A stretch of 64,000 nt of DNA from contig PWXV01000009.1 of the NCBI GenBank assembly GCA_003568415.1, positions 7,042 through 71,041 of the forward strand. Direction: 5' to 3'. Each line of letters begins with the position of its first letter. Position 1 is the first letter of the stretch. The stretch comes from Ignavibacteriales bacterium (GTDB lineage: Bacteria; Bacteroidota; Ignavibacteria; T3Sed10-11). The position numbers and the translations under genes are program-made. A model generated the notes under the pieces. It worked only from the letters and a program-made list of their open reading frames with translations, did not search any database and was not told the origin of the DNA. This document shows positions 1 through 64,000 of this stretch, piece by piece.

Positions 1-2099
1 CAACGAACCCGATCATACAAGAACATATTGACGCTACGCTCAAAGAGTTAAACGGGGAAAAAGGTAAACCTGAATCGTTTTCACATCTCGATGAAATATT
101 ATCGAAACAAAATTTTCGACTATCATTCTGGCGTGTTGCCAATCAGGAACTAAACTATAAAAGGTTCTTTAACATTAATGAGTTAATCTCCATCCGTGTC
201 CAGGATGAGGAAGTATTCCACTCGACGCATTCACTTATTATTGATCTCATTCAACGCGGAATGATCGATGGATTGCGAGTTGATCATATCGATGGTTTAT
301 ATGACCCGGGAGAATACCTTCAACGGTTACGACGGCTATCCGATGAATTATATATCGTTGTTGAAAAGATAATGGAGTATGACGAACATCTTCCGGAAAG
401 CTGGCCGGTTCAGGGAACTTCGGGATATGATTTTCTGAATCACGTAAACGGTTTATTTTGCCACAAAAAACGGCAAAAAGAATTTACGAAACTATACAGC
501 GATTTTATCGGCAGGGAAATTAATTTTTCACAGTTACTCTATGATAAGAAAAAACTGATCATTGATCGCCAATTAACCGGAGACCTTGATAATCTTGCAC
601 ATCTGCTCAAGCAGATTGCTAATAAATACCGGCATGGGCGGGATATCACCTTTAACGGTTTGCGCAACGGTATGATCGAAATACTTACGTATTTCCCCGT
701 TTATCGCACCTATATCAGTAGTTGGGAGGTTGATGAGGAAGACCGTAGAATAATTGAGGAGACCGTAAGAAAAGCACAATCGAGCAAACCTGCCTACGGA
801 GCTGAAATTAAATTGATTGAAAAGTTTCTGCTGCTCGATTTCTTTGAAGAATTAACCGAGGAAGAACGTAACGATTGTATCGACTTTGTGATGAAATTTC
901 AACGTTTAACCGGTCCCCTGATGGCGAAAGGATTTGAAGATACATCATTATATATTTATAACCGATTAATCTCGCTGAACGATGTCGGCGGAGATCCCTC
1001 TTCATTCGGGACATCATTGCATCAATTTCACGACTTTGCAATCAACCGGTTGGATGTTAGTCCGTATGCAATGAATGCCACCTCAACGCACGATACCAAG
1101 CGGGGAGAGGATGTTCGGGCAAGAATAAATGTGCTTTCTGAAATTCCCCGGGAATGGAAACAACATTTAAAACGATGGGTAACGGTCAATAAAAAATTTA
1201 AAAAGAACATAGACGGCAATTTTGCCCCGGACCGTAACGAAGAATACTTGTTATATCAAACATTGCTCGGAATGTATCCATTCGATGAAGGTGAGGCCGA
1301 CAAAGTCATACCGCGGTTGGAACAGTATATTGAAAAGATGTTGCGTGAAGCAAAAGTACACTCCTTCTGGTCAGAACCCAACACGGAGTACGAAACTGCA
1401 GTAAAAGAATTTGTAACGGCAATTCTGACACCGTCTGACCAAAATTTATTCCTCGATGAATTTATACCGTTTCAGAAAAAGATCGCACATTACGGTATAC
1501 TGAATTCATTATCACAAACGATAATTAAATTGACCGCTCCTGGGGTGCCCGATCTATATCAAGGAACCGAGTTGTGGGATTTAAGTTTGGTAGATCCCGA
1601 TAACAGGCGTCCGGTCGATTATAACCTTCGGGATAAATATTTAGATGAAATTGTGGAACGGAGCAGTCGTGAGGATGTCTTTGAGTACCTTTCGATTCTA
1701 CGGTCGAACGCTTCAGACGGAAGAATTAAAATGTTGTTAACCTATAAAACACTCGCTGCACGAAAAGAACATCCAAATGTTTTTCTTGATGGTGAATATA
1801 GCCCATTGCGGCTAACCGGCAAATTACGAAATCACGTTGTAGCGTTCGCCCGCGAATATGAAAATGCCACGGCGGTAACCATTGCACCACGATGGTTCAC
1901 ATCAATTGTTGACGAACAATCATTTCCGCTTGGTAAAAGTGTGTGGGGCGATACTGCTGTTTACCTCCCGCCGCCACGAACGCGGGTGTGGGGAAATGCG
2001 TTGACCGGTGAAAGAATCGAAAAGGGTGGACGTATGCCGGTAGCAGAAATTTTAACAAGTTATCCGACAGCCCTATTAATCAGTAAGGAATATGCATGA
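1..2099 (+). CDS. treY: malto-oligosyltrehalose synthase (GH13), 5'-truncated by window edge
   Basis: The frame with codons starting at position 3 is open from the window edge. It reads ...FWRVANQELNYKRFFNINELISIRVQDEEVFHSTH...GLRVDHIDGLYDP, the conserved TreY core. The first ATG at 261 is internal. The TGA stop at 2097-2099 overlaps the malQ ATG. Confidence 0.85.
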   Translation, partial: TNPIIQEHIDATLKELNGEKGKPESFSHLDEILSKQNFRLSFWRVANQELNYKRFFNINELISIRVQDEEVFHSTHSLIIDLIQRGMIDGLRVDHIDGLYDPGEYLQRLRRLSDELYIVVEKIMEYDEHLPESWPVQGTSGYDFLNHVNGLFCHKKRQKEFTKLYSDFIGREINFSQLLYDKKKLIIDRQLTGDLDNLAHLLKQIANKYRHGRDITFNGLRNGMIEILTYFPVYRTYISSWEVDEEDRRIIEETVRKAQSSKPAYGAEIKLIEKFLLLDFFEELTEEERNDCIDFVMKFQRLTGPLMAKGFEDTSLYIYNRLISLNDVGGDPSSFGTSLHQFHDFAINRLDVSPYAMNATSTHDTKRGEDVRARINVLSEIPREWKQHLKRWVTVNKKFKKNIDGNFAPDRNEEYLLYQTLLGMYPFDEGEADKVIPRLEQYIEKMLREAKVHSFWSEPNTEYETAVKEFVTAILTPSDQNLFLDEFIPFQKKIAHYGILNSLSQTIIKLTAPGVPDLYQGTELWDLSLVDPDNRRPVDYNLRDKYLDEIVERSSREDVFEYLSILRSNASDGRIKMLLTYKTLAARKEHPNVFLDGEYSPLRLTGKLRNHVVAFAREYENATAVTIAPRWFTSIVDEQSFPLGKSVWGDTAVYLPPPRTRVWGNALTGERIEKGGRMPVAEILTSYPTALLISKEYA

Positions 2100-3595
2100 A
2101 AGTACGTAGCAGTGGAATATTACTTCACGTAACATCGTTACCGTCACCCTATGGCGTTGGTGATCTTGGGCCTTCGTCATATGAGTTTGTAGATTTCCTG
2201 GGACGGACCGATCAGAGTATATGGCAATTACTCCCGTTAAACCCAACAGATATGGCGCATGCAAATTCTCCGTACAGCAGTAACTCTGCGTATGCGGGGA
2301 ACCCTCTTCTTATCAATCCGGAGTTTCTGATCGAAGACGGTCTCTTAAAAAAGAAAGATTTGAATCTCAGTGAGCAATTCGACGGCAACAGAATTGATTA
2401 TCATAAGACAACAGAATTTAAAAATAGAATACTCAATATAGCGTTCAATAAATTTCATTCGAAAAACCGGAAACCGGTTGAATATGAACAATTTTGTTCT
2501 GAGGAAGCTTACTGGCTCGATGATTTCGCTTTGTTTGTTGCACTGAAACAAAAATTTAACGGCAGGGTGTGGTCGGACTGGCCTTGGGAAATTCGTGACA
2601 GAGAAAAAAATAGCATCGAAACGTTACGCAATGAATTGCAGGATGAACTTATCAGGCAAAAATTTTATCAATATTTATTTTTTAAACAGTGGAATGCATT
2701 AAAGCTATACGCAAATAATAATAATGTTACATTATTCGGTGATATTCCTATTTATGTAAATTACGATAGCGCTGATGTATGGTCAAATCCTGAAATTTTT
2801 AAATTGAACGGGGAGAAAAAGCCGGTTGCAGTTGCAGGTGTTCCTCCCGATTTGTTCAGTTCTACAGGCCAGCTCTGGGGTAATCCTGTGTTTAATTGGG
2901 AACGTCTTAAAGAAACCGGTTTCCATTGGTGGTTGCAGCGAATACGGCATAATCTCAAGCAATTTAATTTACTCCGTATCGACCACTTCCGTGGATTAGT
3001 TGCATACTGGGAGGTCGGGGCTCAAGAGAGAACAGCAGTCAACGGCAGATGGGTTGATGTACCGGTAACCGAATTTTTAAATACCATCAGTAAATCATTC
3101 CCGAGCTTACCGCTCGTTGCAGAGGATCTCGGGGTTATAACACCGGATGTTCGTGAAACAATGAACAAATATTCTATTCCCGGCATGAAAGTACTCTTGT
3201 TTGCATTTTTTGACGGAATGGAAAAAGGACCATATATCCCGCATAATCATGTCAAAGACTGTATTGTTTATACCGGTACCCACGACAATAACACGGTACG
3301 CGGGTGGTTCGAACAGGAGGCAAGTCAGGCAGATCAACAACGAATATTCGATTATCTCGGCCGGACGGTATCCGCTGATGAGGTTTCGTGGGAATTTATA
3401 CGAATGGCGATGATGTCGATAGCAAATGTTATTATTATACCATTGCAGGATATTCTGGCACTCGGCACCGGGGCACGAATGAACCGACCGGCAACAGCAA
3501 ACGGAAATTGGGAGTGGCGTCTTCAGCAAGACCAGATTACTCCCGATATCGAAAGCAGACTAAAACATATGACTCATCTGTACGGCAGGGGATGA
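2096..3595 (+). CDS. malQ: 4-alpha-glucanotransferase (amylomaltase, GH77)
   Basis: 499 aa. Contains RSSGILLHVTSLPSPYGVGDLG at the N-terminus, LRIDHFRG, and YTGTHDNNT. ATGA overlap with treY. Confidence 0.9.
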   Translation: MKVRSSGILLHVTSLPSPYGVGDLGPSSYEFVDFLGRTDQSIWQLLPLNPTDMAHANSPYSSNSAYAGNPLLINPEFLIEDGLLKKKDLNLSEQFDGNRIDYHKTTEFKNRILNIAFNKFHSKNRKPVEYEQFCSEEAYWLDDFALFVALKQKFNGRVWSDWPWEIRDREKNSIETLRNELQDELIRQKFYQYLFFKQWNALKLYANNNNVTLFGDIPIYVNYDSADVWSNPEIFKLNGEKKPVAVAGVPPDLFSSTGQLWGNPVFNWERLKETGFHWWLQRIRHNLKQFNLLRIDHFRGLVAYWEVGAQERTAVNGRWVDVPVTEFLNTISKSFPSLPLVAEDLGVITPDVRETMNKYSIPGMKVLLFAFFDGMEKGPYIPHNHVKDCIVYTGTHDNNTVRGWFEQEASQADQQRIFDYLGRTVSADEVSWEFIRMAMMSIANVIIIPLQDILALGTGARMNRPATANGNWEWRLQQDQITPDIESRLKHMTHLYGRG

Positions 3596-3727
3596 GACAT
3601 AAAGCTATGGAGTGATTGGTTGATTTTATGAATGAATAGTGTTCATAGTAAATAAGTAACCTCGCAGAGCTCAACGAGCTATATTGTCAACTGTATTCTA
3701 TAGCCAACTGTAAACTGAACCTAAGTC

Positions 3728-4708
3728 TTACAGCCATCCGTATTCCCGGTACCAATCAAGTGTGTTTTTAATGCCTTCCTCGAGTGATACTTTCTGCCGA
3801 TAACCAAAATCATGTTTCGCTGCTTCTACGCTGCAAGACCAATTATCGGCTACCATATCTTTACCTTTTTCGTAATTCAATACAGATGGTTTTTTCTTGA
3901 ATTTTGATAGAAACCCTGAAATTCCCGCTATTCCCATTACAAAAAATTCGGGTATACGTATTTTAATGGTTTTTCGTCCGACCACTTTTGCAGTCACCTC
4001 ACCGATTTGCTGCCAGTTATAAATTTCTTCACTGCCGACAAAATATACTTTTCCTTTGGTTTTTTCCGATAATGTTGCATCAACAATGCCCCCGGCAAGA
4101 TCGTACGCATGTACCAAACTTACCTTTTTGGGTGAAAATCCCACTAATGGAACCAATCCCCGATTTACCGATTGGAAAAACGACAAAGTCGCTGTATCAC
4201 GAGGACCGTACACAGCCGGTGGCCGGATAATTGTAACGGGTATCGAATCGGCATATGTCAATACTGTCTGTTCTGCAGCGAGTTTACTTTCCCCATAAGT
4301 AGTTATTGGTTGGGGAGGGGTGGTCTCATCAACCGGTTTTTCATTTTGTCCGGGTCCGATCGCGGTTGCACTGCTGACGTGCAGAAAGCGTTTGAGTTGG
4401 GTATTATATTTTTGTACCGCATCAAGGATATTTTTAGTGGCAACTACATTTCCGTTGTAAAATCCTTCCCGGTTTTTTGCTGCAACAACTCCCGCAACGT
4501 GTATAACAATATCAACACCGGCTACCGCTTCTTGAAGGGAATCAACATCGTTAAAATTTCCGTATACTAATTGAACCGGTAAGGCTTCAAGCCATTGTAA
4601 ATTACTTGATTTTCGAACAAGACAGCGAACATCATAATTTCTTTTCAATAAATCTTCAACAACATGACTTCCTATAAATCCGGTTCCACCTGTTACTAAT
4701 ATCGTCAT
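3728..4708 (-). CDS. NAD(P)-dependent epimerase/dehydratase-family reductase (extended SDR)
   Basis: 326 aa. Has the N-terminal Rossmann motif ILVTGGTGFIGSH and the catalytic YGESK (YxxxK). Transcribed divergently from the SPT-like gene. Confidence 0.8.
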   Translation of the reverse strand: MTILVTGGTGFIGSHVVEDLLKRNYDVRCLVRKSSNLQWLEALPVQLVYGNFNDVDSLQEAVAGVDIVIHVAGVVAAKNREGFYNGNVVATKNILDAVQKYNTQLKRFLHVSSATAIGPGQNEKPVDETTPPQPITTYGESKLAAEQTVLTYADSIPVTIIRPPAVYGPRDTATLSFFQSVNRGLVPLVGFSPKKVSLVHAYDLAGGIVDATLSEKTKGKVYFVGSEEIYNWQQIGEVTAKVVGRKTIKIRIPEFFVMGIAGISGFLSKFKKKPSVLNYEKGKDMVADNWSCSVEAAKHDFGYRQKVSLEEGIKNTLDWYREYGWL

Positions 4709-4738
4709 GAATACTACCTAGTATGAGTGATCATTCGG

Positions 4739-4767
4739 TTGACTTTTGTGAGGGATTAAAGTATATT
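4739..4767 (+). promoter_or_regulatory. sigma70-like promoter candidate (TTGACT-17 nt-TATATT) upstream of the SPT-like operon
   Basis: Hexamers and 17-nt spacer read directly from the sequence, about 155 nt upstream of the GTG start at 4922. No experimental support. Confidence 0.3.
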
Positions 4768-4921
4768 AAAAAAAATCTGTAATAGCAAATAGCATAAATA
4801 CGCCTAATAAATATGTAATTTCTTGATACCAGGCAATACCCCAATCTTAATCATATCAATGTCCATCTCAACAGTAGATATTCCAATATCGAATAAGAAA
4901 ATATTGTAACGGAGGCAATAC

Positions 4922-6115
4922 GTGGATTTATTTGAAAAATGTCACAACTTTAAGCGAGCAGACGAGGTAAAAGCATTAGGTTATTATCCATATTTCAGAC
5001 CGATTGAAGAAAATGAAGGGCCTGTTGTGCAGATCGAAGGCCGTAAAGTTATTATGGCTGGTTCAAATAATTATCTGGGACTAACAGCAGACCCTCGCGT
5101 GAAGGAAGCTGCCATTCAGGCTGTGGAAAAATATGGAACAGGTTGCTCCGGTTCACGCTATCTAACCGGTACACTCGATCTGCATAATGAATTGGAGAAA
5201 AGACTCGCTGAATATTTTGGAAAAGAAGATTGCCTGCTTTTTAGTACAGGCTACCAGACGGCTCAGGGTATTATACCAACCCTCGTACAAAAAGGTGAGT
5301 ATGTTGTATCTGATAGAGATAACCATGCCTGTATAGTTGCCGGTAATCTTATGGCAAAGGGCGCTTTTGCCGACATAGCTCGTTATAAACACAACAATAT
5401 GAAGGATCTCGAGCGAGTCATTACTCAAATCCCAAAAGAAAAGGGGAAACTTATTGTTACGGACGGAGTCTTCAGCACCACCGGTGAGATAGTTGATCTT
5501 CCCGAACTTGTTCGCATTGCGAAGGAGAATAATGCAAGAATTCTCGTAGATGATGCACACTCTGTGGGTGTAATCGGAAAGGGCGGACGCGGTACGGCAA
5601 GCCACTTCGGTCTCGAGGACGAGATAGATATGACCATGGGCACGTTCAGTAAAACGTTTGCGTCGCTCGGTGGCTTCGTAGTCGGTGAACGTGCGGTAAT
5701 AAATTACATAAAACACCATGCTCCGGCTCTCATTTTCTCTGCAAGTCCGACACCTGCTGCTGTTGCCGCTGCCATTGCCGCACTTGATATTTTACTTGAG
5801 AGTCCGCACTTGATTGAAAGACTTATAAAAAATTGTGATAAAATGCGGAAGGGATTTAAAGAGCTCGGATTTAAAATTATTGACGGGCAAACGGGTGTTG
5901 TACCGGTAATTATCGGAGATGATATGAAAACATTCATATTCTGGAGACAATTATTCGATGCCGGTGTCTTTGTCAATGCATTTATTAGTCCGGGTGTCCC
6001 CCCGGGTATGCAAATGCTCCGTACAAGTTATATGGCTACTCACGAGGATGAACATCTCGATGCAATTATCGAGATATTCGGTAAAATTGGTAAAGAACTC
6101 GGGGTGATATCATAA
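4922..6115 (+). CDS. PLP-dependent alpha-oxoamine synthase, serine palmitoyltransferase-like
   Basis: 397 aa. GTG start preceded by ACGGAGG. Blocks [25 protein letters not shown] and [15 protein letters not shown] (PLP lysine) resemble bacterial Spt more than Kbl/BioF. The C-terminus is also Kbl-like, so substrate specificity is unproven. Confidence 0.8.
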
Positions 6116-6131
6116 TTATATTTATCAGCTA

Positions 6132-7289
6132 TTGAATAATACATATCTGGGAGCTATGGCAATTCAATCAAATGCTGTCAAAATTGTACCGGTTACTACC
6201 AAACGAGACCGCGAACGGTTCATCAAAATGGTATGGCCGTTGTATAAGGATTATCCCAATTGGGTCCCCCCCTTATTACTCGATAGAAGGATGATACTTG
6301 ATACGAAGAAAAATCCTTTTTATCAACACGCTGATATTCAGTTATTTCTTTCCTATCGTAACAATGAAATTGTCGGCAGAATTGCAGCTATTTTGAATCA
6401 TAACCACAATTCTTTTCACAATGAGAACGTGGGATTCTTTGGATTTTTTGAATCCATAAATGATCAAACTGTTTCAAACATGCTGATAGAGAAAGCAAAA
6501 GAATGGCTTTCAGAGAGGGGAGCAGAATCAATTCGCGGTCCGATGAATCCTTCAACAAATGATGACATCGGCACTTTAGTGGAAGGATTTGACAAGCCAC
6601 CCGCTGTTATGATGCCGTACAATCCTGAATATTATGATGATCTAATGAGAGGTGCCGGATTGGAAAAAGTGAAAGACATTTACAGTTACTACGTCCATCG
6701 GGATCAGGTGTTTGGAGGGAAACTTTTCCGTGTTATGGAAAAACTAAAACAAAGGGAAACGTTTAAAATAAGACCACTTAACATGAAAGATTTCAAGGCT
6801 GAATTGAATCGAGTTAAAGTTGTTTATAATAATGCCTGGTCAAAAAACTGGGGATTTGTTCCTATGACCGATGCCGAGTTTGACCACCTTGCCGACAGTT
6901 TTAAACAAATCGTTGATCCCCGCATTGTCTTATTTGCAGAAAAAGATGACCAACCGGTAGGATTCGGTCTTTCAGTTCCAGATATAAATCAGATTCTCAT
7001 ACGCAATAAAAAAGGCCGTTTAATACCGGGAGCATTGCGGTTGTTGCTGAACAAGAAGAAAATTGATTTTATCAGGATAATACTGCTCGGGGTAATACAC
7101 GAATATCAACGGGGAAGCGCAGGGGCTATATTATTTTATGAAACGGCCGTTCGCGGAGTACAATATGGCTATTATCACGGCGAAGCAGGGTGGGTTCTTG
7201 ACAATAATATCATGATGCAGCGAGCAGCCGATTTTTTAAATGCCGAGCGATACAAAACATACAGAATATATGAAGCACCAATAGCTTAG
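6132..7289 (+). CDS. uncharacterised two-lobed GNAT-fold N-acyltransferase
   Basis: 385 aa. FGFFES...NPSTNDDIGTLVEGFD in the N-terminal half and a GNAT-like QRGSAGAILFYE core near the C-terminus. Lies 16 nt after the SPT-like gene. The start is ambiguous: TTG at 6132 or ATG at 6156. Confidence 0.55.
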   Translation: MNNTYLGAMAIQSNAVKIVPVTTKRDRERFIKMVWPLYKDYPNWVPPLLLDRRMILDTKKNPFYQHADIQLFLSYRNNEIVGRIAAILNHNHNSFHNENVGFFGFFESINDQTVSNMLIEKAKEWLSERGAESIRGPMNPSTNDDIGTLVEGFDKPPAVMMPYNPEYYDDLMRGAGLEKVKDIYSYYVHRDQVFGGKLFRVMEKLKQRETFKIRPLNMKDFKAELNRVKVVYNNAWSKNWGFVPMTDAEFDHLADSFKQIVDPRIVLFAEKDDQPVGFGLSVPDINQILIRNKKGRLIPGALRLLLNKKKIDFIRIILLGVIHEYQRGSAGAILFYETAVRGVQYGYYHGEAGWVLDNNIMMQRAADFLNAERYKTYRIYEAPIA

Positions 7290-7300
7290 AGGTTTGTTAT

Positions 7301-8212
7301 TTGAAAAAAACTGATTATATCTGGATGAATGGTTCATTGATTGAGTGGGATAAGGCCACCATCCATGTATTATCCCATGTCGTTCATTATGGTTCATCAT
7401 GGTTTGAAGGAATCCGTTGTTATAAAACTAAACGAGGAAGCGCCGTCTTTCAATTAATTCCACATCTCGAAAGATTGGTTGATTCAGCAAAGATATACCG
7501 CACCACTGTTCCATACTCTATTGATGAGCTTAGTAATGCAACACTTGAAGTAATTCGTGCAAATAATTTGGAAAGCTGCTATATCCGGCCTGTTGTCTAT
7601 AGAGGATTCTACGAATTAGGAGTGAATCCACTTCGATGTCCTATTGAGACTGTTATTGCCACCTGGGAATGGGGGCATTATCTCGGAGTTGATTCAATCA
7701 AAAACGGAATTGATGTTATGACCTCAAGTTGGAGGCGCTTTGCCGGCTCCACTATTCCCGCAATGGCAAAAGCAGGCGGTAATTATATTAATGCGCAACT
7801 TATAAAAATGGAAGCACTTGAAAATGGTTACGCTGAGGGACTAGTTCTTGATGGTCATGGAAATATTAGTGAGGGCAGCGGTGAGAATATTTTTATTGTA
7901 AAAGACGGCATTCTTTATACTCCGCCTTTGGCGTCAGGTGTTTTATATGGAATTACACGTGGTGTTGTTTTGCGATTAGCTGAAGAAGAAGAAGTAGATA
8001 TTCGTGAGCAAGTAATTCCACGGGAGTTTATCTATACAGCCGATGAAGTATTTTTCACCGGAACCGCAGCAGAAATAACACCGGTGAAAACCATCGATAA
8101 AATCAGTATCGGCACCGGTAAACCTGGTGCGATAACAATGCTGCTCCAGGACCGGTTTTATCGTATAACACGTGATGGAATTGATGAGCACAATTGGTTA
8201 ACGTGGTTATAA
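7301..8212 (+). CDS. ilvE: branched-chain amino acid aminotransferase (class IV)
   Basis: 303 aa. Contains IWMNG...W, EGIRCY, KAGGNYINAQL and GSGENIF. TTG start 11 nt after the GNAT gene. Confidence 0.85.
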   Translation: MKKTDYIWMNGSLIEWDKATIHVLSHVVHYGSSWFEGIRCYKTKRGSAVFQLIPHLERLVDSAKIYRTTVPYSIDELSNATLEVIRANNLESCYIRPVVYRGFYELGVNPLRCPIETVIATWEWGHYLGVDSIKNGIDVMTSSWRRFAGSTIPAMAKAGGNYINAQLIKMEALENGYAEGLVLDGHGNISEGSGENIFIVKDGILYTPPLASGVLYGITRGVVLRLAEEEEVDIREQVIPREFIYTADEVFFTGTAAEITPVKTIDKISIGTGKPGAITMLLQDRFYRITRDGIDEHNWLTWL

Positions 8213-8253
8213 CGCAATATTAACGATGTATAATTAACATCAGGGATTCAACT

Positions 8254-8763
8254 ATGGTACCTATTGACCGAATTCTCGTTCCAATCGATTTTTCCTCCTA
8301 TTCAAAAAAAGCTCTGCAATATGCTGTTCCGTTTGCCCGCAAATTTAAGGGTGAAATTCTACTGCTCCACGTTGTTGAACCGGCAATTTATCCTGCTGAT
8401 TTTAACTTCGGGCAGGTCGGAATACCTTCAATTGAAGATGAATTAAAGACGAAAGCAGAGGAAGAATTAAAGAAACTGCAGGAAAAAGAAACGAAACGTC
8501 GTGCACGATCATCAATAATGGTGCGTGTCGGTAAACCGTTCATAGAAATAATTACGGCTGCAAAGGAAGAAAATATTGATCTGATTATTATGGCCACCCA
8601 CGGTCATTCCGGTATTGAACAGATCTTGTTCGGAAGCACGGCAGAGCGTGTCGTCAGAAAGGCACACTGCCCGGTATTAACTGTACGAACGCAAGAGATG
8701 TATGAGAAAACAATAGAGGTTGAAAAAAAGTACGGGAAAAGTAAGCGAGGCAAAAGCGAGTAA
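8254..8763 (+). CDS. universal stress protein family
   Basis: 169 aa. ILVPIDFS...LLHV...DLIIMATHGHSG...GSTAERVVRKAHCPVLTV is the UspA ATP-binding pattern. Confidence 0.8.
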   Translation: MVPIDRILVPIDFSSYSKKALQYAVPFARKFKGEILLLHVVEPAIYPADFNFGQVGIPSIEDELKTKAEEELKKLQEKETKRRARSSIMVRVGKPFIEIITAAKEENIDLIIMATHGHSGIEQILFGSTAERVVRKAHCPVLTVRTQEMYEKTIEVEKKYGKSKRGKSE

Positions 8764-8765
8764 TG

Positions 8766-9761
8766 CTATTTTGTTCGCTCTATTGCAAACGTGACGAGTT
8801 CTTTGATAGCGTCTTTTGCAGATGATTCGGATAGTGGTTCTATGCATGCACGTGCTCGTTCGGCATATTCTACGGCTTTTTTAGATGCATACTCCAATCC
8901 GCCTTGATTATCGACAAAATCTATAACGTAATCAATTTCTTTCCTCGATGCACCGTTTTTAATTATTCGAACGATCTTCCGGTTACTTCTCTTATCTGCT
9001 TTTTTCAGGGCGTAAATTAACGGCAACGTGAATTTCTTTTCTTTCATATCAATACCTGTTGGTTTTCCGGTTATTATAGAACGGCCTATATAATCCAACA
9101 AGTCATCGCGTATCTGAAAAGCCATACCCAGGTTCTCACCAAAGTCACGCAATCGTTTCCACTGTTCTTTATCGTCGGTCACACTGGCTGCTCCGAGTTC
9201 ACAACACGTTCCGATGAGCGAGGCGGTTTTTCCCGAAATAATTTGAAAATATGTTTCTTCAGTGATGTCGTATGTTTTACTCTTCTGTATTTGCAGCAGT
9301 TCGCCTTCACTCATTCGTTTTACGGAATCTGAGATTATCTTCAAAAAATAAAACTCATCCTGTTCGAGAGCGATAAGCAGTCCACGGGCGAGAAAATAAT
9401 CACCCATAAGAACTGCAACTTTATTTTTCCATATACGATTTATTGAGGGAAGACCTCGTCGGGTATCGGATTGATCAACAACATCATCGTGAACGAGTGT
9501 GGCTGTGTGAAGAATTTCCACAAGGGTTGCTGCACGGTACGTTCGCTCGTTAACCGAACCGATTAAATTTGCCGATAGAAAAACAAGAATAGGACGGATT
9601 TTTTTACCCTTCTGGCGGGCAATATATCGTGCTACCGTGTCGACAATACCCACACGGGAGCGCATCTCTCGTTTAAAATGTTTTGAGAATGATTTTAAAT
9701 CTTCTTGTATTGGAGAACTTATTTTTTTCAGATTCACAGACCTGACCTTAGATTCGAACAT
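8766..9761 (-). CDS. ispB: long-chain polyprenyl diphosphate synthase
   Basis: 331 aa. Has two aspartate-rich motifs, LVHDDVVD and FQIRDDLLD. Confidence 0.85.
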   Translation of the reverse strand: MFESKVRSVNLKKISSPIQEDLKSFSKHFKREMRSRVGIVDTVARYIARQKGKKIRPILVFLSANLIGSVNERTYRAATLVEILHTATLVHDDVVDQSDTRRGLPSINRIWKNKVAVLMGDYFLARGLLIALEQDEFYFLKIISDSVKRMSEGELLQIQKSKTYDITEETYFQIISGKTASLIGTCCELGAASVTDDKEQWKRLRDFGENLGMAFQIRDDLLDYIGRSIITGKPTGIDMKEKKFTLPLIYALKKADKRSNRKIVRIIKNGASRKEIDYVIDFVDNQGGLEYASKKAVEYAERARACIEPLSESSAKDAIKELVTFAIERTK

Positions 9762-9771
9762 ATTGATAAAT

Positions 9772-10587
9772 TCAGGCGGGCTCTTCCTGGGCTAATTCTC
9801 GTTTTCTCATTGCAACACGGGATATAAATATACTGAATTCATATAAGAGAAGCAACGGAATTGCAAGTATCGCCATACTGACGATATCAGCCGGTGTTAT
9901 GAGCGCTGCTACGATGAGCAACAAAGTATACGCGTGCCGGCGATAAAAACGCATAAATGCCGGGGTTAATATACCGAGTCGCGATAAAAAGAATGAAACC
10001 ATCGGCATTTCAAAAACAAGACCTGCCGCAATCATCAACCTGAGCACAAAACTCATATATTCATTAATTGCTATGGTGTTTTCTATTGCGGTAGTCCCGA
10101 AGCCGGCAAAAAATTGCAATGTTATCGGTAGCATAATAAAATAAGCAAATGCAACACCAATGAAAAAACAAAGCGAGGAAAACGCAACTATTGCAAAAAT
10201 ATACCGTCGTTCGTGTGGGTAAAGACCGGGCTCAATAAATTTCCAGAACTGATATAATATTATCGGAACACTGAGAATAAAACCGCCGAGGAGTACAACC
10301 TGCATATAGACGAGCACCTTGCCGTATGGTTTGAGATTTATAATCGCAAGTGCAGGAGATGCCTGTAATACAGGACGTAACAATACATCCTCAACAAGCC
10401 AGTGCCCGATTATTGCACAAAAGATTGCAGCAACGACAACGCCCCCGAGTGCTTTAATTATTCTCCAGCGTAGCTCCTCGAGATGATCGAGGAAGTGCAT
10501 TTCAACCTTTTTACCACGTTTATTTTCCGGCGGGGTTTCCTGTTCTGTCGTATCTGTCTGATGGTTTGTTTCCTGCTCGGTGTCCAT
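9772..10587 (-). CDS. tatC: twin-arginine translocase subunit TatC
   Basis: 271 aa. HLEELRWRIIK motif followed by six hydrophobic segments. The acidic N-terminal extension makes the start uncertain. Confidence 0.85.
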   Translation of the reverse strand: MDTEQETNHQTDTTEQETPPENKRGKKVEMHFLDHLEELRWRIIKALGGVVVAAIFCAIIGHWLVEDVLLRPVLQASPALAIINLKPYGKVLVYMQVVLLGGFILSVPIILYQFWKFIEPGLYPHERRYIFAIVAFSSLCFFIGVAFAYFIMLPITLQFFAGFGTTAIENTIAINEYMSFVLRLMIAAGLVFEMPMVSFFLSRLGILTPAFMRFYRRHAYTLLLIVAALITPADIVSMAILAIPLLLLYEFSIFISRVAMRKRELAQEEPA

Positions 10588-10601
10588 AGGATATATTGCT
10601 A

Positions 10602-11912
10602 TTAAGCTCTGTCAAATTCGAGTTGGTCGGCATACAGTGGAAATTTGCTGCATAACTCTCCAATTTCTTTTTTTACTAAAACGCGCTCGGCTTCGCTACT
10701 TTTTGTGGCAATGACGCGGTCAATAAAACCGGCAATCATTCTCATTTCATCTTCTTTCATACCCCGTGTTGTCATAGCGGCAGTACCGATGCGAATACCA
10801 CTGGTCACAAATGGTGATTTATCATCAAATGGAACCATATTTTTATTCACGGTTATGCCTGCCTCTTCAAGAATATTTTCGGCATCTTTGCCGGTAATAT
10901 CTTTTGAGCGAAGATCCACAAGCATTAAATGATTATCGGTACCACCAGAAACTACTGAAAACCCCCGGTCCATCAACCCATCGGCAAGCACCTGTGCATT
11001 CTTAATGACCTGTTTTGCATATTCAACAAAACCCGGTTCCAATGCTTCACCGAATGCCACCGCTTTCGCTGCGATAATGTGCATAAATGGTCCACCCTGA
11101 ATCCCGGGCATAACTGTGCTGTCGAATAGTTCAGACATTTTCTTTACGCGGCCGCTCTTCGGTGCAGTTATGCCAAAGGGGTTTTCTTTATCTTTTCCGA
11201 CGAGTAATAAACCACCTCGCGGACCCCGTAATGTTTTATGTGTTGTGGATGTTACCGCATCACAGTAGGGGAGCGGGCTCGTTAATAATTTTGCAGCAAT
11301 AAGACCCGCCGGGTGAGCAATATCCGCAAGTAAAATTGCTCCCACCTGGTCTGCAATCTCACGAAATGCTTTAAAATCAATATCGCGCGAGTAAGCGCTT
11401 CCACCTGTAATTATAAATTTTGGTTTTTCTTTGTTGGCGACATCTTTTACCTGATCATAATCGATACGACCGGTTTGTTTATCGACACCATATGATACGA
11501 TGCGATACATCTTTCCGGAAAAGTTAACCGGTGAACCATGGGTTAGATGTCCGCCGTGCGAAAGATCCATACCTAACACGGTATCGCCCGGTTTTACGGC
11601 AGTGAAATATACTGCCATGTTTGCCTGCGATCCTGAGTGTGGCTGAACATTCGCATATTCAGCGTCGAATAATTTTTTAGCACGATCCCGTGCGATATTC
11701 TCAACCTCATCTACAAATTCGCACCCGCCGTAATAACGTTTGCCGGGATATCCTTCGGCATATTTGTTTGTCATTACCTGTCCGGAAGCTTCCAGGACGG
11801 CTTGACTGACAAAGTTTTCGGATGCAATTAATTCAAGGGTACTATTTTGACGATTATATTCTTTTTGTACGGTTCCAAATACCTCTGCATCTTGTGCTTT
11901 TAAATGTTGCAC
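10602..11912 (-). CDS. glyA: serine hydroxymethyltransferase
   Basis: 436 aa. Contains [24 protein letters not shown] and [14 protein letters not shown] (PLP lysine). GTG start. Confidence 0.95.
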
Positions 11913-11945
11913 TATTCTCCCTTATAGTAATGAAACATTGATGAA

Positions 11946-12383
11946 TTATTTTTTGGTGAGCGAATGAATTTTTTCAACGCGATCGGCGTGGCGGCCACCT
12001 TCAAATTCCGTATCAAGAAATACCGTAATAATTTCGACTGCCGTGTCCCAGCCAATTAACCGTTCACCGATTGTAAGAACATTAGCGTTGTTATGTAACC
12101 GGGCAAGACGGGCTGCTTCGGGTATCTGGCACATAGCAGCACGAACACCCTTGTGTTTGTTTGCCACTATTCCCACACCGATGCCCGTACCACAAACAAA
12201 AATACCTCTCTCACATTCTCCTTGAGAGATTGCCTCAGAAGCAGCGTGAGCAAAATCGGGATAATCTGAACGCTCATCTGAAGATGCGCCATAATCCTTA
12301 AAGGAGATCCCACGTTGTTGCAGGATCTCCTTTATTTTTTCTTTAAACGTATAACCGGCGTGATCGCTTGCAATTGCTATCAT
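11946..12383 (-). CDS. rpiB: ribose-5-phosphate isomerase B
   Basis: 145 aa. Contains IAIASDHAGY and GIFVCGTGIGVGIVANK. Confidence 0.9.
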   Translation of the reverse strand: MIAIASDHAGYTFKEKIKEILQQRGISFKDYGASSDERSDYPDFAHAASEAISQGECERGIFVCGTGIGVGIVANKHKGVRAAMCQIPEAARLARLHNNANVLTIGERLIGWDTAVEIITVFLDTEFEGGRHADRVEKIHSLTKK

Positions 12384-12392
12384 ATTCTACGA

Positions 12393-13724
12393 TTATCTAA
12401 AATGTGCGGGTACAGTGATCTCTTCGTTGATCCATTCATAGCAGTTTCCGAAAATGGCTATTTTTCCATTACTGATCAGATCACGATTAAAGAAATAATC
12501 TTCATCCTGAGGAATGAGATTATCTAAAAACTGTGCTCGTTCCTGTGCACGACGTGCAACTCGTTGATCGATTTGCGCTGCTCGTTGGTAATATTCCTGA
12601 GCAAGTTTATAGACAATTCTATCTTCAAGTTGCATATTTGCCCAACCACCTTTTGTATTAACAACACATCTTTCAATCACTTCTTCATATATGGTAGCGA
12701 TCTCTATTAATGGTTCACCCCAACTCGGGTCCATACGTTGCGCACGCCTTGCATATTCGCGTGCCTGCCGATGATTACCAAGTTGCCGGTAACCCTGCGC
12801 TATGTTCAATGGAATTGCGCGATCGTCGGGTTTTAACCGCATTAACTGACTGTATGCACGAATCGCCTCGCGGGTTTGATTTGTTCGCTCGTACAAGCGT
12901 GCAAGTTCATTCCAGTATGTTTCCGATTCAGGGCGTAGTTCGGTTAATTTTTGGACATGCGGTATAGCCTTTTGATATTCTTGTGCAGCATTGTATGCCT
13001 GCACGAGGCTCCATATGTTTGCCGGATTATCTGGATCGGTTCTAAGTGTTTCCTCAGCTAGCCGGATTAATTCCTGCGGATCACGAACCAGGCGGCGTAG
13101 TCGCTCCATTGCTGTCGCGCTATCGGGGTCACGTTCGGTCAAGTATTTCTGATAAAGGTCTATTGCTCGCTGTTCATAATCATTGTCCGGACCACGATTA
13201 TCCATTAAAAGATTGCCGAGTCGATCAATATATTGGAAATCAATGTTATCAAAATCTAATTCAACCGCTTTCTGATAAGTTCTTATTGATTCCTCAATTT
13301 TCGGTGGTGAATAATAGTTATCATAAAAGTGCGCCTTTTGCAGATAATAGGTATTCGCGCGATCAGGCAGATGCTCAATACCTCTCTGAAAGATGTAAAT
13401 AATAGTATCGACATACGCAACCTGTTTTTCCGTATCGTCGGTTTGCAGATATAACTGTCGATAACACTCTGCAAGGTTACCGTAGAGCGCTCTGAACCTT
13501 GTAGGATGGAGTTCCATTACTTTCCATCCGTACGGAATTGCTCGTTCATAATAACCGTTTCGGTAGTCTTCGAAGAATAGACTCCAGTTCATAAGAACCT
13601 GCTGCATATCGACTTGATCAAGTGTATCAGCCGATGCCGATTCGGTTGAAACCGCCTGGTTTGGCATGCCTAAAGCTACCAGACAGACGAATATTAAACT
13701 AATTAACGTTTTCAAGGCTACCAC
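12393..13724 (-). CDS. secreted tetratricopeptide-repeat protein
   Basis: 443 aa. N-terminal signal-like hydrophobic segment and multiple TPR-like A/Y/L-spaced helices. The start may instead be the TTG 9 nt downstream, behind GAGGTG. Confidence 0.6.
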   Translation of the reverse strand: MVALKTLISLIFVCLVALGMPNQAVSTESASADTLDQVDMQQVLMNWSLFFEDYRNGYYERAIPYGWKVMELHPTRFRALYGNLAECYRQLYLQTDDTEKQVAYVDTIIYIFQRGIEHLPDRANTYYLQKAHFYDNYYSPPKIEESIRTYQKAVELDFDNIDFQYIDRLGNLLMDNRGPDNDYEQRAIDLYQKYLTERDPDSATAMERLRRLVRDPQELIRLAEETLRTDPDNPANIWSLVQAYNAAQEYQKAIPHVQKLTELRPESETYWNELARLYERTNQTREAIRAYSQLMRLKPDDRAIPLNIAQGYRQLGNHRQAREYARRAQRMDPSWGEPLIEIATIYEEVIERCVVNTKGGWANMQLEDRIVYKLAQEYYQRAAQIDQRVARRAQERAQFLDNLIPQDEDYFFNRDLISNGKIAIFGNCYEWINEEITVPAHFR

Positions 13725-13769
13725 CTCATTGTAAACAATGAATAGATATACTATTATTTATTTTCATTT

Positions 13770-15026
13770 TCACTCTATTCTTGGCGGTACGAACCAACGC
13801 TCAAACATATTCAGTGAAAAATACACTCTAAAAAGGGTGTCGCGTTGAAGATTGTTATCTGTTGTTCCACGCACACCAACTTGTGCTCCTATATCTAAAA
13901 CAGCAATTCCACTAAGCGGAATTCCCATACCAAAGGTAACGAGCGTTTCATTTATCGGGGTTCCCCGAATATTAAAATACGAAGCATTGTATAAAAACCC
14001 TAATCGAAATGTTGTTCTTTCAAAAAATCCGCTGCCTATTTCTTGCCGTCCGTGTCGCTCCCATCCAGCCCCGAATCTGTATGAATTACGGAGCTGATTA
14101 TCCGGATTCCCGAACTTCCTAAAATCTTCCCAGGGTTCGTACCGCAGGTCAATCGCGATAGTATTCCGGCGGTCAATATTATAGCTAATACCTATACCGG
14201 CTATATACGGCAGTTCGATTGTACCGGTTCGTGTGGTCGTAGTATCCACACCAATATCATAATTTATTGTGTAATCTTCTTCTACATTAAGTCGTGATGG
14301 TGTTGTAAAAGTAAGTCCAATCGTCAATGGTCCCGGCTGATTTTCTTGCCGCGAAGGTAACAATCCGCTGAAATTAATACCGAAATGTCCGGCAAGACCA
14401 TTTACATCCAGATCACGAAGCGTATATCCGGAACTATAGCCGGGTAATGTATATTGATTGCTCCATTCATATGTTAAAATACCCATTCTATACATTGCCA
14501 TAGCACCGATTGACAGGTTTCTGCTAAAACGGTAGGAGGTTCCGGCATATATATTTGTAATACCTCCTGACCCACGATGTTCGGTTATCTGACTACCATC
14601 TTCGATTTCACGTGTTGTTTCTATATTATAACCAACCCTGGTCATTGGTGCGAATCCGAGGGATAACGTAATTCCCCGGGATGGCATAACCGGCATAGCC
14701 AGTGTAGCTCCATTAATAGTACCGGTGCCAATGCCTCCGGTATTAATGCCATCGTCGAAATTGATGTTTTCATAGAATAACGAACCGGTAAATTGTACAA
14801 CCTGCAAATCACTCCAGGCTGCCGGATTAGAGAGGTTTAAATTACCGGGGCCACGAAGTGCAAGCCCTGTACCTCCCATACCCAATGATCGTACACTTCC
14901 CATATGAAGGCGTTCACCAACTCCAAACCGGGAGTATGCGGATCCTCCGGTTGCCCATGCTATTTCCAGGCCGAAAAAGAGTAAAATCGTAATTATTGTA
15001 ATCTTGCGTAGATGCATTTTCTCCAT
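13770..15026 (-). CDS. outer-membrane beta-barrel protein, FadL/PorV-like
   Basis: 418 aa. Signal peptide, a hatch-like RSLGMGGTGLAL...NPAAW motif, and alternating aromatic/Gly beta-strand pattern throughout. Confidence 0.45.
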   Translation of the reverse strand: MEKMHLRKITIITILLFFGLEIAWATGGSAYSRFGVGERLHMGSVRSLGMGGTGLALRGPGNLNLSNPAAWSDLQVVQFTGSLFYENINFDDGINTGGIGTGTINGATLAMPVMPSRGITLSLGFAPMTRVGYNIETTREIEDGSQITEHRGSGGITNIYAGTSYRFSRNLSIGAMAMYRMGILTYEWSNQYTLPGYSSGYTLRDLDVNGLAGHFGINFSGLLPSRQENQPGPLTIGLTFTTPSRLNVEEDYTINYDIGVDTTTTRTGTIELPYIAGIGISYNIDRRNTIAIDLRYEPWEDFRKFGNPDNQLRNSYRFGAGWERHGRQEIGSGFFERTTFRLGFLYNASYFNIRGTPINETLVTFGMGIPLSGIAVLDIGAQVGVRGTTDNNLQRDTLFRVYFSLNMFERWFVPPRIE

Positions 15027-15039
15027 ACCCTCTTAATTT

Positions 15040-16215
15040 TTACAAACGTGAATAAATAATCTTCAACCGTGGCCTTTTTGTTGCATCTTCCGCCTGCTCT
15101 GTATAAAAGGACGTTCGATGTAATCCAAGTGTTTCATGATCGTCACGTATGATTAACCCATTATTATCTTCGACCGTAGCCCACGCCTGGGTAATTTCAC
15201 TGACGGTTGCCCTGTAAATTGTTGTGTTTTCGCCGGTTTCAACACGAATAAGTTCACCCCGGTTTGCTTCCCGAACAGTAAATTTGTTGACATCAATAAT
15301 GTGATGGGCGAACAAGCTGTCAACGATTGTCGGGTGCGGTATGCTCAAGTCAGGATTTTTTGTCAATTCAAGCTGTGCATTATGAATCAATGCACCTCTC
15401 GGTAATTCACTAATATCAAAACGAACAATAGCGCGGGTTGCCGTGCCGGCCTGAACAATGAGATTGTTCTGTAAATCGGGATCATCTTTCAAATTAGCCG
15501 CAAATGCACGGGCATTGCGTGAGAAAACAACAGTATCCTGTTCTTCCTCAGAGCCATAAATGATTCGTAACCGTGGTGCATTATCATCGGCCGAACCACC
15601 GAATCCGATAATACCGTTAGCATCTTCGTTACTTTTAAGTATTAAACCCTGCGGTATCACTGATTGTTCACCTTTTTCAGCCCACTTGCGCATAAGAGGG
15701 CGAGGAAGTGAGAACTCAACCGCATTCGTGTCACCGAGCATTACCGAACTGGTATACAGCGATTCGTTCCCGCGGTTAATTATTTCAAACACGTCACGGT
15801 TAAAACCTTCAGGTGACCAACCACTTAGCACTTCAAAGAGCTCAACTGAAATCGTTTCAGTTGAATCACCTAGATAATATTCCGGAGTGAGGTAGAGTGT
15901 AGCATCAAACACCTCTGATGCATCAATAGTATCCGGTGTTATATTTCGATCGGTAAGCAACGAATCGAACCGGAAAATACTCATAACTCGTTTCTTTTCA
16001 TTTTCACCGACAAATAGTGTGGGTGAACCGCCTGTAGTGGTCGGTACATCAACTGAGAAAGATTCATATGCATCGATGATCAATGTATCGATAGCGATAA
16101 AATCCTCATCAGGTAATATTCCCTCGCCGACAGAAGTCGGGTCTTCATCACACCCTGTCGTGAACGTTATCAGTATTATAACGGCACCCAGCAATAATAA
16201 TAATTCAGGTCTCAC
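15040..16215 (-). CDS. lipoprotein, DUF4270-like
   Basis: 391 aa. Lipobox ...FTTGC followed by DEDPTSVGEGILPDED. Composition and position next to glgA recall the DUF4270 lipoproteins of Bacteroidota. This was not verified by search. Confidence 0.4.
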   Translation of the reverse strand: MRPELLLLLGAVIILITFTTGCDEDPTSVGEGILPDEDFIAIDTLIIDAYESFSVDVPTTTGGSPTLFVGENEKKRVMSIFRFDSLLTDRNITPDTIDASEVFDATLYLTPEYYLGDSTETISVELFEVLSGWSPEGFNRDVFEIINRGNESLYTSSVMLGDTNAVEFSLPRPLMRKWAEKGEQSVIPQGLILKSNEDANGIIGFGGSADDNAPRLRIIYGSEEEQDTVVFSRNARAFAANLKDDPDLQNNLIVQAGTATRAIVRFDISELPRGALIHNAQLELTKNPDLSIPHPTIVDSLFAHHIIDVNKFTVREANRGELIRVETGENTTIYRATVSEITQAWATVEDNNGLIIRDDHETLGLHRTSFYTEQAEDATKRPRLKIIYSRL

Positions 16216-16221
16216 GTTTCT

Positions 16222-16815
16222 CTACCACATCCTTTCCTGTTTTTTCCATTCCTTACATTTTTGTTCTATAAATGACATACTATCATATAAAGATGATACG
16301 ACAATATCAACACCCTCCGGTTTCTTATCCCGGTTAGCCAGCAGGGTGGAGCCATACCCGGTCATCACTAAAACAGTAGCAGCGCCAATTCGATTCCCTG
16401 CCTCAATATCACTCATGCGGTCACCCACCATAATCGACTGATTTAGATTAATATTGTGTTCACGAACGGCTTTCTCAAACATACCGGTATTTGGTTTGCG
16501 GCAGGAGCACTCGTTATCGTTTGATGGATAATGCGGACAATAGTAGATAGCGTCAATCACCGCTCCTTCATCGTTGAGCATTCCCAATAATCGGGCATTG
16601 ACGTTTTCCACATCATCTTCTGTCATAATACCACGGGCAACACCTGATTGATTTGAGACAACAATGGTCTTCAAATTCATTCTCCGGGCTTCACGAATTA
16701 CCGTGGCTGCTCCGGGAATTAGTTCGAGGTCAACCGGGTCTTTAATAAAATTTTTCTCCACGTTAATCGTCCCGTCCCTATCAAGAAATAAACAGCTATG
16801 CAGACCCGTCATCAC
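16222..16815 (-). CDS. gmhB: HAD-IIIA phosphatase, D,D-heptose 1,7-bisphosphate phosphatase-like
   Basis: 197 aa. Contains FLDRDGTIN, SNQSGVARG, CPHYPSNDNECSCRKP (Zn loop) and VGDRMSD. 4-nt overlap with glgA. Confidence 0.75.
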   Translation of the reverse strand: MMTGLHSCLFLDRDGTINVEKNFIKDPVDLELIPGAATVIREARRMNLKTIVVSNQSGVARGIMTEDDVENVNARLLGMLNDEGAVIDAIYYCPHYPSNDNECSCRKPNTGMFEKAVREHNINLNQSIMVGDRMSDIEAGNRIGAATVLVMTGYGSTLLANRDKKPEGVDIVVSSLYDSMSFIEQKCKEWKKQERMW

Positions 16816-18299
16816 TTTTTTAACAATTTTTTATATAAGGAAATATACTGTTTTGCAGAACGCTCCCAGGAGAAATCTTTTTCCATCGCCTGCTTAACAA
16901 TTTTATTCCACTTTTTTTCATCCTGATAAGCTTTAAGCGCACGTTCAATTGTTTCTAACAATGCTTTACTATCATACGGTTCAAATTTAAATCCGGTACC
17001 CTTTCCGTTTCGCAGATCGACATCATCCACAGTATCATCTAGTCCGCCAGTTGCCCGAACAATGGGTATCGTGCCGTACCGCATACTGTAGATTTGATTT
17101 AATCCGCATGGTTCATAGCGTGACGGCATAAGAAACATATCACTGCCCGCTTCGATTAAGTGGGCCAGTGTATTGTCATACGCTAATTTCACACCGACTT
17201 TATCGGGATGTTTTGATGCAAGCTTTGAGAATAATTTTTGATATCGTTTCTCACCTGTACCAAGCACAATAAGTTTCACATCTTGTTTGATAATATTTTG
17301 TGCGATATCTTCAATAAGATCGAATCCCTTTTGATCCACAAGCCGGGAAATGATACCTATTACGGGTGAATCTTCATCAGCCGGTAATTTAAAGCTTTCG
17401 AGTAAGGCTTTTTTATTTTCTTTCTTTTCGTGTATAGTTTTACTTGTGTATTGCTGCGGTATCAATTCGTCAACAGACGGATCCCAGACTGAATAATCGA
17501 CACCGTTTAATATTCCATGAAGATCTTTTCGGCGCTTCTTAAGCAATTCCTTCAGACCAAATCCCAGTTCGTCATCGGTGCTGATTTCCTCAGCGTATCG
17601 CTCACTGACGGTTGTCAGCACATCGGCAAATTGAATGCCGGCCTTCATCAAATTGATAACGTCTCCGGTTGCGATGCCGGTTGATTCATTGAAAAGGTCT
17701 TCAGGCAATCCTGTTTTATCAAATGATGATTTTGGGAATACACCCTGGTATGCAAGATTGTGTATCGTGTAAACCGTTTTCACTTTGCTGAAGAAAGGAT
17801 CATCTTTGTATATGGTCTTTAAATATGCCGGAATCAAACCCGTCTGCCAGTCATTACAATGAATAATATCCGGTTTCCATCCCAGTCGTTTCAATGTTTC
17901 GAGAGCTCCGCGACAAAAAGCTATAAACCGCTCATCATTATCGGGATAATCCTTATTGGATTTGGGATCGAAATATAAACCATTACGACTAAAATATTTC
18001 GGCAAGTCGAAAAAGTACACCTGAACTTTAATACGCTGGTTAGTAATAAAGGAACTTTTTATACTTGCCATTTGAGTTTTACCACCGATAGGAACCGGGA
18101 TATCACGTAAACGAATGACATCGTAAATATTAAACTTTCGTTCTCCGATAAAACCGTATTTCGGGAGAATAATTCGAATATCGTGACCGAGTTCCCTGAT
18201 AACCTGCGGGAAAGCTCCGGCAACATCGGCTAAACCACCGGTTTTTGCAAAGGGTTCTACCTCGCTTGCGACATACAGAATACTCTGTGACTTTGGCAT
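16812..18299 (-). CDS. glgA: glycogen synthase (GT5)
   Basis: 495 aa. Contains ILYVASEVEPFAKTGGLADV and YEPCGLNQIYSMRYGTIPIVRATGGLDDTV. Confidence 0.9.
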   Translation of the reverse strand: MPKSQSILYVASEVEPFAKTGGLADVAGAFPQVIRELGHDIRIILPKYGFIGERKFNIYDVIRLRDIPVPIGGKTQMASIKSSFITNQRIKVQVYFFDLPKYFSRNGLYFDPKSNKDYPDNDERFIAFCRGALETLKRLGWKPDIIHCNDWQTGLIPAYLKTIYKDDPFFSKVKTVYTIHNLAYQGVFPKSSFDKTGLPEDLFNESTGIATGDVINLMKAGIQFADVLTTVSERYAEEISTDDELGFGLKELLKKRRKDLHGILNGVDYSVWDPSVDELIPQQYTSKTIHEKKENKKALLESFKLPADEDSPVIGIISRLVDQKGFDLIEDIAQNIIKQDVKLIVLGTGEKRYQKLFSKLASKHPDKVGVKLAYDNTLAHLIEAGSDMFLMPSRYEPCGLNQIYSMRYGTIPIVRATGGLDDTVDDVDLRNGKGTGFKFEPYDSKALLETIERALKAYQDEKKWNKIVKQAMEKDFSWERSAKQYISLYKKLLKK

Positions 18300-18385
18300 C
18301 TTAATCCGTGAATTTCCGCTGTAAAATATTATAATTTAATGATTTATTGCAAAAATTGCAACTAAGTCAATAATCTATTCCCTTA

Positions 18386-19297
18386 TTATGCTTTTTTTGC
18401 TAATATTTGACCATAACGTAGTCCTCTCGAACTGACAATTATTGAATTTTGCTGCAGGAATGATAAATATGCTTTGAGGATAATTATACCGGCAAGTAAG
18501 ATATCTTCGCGACCGGATATAATTTGGGGTATTCTTTTCATCTCTTCGAGTGAATAGCCCGAAAATTTACTGAATAGCGAATCGATTGTTTCTTTTGATA
18601 ATGTAAAATTATCAATCGATTCGGGTGAAAAATGTTCAAGTTGTTTGACAATTGCCGCAAGGGTAGTAACCGTTCCGGCTACTCCGATGAGTTTGTCGAT
18701 TTTGTAATTTTGTGACTGTTCCCTTATAAAATTGTTTATATGATTGGTAGCAGCAACTATGTTTGAATGAGCAGGAGGGAGTACCGGAAAGTATTGTTCT
18801 GTTAATCGAACACATCCAATGTCTATGCTGCTTCGAGATACCATAGAGCCGGCTTTGCCAACAACAAGTTCCGTGCTGCCACCACCAATATCAAGGATAC
18901 CGACAGGTTCATTTGTCTGTGGTACACCGCTAAGTGCACCGTAATACGTGTATTCAGCTTCTTTTTCGCCACTGATGATTTCAACATGCATATCGGTTTT
19001 TTGTTTTATTATTTGTAATACTTCTTCACAGTTACGTGCATCGCGGAGCGCACTGGTACCGCAGGCAAATATTTTCGATGCATGCAATTCATATGCCTTA
19101 TGTTTGAATGAGTGAAGAACTTCGATGACACGATCTATCGAATCCTGAGTAATTGCACGATTTGCATCGACACCTTTTCCCAGCCGGGGTAATTTTTGTC
19201 CTTCGTAAACAGGGGTGAGTGTGCCATCATCGTGAAGGTCTGCTACAACCATCAATATCGTATTTGTTCCAATATCAATTGATGCGTATCGATTCAT
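18386..19297 (-). CDS. Ppx/GppA-family phosphatase (actin-like ATPase fold only)
   Basis: 303 aa. Contains IDIGTNTILMVV and LDIGGGSTE. Confidence 0.8.
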   Translation of the reverse strand: MNRYASIDIGTNTILMVVADLHDDGTLTPVYEGQKLPRLGKGVDANRAITQDSIDRVIEVLHSFKHKAYELHASKIFACGTSALRDARNCEEVLQIIKQKTDMHVEIISGEKEAEYTYYGALSGVPQTNEPVGILDIGGGSTELVVGKAGSMVSRSSIDIGCVRLTEQYFPVLPPAHSNIVAATNHINNFIREQSQNYKIDKLIGVAGTVTTLAAIVKQLEHFSPESIDNFTLSKETIDSLFSKFSGYSLEEMKRIPQIISGREDILLAGIIILKAYLSFLQQNSIIVSSRGLRYGQILAKKA

Positions 19298-20169
19298 TGT
19301 TTTTGTAATGCAATTGCTATCCAGGTATCAGCGGTTTTAGATTGGCGTTTAATAGTTTTTTCTATCGATAACTTTTTCCTGATACCCGCTTGTTCAATGT
19401 ATTGATAATCTTCTTCGAGTAATCCCGATAAAAGTAACATACCGGTTTTACTTACGTGCATCGTTATAAGATCAAACATCTCAAGAATTGTTTTTCTTTC
19501 TATGTTCGCAATAACCAGATCAAAGGATATAGAAGCTATATCAGATATGGCAGCTAGTTCTCCGGTATACATCCGGATGATATTTTGTAATCCGTTTATC
19601 CGGCAATTTTCTAATGCATCGTTAATTGCATCCTGATCGGTATCAATGCCAACTACAGGTCCGGCACCCATTTTGGCTGCAACTATTGCAAGGATTCCAG
19701 AGCCTGTTCCCACATCCAGTACTGACTTACCGGGCCCCATATAATCCCGGAGTAATTCTATCATCATCTGGGTCGTTTCATGGTGCCCGGTACCGAACGA
19801 CATTTTTGGATCTATAATGACATCAATGGTATCATCCGATGCATCTATAGTTTGCCAGGAGGGATGGATAATAATATTTTTACCGATATAAATGGGTTCA
19901 ATTGTTCGTTCCCACTGTTCCTGCCAATTTTGCGGATGAACACCCTGTACTTCAAGCTTATAAGATTGGATTAATCCCTGAGTTTGATATGATTCTAATT
20001 TCTTGCCAATTTTTTTGTAAAGTGAATCATCCCACCTGTTTGAAGGCATGAATGCATGTAATGCCTGGTCGGAATCGGTAAAACTTTCAAAGTTTAACAT
20101 CAAAAGGTCGCCGATAAGACTTTCACGTACAGATTCATCGACATAAATAATGAGTTCTTTATATATCAT
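19294..20169 (-). CDS. prmA: ribosomal protein L11 methyltransferase
   Basis: 291 aa. Contains FGTGHHETT and the SAM motif VLDVGTGSGILAI. Confidence 0.85.
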   Translation of the reverse strand: MIYKELIIYVDESVRESLIGDLLMLNFESFTDSDQALHAFMPSNRWDDSLYKKIGKKLESYQTQGLIQSYKLEVQGVHPQNWQEQWERTIEPIYIGKNIIIHPSWQTIDASDDTIDVIIDPKMSFGTGHHETTQMMIELLRDYMGPGKSVLDVGTGSGILAIVAAKMGAGPVVGIDTDQDAINDALENCRINGLQNIIRMYTGELAAISDIASISFDLVIANIERKTILEMFDLITMHVSKTGMLLLSGLLEEDYQYIEQAGIRKKLSIEKTIKRQSKTADTWIAIALQKQ

Positions 20170-20182
20170 CCCCGACGGTTCC

Positions 20183-21166
20183 TTATGATGGTTGCCGGTA
20201 AATTATTTCAGTGAGAACCCGGCCGACAGCACCTAAAGATTCAGGACTGCACTGTTCTGGTGTATCCATTGTGGTGTGCCAGTATCGCCTGCGTTCCTCT
20301 TCAGCATCTGCACCGACCAGTTCAGCGTCGATAATGAGTGCAGTTGGAATCCCGACTTCGTTTAATGGTATGTGGTCGTCATATATTGCCGGCCCCCTGC
20401 GATCTTCAAACTGGGGTAGGTCCAGGGTTCGTGCAGTATTCCATATCAGATCCACTACCCAGGGAGCATATTGCATTGAATTAGCTTCTCGCGGAAAACG
20501 TGCTTCTTTATCACCCACCATATCGATAATAATTCCGAACCGAGGTCTGTAACCTGAGGGTTTATTTTGTGCAAAATGTTTTGCACCAAGCAAATATTGA
20601 TTGAGATCTCCCTCACGTCCATAATCCTCACCATCGAACAAAATAATATCCACACCAATGGGCGGGGAATTCTCACTAAACATTCGTGCCAGCTCGAGTA
20701 AAACCGCCACCCCGCTCGCTCCGTCATTTGCTCCGAGGATCGGATCATCCCTTTTGTCAGGGTCGGGATCATGCTCGGCACGGGGACGTGTATCCCAGTG
20801 TGCTCCGAGTAATATGCGGTTTGTTGCTTCAACATTGAAGGAAGCAATAATATTCGTCATCTGATACGAGCGTCCTCCATATCCGGTATGACGGAAACTT
20901 TGCTGATTTACAGCTTCTGCAAAATTCTGCAATTCAAACGTCAGATATTGAAGACAACGCTGGTGACCATCCGAGCCGGGATTACGCGGTCCGAAGTCTG
21001 TCTGTGCAAGCAGGTATTCAAATGCTTTTTCCTGATCGAATTCAGGAACAAACACAGCTTCTTCCTCGAGTTCAAGGGTTCTTTCTCGCTCCTCGGGACG
21101 GTCATTCCCGCACCCGGCGAAGAATATTATAAAACTTATAATTCCAGTAATATACCGTAGGTTCAT
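20183..21166 (-). CDS. M28-family lipoprotein, glutaminyl-peptide cyclotransferase-like
   Basis: 327 aa. Lipobox FFAGC, then FGPRNPGS, GAHWDTRP, GANDGASGVAVLLE and FDGEDYG. Confidence 0.7.
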   Translation of the reverse strand: MNLRYITGIISFIIFFAGCGNDRPEERERTLELEEEAVFVPEFDQEKAFEYLLAQTDFGPRNPGSDGHQRCLQYLTFELQNFAEAVNQQSFRHTGYGGRSYQMTNIIASFNVEATNRILLGAHWDTRPRAEHDPDPDKRDDPILGANDGASGVAVLLELARMFSENSPPIGVDIILFDGEDYGREGDLNQYLLGAKHFAQNKPSGYRPRFGIIIDMVGDKEARFPREANSMQYAPWVVDLIWNTARTLDLPQFEDRRGPAIYDDHIPLNEVGIPTALIIDAELVGADAEEERRRYWHTTMDTPEQCSPESLGAVGRVLTEIIYRQPS

Positions 21167-21383
21167 TAAATAACTTTCTTTCTTGGTGGCGTAACAGTAA
21201 AATCATTGCAAAAAAATATCAGCCACATACTAATGAGCATTTGCCTAAAACATAGTCTAGAAAATGATTTTGTTTTCGCTTGCCCGCCGTTTTTGGGTGG
21301 GGCTGTGTCGCATTTATATAAACTTAAAATTTACCTAAAATTCCACAAAATAACAAGTTAGCCTGTTCACCATCTCCCGGTAA

Positions 21384-21409
21384 TGTAACCTTCATAAGGG
21401 TCTGACGTA
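21384..21409 (+). promoter_or_regulatory. ECF-sigma-type promoter candidate (tGTAAC-16 nt-CGTA)
   Basis: AAC at 21387-21389 and CGT at 21406-21408 are separated by exactly 16 nt, about 75 nt upstream of the GTG at 21487. This rests on the motif only and no ECF sigma gene lies in the window. Confidence 0.2.
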
Positions 21410-21486
21410 TACTATTACGTTACAAATAATGATTTTTTAAAATAACTGGTGTATATTATAACATAAACAAATAAGGAGGAACCGTC

Positions 21487-22458
21487 GTGCAGAATAGAAA
21501 AAAAATTATTACTCGTGCCGTGAGTTTTATCATCATCTCGGTGTTGTACGTTGGTTTACTGTTAGGATTTTCCGGGGCAGTAGAACCAGCAAATTCATTG
21601 TTAGCATACCCGGTAACTGCCGATAGAGTTATTGAAAAATCGTTCGATGTTCGTGCCGACGGATTGTTGCAGCTCAATACCAGAGTGGGCGGCGTTGAAG
21701 TAGAAGGATGGGATAGAGATGAGGTCCAACTTACAATCGAAGTAAAAGGTCAGGAACGATATATAGAAGATATTGAATTTTTTATCGAATCGTCAATTGA
21801 CGGTGTTGAAATTCGTGCTGAAATTCCGAGAATTAGGTCATTATTCGGTGATTGGGGCAGGCGTTTGAATATACAGTATACTATAATGGTTCCATATGAA
21901 TATAATATGGACCTTCGTACCTCAGGTGGTAGAATAACAATAAAAAAGGTTGAAGGTGATATCAACGGACGCACATCAGGAGGTGGAGTAAACGCCGAGG
22001 ATTTAAGTGGAGCGATAGCATTAACCACCTCGGGTGGTGGAATCACGTTAGACCGGGTACGAGGTGACGTGGTGGTCAGAACCTCCGGTGGTTCAATAAC
22101 GGTTAATGGGGCGTACGGTAACCTTGAGGCACGAACCTCAGGAGGGCCTATTCGTATGTCGGATATCGATGCACAGGTTGATGCCCGGACATCAGGCGGT
22201 GGGATTACCTTTGAATCCGTTGGTATAAACAGGGGATTGAGTCTTCGCACCTCGGGAGGGAGTATCAATGTAGCATTACCCGAAGATATCAATGCCAACA
22301 TCAACGCCCGAACATCAGGCGGAAGAGTTTCAACAGATTTCCCTATAACAATGCAGGGATCAATATCAAGTTCTTCAATTGAAGGCACCATCAATAATGG
22401 AGGCCCCGAGATCGTGCTAAGAACCTCTGGCGGTAGTATCAGGATTAATAAAAACTAA
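21487..22458 (+). CDS. DUF4097-like beta-helix repeat protein (putative envelope adhesin/stress protein)
   Basis: 323 aa. GTG start behind AAGGAGGA and an N-terminal TM/signal segment. Nine (R/T)TSGG(x)I motifs; the first eight follow one another at roughly 19-21 aa intervals. Confidence 0.65.
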   Translation: MQNRKKIITRAVSFIIISVLYVGLLLGFSGAVEPANSLLAYPVTADRVIEKSFDVRADGLLQLNTRVGGVEVEGWDRDEVQLTIEVKGQERYIEDIEFFIESSIDGVEIRAEIPRIRSLFGDWGRRLNIQYTIMVPYEYNMDLRTSGGRITIKKVEGDINGRTSGGGVNAEDLSGAIALTTSGGGITLDRVRGDVVVRTSGGSITVNGAYGNLEARTSGGPIRMSDIDAQVDARTSGGGITFESVGINRGLSLRTSGGSINVALPEDINANINARTSGGRVSTDFPITMQGSISSSSIEGTINNGGPEIVLRTSGGSIRINKN

Positions 22459-22476
22459 CTAACCCTCTGAAATTTA

Positions 22477-23226
22477 ATGGAAAAACATAATTACTTAATT
22501 TTATTTCTATTATTTATTGTGCTCCTGGTTCTTTGGTCATTTGCCGGGATAGGTGTACAGGCGCAGGTTCATACGATTGAAAAATCCTATTCCGTTGAAC
22601 CGGGTGGTACGCTACGGATGAATATATCAGCCGGCAATATTGTTGTCCGTGGTTGGGAATATAATGAGGTGGAAATCCTGGCTGAGGTTTACGGATCTCC
22701 GAGGGCATTAGACAACCTTGAATTGCGATTTGAACAGGACAGGGATGATGTCATAATTCGATCCAAACGAGTGCATAGGCGATCATTCCGCGGCAGGGAA
22801 TCTGAACGTATTCATTTCACAATTTACGTACCATATCATTATCACATTCGCGTAAATGTTGCTGCGGGGAAGGTAGATGTGGACGATATTGATGGAAGTG
22901 TTCAGGTAAGGAGTTCAGCGGGATCAATACATGTATCCAATATCTTTGGACCCATAGATGCAAATGCAAGCACCGGTGCAATAAATGTGTCGCTGCTTAA
23001 CGATCCGGGACCCGTGAAATTAAATACTGCCACAGGAAGTATTGCCATCACAGTTCCTGAGGATATCAACGCCCGGTTTGTATTAAATACAGCTATCGGA
23101 AGGGTACGATGTTCACTTGAGAAATTTACCGGATCGGGAAATAGGTTATCGTTTAGCTATAACGACGGCGGCGAGCTCGTACGTGCAAACACAGCGATTG
23201 GCTCAATTCAGGTTCGTTCAAACTAG
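22477..23226 (+). CDS. DUF4097-like beta-helix protein, diverged paralogue of the preceding gene
   Basis: 249 aa. Same layout as the preceding gene (VVRGWEYNEVEILAEVYG, IHFTIYVPYHYH), with degenerate SAGSI/STGAI/ATGSI/AIGSI repeats. Confidence 0.55.
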   Translation: MEKHNYLILFLLFIVLLVLWSFAGIGVQAQVHTIEKSYSVEPGGTLRMNISAGNIVVRGWEYNEVEILAEVYGSPRALDNLELRFEQDRDDVIIRSKRVHRRSFRGRESERIHFTIYVPYHYHIRVNVAAGKVDVDDIDGSVQVRSSAGSIHVSNIFGPIDANASTGAINVSLLNDPGPVKLNTATGSIAITVPEDINARFVLNTAIGRVRCSLEKFTGSGNRLSFSYNDGGELVRANTAIGSIQVRSN

Positions 23227-23228
23227 TA

Positions 23229-24758
23229 TCAGTGTGAGGTTGCCGGGGTTGTAAGCACCGAAGCTTCACGGTTATAATGCAACAATATCTCGAAAATCTC
23301 ATCCTGAATTTGACGATATCTGCCGGCATGGCCGGTAAAATTTTGGAATAGCATTGCAACGATCAATCGTTCATCATGCAATGTATCGACATATCCTGCA
23401 ATGCTACTTACCCCTGTTAATGTCCCGCTCTTTGCTCGGACCCGCCCACGGGCACGTGAGTGAACCGCACGTCTCATGAGCGTTCCATCTACTCCTAAAA
23501 TGGCAAGACTATTTAAATAAGGCTCGAACAATTCCCCATTCTCATTCATACGATATAACAATTCAACCATAAGCCGTGTTGTTGTCAAATTATAGAATGA
23601 AACTCCCGATCCGTCGGCAAAGCGTGATATAGTATTGTTTAATCCAAGCAACGACATTGTTTCCTCCAAAACCTTACTGCCACCCCTACCCGAACCGGGA
23701 GGCCCGTACAATTCAGCTGCGAGCGTTTTCAATGTTGTTTCGGCAGCTAGATTATTACTTTCCTTATTCATTGCATTGAGAACCGAATCTATAGGCCTGT
23801 TAAACTGCATGAGCGGAACATCCGACGAATCTATTGTACCTCGAATAACTGTACCACCGGTTGCGACACCCGATGCTTCTAATTTTTCCATGAATAATAT
23901 CCCGGCAAACATCGACGGGTCACGAACCGTAACGGTGAATCTTTGTGGCAATCTTATTTTCTGTAAATCACCTTTTATTAAATATTGATTTAAATCACTC
24001 ATCCTGTTGGGCAGCACCTGTATATTCGACTGACGATTACCATTATGTTGTTCTTTCTGAATTTCATACTGGATATATGATGTATTAGGTGAGATTTCTA
24101 CTTGAATCTCTTCACCAACACCCGACGTTCGTTTTATGGATAACGTCACAACGTTATTGTTGATTGACAACGCTGAAATATGTGGAACATATGGATTTGG
24201 TTCATCATCCCACATCCATCCCGTAGGCCAGGATATAGAGTCGAAATATGTATCATCGACAACAATCTTACCGGCAATTTCCCGAATTCCAAATAATGAT
24301 AAACCGTCGACAATCCCATCGAGGTCATCCAAACTGAAAAGTGGATCTCCAAATCCCTTGATTATCAAATCTCCATCCAGGTTACCATCTATTATCTCTC
24401 CATTGCGATACACAATAGTGCGAAAATTGTAATTTGTTCCCAGATGTTTAAGCGCCGCAGCCGATGTGAACAATTTCTGATTCGATGCCGGTCGAATGAG
24501 AAGATCACTTTTGTGCGAATAAATCGTATCACCATAATCGGCAGACATAATCATTAGAGAAGGAATGGTATGGGTAAATTCCTCCCGGGCTAATATATTG
24601 TCAAGCTGGTATTCTATCTGTGATTTTTTTGCCCTCTCGACACTTGCGGTAGGGGGATCTTCAGCATCATGTACTGTCTCAGGCACCGGGGAACATGAGA
24701 TAAACAGGAATGCAGGGAATATAATACTGAAAATATATGTTATACGTAATGATATCAT
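23229..24758 (-). CDS. dacB: D-alanyl-D-alanine carboxypeptidase/endopeptidase (PBP4, S13)
   Basis: 509 aa. Contains RPASNQKLFTSAAAL (SxxK), a GSG region and KSGTLTGV (KTG-like). Confidence 0.8.
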   Translation of the reverse strand: MISLRITYIFSIIFPAFLFISCSPVPETVHDAEDPPTASVERAKKSQIEYQLDNILAREEFTHTIPSLMIMSADYGDTIYSHKSDLLIRPASNQKLFTSAAALKHLGTNYNFRTIVYRNGEIIDGNLDGDLIIKGFGDPLFSLDDLDGIVDGLSLFGIREIAGKIVVDDTYFDSISWPTGWMWDDEPNPYVPHISALSINNNVVTLSIKRTSGVGEEIQVEISPNTSYIQYEIQKEQHNGNRQSNIQVLPNRMSDLNQYLIKGDLQKIRLPQRFTVTVRDPSMFAGILFMEKLEASGVATGGTVIRGTIDSSDVPLMQFNRPIDSVLNAMNKESNNLAAETTLKTLAAELYGPPGSGRGGSKVLEETMSLLGLNNTISRFADGSGVSFYNLTTTRLMVELLYRMNENGELFEPYLNSLAILGVDGTLMRRAVHSRARGRVRAKSGTLTGVSSIAGYVDTLHDERLIVAMLFQNFTGHAGRYRQIQDEIFEILLHYNREASVLTTPATSH

Positions 24759-24831
24759 ATTCTTATTAAAGTTAATCCAGGTAAAATCTAATTATATATA
24801 TTATAAACATTTGTAAAAAAAGGCAAATTTC

Positions 24832-24860
24832 TTGAACAAGTTTAAATCAATTGGTATATT
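24832..24860 (+). promoter_or_regulatory. sigma70-like promoter candidate (TTGAAC-17 nt-TATATT) upstream of secA
   Basis: Hexamers and spacer read directly from the sequence, about 40 nt upstream of the secA ATG. Confidence 0.4.
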
Positions 24861-24900
24861 CAGAATGTATTCAGTCAATCAAAAGGAAATAAAGTAAGGT

Positions 24901-28310
<3,410 letters not shown>

Positions 28311-28415
28311 AAAACAAATATTTTCTATTTTCTACCTCATAAGGGAATTATTTATGTCTTGTTAGTTGTTAGAATTTTACAATACTTGTACGACCACTAA
28401 AACGGGAAATTCAAC

Positions 28416-30593
28416 ATGTACAGAATACATGTTGCATCGTGGTTACTGATACTATTAAGTTTTATCATTCCGGACAGGGAACTCTCCTCTCAACCCGTGT
28501 CAGGTCCTCATATAGACCGGCCTCTAAGGGCGATCATCAACCAGAATATTTCCCTGATTACTCCCGACGATCATTTTGCGATTACCGGTTTTGAAATAAA
28601 AGATACTGTATCGGTCATTATTTATGCCGATGAAAATACACTTAAATCTCTTACCGTGCCGATCTCATCTCAGCATAAAAATTTTGGTACAGCACGCCTT
28701 TCAATACAGGAATTAAAAAATCTGTTAACCGACGATGGAATCGAGCGGATAACGCTCGGGGGAACCTATCAATTTTTGCTTGACAAAAGTCGAACTGAAT
28801 TACGAACAGATCAACTGCAATCCGGTTTACTCGGTCATAAGAATTTAATAGGTGAGGGAGTATTAGTAGGTTTGATCGATACGGGAATAGATTTTTATCA
28901 TCATGATTTTCGTTACGGTAATGATTTGCAGAACTCTCGAATCTCACGTATATGGAATATGGGTACTTCTCCATTTGGTGATGAAGCACCACCGCACTCA
29001 TTCGGTTATGGTGTGGAATTCACACGTGAGGATATAGAACACGATTTCTTTGAGCCAAACCCTATTTTGAAAAGAGTTCGATCGGTCGATTTCAATGGAC
29101 ACGGGACATATATGGCCGGTGTAGTAGGAGGGAACGGTCATCGTTCAGATGGTATCTATAAAGGTAATGCACCCGGCGTCGAGTATGTCATCGTTCAGCT
29201 ACCACCATCTAATATCGGTGAAGCTACAATCATTGATGCCATTAATTATATTTTTTCCATTGCGGATAAGTATAACAAACCGGCGGTAATCAATCTCAGC
29301 ATCGGTACACATTACGGGGCGCATGATGGTACTTCTGCACTTGAATTAGTAATAGACGAATATGCCAAAGAACCGGGCAGAGCAATTGTGACTGCTGCAG
29401 GCAACAGCGGAGAAATACCCATTCATTCAGGAGGTACAATTGCGACCAATGATGAAGCAAATATTAACATCTACGTCGGGGAAACCGAATCATCAAACAT
29501 CTCCGACATTGTGGTATGGAGTCAGCTCTGGTACGAATCGGATGGAGATGTTACTGCTACGATAACAACTCCTCAAGGTGAAGAAATCTCCGTCGTAAGC
29601 GGTGAAGAAAAAATTGTTACCACTGCAGACGGCATTATTGACATAGAAACAATGGGGGATTATAGGAACAAAAAGGGAGCACGGGTCTTTGATATAGTTT
29701 TTCACACCGACCGGGAAACCGAATCATTTTCTTTCGGCGATTGGGAACTACTGATATCATCAGTTGATGCAAACATTACATATAATATGTGGCTTGTTAG
29801 CTCCAACGCTCCCGTAATCAATATACAACCTAATACAGGCCGGAATTACACTGTGATGACGCCGGCTACTGCTAAATCTGCCATTAGTGTAGGATCATAT
29901 ATAATACGGAATTCATGGGAGTCATATATCGGTACCATAACCAGCAATGCTGAACTAGATGAACTATCGAGCTTCAGCAGCGGCGGGCCTACACGGGACG
30001 GCCGGGTTAAACCAGAAATAACTGCTCCCGGTGAAATTATCATCTCTACATTATCGGATAATGCCCGCTACAGGTTTTTTACCAGATTCGAGCACGATTG
30101 GTATGATGCAAAAGAAGGAACAAGCATCTCTGCAGCACAGGTTACCGGAATTATAGCCCTGTTGATGGAACACAATCCCGGGTTACGCGGAATTGATATA
30201 CGGGATATTCTTATGAATTCTGCACGTCAGGATAACTATACTCAAAATATACCCAACAATTTCTGGGGAAGTGGCAAAGCCGATGCATATGCGGCGGTTG
30301 GTTATGCCGGCGGATTTATGGAAATTCCTTATTCTACAAAATTATCGTACAACTATCCGAATCCTTTTAACAATTCAACCATTATACAGTTCACCCTTGA
30401 GCGTGATTCTCACGTAAACCTTTCGGTATATGATATCCTGGGGAGGAAAATAGAAACGTTGGTCGATGAGGTTCTCGGTCCTAATATCCATGCGGTGCGT
30501 TTCGATGCTGTAGGATTAAGTTCGGGGGTATACTTTTACAGAATCGACACTGACGCTTATACCGATGTGAAACGCATGGTTTTAATCAGGTGA
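28416..30593 (+). CDS. secreted subtilisin-like S8 serine peptidase with T9SS C-terminal sorting domain
   Basis: 725 aa with a signal peptide. The catalytic triad contexts are GLIDTGID, HGTYMAGVV and GTSISAAQVTG. Confidence 0.85.
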   Translation: MYRIHVASWLLILLSFIIPDRELSSQPVSGPHIDRPLRAIINQNISLITPDDHFAITGFEIKDTVSVIIYADENTLKSLTVPISSQHKNFGTARLSIQELKNLLTDDGIERITLGGTYQFLLDKSRTELRTDQLQSGLLGHKNLIGEGVLVGLIDTGIDFYHHDFRYGNDLQNSRISRIWNMGTSPFGDEAPPHSFGYGVEFTREDIEHDFFEPNPILKRVRSVDFNGHGTYMAGVVGGNGHRSDGIYKGNAPGVEYVIVQLPPSNIGEATIIDAINYIFSIADKYNKPAVINLSIGTHYGAHDGTSALELVIDEYAKEPGRAIVTAAGNSGEIPIHSGGTIATNDEANINIYVGETESSNISDIVVWSQLWYESDGDVTATITTPQGEEISVVSGEEKIVTTADGIIDIETMGDYRNKKGARVFDIVFHTDRETESFSFGDWELLISSVDANITYNMWLVSSNAPVINIQPNTGRNYTVMTPATAKSAISVGSYIIRNSWESYIGTITSNAELDELSSFSSGGPTRDGRVKPEITAPGEIIISTLSDNARYRFFTRFEHDWYDAKEGTSISAAQVTGIIALLMEHNPGLRGIDIRDILMNSARQDNYTQNIPNNFWGSGKADAYAAVGYAGGFMEIPYSTKLSYNYPNPFNNSTIIQFTLERDSHVNLSVYDILGRKIETLVDEVLGPNIHAVRFDAVGLSSGVYFYRIDTDAYTDVKRMVLIR
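30339..30590 (+). other. type IX secretion C-terminal sorting domain (type A CTD) of the S8 peptidase
   Basis: YNYPNPFNNSTIIQFTL...VNLSVYDILGRKIETLVDE...GVYFYRIDTDAYTDVKRMVLIR matches the Por-secretion tail pattern. Confidence 0.7.
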
Positions 30594-30595
30594 AT

Positions 30596-31810
30596 TTATA
30601 CAACAGCTTTTTCTTTTTCCTGAACGATAGTCATCGTATCGAGAGCTATCATCAACTCTTCATTTGTCGGTATGACATATACTGAGACAGTGCTGTCAGG
30701 GGTTGTGATTTTCATTTCATTTTTTGCCGAAGCATTCAATGATTCATCGATATTTATTCCGAGATATGACAACCCGGAAAGACTTTTCATTCTTACATCC
30801 GCACTGTTCTCACCAATACCACCGGTAAAAATTATGGCGTCAAGTCCGTTGAGTGCGGCAGCATATGCACCGATATATTTTTTTATTCGATAGCAAAACA
30901 CATTAAACGCATGCGCAGCTTGTTTATTGCCTTCCTGTGCTTCTTCGAGCACATCGCGCATATCACTGCTCACGCCTGAAATTCCCATTAACCCACTGTG
31001 TTTATTGAGCAATGCATTTGCCTCTGATGATCCGAGTTCTTCTTTCGCCATAATGTACAGGATTACCGACGGATCCATGTCGCCCGAACGAGTTCCCATT
31101 AATAAACCTTCGAGCGGTGTGAAGCCCATAGTTGTATCGATAGAAGTGCCGCCGTCAATGGCAGCCATACTGCAGCCATTCCCGAGGTGGCAGGTAATCA
31201 GTTTCAGTGAATCATACGGCTTTTCCATCAATCTGGCGACTCGTTCGGAAACATACCGGTGAGATGTACCGTGAAATCCATAGCGCCGGATTTTATAGCG
31301 GCGATATAGTGAATAAGGAATTCCGTATAAGTATGCATACGGCGACATTTTTTGATGAAATGCAGTGTCAAAGACAGCCACCTGAGGGGTATCGGGTAAA
31401 TGATTAATACACGCAGTGATACCGCGTAAATTATGAGGATTATGTAACGGGGCAAGTTCAATATTGTCTCTGATACCCTTTACAACATCATCGGTTATTA
31501 AGACGGATTGCGTGAATGTCTCACCACCATGTACGACGCGGTGACCGACGGCATCAATTTCTTTTTTATCCTTGATCACTCCGTGATTTTTACTCAATAA
31601 AACAGCCAGTATATAATCAATTGCGATTGCATGATCCAGTATCTCACCGCTGATTGCAATTTCATCACCATCATGCCGTTTATTTCGTAACACAGCACCG
31701 CTCATCCCGATACGCTCAACAATTCCCTGTGCCAGTTCTCTCTGGGTATCCGGGTTAATAAATTGATATTTTACCGAAGAGCTTCCGCAATTCAAAACGA
31801 GTATATTCAT
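30596..31810 (-). CDS. ackA: acetate kinase
   Basis: 404 aa. Contains ILVLNCGSSSVKYQ, VGHRVVHGG, RYGFHGTSH and TCHLGNG. Confidence 0.9.
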   Translation of the reverse strand: MNILVLNCGSSSVKYQFINPDTQRELAQGIVERIGMSGAVLRNKRHDGDEIAISGEILDHAIAIDYILAVLLSKNHGVIKDKKEIDAVGHRVVHGGETFTQSVLITDDVVKGIRDNIELAPLHNPHNLRGITACINHLPDTPQVAVFDTAFHQKMSPYAYLYGIPYSLYRRYKIRRYGFHGTSHRYVSERVARLMEKPYDSLKLITCHLGNGCSMAAIDGGTSIDTTMGFTPLEGLLMGTRSGDMDPSVILYIMAKEELGSSEANALLNKHSGLMGISGVSSDMRDVLEEAQEGNKQAAHAFNVFCYRIKKYIGAYAAALNGLDAIIFTGGIGENSADVRMKSLSGLSYLGINIDESLNASAKNEMKITTPDSTVSVYVIPTNEELMIALDTMTIVQEKEKAVV

Positions 31811-32748
31811 AATATTTTCTGTCCGAGTTCGTTATATTTAAAAAATCCTTCACCTGTTTTTTTACCAAGTTTACCTTCGCGTACGAGTTTTTTTAGAATA
31901 GGGCAGGGACGATATTTTAAATCTCCGAGTTCATGAAAGAGGGTTTCCATCCACGTATGAACTTCATCAAGTCCTATTGTATCCGCTAGCTCCAGTGGTC
32001 CCATTGGTTGATTGTAACCGAGACGCATTGCTGTATCGATACCCTCAGCACTGGCGATACCTTCCATTAATACGTGCATCGCTTCATTGAGCATCGGAAC
32101 AATGACTCGTGTGGTAACGAATCCGGGATATTCGTATACCTCAACGACCGTTTTATTGAGTTGTTCGGCGAATGCCTTTACTTTTTTAAAGGTATCATCG
32201 GATGTTTTTAATGCCCGAACAATCTCTACAAGAGGAACCTTGGGAACCGGCTGCAGGAAGTGCATCCCGATTATTTTATCCGCACGGTTCGTTTTATCGG
32301 CAAGCTTGGTTAGATTAAGTGTTGAGGTATTTGAAATAAAGATAGTTTCATCGGAACATAAATCATCTAATGTTGTCAGAAGGTCTTCCTTTGCCTTGAA
32401 TTCTTCATCAATCGCTTCAATGACGATATCGCATTCTGTCACCTGTTCAAGGTCATCGGTAACTTTAATTCTTGATAATATTGATTGTCGTTCACTTTTT
32501 GTGATTGCCCAGCGCTGAATCTCCCGGTCGAGATTCTGCTTAATAACTTCCATACTTTCTTCGGCAACATCCTGGTTTCGTTCGACGCCAAGAACGTCAA
32601 TGCCGGCTGCTGCAATTGCCTGTGCAATACCGCGTCCCATCACTCCAATGCCGATAATGGCAACATAACTAATTTGCTCGGTCTCAGACTGCGTGGGGAG
32701 GGTATCACCGAGGAGGTCTTCGATTTTCTGAGGGTTTTCTTTGTTCAT
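31807..32748 (-). CDS. hbd: 3-hydroxyacyl/3-hydroxybutyryl-CoA dehydrogenase
   Basis: 313 aa. Contains IIGIGVMGRGIAQ (Rossmann), NTSTL, GMHFLQPVP and GFVTTR. 4-nt overlap with ackA. Confidence 0.85.
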   Translation of the reverse strand: MNKENPQKIEDLLGDTLPTQSETEQISYVAIIGIGVMGRGIAQAIAAAGIDVLGVERNQDVAEESMEVIKQNLDREIQRWAITKSERQSILSRIKVTDDLEQVTECDIVIEAIDEEFKAKEDLLTTLDDLCSDETIFISNTSTLNLTKLADKTNRADKIIGMHFLQPVPKVPLVEIVRALKTSDDTFKKVKAFAEQLNKTVVEVYEYPGFVTTRVIVPMLNEAMHVLMEGIASAEGIDTAMRLGYNQPMGPLELADTIGLDEVHTWMETLFHELGDLKYRPCPILKKLVREGKLGKKTGEGFFKYNELGQKIL

Positions 32749-32934
32749 CTATAACTTACTTCATTATGAGGGGTTAAAAAAATAAATTTGAGGTGTAATA
32801 AATGTACGAAAAGTATCATTGTAAATCAATATTTCTTAACGGTTTGGCTGTTTGAATTTATCGTGTATTTTTTTATATTAGTATAATACAAAATCGGATA
32901 AAATAGGTCGTATTTATAAATTGACGAGAGGAAA

Positions 32935-33339
32935 ATGTTACGGCTTTCGAAGCGCGTTGAATATGGATTGATTGCGTTACGCCACTTTGCTGCAATACAG
33001 GAGGGAAGGGTATGTACGGCAAAAGAAATATCACAAAAATATAATGTCCCCCATGAGTTGCTTGCAAAGGTGTTGCAGAAACTTGCGCAGGCACAAATCA
33101 TTCAATCATATCAAGGTGTGCGGGGCGGCTATGTGCTTGCTCATAATCCTGCAACGATAAAAATCTCGGATGTGATTAATGCCATTGAACATGAAAAACC
33201 TATGCTTGCTGAATGTTACGCCGATGGACCTGAAAGCTGTATAATTTTTGATGATTGTACCATACGCCGCCCACTCGGTAAAATTCAAAAAAACATTAAC
33301 AATTTTTTCCACAGTATGTCAATAGCTGAAATCGTTTGA
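32935..33339 (+). CDS. iscR: Rrf2-family transcriptional regulator (IscR-like, three-Cys cluster site)
   Basis: 134 aa. MLRLSKRVEYGLIAL wHTH, with three Cys spaced as in Fe-S-binding Rrf2 proteins (CYADGPESCIIFDDC). Confidence 0.8.
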   Translation: MLRLSKRVEYGLIALRHFAAIQEGRVCTAKEISQKYNVPHELLAKVLQKLAQAQIIQSYQGVRGGYVLAHNPATIKISDVINAIEHEKPMLAECYADGPESCIIFDDCTIRRPLGKIQKNINNFFHSMSIAEIV

Positions 33340-34553
33340 ATATGAAAGAAGCCCGTGTATACTTGGATTATCATGCAACAACGCCAATCGATAACCGGGT
33401 ATTTAATGCGATGCTCCCCTTCCTCAAGGAAGATTTTGGTAATCCGTCAAGCACTTTTCATTCATACGGTTGGAAAACCCGTGAAGCAGTAAACGATGCC
33501 CGGAAAACTATTGCAGCCAGTTTCAAAGCACAGCCACGTGAAATTATATTTACCAGCGGGAGTACCGAATCCAATAACCTTGCAATACGCGGGGTTACTG
33601 CAAAATATCGCACAAAGGGCAACCACATTATAACCTGTAGTACCGAACATAAAAGCGTCCTATCTGTATGCAGTTATCTCGAAAATTTAGGTGTCAACGT
33701 TACCTATCTTCCGGTAGACCGTAATGGCTTACTCGATCTTAACAAATTGTACGATGCAATTACCGACACAACAATACTTATTTCCCTGATGACTGCGAAT
33801 AATGAGATCGGTGTGATTCACCCGATGAAGGAAATCGGCCGGATAACTAAAGAAAAAAATATTATATTTCATACTGATGCAACACAAGCAGTTGGCAAAA
33901 TGAAACTGGATGTCGATGAACTTGGGATTGATCTTATGTCTTTAACCGGTCATAAAATTTACGGACCGAAAGGCATAGGAATACTCTATGTCAGAAGTGA
34001 AAATCCGACCGTTCAACTTGAACCGCAAATAACCGGTGGCAGTCAGGAAAACAACCTCCGGGCGGGTACACTCAATGTTCCGGGTATTATTGGTTTAGCA
34101 AAAGCAATCGAATTGTGCGATGAACTTTATCAGGAAGAAATTCACTCGACAAAAAACTTACGTGATATGCTGCTTGAGGGAATCCGGCAAAACATTGACA
34201 ATATAGGAGTGAATGGATCGCTTGAGCACCGTATCCCGAATAATCTTAACATAAGTTTCAGAGGGATTGAAGCACAGGCATTATTGATGATGCTGGATGA
34301 TATCGCATTATCACTTGGCTCGGCCTGTCTTGGCAGCACAATTGAACCTTCGCACGTACTTCGGGCGTTATATATACCAGAAGAGGATATGTATTCAGCA
34401 GTGCGGTTTGGTTTGGGAAGGTTCACGAGTGATGAGGAAATACAATATGTAATCGAACGCCTGACGGAGACCGTTCCCATGCTCCGTTCTCAACAACCTT
34501 CACGTAAAAAGACCAAAACAACAACCGCAAAAGAGGGTAATAAATATGAATAA
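33336..34553 (+). CDS. iscS: cysteine desulfurase (class V aminotransferase, NifS/IscS type)
   Basis: 405 aa. Contains IFTSGSTESNN, SLTGHKIYGPKG (PLP lysine) and the GSAC active-site loop. The start overlaps the iscR stop. Confidence 0.9.
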   Translation: MNMKEARVYLDYHATTPIDNRVFNAMLPFLKEDFGNPSSTFHSYGWKTREAVNDARKTIAASFKAQPREIIFTSGSTESNNLAIRGVTAKYRTKGNHIITCSTEHKSVLSVCSYLENLGVNVTYLPVDRNGLLDLNKLYDAITDTTILISLMTANNEIGVIHPMKEIGRITKEKNIIFHTDATQAVGKMKLDVDELGIDLMSLTGHKIYGPKGIGILYVRSENPTVQLEPQITGGSQENNLRAGTLNVPGIIGLAKAIELCDELYQEEIHSTKNLRDMLLEGIRQNIDNIGVNGSLEHRIPNNLNISFRGIEAQALLMMLDDIALSLGSACLGSTIEPSHVLRALYIPEEDMYSAVRFGLGRFTSDEEIQYVIERLTETVPMLRSQQPSRKKTKTTTAKEGNKYE

Positions 34554-34827
34554 AACAGATCTCTTAACAAGCAACCACATAGAATTCCTGAAATTTTTAA
34601 AAACACAATTTCCCCTGTATCACAAATCAAATGTTTTTTTCCGCGACCTCCAATACGGCATTATGGAATATTTTGAAAAAGAAAAAAAAGATAAAGTAAA
34701 GTATGCCGAAGCAGAGAAAATTGCGGAAGAATTCGTCACATTTATGGAGAAAAAAGAGATATTTAAAAAACTTGATCACCAGACGTGGGTATTGAACTAT
34801 CCTGACTTTACCAAGAAAGCTTCATAA
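34546..34827 (+). CDS. hypothetical Lys/Glu-rich 93-aa protein, translationally coupled to iscS
   Basis: The ATG overlaps the iscS stop by 8 nt and AGAGGG lies 9 nt upstream. No motif recognised. Confidence 0.4.
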   Translation: MNKTDLLTSNHIEFLKFLKTQFPLYHKSNVFFRDLQYGIMEYFEKEKKDKVKYAEAEKIAEEFVTFMEKKEIFKKLDHQTWVLNYPDFTKKAS

Positions 34828-34859
34828 TTAATCAAAAACCTATCAAGGAGGATACTTAT

Positions 34860-35489
34860 ATGGCATACGAATGGAAGTTTAATGCACGACCATATTCGGA
34901 CGAAGAGGCAAAAAAACTCCTTTCGGATGTTGTCAGTCCCGAAACAACCGACTGGCATTATAATAAACACCATAAGGGCTACGTTGCTGCTTTGAACACG
35001 ATCGAGAAAGGTTTGGAGCAAACGGATCGTTCAGCAGCAAACGGTAACTATAGTGAAGTTGGCGAGTTAAAACGACGATTCACCTGGAATCATGCAGGTA
35101 CCCTTTTGCATGACGTATACTGGGAAGTTCTGGGAGGCGACGGCGATATATCGAAAGGTCCGGATATTAAATCTGCCATCGAGAAAGAATTCGGTTCCTT
35201 CGATAAATGGAAAGAAGATTACAAAGCCACAGCGATGGCTGCAAAATTAAGCGGCTGGGGATTGCTTGTATACGACCAACTATATTCCGGTCGATTGCTC
35301 AACGTGTTAGTTGATGAACACCAGTACGGTGCAATTTGGGGCGGCATCCCGCTTATTTCCTGTGACGTCTTTGAACATGCGTACTACCACAAAGATGGAC
35401 CGGGACGTGCAGGATATATCGACAATTTCATTAACAATCTTCATTGGGGTAGAGTTAATGAACGATATAAGAAGTATGTAGCGAAATAA
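34860..35489 (+). CDS. sod: Fe/Mn-family superoxide dismutase
   Basis: 209 aa. HYNKHHKGYV and DVFEHAYY supply the metal ligands. AAGGAGGA lies 7 nt upstream of the start. Confidence 0.85.
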   Translation: MAYEWKFNARPYSDEEAKKLLSDVVSPETTDWHYNKHHKGYVAALNTIEKGLEQTDRSAANGNYSEVGELKRRFTWNHAGTLLHDVYWEVLGGDGDISKGPDIKSAIEKEFGSFDKWKEDYKATAMAAKLSGWGLLVYDQLYSGRLLNVLVDEHQYGAIWGGIPLISCDVFEHAYYHKDGPGRAGYIDNFINNLHWGRVNERYKKYVAK

Positions 35490-35516
35490 AGCTATTGCAA
35501 TACCATGTAAATAATG

Positions 35517-35557
35517 AAAAGGGGGGATTCGATTGTAGATTGTATTCCCCCTTTTCT
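35517..35557 (+). terminator. rho-independent terminator after sod
   Basis: GAAAAGGGGGGAT...ATTCCCCCTTTTC forms a G/C stem followed by a T-run. Confidence 0.6.
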
Positions 35558-35597
35558 TAATGTAATTCAATGGTAAAACAAAGAGCTTATCAATACG

Positions 35598-35768
35598 ATG
35601 GATACATCCCGAAATAAGACTATCAAGCCAGACGACACATCGATGGAACAACCTGCAGATATTCACTACTGGCAATATTGCGTAAATTGTGGTACAATTC
35701 TTGAAAGTGTAAAATGTAAATTAATATGCCGCAAATGTGGCTTTTTTCATTCGTGTTCAGAACCATAA
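35598..35768 (+). CDS. 56-aa zinc-ribbon mini-protein (absent from the ORF track because it is under 60 aa)
   Basis: My translation is MDTSRNKTIKPDDTSMEQPADIHYWQYCVNCGTILESVKCKLICRKCGFFHSCSEP. It has a CxxC-12-CxxC arrangement. No clear SD. Confidence 0.35.
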   Translation: MDTSRNKTIKPDDTSMEQPADIHYWQYCVNCGTILESVKCKLICRKCGFFHSCSEP

Positions 35769-35782
35769 TTCGGAGATTATAC

Positions 35783-35920
35783 ATGAATAAACGAAAAAGG
35801 GTGGTCCTCAAAAAACACCGCCGCAAACGGAAAAAAATGAAAGAAAAACAAAAGGCATTTCCCAACACGGTACAACAAGGAAATAAAAAATCTAAGGAAA
35901 ATACTGCTCCATCTGAGTAA
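35783..35920 (+). CDS. 45-aa extremely Lys/Arg-rich mini-protein
   Basis: MNKRKRVVLKKHRRKRKKMKEKQKAFPNTVQQGNKKSKENTAPSE. GGAG lies 7 nt upstream of the ATG at 35783. The 64-aa track ORF starts inside the preceding gene. Confidence 0.4.
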   Translation: MNKRKRVVLKKHRRKRKKMKEKQKAFPNTVQQGNKKSKENTAPSE

Positions 35921-35994
35921 TTGTATGTTGCAGCGGCGTGGTGATTTTCGTATATTCATAAAAAACAAAGTCATCCGAGCGCGCACATACAAAA

Positions 35995-37296
35995 ATGCTA
36001 TTCACATTCCATCCTATATTATCAAAATTTACTTTACGATTTGTACTCGTAGCTGTGTTGCTTAATGTTTCCTGTATGAAAAGTGACAAATACGACTATT
36101 TAGGGTCATTGGATAGCCATGCACGAACGTTTACAGTAGAGTTGTTCGACAATAATGTTGTAACTTCATTAACCATCGGTAATCCTGATAATAGAAGCAT
36201 CTACGTCTATTCTGAAGCCGACACAAGTAATCTGATTCCTGTTCCGGATGAATCGGTCTTCCGATTTAGGGATTCCGGGATAGAGCTTATAGCAAATGAT
36301 AAGGTTGTAAGCTTTTCCAGTGAGATTGCTTTTGTCGGTGAAAATGGGAAAAAATTACTTGACTACCTTAGCTATTCAAGCACTGAGACCACCGAAATCA
36401 CTCTTCGGGGATCACCGGAAATAAAACGTGCACAGGACGGAATTACAGCAACCGTGACCGCATATGAACACGACATCATTGCCTCTATGATGGTTAATGA
36501 TGTAAAAATAACTGATCCGATTGCGTATAAACAAACTATGGCAATATTGTTCCAGACTACACTCTATGCCGCAGCATCCGGCAATAATAATCTGTCTATT
36601 CGTGAGGCTGAGCGAACAGGTATTCAATTCGGTTCGGAGATACCGGATCAGTTTTTATATACTATCATCGAAGAAACAAGTGATTACATTGCATTATATA
36701 ACGATCTTCCTGTGCCAATGTATACAACCGAAATGTGCGGCGGTATGACGGCGACACCTGATATGGTCTGGCAGGATTTGTCAGCCGAACCGCAAAATCA
36801 GGTTGTAATTTGTCAGGATTGTATCGAAAAGGGTAGTTATGAGTGGTCGAACACGGTAAGTACTGATATGATCGGTGAAGCACTTTTCGGATATCCCGGT
36901 TATGTCGATATCTGGATCAGTAAATTTTATGAAAATGGAAGACCGCAACACATTACCGCACAATGGGAGGAGAACAAAAAAACATTTACCATCGAGGAAT
37001 TCAGGAAACGAATTAGCGCTCAAGTAAATGATAAAAAGATAATTTTGAGTGATTGGTTCGAAATCGAAGCGGACCCGGAAGATTCTGATAGAAAATCAGG
37101 ACCGTTTCAAATTCTTAACATTAAAAAACCTGTATCCACAAACCATGTTCATTTCATAGGATGGGGTAGAGGACATGGAGTGGGATTGTGCCAGCATTCA
37201 GCGCGTCAACAAGCAGACGCAGGAAAAAATTTTGTAGAAATACTTGACCATTTCTACCCGCGCTTAGAAACAGGACGCATACAACGTGAACAATAA
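35995..37296 (+). CDS. SpoIID/LytB-domain protein with unassigned N-terminal region
   Basis: 433 aa. The C-terminal HFIGWGRGHGVGLCQHSARQQADAGKNFVEILDHFYP is the SpoIID/LytB signature. Signal/TM segment at the N-terminus. Confidence 0.65.
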   Translation: MLFTFHPILSKFTLRFVLVAVLLNVSCMKSDKYDYLGSLDSHARTFTVELFDNNVVTSLTIGNPDNRSIYVYSEADTSNLIPVPDESVFRFRDSGIELIANDKVVSFSSEIAFVGENGKKLLDYLSYSSTETTEITLRGSPEIKRAQDGITATVTAYEHDIIASMMVNDVKITDPIAYKQTMAILFQTTLYAAASGNNNLSIREAERTGIQFGSEIPDQFLYTIIEETSDYIALYNDLPVPMYTTEMCGGMTATPDMVWQDLSAEPQNQVVICQDCIEKGSYEWSNTVSTDMIGEALFGYPGYVDIWISKFYENGRPQHITAQWEENKKTFTIEEFRKRISAQVNDKKIILSDWFEIEADPEDSDRKSGPFQILNIKKPVSTNHVHFIGWGRGHGVGLCQHSARQQADAGKNFVEILDHFYPRLETGRIQREQ

Positions 37297-38170
37297 CCGA
37301 GCAACTCCGCACCATACATACGGCTCCAAAACATTTGTGTATAATCACCGTCCATACATTATGGGAGTTTTAAACGTTACACCCGACTCTTTTTCTGACG
37401 GTGGGCTCTTTACATCACCCGAAACAGCGGTAGAACACGCGCTATCGATGATTGAAGAAGGGGCCGATGTAATCGATATAGGAGGAGAATCAACCCGTCC
37501 CGGTTCCAGTCGTGTGCCTGCTGAAACCGAATTGAACCGTGTTATTCCGGTTATCGAAAATATTTTGAGACACAAACCTGATACTATCATTTCAATAGAT
37601 ACGTATAAATCGCAGGTTGCAGATGAAGCACTACAACGGGGTGCACATATTGTTAACGATATTAGCGCACTCCGGTACGATGAAAATATGCCTGCTGTAA
37701 TTCGCAGTAATAATGCGTCTGTTGTCTTGATGCATATGCAAGGCGATCCTCAAACGATGCAGGATGCTCCATATTACGCTGAGGTCGTGGCTGAAGTACT
37801 GTCATTTCTTACTAACCGTGTGGCATATGCAAAAGAAAATGGTATCGGGCAAATTATTATCGATCCGGGTATAGGTTTCGGGAAACGCTTAGAGGATAAT
37901 CTCGAATTACTACGGTCTTTAAAAAAGTTTACAGAGCTTCGTCATCCGGTACTAATCGGAGTTTCCAGAAAATCATTTATCGGAAAAATTCTGAACGTCG
38001 AAACCGATCAACGTTTAGAAGGCAGTATCGCTGCAGCTGTTATCGGCGTTCTAAACGGAACTTCAATTGTACGGACACACGATGTTCAAGCAACAAAACG
38101 AGCAGTAATGATTGCCGAAGCTATAGAAAAGGGAGCCAATTTTCTTGAAGCTGAAACCGGAAAACCATAA
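37286..38170 (+). CDS. folP: dihydropteroate synthase
   Basis: 294 aa. Contains MGVLNVTPDSFSDGG, IDIGGESTRPG and GVSRKSFIG. Overlaps the upstream gene by 11 nt. Confidence 0.9.
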   Translation: MNNNRATPHHTYGSKTFVYNHRPYIMGVLNVTPDSFSDGGLFTSPETAVEHALSMIEEGADVIDIGGESTRPGSSRVPAETELNRVIPVIENILRHKPDTIISIDTYKSQVADEALQRGAHIVNDISALRYDENMPAVIRSNNASVVLMHMQGDPQTMQDAPYYAEVVAEVLSFLTNRVAYAKENGIGQIIIDPGIGFGKRLEDNLELLRSLKKFTELRHPVLIGVSRKSFIGKILNVETDQRLEGSIAAAVIGVLNGTSIVRTHDVQATKRAVMIAEAIEKGANFLEAETGKP

Positions 38171-38988
38171 TGGAATTAATTCGCATAGGATTTTTAACAG
38201 TCACGTTAGCCGATATTATTGATATTACGATCGTTGCCCTCATCGTATATAAATTATATATGGTTATGCGCTCAACGATCGCTATATATATTTTCATCGG
38301 ATTACTTTTAATTATAGCTTTTTCATTTATTGCCCAGGCTGTAGATCTCAAAGTAATAACCTGGATATTACGTACCTTAAGTGATATTTGGGTTATTGCA
38401 TTTATTATTTTGTTTGCGCCGGAAATTCGTCGTCTGCTGGTCTATCTCGGAAGAAACCGTTTGGTCCGATTATTTATTAAAGTAGATGTAACCGAATCGA
38501 TTGATGAAATCGTCGATGCTGCAGCCGAGCTTTCAGAGAAAAAACATGGTGCATTAATTGTCCTAGTCAGGGCGACCGGCATCCGAAGCTTTATAGAAAC
38601 CGGCCATCCGCTTGAAGCACGTGTCAGCAAACAATTGCTTGTTTCAATCTTTAATCCAAAATCACCATTGCACGATGGTGCAGTAGTAGTCAAAGACAGA
38701 ATCGTTGAAGCAGCACGGGTCACACTTCCGATATCGGAACGAAAAACAGTTGGAGGGGTTACACTGGGTATGCGTCACAAAGCTGCACTCGGCATTACGG
38801 AACAATCAGATGCACTTGTTGTTGTTGTGTCGGAAGAAACCGGAACGATATCCATAGCCGAAGGAGGGGAACTCATACGCGGGTTAACTCCCGATGAGCT
38901 TCGTGAAAAACTTGAGGGCGCTATTGAGGAAGTAAGTGAGGAATCATTGAAAACTATATTTGGATCGGTAAAAAAAGAAAAAAAATAA
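38170..38988 (+). CDS. cdaA: diadenylate cyclase (DAC domain, three N-terminal TM helices)
   Basis: 272 aa. Contains HGALIVL, PLHDGAVVV, GMRHKAALG and VVVSEETGTIS. 1-nt overlap (TAATG) with folP. Confidence 0.85.
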   Translation: MELIRIGFLTVTLADIIDITIVALIVYKLYMVMRSTIAIYIFIGLLLIIAFSFIAQAVDLKVITWILRTLSDIWVIAFIILFAPEIRRLLVYLGRNRLVRLFIKVDVTESIDEIVDAAAELSEKKHGALIVLVRATGIRSFIETGHPLEARVSKQLLVSIFNPKSPLHDGAVVVKDRIVEAARVTLPISERKTVGGVTLGMRHKAALGITEQSDALVVVVSEETGTISIAEGGELIRGLTPDELREKLEGAIEEVSEESLKTIFGSVKKEKK

Positions 38989-39001
38989 ATACGAGGAATA
39001 C

Positions 39002-39640
39002 GTGAAGCGATTTGATGACGAACGTCGTGAGATGTTACAACTTTTAAAAGATCGGGGGATCAAAGATATGCGTGTACTCGACGCTATGAATAAGGTGCCG
39101 CGACATGTATTTGTTCAGGATGCATTCCGGAATCGTGCATATGATGATTGTGCATTACCAATTGGTTATTCGCAAACGATTTCACAACCGTATACGGTTG
39201 CTTTTATGACTGAGTCGCTTAACGTGAAAGAAGGAGATAAAGTATTGGAAATCGGTACCGGATCAGGATATCAAGCAGCAGTACTTGCGGAGATGGGTAC
39301 CAGAGTATTTACTATTGAACGAAATTACCAATTATTGGACGATGCACGAAAACGTCTCGATTCACTCGGCTATCGGGTGGCTGCAAAAGCAGGAGATGGT
39401 ACATTGGGTTGGTCTGAGTTTAGACCATATCAGGGTATTCTGGTTACTGCCGGAGCTCCGACGATCCCTCAACCACTTCTCGACCAGCTGGATGAGGGAG
39501 GAAGACTGGTAATTCCAGTGGGCGGACTTGATGAACAAAAATTATTTATCGTCGACCGGAGTGGAGAGGAATTTATAACCAAAGAAGTCCATGGATTTAA
39601 ATTTGTTCCGCTGATCGGTAAACGCGGCTGGTCAAACTAA
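39002..39640 (+). CDS. pcm: protein-L-isoaspartate O-methyltransferase
   Basis: 212 aa. Contains TISQPYTVA, VLEIGTGSGYQAAVLA and GGRLVIPVG. GTG start. Confidence 0.9.
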   Translation: MKRFDDERREMLQLLKDRGIKDMRVLDAMNKVPRHVFVQDAFRNRAYDDCALPIGYSQTISQPYTVAFMTESLNVKEGDKVLEIGTGSGYQAAVLAEMGTRVFTIERNYQLLDDARKRLDSLGYRVAAKAGDGTLGWSEFRPYQGILVTAGAPTIPQPLLDQLDEGGRLVIPVGGLDEQKLFIVDRSGEEFITKEVHGFKFVPLIGKRGWSN

Positions 39641-39650
39641 CGTTGTATGT

Positions 39651-40586
39651 ATGTCAACTCAAAATGTTGTTCTCATACTATCATGCCCAACAGCATCGGG
39701 AAAAACCTATGTAGCGCTTCAGGTTGCAAAAGAGCTACCTGTTGAAATACTCTCCGCAGATTCAAGACAAATTTTTAAATATGCAACGATTGGTACCGCA
39801 AAACCATCAAATGAAGAAGTAAAGGCTGTACCGCATCATTTTATCGATCTGCTTGCCCCGGATGAACAATGGAATGCGGGAAAATTCGCGCAGGAATCAC
39901 GGAACACAATTCAGGAGATTTTCAGACGTCAGTGTGTTCCGTTTGTTGTAGGAGGAACGGGGTTATATATAAAATCGCTCATCGACGGTATAGCAGACAT
40001 CCCCGAAGCTGATCTTGAACTACGGCAACGCTTATTCAGGCGATACGAAAAAGAAGGGTTACAATCCCTTGTGAATGAACTAAAAAAAGTAGATAGGGTC
40101 GCAGCTGAATCTATCGATATCCAGAATCCCCGACGGGTATTACGGGCACTTGAAATATATTATATGACCGGGATGACCCGTGCGGAAATCGAACAACAAT
40201 CTAATGATCCCCTGCAACACAGAATTTTATGGTTTGGCTTACACTGGGAGAGAGATATATTATATCGTAGAATAGAAAAACGGGTCGATCTTATGATTCA
40301 GCAAGGATTAATAGAAGAAGTTAAATTTCTCCTCGAAAAAGGATATACCGCTGAATCGCAGGCACTACAATCGGTAGGCTATGCCGAAATAATTGAATAC
40401 CTGCAAGGAAGATTAAGTAAACAGGATGCAATAGATCTTATCAAACAAAACACACGAAGATTTGCAAAACGGCAAATGACCTGGTTTCGCAGAGAAAAAC
40501 GTATCAGATGGCTGGATATCCGGACTGAGGAAGACCTTGATAAAGCGGCCGTTGAAATAACTGAGGAGTACCGGAAAATAAAATAG
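39651..40586 (+). CDS. miaA: tRNA dimethylallyltransferase
   Basis: 311 aa. Contains the P-loop CPTASGKT, SADSRQIFK, VPHHFIDL and VGGTGLYIKSL. Confidence 0.9.
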   Translation: MSTQNVVLILSCPTASGKTYVALQVAKELPVEILSADSRQIFKYATIGTAKPSNEEVKAVPHHFIDLLAPDEQWNAGKFAQESRNTIQEIFRRQCVPFVVGGTGLYIKSLIDGIADIPEADLELRQRLFRRYEKEGLQSLVNELKKVDRVAAESIDIQNPRRVLRALEIYYMTGMTRAEIEQQSNDPLQHRILWFGLHWERDILYRRIEKRVDLMIQQGLIEEVKFLLEKGYTAESQALQSVGYAEIIEYLQGRLSKQDAIDLIKQNTRRFAKRQMTWFRREKRIRWLDIRTEEDLDKAAVEITEEYRKIK

Positions 40587-40732
40587 GGATTGTCAAATCC
40601 TCCTCCTCTCACCGGTTATTCCTATCCTCCTGAAACGGAAAAATCGATCGATTCTATGCCATTTTTAAGAATAACAAAAACCTTCGCCGTTATAGACAAC
40701 CCCTATCTTTATATCTCAAATCTACCTGCAGA

Positions 40733-41167
40733 TCAATCAACTAATGCCATCGCATGTTTATCACAACAAGCATCTTCTTTGTCGACATCCTCTGCCGATG
40801 CATGAACTGTTGTTGATTTTTCAGTGCAGGTTTTTTCCTCGGCACCTGTCTGCATTACGGCACCGCTATGTGGGCATTCAATGGTTTTTGATGCTTTAGT
40901 AGCCGTAGCAGATTTTTCGCCGCACGCCTTTCGTTCAGATGCCATAGTTGCGCGGGTTTGGTCGCCACATGCACGCTTTTCACTTGCCATCGTGGCCCGG
41001 GCCTGGTCACCGCATTCATTACCCGAAGCCATTACTGTGGTCCTGCTACACTCTTTTGATGAATCGCTCACCAGAGCACCCTGACTATCACCGGTAAAGG
41101 TACCAAGTGATAGGGCTGCAACAGCGACAAGCAAAACAATGACTGATGGAATGACGATTCTCTTCAT
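40733..41167 (-). CDS. secreted Cys-spaced repeat protein, no recognised family
   Basis: 144 aa. AGGAG lies 7 nt upstream of the ATG and there is a signal peptide (MKRIVIPSVIVLLVAVAALSLG). Eight Cys arranged as 12-20-aa units (CGDQARATMASEKRA / CGDQTRATMASERKA / CGEKSATATKASKTIE ...), ending in CCDKH. Confidence 0.55.
   Translation of the reverse strand: MKRIVIPSVIVLLVAVAALSLGTFTGDSQGALVSDSSKECSRTTVMASGNECGDQARATMASEKRACGDQTRATMASERKACGEKSATATKASKTIECPHSGAVMQTGAEEKTCTEKSTTVHASAEDVDKEDACCDKHAMALVD
40918..41007. repeat. two adjacent 45-bp imperfect tandem repeats inside the Cys-repeat gene, with degenerate copies flanking to about 40860-41055
   Basis: Aligned by eye: 40918-40962 against 40963-41007. 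They encode the duplicated CGDQxRATMASExxA unit. Confidence 0.7.
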
Positions 41168-41212
41168 AGAATACTCCTGTAATTAGTTGATAAAGCGATG
41201 AATTTTTAGCAT

Positions 41213-41563
41213 TTAATGAGCATGTTCTGTATCGAGTTTCACGTCGTCTTTAGTGAAGTCGTTATCAATTCCCTTGCCTTGTTGCCAGCCAACATAGCAC
41301 TCTCCACATACAGGGTCGCCTGCCTGCAGATTATTATAGCAGGGACAACTGCCATGGGCCAGTATGCATTCGTTGCAGCCTTCCTGTAAACAACATGCAT
41401 ACTTGTCATCCATTGCCAGTTCCATTTTTAAATCAGGCAGCCATTCATTAATTTGTGAGATTTTTTCTTCTGTGGTTAAATCAGGTTCTTCTTCAGGTGG
41501 GACACAACTGATAAGTAGAAAAGAGATGAGTGTAAAAACGGCAAAAATTGCAGAAAATCGCAT
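41213..41563 (-). CDS. Cys-rich lipoprotein, no recognised family
   Basis: 116 aa. GGGAGGA upstream of the start and lipobox LLISC. Eight further Cys sit within 34 residues (YACCLQEGCNECILAHGSCPCYNNLQAGDPVCGECY). The C-terminus is EHAH. Confidence 0.55.
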   Translation of the reverse strand: MRFSAIFAVFTLISFLLISCVPPEEEPDLTTEEKISQINEWLPDLKMELAMDDKYACCLQEGCNECILAHGSCPCYNNLQAGDPVCGECYVGWQQGKGIDNDFTKDDVKLDTEHAH

Positions 41564-41645
41564 TTTTCCTCCCGGTTTTAATATTTACAACTGTTATTGC
41601 AATTATAACACTATCTGATAGCAATTAAGTTTCATAGACCCGAAA

Positions 41646-42110
41646 TTATTTTTTCGAATTTCGCATTTCCACGGTAACCACTGTTCCTTCAGCACAAACC
41701 GTATCATCGACGTTAAGCTGAATAGTAACAATTACTTTGCGGTCGGTAATTTCTCTGACCTGTCCTGTTAAATATAACTCCTTTCCGATTGGTGTCGGTT
41801 TTTTATAATCAACCTGCAGGGACGCTGTTACAAACCGGGGGGCACCATCAGCAGCCGGATTAATCCCTCGTTTATCTGCCATCGCAGCAGATGCTGTACC
41901 TGTCCCGTGACAGTCAATGAGGGATGCTATTAATCCGCCATACACATAGTCTGGCAGGGCGGTATGATATTCTTTGGGAGTAAAGCGGGCTGTTGATTTC
42001 TTTCCATCCCAGTATGTTTTCAGTTGATGGCCATATTCGTTACGATGCCCGCAGCCAAAACAATAGCTGACATCTTCAGGATAATAATTCTGAATTGGTG
42101 CGTTGCTCAT
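41646..42110 (-). CDS. hotdog-fold (PaaI/4HBT-like) thioesterase with N-terminal CxxC
   Basis: 154 aa. Contains CFGCGHRN and VYGGLIASLIDCHG, followed by the typical hotdog beta-sheet pattern. Confidence 0.7.
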   Translation of the reverse strand: MSNAPIQNYYPEDVSYCFGCGHRNEYGHQLKTYWDGKKSTARFTPKEYHTALPDYVYGGLIASLIDCHGTGTASAAMADKRGINPAADGAPRFVTASLQVDYKKPTPIGKELYLTGQVREITDRKVIVTIQLNVDDTVCAEGTVVTVEMRNSKK

Positions 42111-42153
42111 ATTCTCATTACTCCAGTGTTATGAATGATTATTTCGTTTGTTT

Positions 42154-42975
42154 TCAATTTCCGGTAAACGTATCCATTGCCGAGTCAATACCGAAAAATG
42201 TCACGACTGCATCGAACCAGGTAACGGGAAGATATCGGATTAACCATACAAGATACACAAATCGCGGTAGAATAAGTCGCGCTCTTTTTTTACCAATTGC
42301 TTTCATTATTCTGTCTGCAACATATTCTTCCTTCAGTATCGGTAAAATAAACGGGAAACGGGTTTGTACTCCTCTAAACATTCCGGTATCGATAAAATAA
42401 GGACATACCACAGTGGTGGAAACATTTTTCTTTAATTTCTTCATTTCAAAGCGGAGTGATTCGTCAAATCCGAATGCCGCAGATTTACTGCTGCTATAAC
42501 CGACCAACCGTTGGGTGCCAATCAAAGCGGCAGCTGAAGCAATGGTTACAACATGCCCGTCATTAGCTTCAACCATATCAGGCAGGAAAGCTTTCACCGT
42601 CCAGAAATGAGAAAGAAAGTTCACATTCATTGTTCGCAGCAATTCTTCATCGGTACAATCGAGAAACAATTTTCCGGTGGTCACCCCGGCATTGTTAATA
42701 AGTATGTCGATTTTTCCAATCTCCCCTTTTACTTTTTCTGCCGTTGAATACACTTTTTGCCGATCAGTTACATCACAATTGTATGCATATACGTCACTTT
42801 TGTATTGTGCTACTTCGGTCGCTACAGACTTAAGTTTTTCATCATTAACATCCCACAAAACTACTTTAGCACCATATTTGCTTGACTTAAGCGCCAATAA
42901 CCGGCCAATTCCGCTTGCTGCTCCCGTAATCAATATTCTTTTAGATCGAAAATATTCCATAGTCGTAATTTCCAT
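42154..42975 (-). CDS. classical short-chain dehydrogenase/reductase (retinol/17beta-HSD-like)
   Basis: 273 aa. Contains ILITGAASGIGR, NNAG and YSSSKSA, plus a hydrophobic C-terminal tail. Confidence 0.85.
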   Translation of the reverse strand: MEITTMEYFRSKRILITGAASGIGRLLALKSSKYGAKVVLWDVNDEKLKSVATEVAQYKSDVYAYNCDVTDRQKVYSTAEKVKGEIGKIDILINNAGVTTGKLFLDCTDEELLRTMNVNFLSHFWTVKAFLPDMVEANDGHVVTIASAAALIGTQRLVGYSSSKSAAFGFDESLRFEMKKLKKNVSTTVVCPYFIDTGMFRGVQTRFPFILPILKEEYVADRIMKAIGKKRARLILPRFVYLVWLIRYLPVTWFDAVVTFFGIDSAMDTFTGN

Positions 42976-43047
42976 GTAATTCTGTAATAATTTTTGTAAA
43001 TTTAAGAAAATTCTTAATAACTTACACCTTCAACATACAATTCAAAA

Positions 43048-44427
43048 ATGATGAAAACAATAATTGAACCATTTCGCATTAAAACAGTAGAACCTATTCG
43101 CTTTACTACCGAAGAAGAACGGGAGAACATTCTTAAAGAAGCCGGATATAATCCTTTCCTCTTTCACGCCGACGATGTTTTAATAGATCTCCTTACAGAC
43201 AGCGGGACTGCCGCAATGAGTGCAAAACAATGGTCGGGTATTATGGACGGCGATGAGTCGTATGCAGGAGCACGAAGTTTTTATAGATTTGAAAATGCAG
43301 TAAGGGATATCACCGGATATACTTTCATTATACCGACGCACCAGGGAAGAGCGGCAGAAAAAATACTTTTTACTATCCTCGGCAAAGAAGGTAAATCGAT
43401 TCCGAACAATACTCACTTTGATACCACACGCGCCAATATCGAATATTCGGGAGCTGAAGCTGTAGACCTTGTCATAGAAGAGGGGAAGGACCCGAATTCA
43501 CTGCACCCGTTTAAAGGAAATATGGACATTAATAAACTGGAAAAGTTCATACAAGAGACCGGCGCTGAAAACATTCCTATCGGTATGATGACGGTAACTA
43601 ACAATGCCGGCGGCGGACAACCGGTATCAATGGAAAATCTCAGGGAGGTACGTGATGTCTTTCACAAGTATAACATTCCGTTCTTCCTGGACGCTTGCAG
43701 ATTCGCGGAAAATGCATATTTCATTAAACTGAGAGAGAAGGGGTACGGAGACAAATCAGTTAAAGAAATTGCACAGGAAATGTTCTCACTTGCCGACGGG
43801 TGTACTATGAGCGCCAAGAAGGATGCTTTGGTAAACATGGGGGGATTCATAGCAATGAACGACGAAAAGCTTGCCCAGCTTTCGAGGAACATACTTATCG
43901 TAACGGAGGGATTTCCGACGTACGGAGGACTTGCAGGAAGAGATCTGGAAGCTATAGCGCAGGGTCTGGAAGAAGTTGTCGATGAACATTATCTGCGTTA
44001 CCGGCTGCGTTCGGTGGAATATCTTGGCGAAAAACTGATTGATGCAGGAGTACCCATTTTACAACCTCCGGGCGGGCACGCAATCTATATCAATGCAAAA
44101 GAATTTACTCCACATATACCTCCCGAACATTTTCCGGGACAGGCCCTTGTGTGTGAGTTATTTCGCTTCGGTGGAATACGTGCCGTTGAAATCGGCAGCG
44201 TAATGTTCGGGAAGCACGATAAGAAAACGGGAGCATTTATACCGGCCTCAATGGAGCTTGTCCGGCTTGCAATTCCCCGAAGAGTATATACACAAAGTCA
44301 CATCGATTATGTGGTCGAAGTCATCATTGAGATATTTAAAAGAAGGGAGGCATTGTGTGGTTACAAAATCACGTATGAAGCTCCGATGCTTCGTCACTTT
44401 ACTGCATTATTTGAACCGATTACATAA
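43048..44427 (+). CDS. tnaA: beta-eliminating lyase (tryptophanase / tyrosine phenol-lyase family)
   Basis: 459 aa. Contains EPFRIKTVEP, DLLTDSGTAAMS, TVTNNAGGGQPVSM and SAKKDALVN (PLP lysine). Trp versus Tyr specificity cannot be told by eye. Confidence 0.85.
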   Translation: MMKTIIEPFRIKTVEPIRFTTEEERENILKEAGYNPFLFHADDVLIDLLTDSGTAAMSAKQWSGIMDGDESYAGARSFYRFENAVRDITGYTFIIPTHQGRAAEKILFTILGKEGKSIPNNTHFDTTRANIEYSGAEAVDLVIEEGKDPNSLHPFKGNMDINKLEKFIQETGAENIPIGMMTVTNNAGGGQPVSMENLREVRDVFHKYNIPFFLDACRFAENAYFIKLREKGYGDKSVKEIAQEMFSLADGCTMSAKKDALVNMGGFIAMNDEKLAQLSRNILIVTEGFPTYGGLAGRDLEAIAQGLEEVVDEHYLRYRLRSVEYLGEKLIDAGVPILQPPGGHAIYINAKEFTPHIPPEHFPGQALVCELFRFGGIRAVEIGSVMFGKHDKKTGAFIPASMELVRLAIPRRVYTQSHIDYVVEVIIEIFKRREALCGYKITYEAPMLRHFTALFEPIT

Positions 44428-44435
44428 ACAAGCGT

Positions 44436-45146
44436 ATGACTGATCTGCAAAAATGCCCGGTTTGTAAAACAGAAAATCCAAAACTGAACGTTACGTGTAG
44501 TTCCTGTGGAGGATATATACAGGATCGTGTAGCTTCACTTGATCTGTTTCATACCTTGTGGATGTTAATTGAATCGCCGGCAACAGCAATGCAGCGTATC
44601 ATTCTTGCACAGCAGAAAAATTATATATATTTACTGCAAATACTTTTCGGATTTGCATATGTTTCTTTTATTTTCTGGTTTGCCAACATTGGATTGCTGA
44701 TTGATGATTTACAGGTCATTCTTGCACTAATTCTGCTCCTCGGTCCGTTCGCAGGTATAACATTGATCCTCGTACTTTCAATATTCGCGATGCTTTTAAT
44801 TCGGATACAAAATATATCGATTTCTTATCGAAATGTTCGTGCAATTATTTCGTATGCAGGATTTCCCATCATTGTATCTGTGGTGTTCGTTTTCCCGGCT
44901 GAGGTCGGAATTTTCGGCATGTATTTATTTACTAACGATCCTTCACCGTTTACTGTAAATCCATTGGTATATGGAATGATATTGGGGCTGGATGTGTTAT
45001 TTATATTCTGGTCAATAGCATTGCTCTTTATTGCTCTGAAGGTATTGTCGGGAAGAATTAAGCCGGCAGTCGCCGTTACGATTATACTTATAATTATTGC
45101 ATTGTTGCCGGTTATAGCGATAACTTCAATCGTTTCACTCTATTGA
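44436..45146 (+). CDS. multi-pass membrane protein with N-terminal zinc ribbon (Yip1-like)
   Basis: 236 aa. CPVCKTENPKLNVTCSSCGG followed by about 5 hydrophobic helices. Confidence 0.45.
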   Translation: MTDLQKCPVCKTENPKLNVTCSSCGGYIQDRVASLDLFHTLWMLIESPATAMQRIILAQQKNYIYLLQILFGFAYVSFIFWFANIGLLIDDLQVILALILLLGPFAGITLILVLSIFAMLLIRIQNISISYRNVRAIISYAGFPIIVSVVFVFPAEVGIFGMYLFTNDPSPFTVNPLVYGMILGLDVLFIFWSIALLFIALKVLSGRIKPAVAVTIILIIIALLPVIAITSIVSLY

Positions 45147-45541
45147 AAAAATATATGAAAATTTCCCGTGATGAATTCGAAGCTCTTGTCGAAGATGCAT
45201 TGCATAAACTTCCTCATCATTTTAAGAAGGCATTAGATAACGTTGAAATAATTGTGCAGGATATGCCTGATGACGAAGATCTGGGGCGTGCAGGGGCTTC
45301 CGAGCGGCGGTCTTTGCTTGGCCTCTATACCGGAGTACCGTTGACCGAACGAGGTTACTGGTATGGTATGACGCCGGTAATGCCGGATCGTATACAGATT
45401 TTCCAACAAAATATCGAGCGAATTTGCAAAACCAAAGATGAACTGAAATATCAGGTGTTTACAACGGTATTCCACGAGCTTGGCCATTATTTTGGTATGA
45501 ATGAGGATGAAATACGGGCTGCTATGGATGACTATATATGA
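45143..45541 (+). CDS. zincin-like small metallopeptidase family protein (DUF1025-type)
   Basis: 132 aa. Contains LLGLYTGVPLTER and HELGHYFG. TTG at 45143 or ATG at 45155. Confidence 0.7.
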   Translation: MKKYMKISRDEFEALVEDALHKLPHHFKKALDNVEIIVQDMPDDEDLGRAGASERRSLLGLYTGVPLTERGYWYGMTPVMPDRIQIFQQNIERICKTKDELKYQVFTTVFHELGHYFGMNEDEIRAAMDDYI

Positions 45542-45652
45542 TTATATTACATAAATAAAAAATAATAATTTACCACTGTGGTAGTTGATATTTAACAAAA
45601 TATTATTATATTCAGAATAATAAGTCTTTTATTACTACTATATTGAATCACA

Positions 45653-46144
45653 ATGGCACAACCGGCAATTCGACAGATAGACCCTATCGCAGTGTTCATC
45701 CAGGAGCACGAAGAAGTACTATTACATCTTCGTACCCTCAATAAAATTGCTGCGTCAATAAAAGAAAAGGGGGTTGACGACGAATTATTAAAAACTCTCG
45801 ACCAGTCGATGGAATTTATAAAAGAAGAGGTTGAAGTGCATAACAAAAGGGAGGAAGAGGCACTTTTTCCGGTTGTCGAACGATATGTCGACGGTCCGAC
45901 AAGATCTCTTAAAGACGACCACCAACATTTAGCCCGCCATTTCGAGACGTTGCAAGATGCAGCCCATGCTATTACAATAAACAAAAATGATCAGGAAGCT
46001 ATACAACAATTTTTACTCATTGCCCGGACTATTGTCCAGATTATGGTTAATCATATTCATAAAGAAAATCACATCCTCTTTCCAATGCTGCAGCGCTTCC
46101 TGACCAAAGACGAACTCAGAGAGGTAACCCGGAAATTGATATAA
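45653..46144 (+). CDS. hemerythrin-domain protein
   Basis: 163 aa. Repeated H..E / HNKREEEALFP / HIHKENHILFP cation-binding motifs. Confidence 0.65.
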   Translation: MAQPAIRQIDPIAVFIQEHEEVLLHLRTLNKIAASIKEKGVDDELLKTLDQSMEFIKEEVEVHNKREEEALFPVVERYVDGPTRSLKDDHQHLARHFETLQDAAHAITINKNDQEAIQQFLLIARTIVQIMVNHIHKENHILFPMLQRFLTKDELREVTRKLI

Positions 46145-46147
46145 TTT

Positions 46148-48007
46148 TTAATTCCGGGATTCAAGCTCTACTTCAAGCGTCATTTCTTCGCCATCGCGCT
46201 CGATCACCACACTCACAACATCACCCGGACTGAAATCACTTAACGCATACGTATAATCGTAGACATTTTCAACTGCCTTATCACCAAACTTTATAATAAC
46301 ATCTCCTGATTTGAGACCTGCTTTTTCTGCAGGAGAATTAGAACGAACCTCCGTAATTTTCATACCACCCGACTCCCCGACTAAGTCCGGCATTGTTCCG
46401 ACATAAACGCTGATATTCCCCATCCCGCTTTGCGGGCGAGGGGAATCCGCTCTTGTAAATGCAATCTGTTCTTGATACGTAGTGAGTGTGCGAGCAATGT
46501 CGTATACGTAATTAACTATTCGTTCCATTCCCTCATAATTTATCTTATCTGCAGTATCGGTAGGACGATGATAGTCGCCGTGAAGTCCTGTATGGAAAAA
46601 CAATACCGGTATATCATTTCGATAAAATGAGGCATGGTCGCTCGGTCCCAAGCCATCGGGATTTGTACGGACAGAAAAGTTATCGTAATACGCTGATGAT
46701 TCTATCAGGTCATCCCATATCGGTGAAGTCCCGACTCCAAATATCGTCAACTCATCGTTTTGTAAGCGTCCGATCATATCGAGATTGATCATAGCTGCGG
46801 TTTGTTCATTCGGGATATAAGGGTTTTCGACGTAGTGTCGTGAACCGATCAGACCGAGTTCTTCCGCCCCGAATGCCATAAAAAGTATGCTCCGGTCGAT
46901 TTCATCACGGTTTGCTGCAAACTTTTGAGCAAGTTCAAGCATTCCGGCAGTGCCAGAGGCATTATCATCGGCACCATAGTGTATTGCATGTTCATTAGGT
47001 GCCATAGAGCCCTGGCCGCCCCAGCCAAGGTGATCGTAATGTGCACCGATAACAATAACCTGCTGTTTCTTTTCAGGATGATTGCCCGGAAGATATCCCA
47101 TAACGTTTTGATCGGTTGAAGTTACCGTGTAGAGATCGGTTTGGATGCTTGCTGTTATTCCATTTATAGCAAAAGAATTAGGCTCCCGTGTTTCAAGGAG
47201 CTTATTGTATAAATCATCAACGGTATATTCTGTATCCTGTAACAGCTTGTTTGCTACCGCCGGTGTAACATTAACCACCGGCAATCCTGAGCGTGCCGGG
47301 TTGCGGTCGTCACGGATACGCATGAGTGATTCTTCACCATCGGTTGGTTGGGTTATTATTATGAATCCCTCAGCTCCCGATTCGCGCGCTGCAAATGTTT
47401 TATTTCTGGGAGTAGCATATTGATTGAGAATACCATGGGGATCATTGATATCCGGAGATCCCTGAAATACAAGAGCTATTTTACCGTCAAGTGAAATATC
47501 CCCATAATCATCATATTCATCGCTCGATGCTGAAATACCAAATCCGGCAAATACCAACTCCCCGGAAACAGAACCACTTGATGAAAATGGCAATGTCTTA
47601 AAATCCTGATCCGGTGTTAGTGATATTTCATCACCATTGATCGATACAATGAGTGTGTTATCCTCACCGTATTCTATGCCGGATGAAAACTCAAATGGCT
47701 GCAGGTAGTCTTCATATTCACCCACACTGCTTACATCGGGGTGGGGATATAGCCCATACGAAATAAACTCTTCAGCAATATATTGAGCTGCCTGATATGC
47801 TCCCGGTGTACCTGCCCGCCTCCCTTCAAGTTCCTCCGAAGCAAGATAGTGAACGTGGTATGACAGCTCATCTTTTGTTATAGTAGTATTTCGTTGAATA
47901 TCGGTTTCATCACCTTGTAGAAGAAATACTGTTGCGATCACAATCAATGAGAAGATCGATATTATTTTTTTTGAATGCATACGATAACTCCTTTTTAACT
48001 CACTCAA
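46148..48007 (-). CDS. M28 aminopeptidase with PA domain and C-terminal PDZ domain
   Basis: 619 aa. Contains GAHYDHLG, ADDNASGTAGMLE and FGAEELGLIGS. The C-terminal GMKITEVRSNSPAEKAGLKSGDVII... is PDZ-like. Confidence 0.75.
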   Translation of the reverse strand: MSELKRSYRMHSKKIISIFSLIVIATVFLLQGDETDIQRNTTITKDELSYHVHYLASEELEGRRAGTPGAYQAAQYIAEEFISYGLYPHPDVSSVGEYEDYLQPFEFSSGIEYGEDNTLIVSINGDEISLTPDQDFKTLPFSSSGSVSGELVFAGFGISASSDEYDDYGDISLDGKIALVFQGSPDINDPHGILNQYATPRNKTFAARESGAEGFIIITQPTDGEESLMRIRDDRNPARSGLPVVNVTPAVANKLLQDTEYTVDDLYNKLLETREPNSFAINGITASIQTDLYTVTSTDQNVMGYLPGNHPEKKQQVIVIGAHYDHLGWGGQGSMAPNEHAIHYGADDNASGTAGMLELAQKFAANRDEIDRSILFMAFGAEELGLIGSRHYVENPYIPNEQTAAMINLDMIGRLQNDELTIFGVGTSPIWDDLIESSAYYDNFSVRTNPDGLGPSDHASFYRNDIPVLFFHTGLHGDYHRPTDTADKINYEGMERIVNYVYDIARTLTTYQEQIAFTRADSPRPQSGMGNISVYVGTMPDLVGESGGMKITEVRSNSPAEKAGLKSGDVIIKFGDKAVENVYDYTYALSDFSPGDVVSVVIERDGEEMTLEVELESRN

Positions 48008-49058
48008 CCCAGTCTGCTAAAAACACATTAATTTCACGAGTCGCCTGAGCATTGCGACCTGAGGCCCACACAAGTGTTGTTCCGTCATTTGAAAATACCG
48101 GAAAACCGTCGAATGATTCGTTATAAGTTATTTGTTGTAAATTTGTTCCATCGGTATTGATCATGTAAAGATTAAATATTCTGCCCTCCGGATCACCGTA
48201 ATTAGATGAGAAAATAATTCGCTGCCCATCCGGATGAAAGAAAGGGGCAAAACTCGCTGCACCGAGATCGGTGACCTGACGTATGTTCGATCCATCCGCA
48301 TCCATTACATAAACCTCAAGGCGCATCGGTCGCAGCATACGATCTTCCATCAGCCGATTGTAATCTTCAATTTCTTTCTCGGTCTCGGGATAATTTGCCC
48401 TGTATACAATATGCTCTCCGTCAAGAGAATAAAATGCTCCGCCTTCGTAACCTTTCCTGTCGGTCAATTTACGGAGATCGCTGCCATCAAGATTCATAGT
48501 ATATAAAGCCGGATCACCGTCACGCAGCGATGTGAAAATGATTCGGTCTCCGGTCGGTGAAACGGTAGCTTCGGCATCATACATAGGACTGCTGGTAAGT
48601 GTTTTAACAATAGTACCGTCGGTCCGTGCAAGATAAATATCGAACTCATCATATAATTTCCAGACATAACCGCGTGACCGGTCAACAGGAGGGGGACAAT
48701 CATCGGATGCGGCATGTGTGGAAGAATATAAAATTAAACTATCTCCCGGCAGAAAGTATGCGCAGGTGGTTCGTCCTTTCCCCGTACTGATAAGTTCCAC
48801 ATTAGAACCATCAAGATCCATGGTGTAAATCTGATCGCATTCAAAATCGTCACGTGTTGATTGAAATACCAATTGATCCTGGTCGAAGGAGAAATATGCC
48901 TCGGCGTTTGTGCCGCCGAAGGTCAATTGCCTGACATTCTGTATGTGTTGTTCTCCCTCAAATCGAAGGGGGGAATCGACCGGATCGGTTGAAGTAATGG
49001 TTGTTAGCAAACCAATTGTAATAACAACAAATAATGACCAGAGTGCAATTTGTTTCAT
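48000..49058 (-). CDS. PD40/TolB-like beta-propeller protein
   Basis: 352 aa with a signal peptide. Repeated DGS/DGT...I.F.S blade motifs. 8-nt overlap with the M28-PDZ gene. Confidence 0.7.
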   Translation of the reverse strand: MKQIALWSLFVVITIGLLTTITSTDPVDSPLRFEGEQHIQNVRQLTFGGTNAEAYFSFDQDQLVFQSTRDDFECDQIYTMDLDGSNVELISTGKGRTTCAYFLPGDSLILYSSTHAASDDCPPPVDRSRGYVWKLYDEFDIYLARTDGTIVKTLTSSPMYDAEATVSPTGDRIIFTSLRDGDPALYTMNLDGSDLRKLTDRKGYEGGAFYSLDGEHIVYRANYPETEKEIEDYNRLMEDRMLRPMRLEVYVMDADGSNIRQVTDLGAASFAPFFHPDGQRIIFSSNYGDPEGRIFNLYMINTDGTNLQQITYNESFDGFPVFSNDGTTLVWASGRNAQATREINVFLADWVE

Positions 49059-49141
49059 GTCGAATAACCCTCAATTACTTGTAATAGTCCTGGTTGGATT
49101 ATTACAATATACATTAAAAATCCTATTAGTTTCAACCATTT

Positions 49142-49693
49142 TCATTGAAGATTTCGCAATGCTTCTTTCAGCGCAATAAAGTCGCTGTCATCGGCCACAC
49201 TGTATTCCATATCTTTGTATGCAATCCGGCCGTCCTTATCGATAACAAATACGCTTCGGGTGTTAAATCCACGTTCCTCATTATAACTGTTGTACATTTT
49301 TCCGACTTCGTGGAAATGATCGCTCAATAATTTGAATGGAAAATTTTCCTGTTTTGCCCAGGCATGATGGGAAAAAACATAATCGCCGCTAATACCGAGA
49401 ATTGTGGCATCAAGATCCCGTAATGCTGAAAAATTATCCCGATAAGAACAAAGTTGTTCAGTACAACCGCCGCTCCAGTTAGCGGGGTAAAATGCAAGCA
49501 CAATAAAGGATTCTCCAATAATATCGGATAACCGTATGCCATCCCAAACAATCTCATCCTTTGTGGCATAGGGAAGTATAAAATCAGGTGCTTCAGCTCC
49601 TACTTCCAGAGAACCATTCAAATTAATGGCATTGGATGAAATAGATACTACCAGTCCCAGTATACACACCACGATACCGATTCGAGTCACCAT
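49142..49693 (-). CDS. exported peroxiredoxin/redoxin-family protein (Bcp-like)
   Basis: 183 aa. Signal-like N-terminus and LAFYPANWSGGCTEQLC active-site region. Confidence 0.7.
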   Translation of the reverse strand: MVTRIGIVVCILGLVVSISSNAINLNGSLEVGAEAPDFILPYATKDEIVWDGIRLSDIIGESFIVLAFYPANWSGGCTEQLCSYRDNFSALRDLDATILGISGDYVFSHHAWAKQENFPFKLLSDHFHEVGKMYNSYNEERGFNTRSVFVIDKDGRIAYKDMEYSVADDSDFIALKEALRNLQ

Positions 49694-49874
49694 TTCCGTC
49701 TCTCCTTAAAATTTTAACAATAGTAAATTATTTTTATATGCATAAAACAGTTCGTATGAAAATAAAGTTCTAAAAAATCAAAAACTTATGGAACCCGAAA
49801 AATGTTTATGGTGTTTCTCAGATAAGTAACTCTTTATTTCCAATTTAAAAAACGCTATATTTTCAGGAGAGTCT

Positions 49875-50228
49875 ATGAGATCATTTGCTGTAATTCCGGT
49901 AGTCCTTGGATTTTTATTTCTCATCGGCTGCGGTGGTGAGGAGCGGACCGAAGATGTCAAGGCAATAAATCAAAAAACCGAGACAATTGCTGTCGAAACG
50001 ATTCAATGTCAGATGTGTGTAGCATATGTGCAGCAAGCTGCTGCAGGTGTTCAGGGTGTGGATGGAATCAATATAAATTTTGACACCAAGATTGCAACAG
50101 TAAGCTTTAATGCCGATTACACATCATTGTCGGAAATCGAAAAAGCAATAGCGAAAGCCGGTTATCACGCAAATGAGACAAAGCGTGATGAAGAAGCATA
50201 TGTTAACCTGCCGGATTGCTGCCGGTAA
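49875..50228 (+). CDS. heavy-metal-associated (HMA) domain lipoprotein
   Basis: 117 aa. Lipobox LFLIGC, the CQMC metal site in a beta-alpha-beta-beta-alpha-beta pattern, and a C-terminal LPDCCR. Confidence 0.75.
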   Translation: MRSFAVIPVVLGFLFLIGCGGEERTEDVKAINQKTETIAVETIQCQMCVAYVQQAAAGVQGVDGININFDTKIATVSFNADYTSLSEIEKAIAKAGYHANETKRDEEAYVNLPDCCR

Positions 50229-50239
50229 AATAAGTTTTT

Positions 50240-50273
50240 AATGTCCGGAACCGAAACGTTCCGGACATTTTTA
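50240..50273 (+). terminator. rho-independent terminator after the HMA gene
   Basis: Perfect 12-bp stem AATGTCCGGAAC / GTTCCGGACATT, a 6-nt loop, then TTTTT. Confidence 0.7.
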
Positions 50274-50334
50274 TCAGAATAGAATATTAAAATTTTATAA
50301 CATTTTGCTAAAAATAATTCATATATACGGTCGT

Positions 50335-50676
50335 ATGCCGCGAAGCACAATATACTTGCTTGCGATTCTTCTATTAATCAGTATGGGAGGTGCTTTTCAT
50401 TCCCATGAGGCACATTACAATGCTTCAGACAACGATCAGATCGTATATATAACCGCTCATCACTGCAATGATCACACCAATCATCCGGATATTGAACATC
50501 ACAACTACTGTCAACAATGTTCCCGGGTTGTTACCTCATCAATAAGTGAATGCACAATAAGTAAAATCGGGGATATTGTCGTTGTCAATGAGTTACCCGC
50601 ATACACTCATATCGACACATTTGATCAAGAATATCTACTATTATCCGAACCCCGGTCACCTCCTCATTTAAGTTAA
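50335..50676 (+). CDS. small membrane-anchored His/Cys-rich protein (DUF2946-like in layout)
   Basis: ATG at 50335 (the track ORF starts at TTG 50305). One N-terminal hydrophobic helix, then nine His and three Cys within 41 residues (HSHEAHY...AHHCNDHTNHPDIEHHNYCQQC). Confidence 0.4.
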   Translation: MPRSTIYLLAILLLISMGGAFHSHEAHYNASDNDQIVYITAHHCNDHTNHPDIEHHNYCQQCSRVVTSSISECTISKIGDIVVVNELPAYTHIDTFDQEYLLLSEPRSPPHLS

Positions 50677-50759
50677 CTCTCAGATTACCTTACAAATCAC
50701 AGTTTAAGTCAATAGATCGATAAAGCATCAAAAAATGCAGAAATGAGACTGCATTACGT

Positions 50760-53096
50760 ATGAAGTATTTCATATTATTATTATTACTATTTGCGGTGCC
50801 CGAGACAGGTATTTTCGGAGAAGATAATAACAGCGCTGCATCCCCACCATTCCTTCAACGGGAGTATGGTGCAATTCACGGTACAGTTCGTGATATAGAA
50901 ACCGGCGCACCTATACTTTTTGCAAATATCCGTCTAAAAGATACCGGGAGATATCGAATATCCCGCGAGGATGGAACGTTTCAATATGACGATATACCAG
51001 TCAGAAGATATACATTAACCGTGCAACATATTGGTTACACTCCGGTCGAAAAAGAAGTAGAAGTTACTGCTGACGACACCATATATGTTGCAATTGATCT
51101 TGTACCGTCGGTATTTGAAATATCTGAGTCTGTAGTTGTTACCGGAACAGGACGGGAGCGCGGAGTTTCTGAAACCTACCAACCTACCAGCGTACTCGGT
51201 GGTCGTGAGCTTCAGCAAAAGATGCAAACCACACTTCCGGCAACGTTGATACACTTACCGGGAATATCACAACAATCATTCGGAGCAGCAGCAACACAAC
51301 CTGTAATACGCGGAATGGGTGGAGACCGGGTACTTGTCCTTGAGGATGGTCAGCGAACCGGTGATTTATCCACAACTGCTGCAGATCACGCTGTAGCTAT
51401 CGAACCGGTGACTGCTGAAAGGGTGGAGGTAGTTCGTGGTCCTGCAGGACTGTTATACGGCAGCAATGCCCTCGGCGGCGTTATTAATATCATTCGTGAA
51501 GAAATTCCCCGCAATATTCCTGACAGAATAACCGGTACCCTGTCAATACGTGGAGAATCCTACAATAGTGGAGCAAGTGGGGGAGGAATGGTTACCATTC
51601 CCGCCGTATCGTTTGCTCTGCGAGGTGAGCTAAGTGGAAGATCTGCCGGTGATATCAGAACACCACAAGGAACGCTCCCGTCATCTGATCTTCAGGGATA
51701 TAATGCAAGTCTTGCTGCAAGCTGGATAACCGATTGGGGATATGCAGGAGCATCATTCCGTCAGTATGAAATGCAGTATGGAGTACCGGGAGAATTTAAC
51801 GGTGAACTGATACCGGGTGCTCACGCCGGTGGTGTTGATGCGGAGTTTACCCGGAGAGTTGGGCGATTCAAAGCAGTTCATTATGACGGCATCGGTTGGT
51901 TTAGTGATATTGAATTTGATGCACACCTGACTCACTATATCCATAAAGAAATTGAAGGTGAAACAGGTGCCGGACGACCGATTATCGGTGCTGAATTCGA
52001 CCAGCTCTCAACTTCAGTCAATCTTGTTGCACGGCACGTACACGATAATGGAGATATTCGTACAGAGGGTGCTGCCGGAATATCTTTCCGGTATCGCGAT
52101 TTATTATCGGTTGGAGGTTTTACCGGTACACGGTCGGCTACTGAAACGGTTGCCTCTCTCTATGCATTCGAAGAATTTGCGTGGCGGTCTTTACGATTTC
52201 AGGCAGGTCTCAGATATGACTGGACGAGCATTGAACCGTACGATACAAGCCCGATTCGCAGCGGTGATCGTTTAATCCCCGTTACCGATCGTAGTTTCAA
52301 CGCGTTTTCAGGATCAATAGCTCTGCTCTTTGATTTTCATCCTGGATGGAAGTTAGGAATCAGTGCGGCACGGGCATTCAGAAATCCGGCTATCGAAGAA
52401 CTCTATTCAGACGGACCACATCTTGCAGATTTTTCATTCGATATTGGCAACCCCGAACTTGATGAAGAAATAGGTTCCGGTATAGATCTTTTTCTTCGCG
52501 GTGAAGTAAGTCGTTTGAAAACCGAATTAAATCTGTTTTATAACTATGTATCAAATTATATCTATTATGAACCGACCGGAGAAATTGATCCCCGGCTCAG
52601 AAGATATCCGGTGTTTCAGGCACGTAGTGATAATGCTCTCTTTTTCGGAGCTGAAGGGAAGTTTGAGTGGAGGTTGATATCGAATATTGTTCTGGATGCA
52701 ACACTAAGCTACGTAAATGCAACACGCACACTTGATGACGATCCGCTACCATTCATTCCGCCGCTCAATGGCGATATTAATCTTCGGTATGAAGGTAAAA
52801 ACATCTTTGGATCAATCGGGTGGACAAGTGCGGCATCGCAGAACAGAGTACCATCACCGATTCCTGACCCGTTAAACGACGGTGATATGATCAAACCGCA
52901 AAATCCAACACCATCCTATAACTTACTCAATGCCGGTATTGGATATCGGTGGACACAATATAATTTGCTGCATACAGTTACACTTAATGTTGCTAACGCA
53001 ACCGATGAAGTTTGGCGCGATCATCTTTCACGTGTGAAAGATGTTGCACCGCAGCCGGGTCGAAATATAAGCGTATCGTATCAAGTATTATTTTAA
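50760..53096 (+). CDS. TonB-dependent receptor with N-terminal carboxypeptidase-regulatory-like domain
   Basis: 778 aa. Signal peptide, IHGTVRD...GYTP CarbopepD_reg-like segment, plug motifs IRGMGGDRVLVLEDG and VEVVRGPAGLLYGSNALGGVINI, and a terminal ...YQVLF. Confidence 0.9.
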   Translation: MKYFILLLLLFAVPETGIFGEDNNSAASPPFLQREYGAIHGTVRDIETGAPILFANIRLKDTGRYRISREDGTFQYDDIPVRRYTLTVQHIGYTPVEKEVEVTADDTIYVAIDLVPSVFEISESVVVTGTGRERGVSETYQPTSVLGGRELQQKMQTTLPATLIHLPGISQQSFGAAATQPVIRGMGGDRVLVLEDGQRTGDLSTTAADHAVAIEPVTAERVEVVRGPAGLLYGSNALGGVINIIREEIPRNIPDRITGTLSIRGESYNSGASGGGMVTIPAVSFALRGELSGRSAGDIRTPQGTLPSSDLQGYNASLAASWITDWGYAGASFRQYEMQYGVPGEFNGELIPGAHAGGVDAEFTRRVGRFKAVHYDGIGWFSDIEFDAHLTHYIHKEIEGETGAGRPIIGAEFDQLSTSVNLVARHVHDNGDIRTEGAAGISFRYRDLLSVGGFTGTRSATETVASLYAFEEFAWRSLRFQAGLRYDWTSIEPYDTSPIRSGDRLIPVTDRSFNAFSGSIALLFDFHPGWKLGISAARAFRNPAIEELYSDGPHLADFSFDIGNPELDEEIGSGIDLFLRGEVSRLKTELNLFYNYVSNYIYYEPTGEIDPRLRRYPVFQARSDNALFFGAEGKFEWRLISNIVLDATLSYVNATRTLDDDPLPFIPPLNGDINLRYEGKNIFGSIGWTSAASQNRVPSPIPDPLNDGDMIKPQNPTPSYNLLNAGIGYRWTQYNLLHTVTLNVANATDEVWRDHLSRVKDVAPQPGRNISVSYQVLF

Positions 53097-53142
53097 TAGT
53101 AAATACACATTCATCCATCAAATATAAAGGGAGGTAATACTT

Positions 53143-53661
53143 ATGAATAAAACAGCAAAAATGTTTGGATTGTTTTTTATCTTGCCTGTAGTAATTTTCA
53201 TAGCAGGGTGTGAACGATCAACCGATCCACATGACAATGGTCATCGTGATATGGAAGAAGTACGCATAATAGACCGTACGCAAACCGCTCGTCCCGTAAT
53301 AGCAACATGGACACACGATGATGGGTGGGAGTTTATAGAATATGCCGATGCTATATATGAATTAAGTAAATCAGCTGAGGAAGATAGAACCCGTGTTTCG
53401 CTTGGTGTTGAAATTTACGATCACAATGGAGATCAAATTGAACTCGATGAAGCGGGTGAGTATCAGGTCAGATACTGGATTGCGGAAGGAGCTCAGGAAG
53501 GTGTAATAGATATTTCCTTAGATGAAGATATATTATTCCATGGAGACCACGTCCATATATATGGTCTTGAGGTAGGTGAAACCGAGGTTGAATTCATACT
53601 TTGGCATGGCGATCATGCTGATGCAGTAACTGATCCCGCACCATTCAAGGTCGTTGAATAG
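53143..53661 (+). CDS. lipoprotein with two HGDH(x)H-type histidine motifs (putative metal-binding partner of the receptor)
   Basis: 172 aa. GGGAGG upstream of the start and lipobox FIAGC. Contains FHGDHVHIYG and WHGDHADA. Confidence 0.5.
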   Translation: MNKTAKMFGLFFILPVVIFIAGCERSTDPHDNGHRDMEEVRIIDRTQTARPVIATWTHDDGWEFIEYADAIYELSKSAEEDRTRVSLGVEIYDHNGDQIELDEAGEYQVRYWIAEGAQEGVIDISLDEDILFHGDHVHIYGLEVGETEVEFILWHGDHADAVTDPAPFKVVE

Positions 53662-53670
53662 ATCGTAAAT

Positions 53671-53760
53671 AAAAAAATGTAGTCTATCTTCTGACTAATG
53701 AACGCTCATAAACAGCAGAACTTTGTCAGATAATAATGTGTAGACTACATTTTTTATTTT
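53671..53760 (+). terminator. long A/T-flanked hairpin (bidirectional terminator-like) after the lipoprotein gene
   Basis: AAAAAAATGTAGTCTA (53671-53686) pairs with TAGACTACATTTTTT (53741-53755). An inner TCTGAC/GTCAGA pair is also present, and a T-run follows. Confidence 0.55.
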
Positions 53761-53836
53761 TTTTAGATTTTCTCTTGCATATTGTTTTTGGTCAGCTTAT
53801 ATTTTCCAATTGTTTTTCACAATCACAATATGACTT

Positions 53837-54550
53837 ATGGTTCTTCAAAATAAAGTTGCAATTATAACCGGGGCGACCGGCGGACTCGGACCGGTTGTCG
53901 CCGAACGTCTTCATAATGAAGGGGTTAAACTCGTTTTAGCTTATCAGTCGGATAAAAAATTATCCTCTATCCCGCAAAACATTGTGAACGATGCGGCAAA
54001 CGTCGTCACTGTTCAGAGTGATGTTACAAATGAGGATGATGTTGCCCGCATTTTCAATACCGCGATAGACAAATTTTCTGATATATCTATTCTTTGCAAT
54101 GCAGTTGGCGGATATATGGACACAAAACCATTTACCGATCTGACAGTCGAAGAATGGAATACGATGATGGAGCGAAACCTCACCGCTTGCTTTCTAACAT
54201 GCCGCGAAGCACTTCGCCGTATGAAGGATAAAGATTACGGACGAATCATTAACATATCTGCCAAACCTGGAATTTATCCCGAAGCCGAACGCGGAGCATA
54301 TGGAGTGGCGAAATCGGGTGTAGCATTTCTCACAAGAATGCTCGGAAGTGAATTTAAAAAAAGCGGTATAACCATAAATGCAATTGCACCAAGCATTATA
54401 AAAACACCCGCCAATGAATCCTGGGGGGATCCGGAGGATATGAAAAATTGGGTTACACCGGAACAACTTGCAGACACAATAGTGTTTTTATGTAGTGATA
54501 CCGCAAAAAGTGTCACCGGCACGGTAATCGAAGCATATGGTGGAGTATAA
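53837..54550 (+). CDS. short-chain dehydrogenase/reductase
   Basis: 237 aa. Contains AIITGATGGLG, NAVG and YGVAKSG. Confidence 0.85.
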   Translation: MVLQNKVAIITGATGGLGPVVAERLHNEGVKLVLAYQSDKKLSSIPQNIVNDAANVVTVQSDVTNEDDVARIFNTAIDKFSDISILCNAVGGYMDTKPFTDLTVEEWNTMMERNLTACFLTCREALRRMKDKDYGRIINISAKPGIYPEAERGAYGVAKSGVAFLTRMLGSEFKKSGITINAIAPSIIKTPANESWGDPEDMKNWVTPEQLADTIVFLCSDTAKSVTGTVIEAYGGV

Positions 54551-54556
54551 TTTTAT

Positions 54557-54585
54557 TTGACTTTCTTTCAAAAAATCGTTATTCT
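54557..54585 (+). promoter_or_regulatory. sigma70-like promoter candidate (TTGACT-17 nt-TATTCT) upstream of exbB
   Basis: Hexamers and spacer read directly from the sequence, about 75 nt upstream of the ATG at 54661. Confidence 0.3.
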
Positions 54586-54660
54586 ACTTTTTAAAATGGC
54601 AATAAATTAATTAATTCAAATCATATACAACTAACTCGAACCTAAGGAGGAATCATTATA

Positions 54661-55416
54661 ATGGATCAATTTGGCATATTCACCTTCCTTCTTCAAGCCG
54701 ATGCGGGGGCATTAAATTGGTTACAGGAAAAATATGTAGAAGGCGGCCATTTTATGCATGTTATTCTGGGATGTTTAATTCTTGGCCTCGCCTTTTCACT
54801 TGAACGAATCTGGACTCTCAGCAGAGCTACTGTCAACACAAGAAAGTTTCTCGTTGATGTTAAAAAAGCGCTTGATAAAGGCGGTGTGGATGCTGCATTG
54901 GAAGTCTGCAGTCAAAATCGTGGTTCTGTCGCAAGTGTGTTCCAGGCAGGTCTTCTTCGTGCCGATGAAGGTATTGAAGCGGCAGAAAAAGCTATCATCA
55001 GCTATGGTGGTATTGAAATGGCGTTCCTGGAGAAAAACCTTATCTGGATATCAACCTTTATCGCAATATCACCTATGATAGGATTTACCGGTACAGTACA
55101 GGGTATGATCTCGGCCTTCGATGCTATTCGTGAAGCCCGTAATATTTCACCCGAAATTGTTGCCGGCGGTATATCCGTTGCATTGTTAACGACATTGTTC
55201 GGACTTGTTGTCGCAGTTATTTTACAGATTTTCTATAACTATTTTGTTTCCAGAATCGATAAGCTCGTTATCGAGATGGAAGAAAGTTCAATAGAATTGA
55301 TCGACTCACTCTTGCTTTTAAAACAAGGGAAGAAAATCGCACCGGCGGGAGCTGAGGCATCTGCAGGACAGAGTAAAGGTGCGGATAAAGACAAGGGCTC
55401 GGAGAAAAAACAGTAA
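54661..55416 (+). CDS. exbB: MotA/TolQ/ExbB proton-channel protein
   Basis: 251 aa. AAGGAGGA upstream of the start, three TM segments, and the GFTGTVQGMI...ALLTTLFGL motif. Confidence 0.85.
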   Translation: MDQFGIFTFLLQADAGALNWLQEKYVEGGHFMHVILGCLILGLAFSLERIWTLSRATVNTRKFLVDVKKALDKGGVDAALEVCSQNRGSVASVFQAGLLRADEGIEAAEKAIISYGGIEMAFLEKNLIWISTFIAISPMIGFTGTVQGMISAFDAIREARNISPEIVAGGISVALLTTLFGLVVAVILQIFYNYFVSRIDKLVIEMEESSIELIDSLLLLKQGKKIAPAGAEASAGQSKGADKDKGSEKKQ

Positions 55417-55434
55417 CGAAAGGGGGAAACCCTC

Positions 55435-55932
55435 ATGTTAAAGCGTAAGAAAAAAGAAGGTGCAACCATTCCGCTTGCGGGTATGGCAGACATCGCTTTC
55501 TTGTTACTTATTTTCTTCCTTCTTGTTACAACGATTGATGTCGATACCGGTATCGGTCTTGTGTTACCGCCTCCGGTAGAAGATGCTGAAGAAATCGAAG
55601 TGGAGGAAGAGAACATCGCAAACATTCTTGTCAATGCAGCCGGCGAAGTGCTGCTTGACGGAGATATCATCAGTGTTCCGCAAATTTCCGGAACCATTGC
55701 TGATAAGATACGGGCCAATCCTGAACTGATCGTCTCGGTTAAAACCGACAGACGAACACCGTATAATGTGTACATCGATACGATTGATCAGTTAAAGATG
55801 GCATACAATGAACTCCGTGAAGCATATGCACGACAGAATTTCGGTGTACGACTGGATGATGTAACAAGAGAGCAATTGGAGCAAATCCGGCGGGAAATTC
55901 CACAGCGAATATCGCTTGCCGAACCGGAGTAA
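55435..55932 (+). CDS. exbD: ExbD/TolR biopolymer transport protein
   Basis: 165 aa. IPLAGMADIAFLLLIFFLL TM segment, with an acidic insert and a periplasmic domain. Confidence 0.8.
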   Translation: MLKRKKKEGATIPLAGMADIAFLLLIFFLLVTTIDVDTGIGLVLPPPVEDAEEIEVEEENIANILVNAAGEVLLDGDIISVPQISGTIADKIRANPELIVSVKTDRRTPYNVYIDTIDQLKMAYNELREAYARQNFGVRLDDVTREQLEQIRREIPQRISLAEPE

Positions 55933-55979
55933 TGGAAAGCACCGTTTTAATTATTTGATCATAATAGGGATGTGGTTTT

Positions 55980-56405
55980 ATGGCTAAAGAAGCTAAGTTT
56001 AGAAAAAAACAAGCCACCACGAGGCAGGAAATACCGACAGCATCGCTTCCGGATATTATTTTCATGTTGTTGATCTTTTTTATGTTGACAACAGTACTCC
56101 GTGAGTTCGATGTACAGGTAGAGTATACTCTCCCGGAAGCATACATGATTGAACGGATAGAAAATAAGCGGCTTATTTCCTATATTTGGGTCGGCCGGGA
56201 TGGACGCATCCAAATTGACGATAACATTGTCCAACTTCATGATATTAGTTCAATTATGTATCAGAAACGGGTAGAGATCCCGAATCTAATCGTCTCTATG
56301 CGTATCGATCGGTATTCGGAGATGGGTGTTGTTACCGATATTCAACAAGAGCTTCGTGAAGCTGATGCATTACGAATTAACTATTCGTCATTACATCGAT
56401 TATAA
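55980..56405 (+). CDS. exbD: ExbD/TolR biopolymer transport protein (second copy)
   Basis: 141 aa. IPTASLPDIIFMLLIFFML TM segment. Confidence 0.8.
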   Translation: MAKEAKFRKKQATTRQEIPTASLPDIIFMLLIFFMLTTVLREFDVQVEYTLPEAYMIERIENKRLISYIWVGRDGRIQIDDNIVQLHDISSIMYQKRVEIPNLIVSMRIDRYSEMGVVTDIQQELREADALRINYSSLHRL

Positions 56406-56469
56406 TGCGAGCTGTAAAAATAGACAACACGTAATGACCCTCAAGAAACGTGTACTTTTTCGTTAACCT

Positions 56470-56507
56470 AAAAGGCAGGGATATAATGACATACCCTGCC
56501 TTTTTTT
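56470..56507 (+). terminator. rho-independent terminator after the exbB-exbD-exbD operon
   Basis: AAAAGGCAGGG-loop-CCCTGCCTTTTTTT. Confidence 0.7.
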
Positions 56508-56527
56508 GTTCCGGTATAAAAACAACC

Positions 56528-56989
56528 ATGAATAAAAATACGATTGAACAAATAAACGATGACTTCAAACAAGCAATGAAGTCCGGGGATAAAGTAAAAC
56601 TCGAGACCCTGCGGTCTCTGCGTGCAGCACTGAAGGACCGAGAAATTGCACTTCGCGGAGAAGGAAAAGAACTCTCAGATGAAGAAATACTTGCAACCCT
56701 CACATCGGCGGCGAAAAAGCGGCGTGAATCTATTGATGAATATACCAAAGCCGGACGACCGGAACGTGCAGATGAAGAGAGCAATGAACTGAAAATCATT
56801 CAGGAATATTTACCCGCACAACTTTCTACCGAAGAAATTGAATCGAAAGTCCGTGCCGCAATTGAACAAACCGGTGCATCCTCTATGAAAGATATGGGAA
56901 AAGTAATGTCTTCGGTTATGCCGGAACTCAAAGGACGTGCCGACGGTAAAGAGGTACAAAATATTGTTAAAAAACTTCTTGGCGGTTAA
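56528..56989 (+). CDS. yqeY: GatB/YqeY-domain protein
   Basis: 153 aa from the ATG at 56528, which lies downstream of the terminator. Contains DFKQAMKSGDKVKLETLRSLRAALK and GKVMSSVMPELKGRADGKEV. Confidence 0.8.
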   Translation: MNKNTIEQINDDFKQAMKSGDKVKLETLRSLRAALKDREIALRGEGKELSDEEILATLTSAAKKRRESIDEYTKAGRPERADEESNELKIIQEYLPAQLSTEEIESKVRAAIEQTGASSMKDMGKVMSSVMPELKGRADGKEVQNIVKKLLGG

Positions 56990-56992
56990 TGT

Positions 56993-57523
56993 ATGACAAC
57001 GGCTGATATCGCTATTGCAGTCGGAGTAGGGTTATTTGTTTTTTCCGGTTTCTTCGAGGGTTTTATCAAGAAGATATTCGGGCTAATCGTTCTTATTATT
57101 GCATTCTTTACCGCAATTCACACTTATACGATTTTTTCGGATTGGCTGCAGGCAAGTTTCGATTGGTCTTCGACATTTTCAACGGTTTTATCTTTCCTCA
57201 TCGTTTTCCTTTTTGTTTTGATTATGGGTAATGTGCTCTATCGCGTTATCGGAAAGAAAAACGAATTGTATAAAATGTGGGACAGGCTGGCGGGATCTGC
57301 ATTTGGCTTTGTTGAAGGTGCAATTATTGTTAGTCTTTTTTTACATTTATTGGTTCTTGTTGATGTACCATCTGAAAATGTCCGGAATGATTCCGTCCTT
57401 TACCCGATCATCTATGGGTTCGCCCCCTTTGTATTCGAGGCATTATACATCTTCGTTCCGCAGGTGAGAGACTTTTTTGAAATTTTTATTGATGAAGTAA
57501 ATATATCAAACAAAGTAACTTAA
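56993..57523 (+). CDS. cvpA: CvpA-family membrane protein
   Basis: 176 aa. Four hydrophobic helices in the CvpA-like arrangement. The call rests on topology and size. Confidence 0.6.
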   Translation: MTTADIAIAVGVGLFVFSGFFEGFIKKIFGLIVLIIAFFTAIHTYTIFSDWLQASFDWSSTFSTVLSFLIVFLFVLIMGNVLYRVIGKKNELYKMWDRLAGSAFGFVEGAIIVSLFLHLLVLVDVPSENVRNDSVLYPIIYGFAPFVFEALYIFVPQVRDFFEIFIDEVNISNKVT

Positions 57524-57539
57524 AAAGATACGAGATACA

Positions 57540-59915
57540 GTGTATTCACAGGCAATAGAAAAACTTAGATTTTCAGTCATTCTGCAGCGTGTCCAACGAT
57601 ATGCACAATCGGATCTCGGTAAAGAGCGTATCGAACAATGCAGACCCATCGCATCACAATCAGATATCCGGCATGCACACGCTGTTTTGAATGAGATGAA
57701 ATCAATGCTCGAATTCGATGATCCAGTACCTCTCCACAACATCCACGATATCCGTACCGATATTCATCGTGCTGCAATTGAAGGAAACATGCTGAATGGG
57801 AAACAATTGCTTCGCACGTTGCTGACGTTACGAACGTCGCGGGACCTCAGGGGATATCTGAAAAAAAGAGAGCAAACATACGCAAATCTTGCAACGCTTG
57901 CCGACGGACTAATTGCAGACAAAGTTCTTGAACATCACATTGACAGCATTATTAATGAAGACGGAGACATAAAGGATAGCGCAAGTCAGGATTTACAAAA
58001 AATCAGACAAACTATTCGCAGTGTTTCTGAAACTCTCAGGAAACGCCTTGAAAGGATACTGAGAACACTTTCAACAGAAGGAATGGCCCAGGAAGAGTTA
58101 ATAACTACCCGCGACGGGAGAATGGTGCTGCCGGTGAAAGTTGAATACAAACACCAGGTACCTGGTTTTATCCACAGCTCAAGTGCAAGCGGTGCAACGG
58201 TATTCATTGAGCCGGCCGAGACACTTGATATAAACAATGAAATGCGCGACTATCAGATACGTGAACAACGCGAAATACAGCGAATCCTGCGCACCATCAC
58301 CGAAAAAATCGCAGAAAAGAAAGAGCAGATTTTAGCCACTGTGCATGTCTTAACTGAAATAGACTTTATCTTTGCAAAAGCTCAATATTCTATCGAGATT
58401 ATTGGTGTGACCCCGCGTGAAAGTGCATCGAACAGGATAAAACTCGTTGACGGACGGCACCCGATTTTACTTATGCATCACAGACGGGATGAAGTGGTTC
58501 CGCTGATCTTATCACTAGGTGATTCATTTACAACTCTCATTATAACCGGCCCGAATGCAGGCGGTAAAAGTGTTGCAATGCAAACCATCGGGTTGATGTG
58601 TTTAATGTATCAGTCGGGATTACATATACCTGCCTCGGATGAAACTGAGCTTCCGGTATTTGAAAATATTTTTGTTTCGATGGGAGATGAGCAATCTGTC
58701 GAGCAAGACCTCAGTACATTTTCCTCACACCTTATGACATTAAAAAAGATATTGGACGGAGTCAATGACACGTCACTTGTATTAGTCGATGAAATCGGCG
58801 CTGGTACAGATCCCGTAGAAGGAAGTGCAATTGCCGCATCTATACTCAAATATCTTACCGAGAAAAATACACTTACCATTGCGACAACACATCATGGTGA
58901 TTTAAAAGCATTTGCATATCAGGAACCGGGTATTGAAAACGGTGCAATGGAATTCGATCAGGAACAACTCACCCCTACATATAGATTTACCGAAGGTATT
59001 CCCGGTAGCAGCTATGCATTGGAGATCGCACAGCGATTGCAATTTCCAGAAGAATTGATAACACAAGCCCGCACCTTTCTTGGTACGACAAAATCCAAAA
59101 TAGAACAATTACTCATCGAGCTTGAACAACAAAGCCAACGCTACCGGGCTCAGCTACGCGAGCTATCCTCGGAAAAGAAACGGCTGGAGCAATTGACGGG
59201 AGAATACGAGAATAAATTAAATACATTAACACGTGAAATGAAGAAGTTAAAACGAGACGCTGCAGAGGATGCAAAAAGAATTGTAGCCCGTGCAAATGCC
59301 ATTATCGAACAGGCAGTAAAAGAGATCCGTGAGTCCGAAGCTGACACCCATGTAACTCGAAAGTGGCGGGAAGAAATAAAAACATTTAAAAAGCAAGTTG
59401 AAAAACAGCGTGTCGAAGCACAGGAAGAGAAGCAACCGGAAACTCCATCAGAACCATTACAGCAGGGTGATTACGTTGTGCTGGGTGGTGGTCAGGAAGA
59501 AGGGGAAGTGCTGGCGCCGGTCGATGATGAAGGATATACACAGGTTTTATTCGGTTCGGTAAAAATGCGCGTGCACCGCGGGCAGTTGCGTAAAACATCA
59601 CATCGTGTAAACCGGAAAAAAGAATATGCTCACACAGCTACAACGGTAAGTGAAGATTTATACCCCCGGTCTGTCGATGTTCGGGGATTAACCGGTGATG
59701 AAGCACAAAGTGCAGTAGATTCATTTCTGGACCGTGCCGTGCTTGCAGGTTACAAAGAAGTTGAGATCATCCACGGCAAGGGTACCGGAGCACTACGAAA
59801 ACGTATCCATGAGTTTCTAAAAAAACATCCTGCTGTTCATATTTCACGACTCGGCAACTGGAATGAAGGAGGGAGCGGGGTAACCGTCGTTGAATTAAAA
59901 CAAGAAGATCGATGA
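57540..59915 (+). CDS. mutS2: endonuclease MutS2 (MutS ATPase plus C-terminal Smr domain)
   Basis: 791 aa. Contains the Walker A motif ITGPNAGGKS and DEIGAGTDP. The C-terminal Smr domain reads VDVRGLTGDEA...IIHGKGTGALR. GTG start. Confidence 0.9.
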   Translation: MYSQAIEKLRFSVILQRVQRYAQSDLGKERIEQCRPIASQSDIRHAHAVLNEMKSMLEFDDPVPLHNIHDIRTDIHRAAIEGNMLNGKQLLRTLLTLRTSRDLRGYLKKREQTYANLATLADGLIADKVLEHHIDSIINEDGDIKDSASQDLQKIRQTIRSVSETLRKRLERILRTLSTEGMAQEELITTRDGRMVLPVKVEYKHQVPGFIHSSSASGATVFIEPAETLDINNEMRDYQIREQREIQRILRTITEKIAEKKEQILATVHVLTEIDFIFAKAQYSIEIIGVTPRESASNRIKLVDGRHPILLMHHRRDEVVPLILSLGDSFTTLIITGPNAGGKSVAMQTIGLMCLMYQSGLHIPASDETELPVFENIFVSMGDEQSVEQDLSTFSSHLMTLKKILDGVNDTSLVLVDEIGAGTDPVEGSAIAASILKYLTEKNTLTIATTHHGDLKAFAYQEPGIENGAMEFDQEQLTPTYRFTEGIPGSSYALEIAQRLQFPEELITQARTFLGTTKSKIEQLLIELEQQSQRYRAQLRELSSEKKRLEQLTGEYENKLNTLTREMKKLKRDAAEDAKRIVARANAIIEQAVKEIRESEADTHVTRKWREEIKTFKKQVEKQRVEAQEEKQPETPSEPLQQGDYVVLGGGQEEGEVLAPVDDEGYTQVLFGSVKMRVHRGQLRKTSHRVNRKKEYAHTATTVSEDLYPRSVDVRGLTGDEAQSAVDSFLDRAVLAGYKEVEIIHGKGTGALRKRIHEFLKKHPAVHISRLGNWNEGGSGVTVVELKQEDR

Positions 59916-61414
59916 AACAGGAAATTACTTCTCTGCTTATCGCAAATCGTGGTGAGATTGCGGTGCGAATTATCCGAGCTTGCCAGGAATTAGGTATTCG
60001 CTCGGTCGTTGTTTTCTCCGATATAGACCGAACATCACCACATGTATTGTATGCCGATGAAGCCTATCACATCGGGCCAGCACCGTCAGCACAAAGTTAC
60101 CTCGTCGGGGATAAACTCATAGAGATTGCAAAAAAAGCCAACGTTGAAGCAATTCATCCCGGTTACGGATTTTTATCCGAGAATCCAACTTTTGCCCGAA
60201 AGGTTATAGAAGCAGGTTTAATTTTTATCGGTCCTCCTGCATCAGCAATCGAAAAGATGGGTGACAAAACAACCGCACGAAAGATCATGGAAGAGGCCGG
60301 TGTTCCGATTGTTGCCGGAACGGTCAAACCATTAGCAAGTGTATCCGAAGCTCACAAAATTTCGGAGGAGATAGGTTTTCCGGTCTTGGTGAAAGCTGCA
60401 GGTGGTGGCGGCGGAAAAGGAATGCGCATTGTAGAATCAAGTCAGGATTTACAGGGTGCATTCAAATCTGCTCAAAACGAGGCACGGTCGGCATTCGACG
60501 ATGACCGTATATATATCGAAAAATTCGTTCAATCGCCCAAGCATATTGAAATTCAGGTACTTGCAGATTCACACGGTAACTATGTACACCTGGGAGAACG
60601 TGAATGTTCGATACAGAGACGCCATCAAAAGATTATTGAAGAAGCACCCTCACTCGCAATCGACGATACTATTCGTGATGGAATGGGCAAAGCCGCTGTA
60701 AAAGCCGCGCAAGCGTGTAATTATGTGAATGCCGGTACCATCGAGTTTTTATTCGATGGGGAAAAAAACTTTTATTTTCTCGAAATGAATACCCGTGTTC
60801 AGGTAGAACATCCCGTGACGGAACTGATCACAGGCATCGATATTGTGAAAGAACAAATAGCGATTGCATCAGGCAAACCGCTATCATTTTCACAAAACGA
60901 TATACAGCGAAACGGCCATGCGATCGAGTGCCGGATATATGCAGAAGACCCCCTGAATAATTTCCTGCCCTCAATAGGAACGGTGGAACGTTTGCAGGGG
61001 CCGTCGGGACCCGGTATTCGTGAAGACCGGGGAATACAACAGGGCAATGAGATATCTGTACATTATGATCCGATGGTATCGAAATTACTTGCCTGGGGCC
61101 GGACCCGTGAAGAAGCTTTGCGCCGAATGGATCGCGCGCTCCATGAATATCTCATCCAGGGCGTTATTACAAATATTCCTGCCTGTATTCATATTCTTCG
61201 CCATCCACGATTTATTGATGGAAGTTACACAACACATTTTATGAGCGAACATTTCGATCCGGAAGTGCTCCGCACACCAAACAATGATGAACAAACTGCA
61301 GTTGCAATTGCAGCGGCTACAATGGTGCATCGACAGAAAAAACAACCCATTGTTACAGCAAGTCAACCGGGACAAATTAACAAATGGAAATATCAAGAAC
61401 GTACACGCGATTAA
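59912..61414 (+). CDS. accC: biotin carboxylase subunit of an acyl-CoA carboxylase
   Basis: 500 aa. Contains LLIANRGEIAVRIIRA, KAAGGGGGKGMR and EMNTRVQVEHPVTE. ATGA overlap with mutS2. Confidence 0.9.
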   Translation: MKQEITSLLIANRGEIAVRIIRACQELGIRSVVVFSDIDRTSPHVLYADEAYHIGPAPSAQSYLVGDKLIEIAKKANVEAIHPGYGFLSENPTFARKVIEAGLIFIGPPASAIEKMGDKTTARKIMEEAGVPIVAGTVKPLASVSEAHKISEEIGFPVLVKAAGGGGGKGMRIVESSQDLQGAFKSAQNEARSAFDDDRIYIEKFVQSPKHIEIQVLADSHGNYVHLGERECSIQRRHQKIIEEAPSLAIDDTIRDGMGKAAVKAAQACNYVNAGTIEFLFDGEKNFYFLEMNTRVQVEHPVTELITGIDIVKEQIAIASGKPLSFSQNDIQRNGHAIECRIYAEDPLNNFLPSIGTVERLQGPSGPGIREDRGIQQGNEISVHYDPMVSKLLAWGRTREEALRRMDRALHEYLIQGVITNIPACIHILRHPRFIDGSYTTHFMSEHFDPEVLRTPNNDEQTAVAIAAATMVHRQKKQPIVTASQPGQINKWKYQERTRD

Positions 61415-61418
61415 TCAA

Positions 61419-61934
61419 ATGACCGGTACAACTACCTATACCATACAAATAAACGGTACTGAGATTGATGTTCAAATCAACCGTAATAATGAAATAATTG
61501 TGCAGGGGAAACCCGGTTATACGATAGATCTAATTGAGATAGACAAAAACCGTTATTCTCTTTTAATTAATGGCAGATCACATAGTCTTACCCTTGAACG
61601 TAAAGGGAATGGCTCGTTTATAGTCAGCATTAACGGTAAAGAGTATCATTGCACCGTTGAAGATGAACGAAGTAAACGGCTTCGTGATTTTATTGCCGAT
61701 ACAGCAGGGACCGATGGTCCGATAGAAATGACCGCACCAATGCCCGGTATGGTTACCGATATATCCGTTGCTGAAGGGGAGACGGTACAGGAAAACCAAC
61801 CGCTCGTAGTTCTCGAAGCCATGAAAATGGAGAATGAGATTCGATCGATAGTACATGGGACGGTTCAATCAATTCATATTAAAACCGGTCAAGCAGTAGA
61901 AAAGGGTCAAAAATTAATTACCATAACATCTTAA
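61419..61934 (+). CDS. biotin carboxyl carrier (biotinyl/lipoyl domain) protein
   Basis: 171 aa from the ATG at 61419, 4 nt after the accC stop. The EAMKMENEI biotinyl-lysine motif is present. The longer track ORF (61284) overlaps accC. Confidence 0.8.
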   Translation: MTGTTTYTIQINGTEIDVQINRNNEIIVQGKPGYTIDLIEIDKNRYSLLINGRSHSLTLERKGNGSFIVSINGKEYHCTVEDERSKRLRDFIADTAGTDGPIEMTAPMPGMVTDISVAEGETVQENQPLVVLEAMKMENEIRSIVHGTVQSIHIKTGQAVEKGQKLITITS

Positions 61935-62032
61935 TATTATTGTTTTTTAACAAAAATTGTCGTAAAATTTATGTTATCACTTAATTTTCAACATTCAGCA
62001 ATAAAATCCACTCATATTAAAGGGAGGTAGAT

Positions 62033-63274
62033 TTGAAAACCTTTCGATCAACTATAATCACTTTACTGAGCCTTTTGATCATTACCCTGCCTGCAATACC
62101 AGGTGGCTTTCAGGTAAATGAACATGGTGCTCGCGGTACAGCTATGGCAGGTGCAATATTTGCTACCCTGAATGATGCATCTGCAATATATTTTAATCCG
62201 GGCGCGTTAGGATATATCGACGGTACAAGCATTGTTTTTGGTTCGACATTGATATTTCCGGATGCAAAGTTCCGCGGACCGGCTCCTTCAGTTGACGAAA
62301 CATCAATTGAACGGGGTGTTTTCTATCCATCTGCACTCTATGCTTCGCATACGCTGCCGAGTCGACTCTCATTTGGAATAGGTGTTTTTAATCCATACGG
62401 TCTCGGTACCGAGTGGCCATCTGATTGGGTAGGCAGGTTCGTGGGAATACAAAGTACGCTGCAAACTTTTTCCATCAATCCTACTGTTGCCTATCAAATT
62501 AATGATTACATCGGCGTTGGTGCCGGTTTGAACTATGTTATCGGTAGGGTAGAGTTAACCCAGGCACTGTCTTTTGCACCTTTTGCCGGGGAAGGTACAG
62601 CCACACTTTCCGGATCCGGAACGGGTTATGGGTGGAATTTGGGCGTTTATTTGACACCCGATCCAAATGTCACCATCGGTCTGGCGTATCGTAGCAGCGC
62701 CGAGGTCGATCTCGATGGTGATGCAGAATATGACAATGTCCCGGTTATATTAACCGATGCACTGCCCGGTGAGGACGTCAGCACGTCGGTGAAATTACCG
62801 GCCAATTTACATGCCGGTATTGCATTTAAAGGTATAGAGAATTTTATAATAAGCTTCGGCTATCAGTATATATTCTGGGAAGCTGTTGAACGAATTCAAA
62901 TAGAATTTGATGACGGAGCAGCAACCCAGGAGCTTGTATTTAATTATTCCGACGGTTATATTGTGCGGTTTGGTTTGGAATATCTGATGAACGATGATAT
63001 CGCGCTCAGGGCAGGATATCTATTCGATTCTAATCCTACACCCGATGAGTATTTAACCCCCCGGCTACCCGACTCTGACCGGCACGGTTTCACTATAGGT
63101 GCGGGATATGATTTTACGAGTTCATTCGGTGTGGATATCGGTTATATGTTTCTGCGATTTGTAGAACGAACCATTGAAAACTCTGAGATTGAATTTGCAC
63201 CGGGTGCTCCGCTGAACGGACGCTACAATTCATCAGCAAATCTGCTTTCATTAAATTTCCGTTTCAATCTCTAA
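62033..63274 (+). CDS. outer-membrane transport protein, FadL/OmpP1/TodX family
   Basis: 413 aa. GGGAGG upstream of the TTG start, signal peptide, the hatch motif GGFQVNEHGARGTAMAGA...NPGAL, and a terminal ...NFRFNL. Confidence 0.8.
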   Translation: MKTFRSTIITLLSLLIITLPAIPGGFQVNEHGARGTAMAGAIFATLNDASAIYFNPGALGYIDGTSIVFGSTLIFPDAKFRGPAPSVDETSIERGVFYPSALYASHTLPSRLSFGIGVFNPYGLGTEWPSDWVGRFVGIQSTLQTFSINPTVAYQINDYIGVGAGLNYVIGRVELTQALSFAPFAGEGTATLSGSGTGYGWNLGVYLTPDPNVTIGLAYRSSAEVDLDGDAEYDNVPVILTDALPGEDVSTSVKLPANLHAGIAFKGIENFIISFGYQYIFWEAVERIQIEFDDGAATQELVFNYSDGYIVRFGLEYLMNDDIALRAGYLFDSNPTPDEYLTPRLPDSDRHGFTIGAGYDFTSSFGVDIGYMFLRFVERTIENSEIEFAPGAPLNGRYNSSANLLSLNFRFNL

Positions 63275-63310
63275 ATGAATTTGAAATTACTATACAAAGA
63301 GGATGCTACG

Positions 63311-64000
63311 ATGATTAATTTTAAGAAACTAACAGGCAGCGTACTTATCTTACTTCTCGCCTTCATTGGCTGCGAAGATTATAGTGAGCTGGACCCGCCA
63401 TCACTTGATCCTGGTGAACTTGATACTTCATCCTATGTTGCAATTGGTAACAGTTTGACAGCAGGTTTAAAAAATAACGCCTTGTATGAAACTGGACAAC
63501 AATACAGCTATCCCGCGCTTCTTGCCGAACAAATGATGATCGAAGAATTCGAACAGCCTATATTTGAAAACCCGGGTCTACCGGGAAGAATGCGTGTTGC
63601 AAACCTCGACCCATTTACAATCGTGACAGATCCACCAAATATAAGTCTCCCGGTTAATGCGCAACTCGAACGCCCGTTTAATAATCTTGGAATTCCCGGA
63701 TCGATACTATTTGATGTGGTTGACGAACAAGATTTTACCGTGAAGTCCGAACAAAGGGAAAATCCGTTTTTTGCTTTTATATTACGGGATCAAATGTTTG
63801 GCCAATCGATTCTTGCTCAGGCTTTAAATTTACAACCAACATTACTTACATTGTGGACAGGCAACAGCGATATACTTGGATATGTCGCCAGTGGTGGAAC
63901 GCAAATGGTTCCGACAGCCCAAAACACCAATTTATTTGCTGCAATTTATTCAGAAATTGCCGGTGTACTATCACAGGCAAACGTACCCGTAGTTATTGCG
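63311..64000 (+). CDS. SGNH/GDSL-family hydrolase lipoprotein, 3'-truncated by window edge
   Basis: Absent from the ORF track because it has no stop in the window. My translation is open from the ATG at 63311 to the window end: MINFKKLTGSVLILLLAFIGC (lipobox)...SYVAIGNSLTAG (block I GDS-like)...WTGNSDILGY. Confidence 0.65.
   Translation, partial: MINFKKLTGSVLILLLAFIGCEDYSELDPPSLDPGELDTSSYVAIGNSLTAGLKNNALYETGQQYSYPALLAEQMMIEEFEQPIFENPGLPGRMRVANLDPFTIVTDPPNISLPVNAQLERPFNNLGIPGSILFDVVDEQDFTVKSEQRENPFFAFILRDQMFGQSILAQALNLQPTLLTLWTGNSDILGYVASGGTQMVPTAQNTNLFAAIYSEIAGVLSQANVPVVIA

Follow-up and report, generated by a model that had tools for sequence, protein, structure and literature searches.

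The locus, from an uncultured Ignavibacteria-like bacterium, lies in a window of 64 kb, by which we mean the whole stretch of DNA analysed, and it consists of an extended SDR of the NAD-dependent epimerase/dehydratase family, a putative CerR-like ceramide (3-keto) reductase (3728..4708, minus strand, 326 aa), transcribed divergently from a run of plus-strand genes. These encode an alpha-oxoamine synthase (AOS; 4922..6115, 397 aa), a tandem-GNAT N-acyltransferase (6156..7289, 377 aa), the class IV branched-chain amino acid aminotransferase IlvE (7301..8212, 303 aa) and, beyond it, a universal stress protein (USP; 8254..8763, Pfam PF00582 at 3.3e-38). The first four ORFs are found where the original prediction had placed them, with the SDR divergent from an AOS-GNAT-IlvE operon, and the motifs it quoted are present, i.e., GGTGFIG at residue 7 and YGESK at residue 138 of the SDR and two blocks of 18 and 15 residues in the AOS. 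The gaps of 16 nt (AOS to GNAT) and 11 nt (GNAT to IlvE) are also right for the ORFs as listed, in which the middle one (6132-7289, plus strand, 385 aa) is open from a TTG at 6132. Its most likely start is the ATG at 6156, since this codon is preceded by GGGAG and since the database copy and the homologues have 372–377 aa; the protein then has 377 aa and the gap after the AOS becomes 40 nt.

The divergent intergenic region (4709..4921) contains a Shine-Dalgarno sequence, GGAGG at 4911-4915, ahead of the GTG start of the AOS gene at 4922, and a promoter-like TTGACT-17-TATATT on the plus strand at 4739-4767, which is a candidate only, as the scanned region holds no more promoter-like sites than shuffled sequence would be expected to give. 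No homologues of ACP or of acyl-AMP ligases (FAAL) were detected in the entire 64-kb window, which extends the earlier remark that no ACP or acyl-ACP synthetase gene is adjacent.

Judged from its sequence, the AOS is Spt-like and belongs to the Bacteroidota/deltaproteobacterial acyl-CoA-type subgroup of serine palmitoyltransferases. It had been proposed as Spt-like, and not Kbl or BioF, from its motifs, and scores, tree and active-site residues all agree with that proposal. The best NCBIfam model is NF047600 (SerpalmtaseCFB), the CFB-type serine palmitoyltransferase, with 491 bits, below its curated equivalog cut-off of 640. Among PDB chains, the best solved relative is the SPT of Sphingobacterium multivorum (SmSPT; PDB 3A2B and 8GUH) at 403 bits, and the Sphingomonas SPT gives 277, whereas Kbl/BioF-type chains reach at most 258 and the cysteate-C-fatty acyltransferase chains 226 and 209. 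Identity is 48% to SmSPT versus 33% to Kbl and 30% to BioF, and in a neighbour-joining tree the protein falls within the Spt clade containing SmSPT, at a clear distance from Kbl and BioF. All the SmSPT active-site residues named in PMC10196870 are kept (N49, G77, S78, H135, S185, D210, A212, H213, T241, S243, K244, and A274).

Near the pocket there are two conservative substitutions relative to SmSPT, F83 to Y and M271 to I, which, together with the score below the equivalog cut-off and an identity of only 48%, would be in line with the same three families acting on another amino acid or making another product. Such a system could make 1-deoxy-ceramides from alanine, glycine-derived bases or a modified keto-ceramide, that is, a sphingolipid-like N-acyl amino-alcohol lipid and not the canonical dihydroceramide. 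SmSPT can itself use L-Ala and Gly with low efficiency, according to PMC10196870, and environmental 1-deoxyceramides have been attributed to Bacteroidota and Desulfobacterota in the literature. However, the residues that contact serine, either directly or via water (N49, G77, S78, H135, S243, and K244), are among those conserved, and I271 is common to 34 of the 51 AOSs of such clusters, including the one of Chitinophaga, an enzyme ~70% identical to SmSPT. We consider a different substrate or product improbable.

The original prediction had also offered a capnine-like sulfonolipid route, with a cysteate acyltransferase and a reductase. The AOS would then be of the SulA/CapB type, the SDR a dehydrocapnine reductase and the GNAT protein the missing N-acyltransferase. 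The logic of the two pathways is the same, an AOS fold at the first step and then a reductase, sulfonolipids are known from Bacteroidota in the literature, and the cysteate-C-fatty acyltransferase chains are detectable homologues. Their likeness to the window AOS is nevertheless far lower than that of SPT, as seen in the scores given above, and the diagnostic lysine of SulA (Lys281, said to tell SulA from Spt) corresponds to Ala274 of SmSPT, which binds the PLP phosphate through its main-chain N; this position is Ala in the window AOS and in all 51 cluster AOSs. No cysteate synthase appeared among the window genes scanned. The scores and Ala274 disfavour this route, which is very unlikely, and the Spt assignment is the one that we keep.

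The tandem-GNAT protein had been described as an orphan of no assigned function. It has no Pfam or NCBIfam match of its own, but it falls in a family of >7,700 proteins that includes E. coli YghO, with which it shares 34% identity along its whole length (E 2e-69). Full-length homology is also seen with the protein in the bCerS position of Roseomonas (36% identity, E 9e-82) and with a GNAT of Bacteroides finegoldii (30%), and the AF2 model (pLDDT 87, pTM 0.87) gives tandem-GNAT acyltransferases as top Foldseek matches, with probability 1.0. The yghO gene of E. coli (ECD_02850) was presented by Padilla-Gomez et al. (2022; PMC9386255) as the counterpart of the Caulobacter ceramide synthase CC_1154, an acyl-CoA N-acyltransferase required for dihydroceramide synthesis. 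The Roseomonas homologue comes directly after two LptF/LptG paralogues, matching the arrangement around CC_1154 to CC_1156 described in PMC11324152, and its locus also contains ACP-AOS and FAAL-epimerase pairs, i.e., it has the CC_1152 to CC_1168 layout of the Caulobacter-type sphingolipid locus. By homology, the middle protein is a bacterial ceramide synthase (bCerS) of the YghO/CC_1154 family, and its tie to the experimentally validated CCNA_01212 and BF9343_4218 is indirect, passing through YghO and the Roseomonas synteny, as does the tie of the SDR to the likewise validated CCNA_01222 and BF9343_4240.

The SDR (Pfam PF01370 at 1.5e-40) carries GxxGxxG at residue 7 and YxxxK at residue 138, and its best NCBIfam model, HpnA, is far below the cut-off. 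An HMM built from 35 SDRs adjoining Spt-bCerS pairs in other phyla gave 424 bits for the window SDR, 214 and 205 for the CerR-like proteins of E. coli and Roseomonas, and only 93 for GalE and 65 for HldD. As the original prediction anticipated, the protein groups with the CerR-like reductases of proteobacterial clusters and apart from GalE and HldD. Its identity is 30% to the SDR of the E. coli yghO cluster and only 26–30% to proteobacterial CerR-like proteins, and because of these values and the HpnA score the CerR assignment draws largely on linkage and on a modest HMM preference. A further point counts against a CerR-type reading: the CerR of Caulobacter reportedly resides in the periplasm, and the window SDR has neither an N-terminal extension nor a visible N-terminal signal, its Rossmann motif beginning at residue 7.

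Gene linkage was counted in 80 loci encoding a homologue of the GNAT protein. An AOS lies directly upstream in 53 of them, spread over many phyla, and an SDR homologue occurs in the same locus in 38; where flanking DNA was sufficient (53 loci), 37 contain the AOS and 26 the AOS together with the SDR. The linked lineages include Ignavibacteria, Chitinophaga, Mucilaginibacter, Gemmatimonadota, Zixibacteria, Elusimicrobia, KSB1, TA06, Oligoflexia and Desulfarculaceae, and the linked AOS of Mucilaginibacter, like that of Chitinophaga, shares ~70% identity with SmSPT, an enzyme characterised by biochemistry. Co-occurrence of the three genes, which the original prediction had put forward as a check in related genomes, is seen across phyla, and their clustering is far beyond chance; this linkage and the family assignments are what we document here. 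A housekeeping Kbl or BioF placed by chance next to a sugar-nucleotide epimerase and an acetyltransferase unrelated to it could account for the 360–380 bits that the NCBIfam BioF/Kbl models give to the AOS and for the generic family matches of the SDR to sugar epimerases and dehydratases. This is effectively refuted by the diagnostic residues (Ser243 and Ala274 in the AOS, against Gly and Asn at these positions in Kbl and Gly and Thr in BioF), by a gene context without any tdh or bio gene nearby, and by the conservation across phyla of the trio, whose AOSs include orthologues of an SPT proven by biochemistry.

The same three enzyme families are those of Caulobacter crescentus (Spt, CC_1162; CerS/bCerS, CC_1154 or CCNA_01212; CerR, CC_1164 or CCNA_01222), with an AOS, a tandem GNAT of ~380 aa (homology via the E. 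coli and Roseomonas members) and an NAD-epimerase-type SDR. The differences are that the window lacks AcpR and AasR, has no LptF2/LptG2 or head-group genes nearby, and has a compact operon with one divergent gene where the Caulobacter genes are spread over 17 genes; identity to proteobacterial counterparts is only 26–37%. The yghO cluster of E. coli BL21 and other strains (ECD_02850 to ECD_02854) is of the rhodobacterial type, with ACP, acyl-ACP synthetase and LptF/LptG paralogues, and unlike the window in this respect. Bacteroides and Porphyromonas (BT_0870, Spt; BF9343_4218, CerS; BF9343_4240, CerR; BT_0972, KDSR) have an Spt of the same subgroup as the window and SmSPT, and the B. finegoldii GNAT is a putative counterpart of BF9343_4218, but in Bacteroidales these genes are dispersed and here they are clustered. 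The Chitinophaga and Mucilaginibacter clusters have Spt followed by bCerS as in the window, although in Chitinophaga, Gemmatimonadota and others the SDR is downstream on the same strand, and in the window and Ignavibacteria-like MAGs it is upstream and divergent.

IlvE is assigned by NCBIfam NF005146 (416 bits, cut-off 279) and had been grouped with the cluster, of which it is not a conserved member: besides the window it follows bCerS in only two of the 80 loci (L003 and L004). It is missing there in L001 and L002, whose Spt is 92–95% identical and in which the USP gene comes next instead, and in the other 76. The USP gene starts 41 nt past ilvE on the same strand, with no terminator-like site between 8212 and 8254, and may be the final gene of the transcript; it lies downstream in L001 to L004 and is syntenic in the closest relatives only. 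Both genes are probably co-transcribed passengers specific to the lineage. IlvE might be a source of branched 2-keto acids for making iso-branched acyl primers, although no result here requires that, and as a functional fourth member co-regulated with Spt and bCerS it would feed both an iso-branched long-chain base and the N-acyl chains. The 11-nt gap and shared strand suggest co-transcription, and the bCerS-IlvE arrangement is kept in L003 and L004. Branched-chain sphingolipids of Bacteroides reportedly depend on branched-chain amino acid metabolism, which would favour such a role, as would the origin, given in a review, of B. fragilis alpha-galactosylceramides from branched-chain fatty acid metabolism. 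Against it, besides the absences mentioned, IlvE passes an ordinary housekeeping BCAT equivalog threshold and one genomic ilvE is needed for amino-acid synthesis in any case, and we regard a pathway role as rather doubtful.

Overall, the Spt, bCerS and CerR-like genes probably encode a bacterial de novo (dihydro)ceramide pathway (we would put this at about 85%), much as the original prediction suggested, and families and linkage both point to it. We infer the substrates, the sequence of reactions and the final lipid as follows. Spt would condense L-serine with a long-chain acyl thioester, probably acyl-CoA since a dedicated ACP or acyl-ACP synthetase is missing, to 3-ketosphinganine; bCerS would N-acylate the long-chain base; and the divergent CerR-type SDR would reduce the 3-keto group to give dihydroceramide, with acylation possibly preceding reduction, as it does in the Caulobacter model. 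The Bacteroidetes/deltaproteobacterial Spt subgroup is described as lacking the AcpR/AasR partners of Rhodobacteria, which fits a window without ACP and FAAL genes. In the literature searched, nothing was found linking Ignavibacteria to Spt or sphingolipids. The novelty implied by the word orphan does not hold, given that Spt, bCerS and CerR genes have already been reported as "often found clustered" and Spt-like producers predicted in ~40 phyla, and the window cluster is a compact copy of this described three-enzyme pathway and an ordinary member of it.

The mechanism that we consider most likely, with a probability of about 85%, is a route to dihydroceramide through a serine palmitoyltransferase (Spt), a bacterial ceramide synthase (bCerS) and an extended SDR of the ceramide reductase (CerR) type. 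Spt would join serine to an acyl thioester, which is probably acyl-CoA, to form 3-ketosphinganine, bCerS would N-acylate this intermediate, and the SDR would reduce the 3-keto group to yield dihydroceramide. The model reported for Caulobacter places acylation first and reduction after it, and an alternative order of steps has also been proposed (PMC11324152). Caulobacter CerR has been reported as periplasmic, and the SDR found here has no N-terminal extension ahead of its Rossmann motif.

The four genes of the cluster were recovered in our ORF list at the coordinates originally predicted, and all the motifs quoted for them are present. The CerR-like SDR (3728-4708, minus strand, 326 aa) is divergent from three genes on the plus strand, namely the alpha-oxoamine synthase (AOS, the putative Spt; 4922-6115, 397 aa, with a GTG start), the bCerS-like gene (listed at 6132-7289, 385 aa, with a TTG start), and ilvE (7301-8212, 303 aa), after which comes a universal stress protein (USP) gene (8254-8763, plus strand). 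The divergent spacer between the SDR and AOS genes spans 213 nt and contains one good sigma-70-like match (TTGACT-17-TATATT, 4739-4767) and a GGAGG seven bases ahead of the AOS GTG. Promoter-like sites were not enriched relative to shuffled sequences, so this promoter is a candidate only. For the bCerS-like gene, the start is most probably the ATG at 6156 rather than the TTG at 6132, giving a predicted protein of 377 aa, since a GGGAG precedes this ATG and the database copy and homologues are 372-377 aa long; the gap after spt would then be 40 nt instead of the 16 nt first proposed.

The AOS had been considered nearer to Spt than to Kbl or BioF, and the PDB comparisons, the best NCBIfam model, a neighbour-joining tree and the active-site residues all agree with this. 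It belongs to the aminotransferase class I/II family (PF00155, 1e-54) and keeps the fold-type I PLP set, i.e., the Schiff-base lysine and the His/Asp/His binding residues (K244, H135, D210 and H213, aligned to K244, H138, D210 and H213 of the Sphingobacterium multivorum enzyme, SmSPT). The best NCBIfam model was the CFB-type serine palmitoyltransferase NF047600 (SerpalmtaseCFB) with 491 bits, still below its curated equivalog cut-off of 640 bits and therefore outside this narrowly calibrated equivalog, while the BioF/Kbl subfamily, Kbl and BioF models gave 382, 365, and 363 bits, respectively. Among PDB chains (phmmer), SmSPT scored 403 bits and Sphingomonas SPT about 277, against at most 258 for BioF/Kbl-type enzymes, 226 and 209 for cysteate-C-fatty acyltransferase (CFAT), 176 for ALAS, and 121 for CqsA. 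In BLAST alignments it shares 48% of its residues with SmSPT, 33% with E. coli Kbl, and 30% with BioF, and in the tree the AOS falls inside the clade that holds SmSPT.

The active site points in the same direction. The residues described for SmSPT (Asn52, Gly80, Ser81, His138, Ser185, Asp210, Ala212, His213, Thr241, Ser243, Lys244, and Ala274; PMC10196870) are all twelve retained, including those of the serine pocket (N49, G77, S78 and S243 in the AOS, together with A274), and the only deviations from the SmSPT active site are Phe83 to Tyr and Met271 to Ile. At positions 243 and 274 the AOS has Ser and Ala, in contrast to Gly and Asn in Kbl and to Gly and Thr in BioF. A reading of the gene as a Kbl- or BioF-type synthase, families whose models it also matches, is thus disfavored because scores, identities and residues side with Spt. 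The same applies to the capnine-like sulfonolipid route offered as an alternative in the original prediction, in which the AOS would be a cysteate acyltransferase (SulA/CapB). CFAT chains are indeed among its PDB matches, although at little more than half of the SmSPT score, and the residue that distinguishes both enzymes is Lys281 in SulA and alanine in Spt (Radka et al., PMC9304779). The equivalent position in SmSPT is Ala274, whose main-chain nitrogen binds the PLP phosphate (PMC10196870), and it is alanine in the AOS of the window (A274) and in 51 of the 51 cluster-linked synthases examined.

By sequence, the protein encoded between the Spt gene and ilvE itself matches nothing in Pfam (E ≤ 0.01), NCBIfam or the PDB; the RecA chains returned from the PDB were spurious, being six repeats of about 3 bits summed across concatenated RecA chains. 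Its family, with more than 7,700 matches, includes many members with a GNAT Pfam domain (PF00583), which appear in databases as "hypothetical," "GNAT superfamily" or "GNAT family N-acetyltransferase," and even "dATP pyrophosphohydrolase." The AlphaFold2 model, for which 53 homologues were used, was of high confidence (pLDDT 87, pTM 0.87). In Foldseek searches, tandem-GNAT acyltransferases came out on top over the whole length (E 1e-9 to 4e-13), the matches including 5KF1 (glucosamine N-acetyltransferase), 2WPW (clavulanate tandem GNAT), 7q3a (MAB_4324), and the mycothiol synthase MshD.

Searching plasmid records by tblastn brought up two informative homologues, both aligned over the full length: E. 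coli YghO (33.7% identity along 377 aa, E 2e-69) and a Roseomonas marmotae protein named "dATP pyrophosphohydrolase" (35.9% identity, E 9e-82), a name that looks like a misannotation. Two LptF/LptG paralogues immediately precede the Roseomonas gene, and its locus also holds an ACP-AOS pair and a pair of fatty acyl-AMP ligase and NAD-epimerase genes. The arrangement corresponds to that reported for Caulobacter CC_1152 to CC_1168, with cerS (CC_1154), lptG2/F2 (CC_1155/1156), spt (CC_1162), acpR (CC_1163), cerR (CC_1164), and aasR (CC_1165) (PMC11324152). Moreover, Padilla-Gomez et al. (PMC9386255) give "CC_1154, yghO ECD_02850, Swit_3908..." in their list for the acyl-CoA N-acyltransferase that dihydroceramide synthesis requires. 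Given this full-length homology, the Caulobacter-type gene order and the published listing, the protein of the window is a predicted member of the bCerS/CerS family, linked to CC_1154 indirectly, through YghO and the Roseomonas synteny. The GNAT gene had been taken as one of no assigned function, a description that no longer holds in view of its YghO/CC_1154 relatives, and bCerS-family ceramide synthase is an appropriate annotation for this 380-aa gene, although it matches no Pfam or NCBIfam model. Full-length homologues with 35-42% identity were also seen in actinobacterial records (Rubrobacter, Nonomuraea and Streptomyces).

The third enzyme is an extended SDR (PF01370, NAD-dependent epimerase/dehydratase, 1.5e-40) with the GxxGxxG motif as GGTGFIG at residue 7 and YxxxK as YGESK at 138, which generic NCBIfam models (HpnA, OleD, sugar epimerases) match far below their cut-offs. 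We have built an HMM from 35 SDRs flanking Spt-bCerS pairs in other phyla, leaving out the window, its nearest relatives and Proteobacteria. The SDR of the window scored 424 bits, and those of the E. coli yghO cluster and of the CerR position in Roseomonas 214 and 205 bits, against 93 and 65 bits for the two negative controls, E. coli GalE and HldD. Pairwise identity between the window SDR and the proteobacterial CerR-like proteins is 26-30%. With two negative controls, the sequence support for placing the SDR in the CerR group, as had been anticipated, is moderate, and gene linkage strengthens it.

The co-occurrence of the three genes in relatives, also foreseen in the original prediction, was evident in 80 loci collected by scanning genome collections with the bCerS-like protein, in which partners were located by tblastn with the window proteins. 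In 53 of the 80 loci, across many phyla, the GNAT gene was immediately preceded by an AOS gene, and an SDR homologue was within the same locus in 38. Restricting the count to the loci with enough flanking DNA (n = 53), AOS was present in 37 and both AOS and SDR in 26. The lineages represented include Ignavibacteria, Chitinophaga, Mucilaginibacter, Gemmatimonadota, Zixibacteria, Elusimicrobia, KSB1, TA06, Oligoflexia, and Desulfarculaceae. Closest to the window are sediment MAGs (CSSed and T3Sed) that carry the label Ignavibacteriales or Bacteroidetes. The SDR is divergent and upstream in the window and in other Ignavibacteria-like MAGs, and directly downstream in Chitinophaga, Gemmatimonadota, KSB1 and others. 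In Chitinophaga (loci L021, L026, and L030) and Mucilaginibacter (L031, L037-L041, L048, L049, L053, L060, and L078) the bCerS homologue directly follows an Spt orthologue, with the SDR next in line in Chitinophaga and M. limnophilus. The linked AOS of both genera are about 70% identical to the biochemically characterized SmSPT, which connects the conserved set of three genes to genuine Spt enzymes. A different arrangement was seen in a Myxococcaceae MAG (L043), where neither AOS nor SDR homologues were located within 7 kb of two tandem bCerS-like paralogues (7001-9372, 44 and 34% identical to the window protein).

Bacterial Spts fall into two subgroups, one from Bacteroidetes and deltaproteobacteria and the other rhodobacterial, the latter always co-occurring with the dedicated ACP (AcpR) and acyl-ACP synthetase (AasR) (PMC9386255). 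In the window we found neither ACP nor acyl-AMP ligase genes, nor any of the other genes of rhodobacterial sphingolipid loci that were searched for (LptF/G paralogues, CDP-alcohol transferase, DAG-kinase-like and nucleotidyltransferase). This gene content, lacking ACP, ligase, LptF/G and head-group genes, fits the published two-subgroup division. By comparison, E. coli PN43 (L083, NZ_MG591698, approximately 1-10122) has yghO beside fatty acyl-AMP ligase, NAD-epimerase, ACP, AOS and LptF/LptG paralogues, a complete Caulobacter-type sphingolipid cluster that matches ECD_02850 to ECD_02854 of BL21 (PMC9386255). A whole rhodobacterial-type locus was also found on R. marmotae p1318-4 (L081, 5698-21690), a replicon of 320 kb entered in the database as a plasmid, comprising ACP, Spt, CDP-alcohol transferase, LptF/G paralogues, bCerS, acyl-AMP ligase, and a CerR-like SDR. 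Similar matches came from about a dozen plasmid records of Roseomonas.

The position of ilvE is much more restricted: apart from the window, it comes directly after the GNAT gene in just two related loci (L003 and L004). In two others whose Spt is 92-95% identical (L001 and L002), the USP gene takes that place. The product exceeds the threshold of the ordinary branched-chain aminotransferase equivalog (416 vs. 279 bits). We take IlvE to be most probably a passenger specific to this lineage, although it might supply iso-branched primers. We regard as unlikely the more elaborate scenario in which the ceramide operon has recruited ilvE and the USP gene into one transcript, coupling branched-chain transamination and stress signaling to iso-branched sphingolipids. 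If true, it would represent a dedicated primer-supply arrangement, of which we found no description for bacterial sphingolipid clusters, and would point to sphingolipid production in a group from which we found no report of it.

The remaining ORFs scanned in the window have the appearance of ordinary chromosomal genes, among them genes of glycogen and trehalose metabolism, glyA, tatC, secA, a T9SS-sorted subtilase and FadL-like porins, and an Rfam scan of the 64 kb at gathering thresholds gave no match (no riboswitch, tRNA or other RNA family). The subtilase (Peptidase_S8; 28416-30593, plus strand) has a T9SS C-terminal sorting domain (Por_Secre_tail), consistent with the earlier remark that the host has this secretion system. 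Downstream of the operon, at a distance of 2.4 kb, lies glyA (10602-11912, minus strand), the serine hydroxymethyltransferase gene. Its role is probably housekeeping, and its proximity to the cluster is not conserved beyond the tatC and ispB synteny of close relatives. Two FadL/TodX-like outer-membrane proteins were detected, one strong match (62033-63274, plus strand) and one weak (13770-15026, minus strand; 23 bits, below cut-off), together with a classical short-chain dehydrogenase (42154-42975, minus strand). A link of any of these to lipid uptake or 3-keto reduction would be speculative.

The pathway, its clustering and its broad phylogenetic spread are already published. No new question is opened here. 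Ding et al. described, in MAGs from 38 phyla, a clade of Spt-like proteins with which bCerS and CerR are co-localized. We found no literature tying Ignavibacteria to Spt or sphingolipids, nor lipid data for the group. With this finding, the bacteria predicted to produce sphingolipids include an Ignavibacteria-like lineage. It also brings two refinements. Firstly, several lineages of Bacteroidota (Ignavibacteria-like MAGs, Chitinophaga, and Mucilaginibacter) have the three genes in a tight cluster, in contrast to the described sphingolipid-producing Bacteroidota (e.g., gut Bacteroidales), in which the genes are dispersed and not in close proximity. Secondly, ilvE, and perhaps the USP gene, appear to have joined the operon in this lineage.
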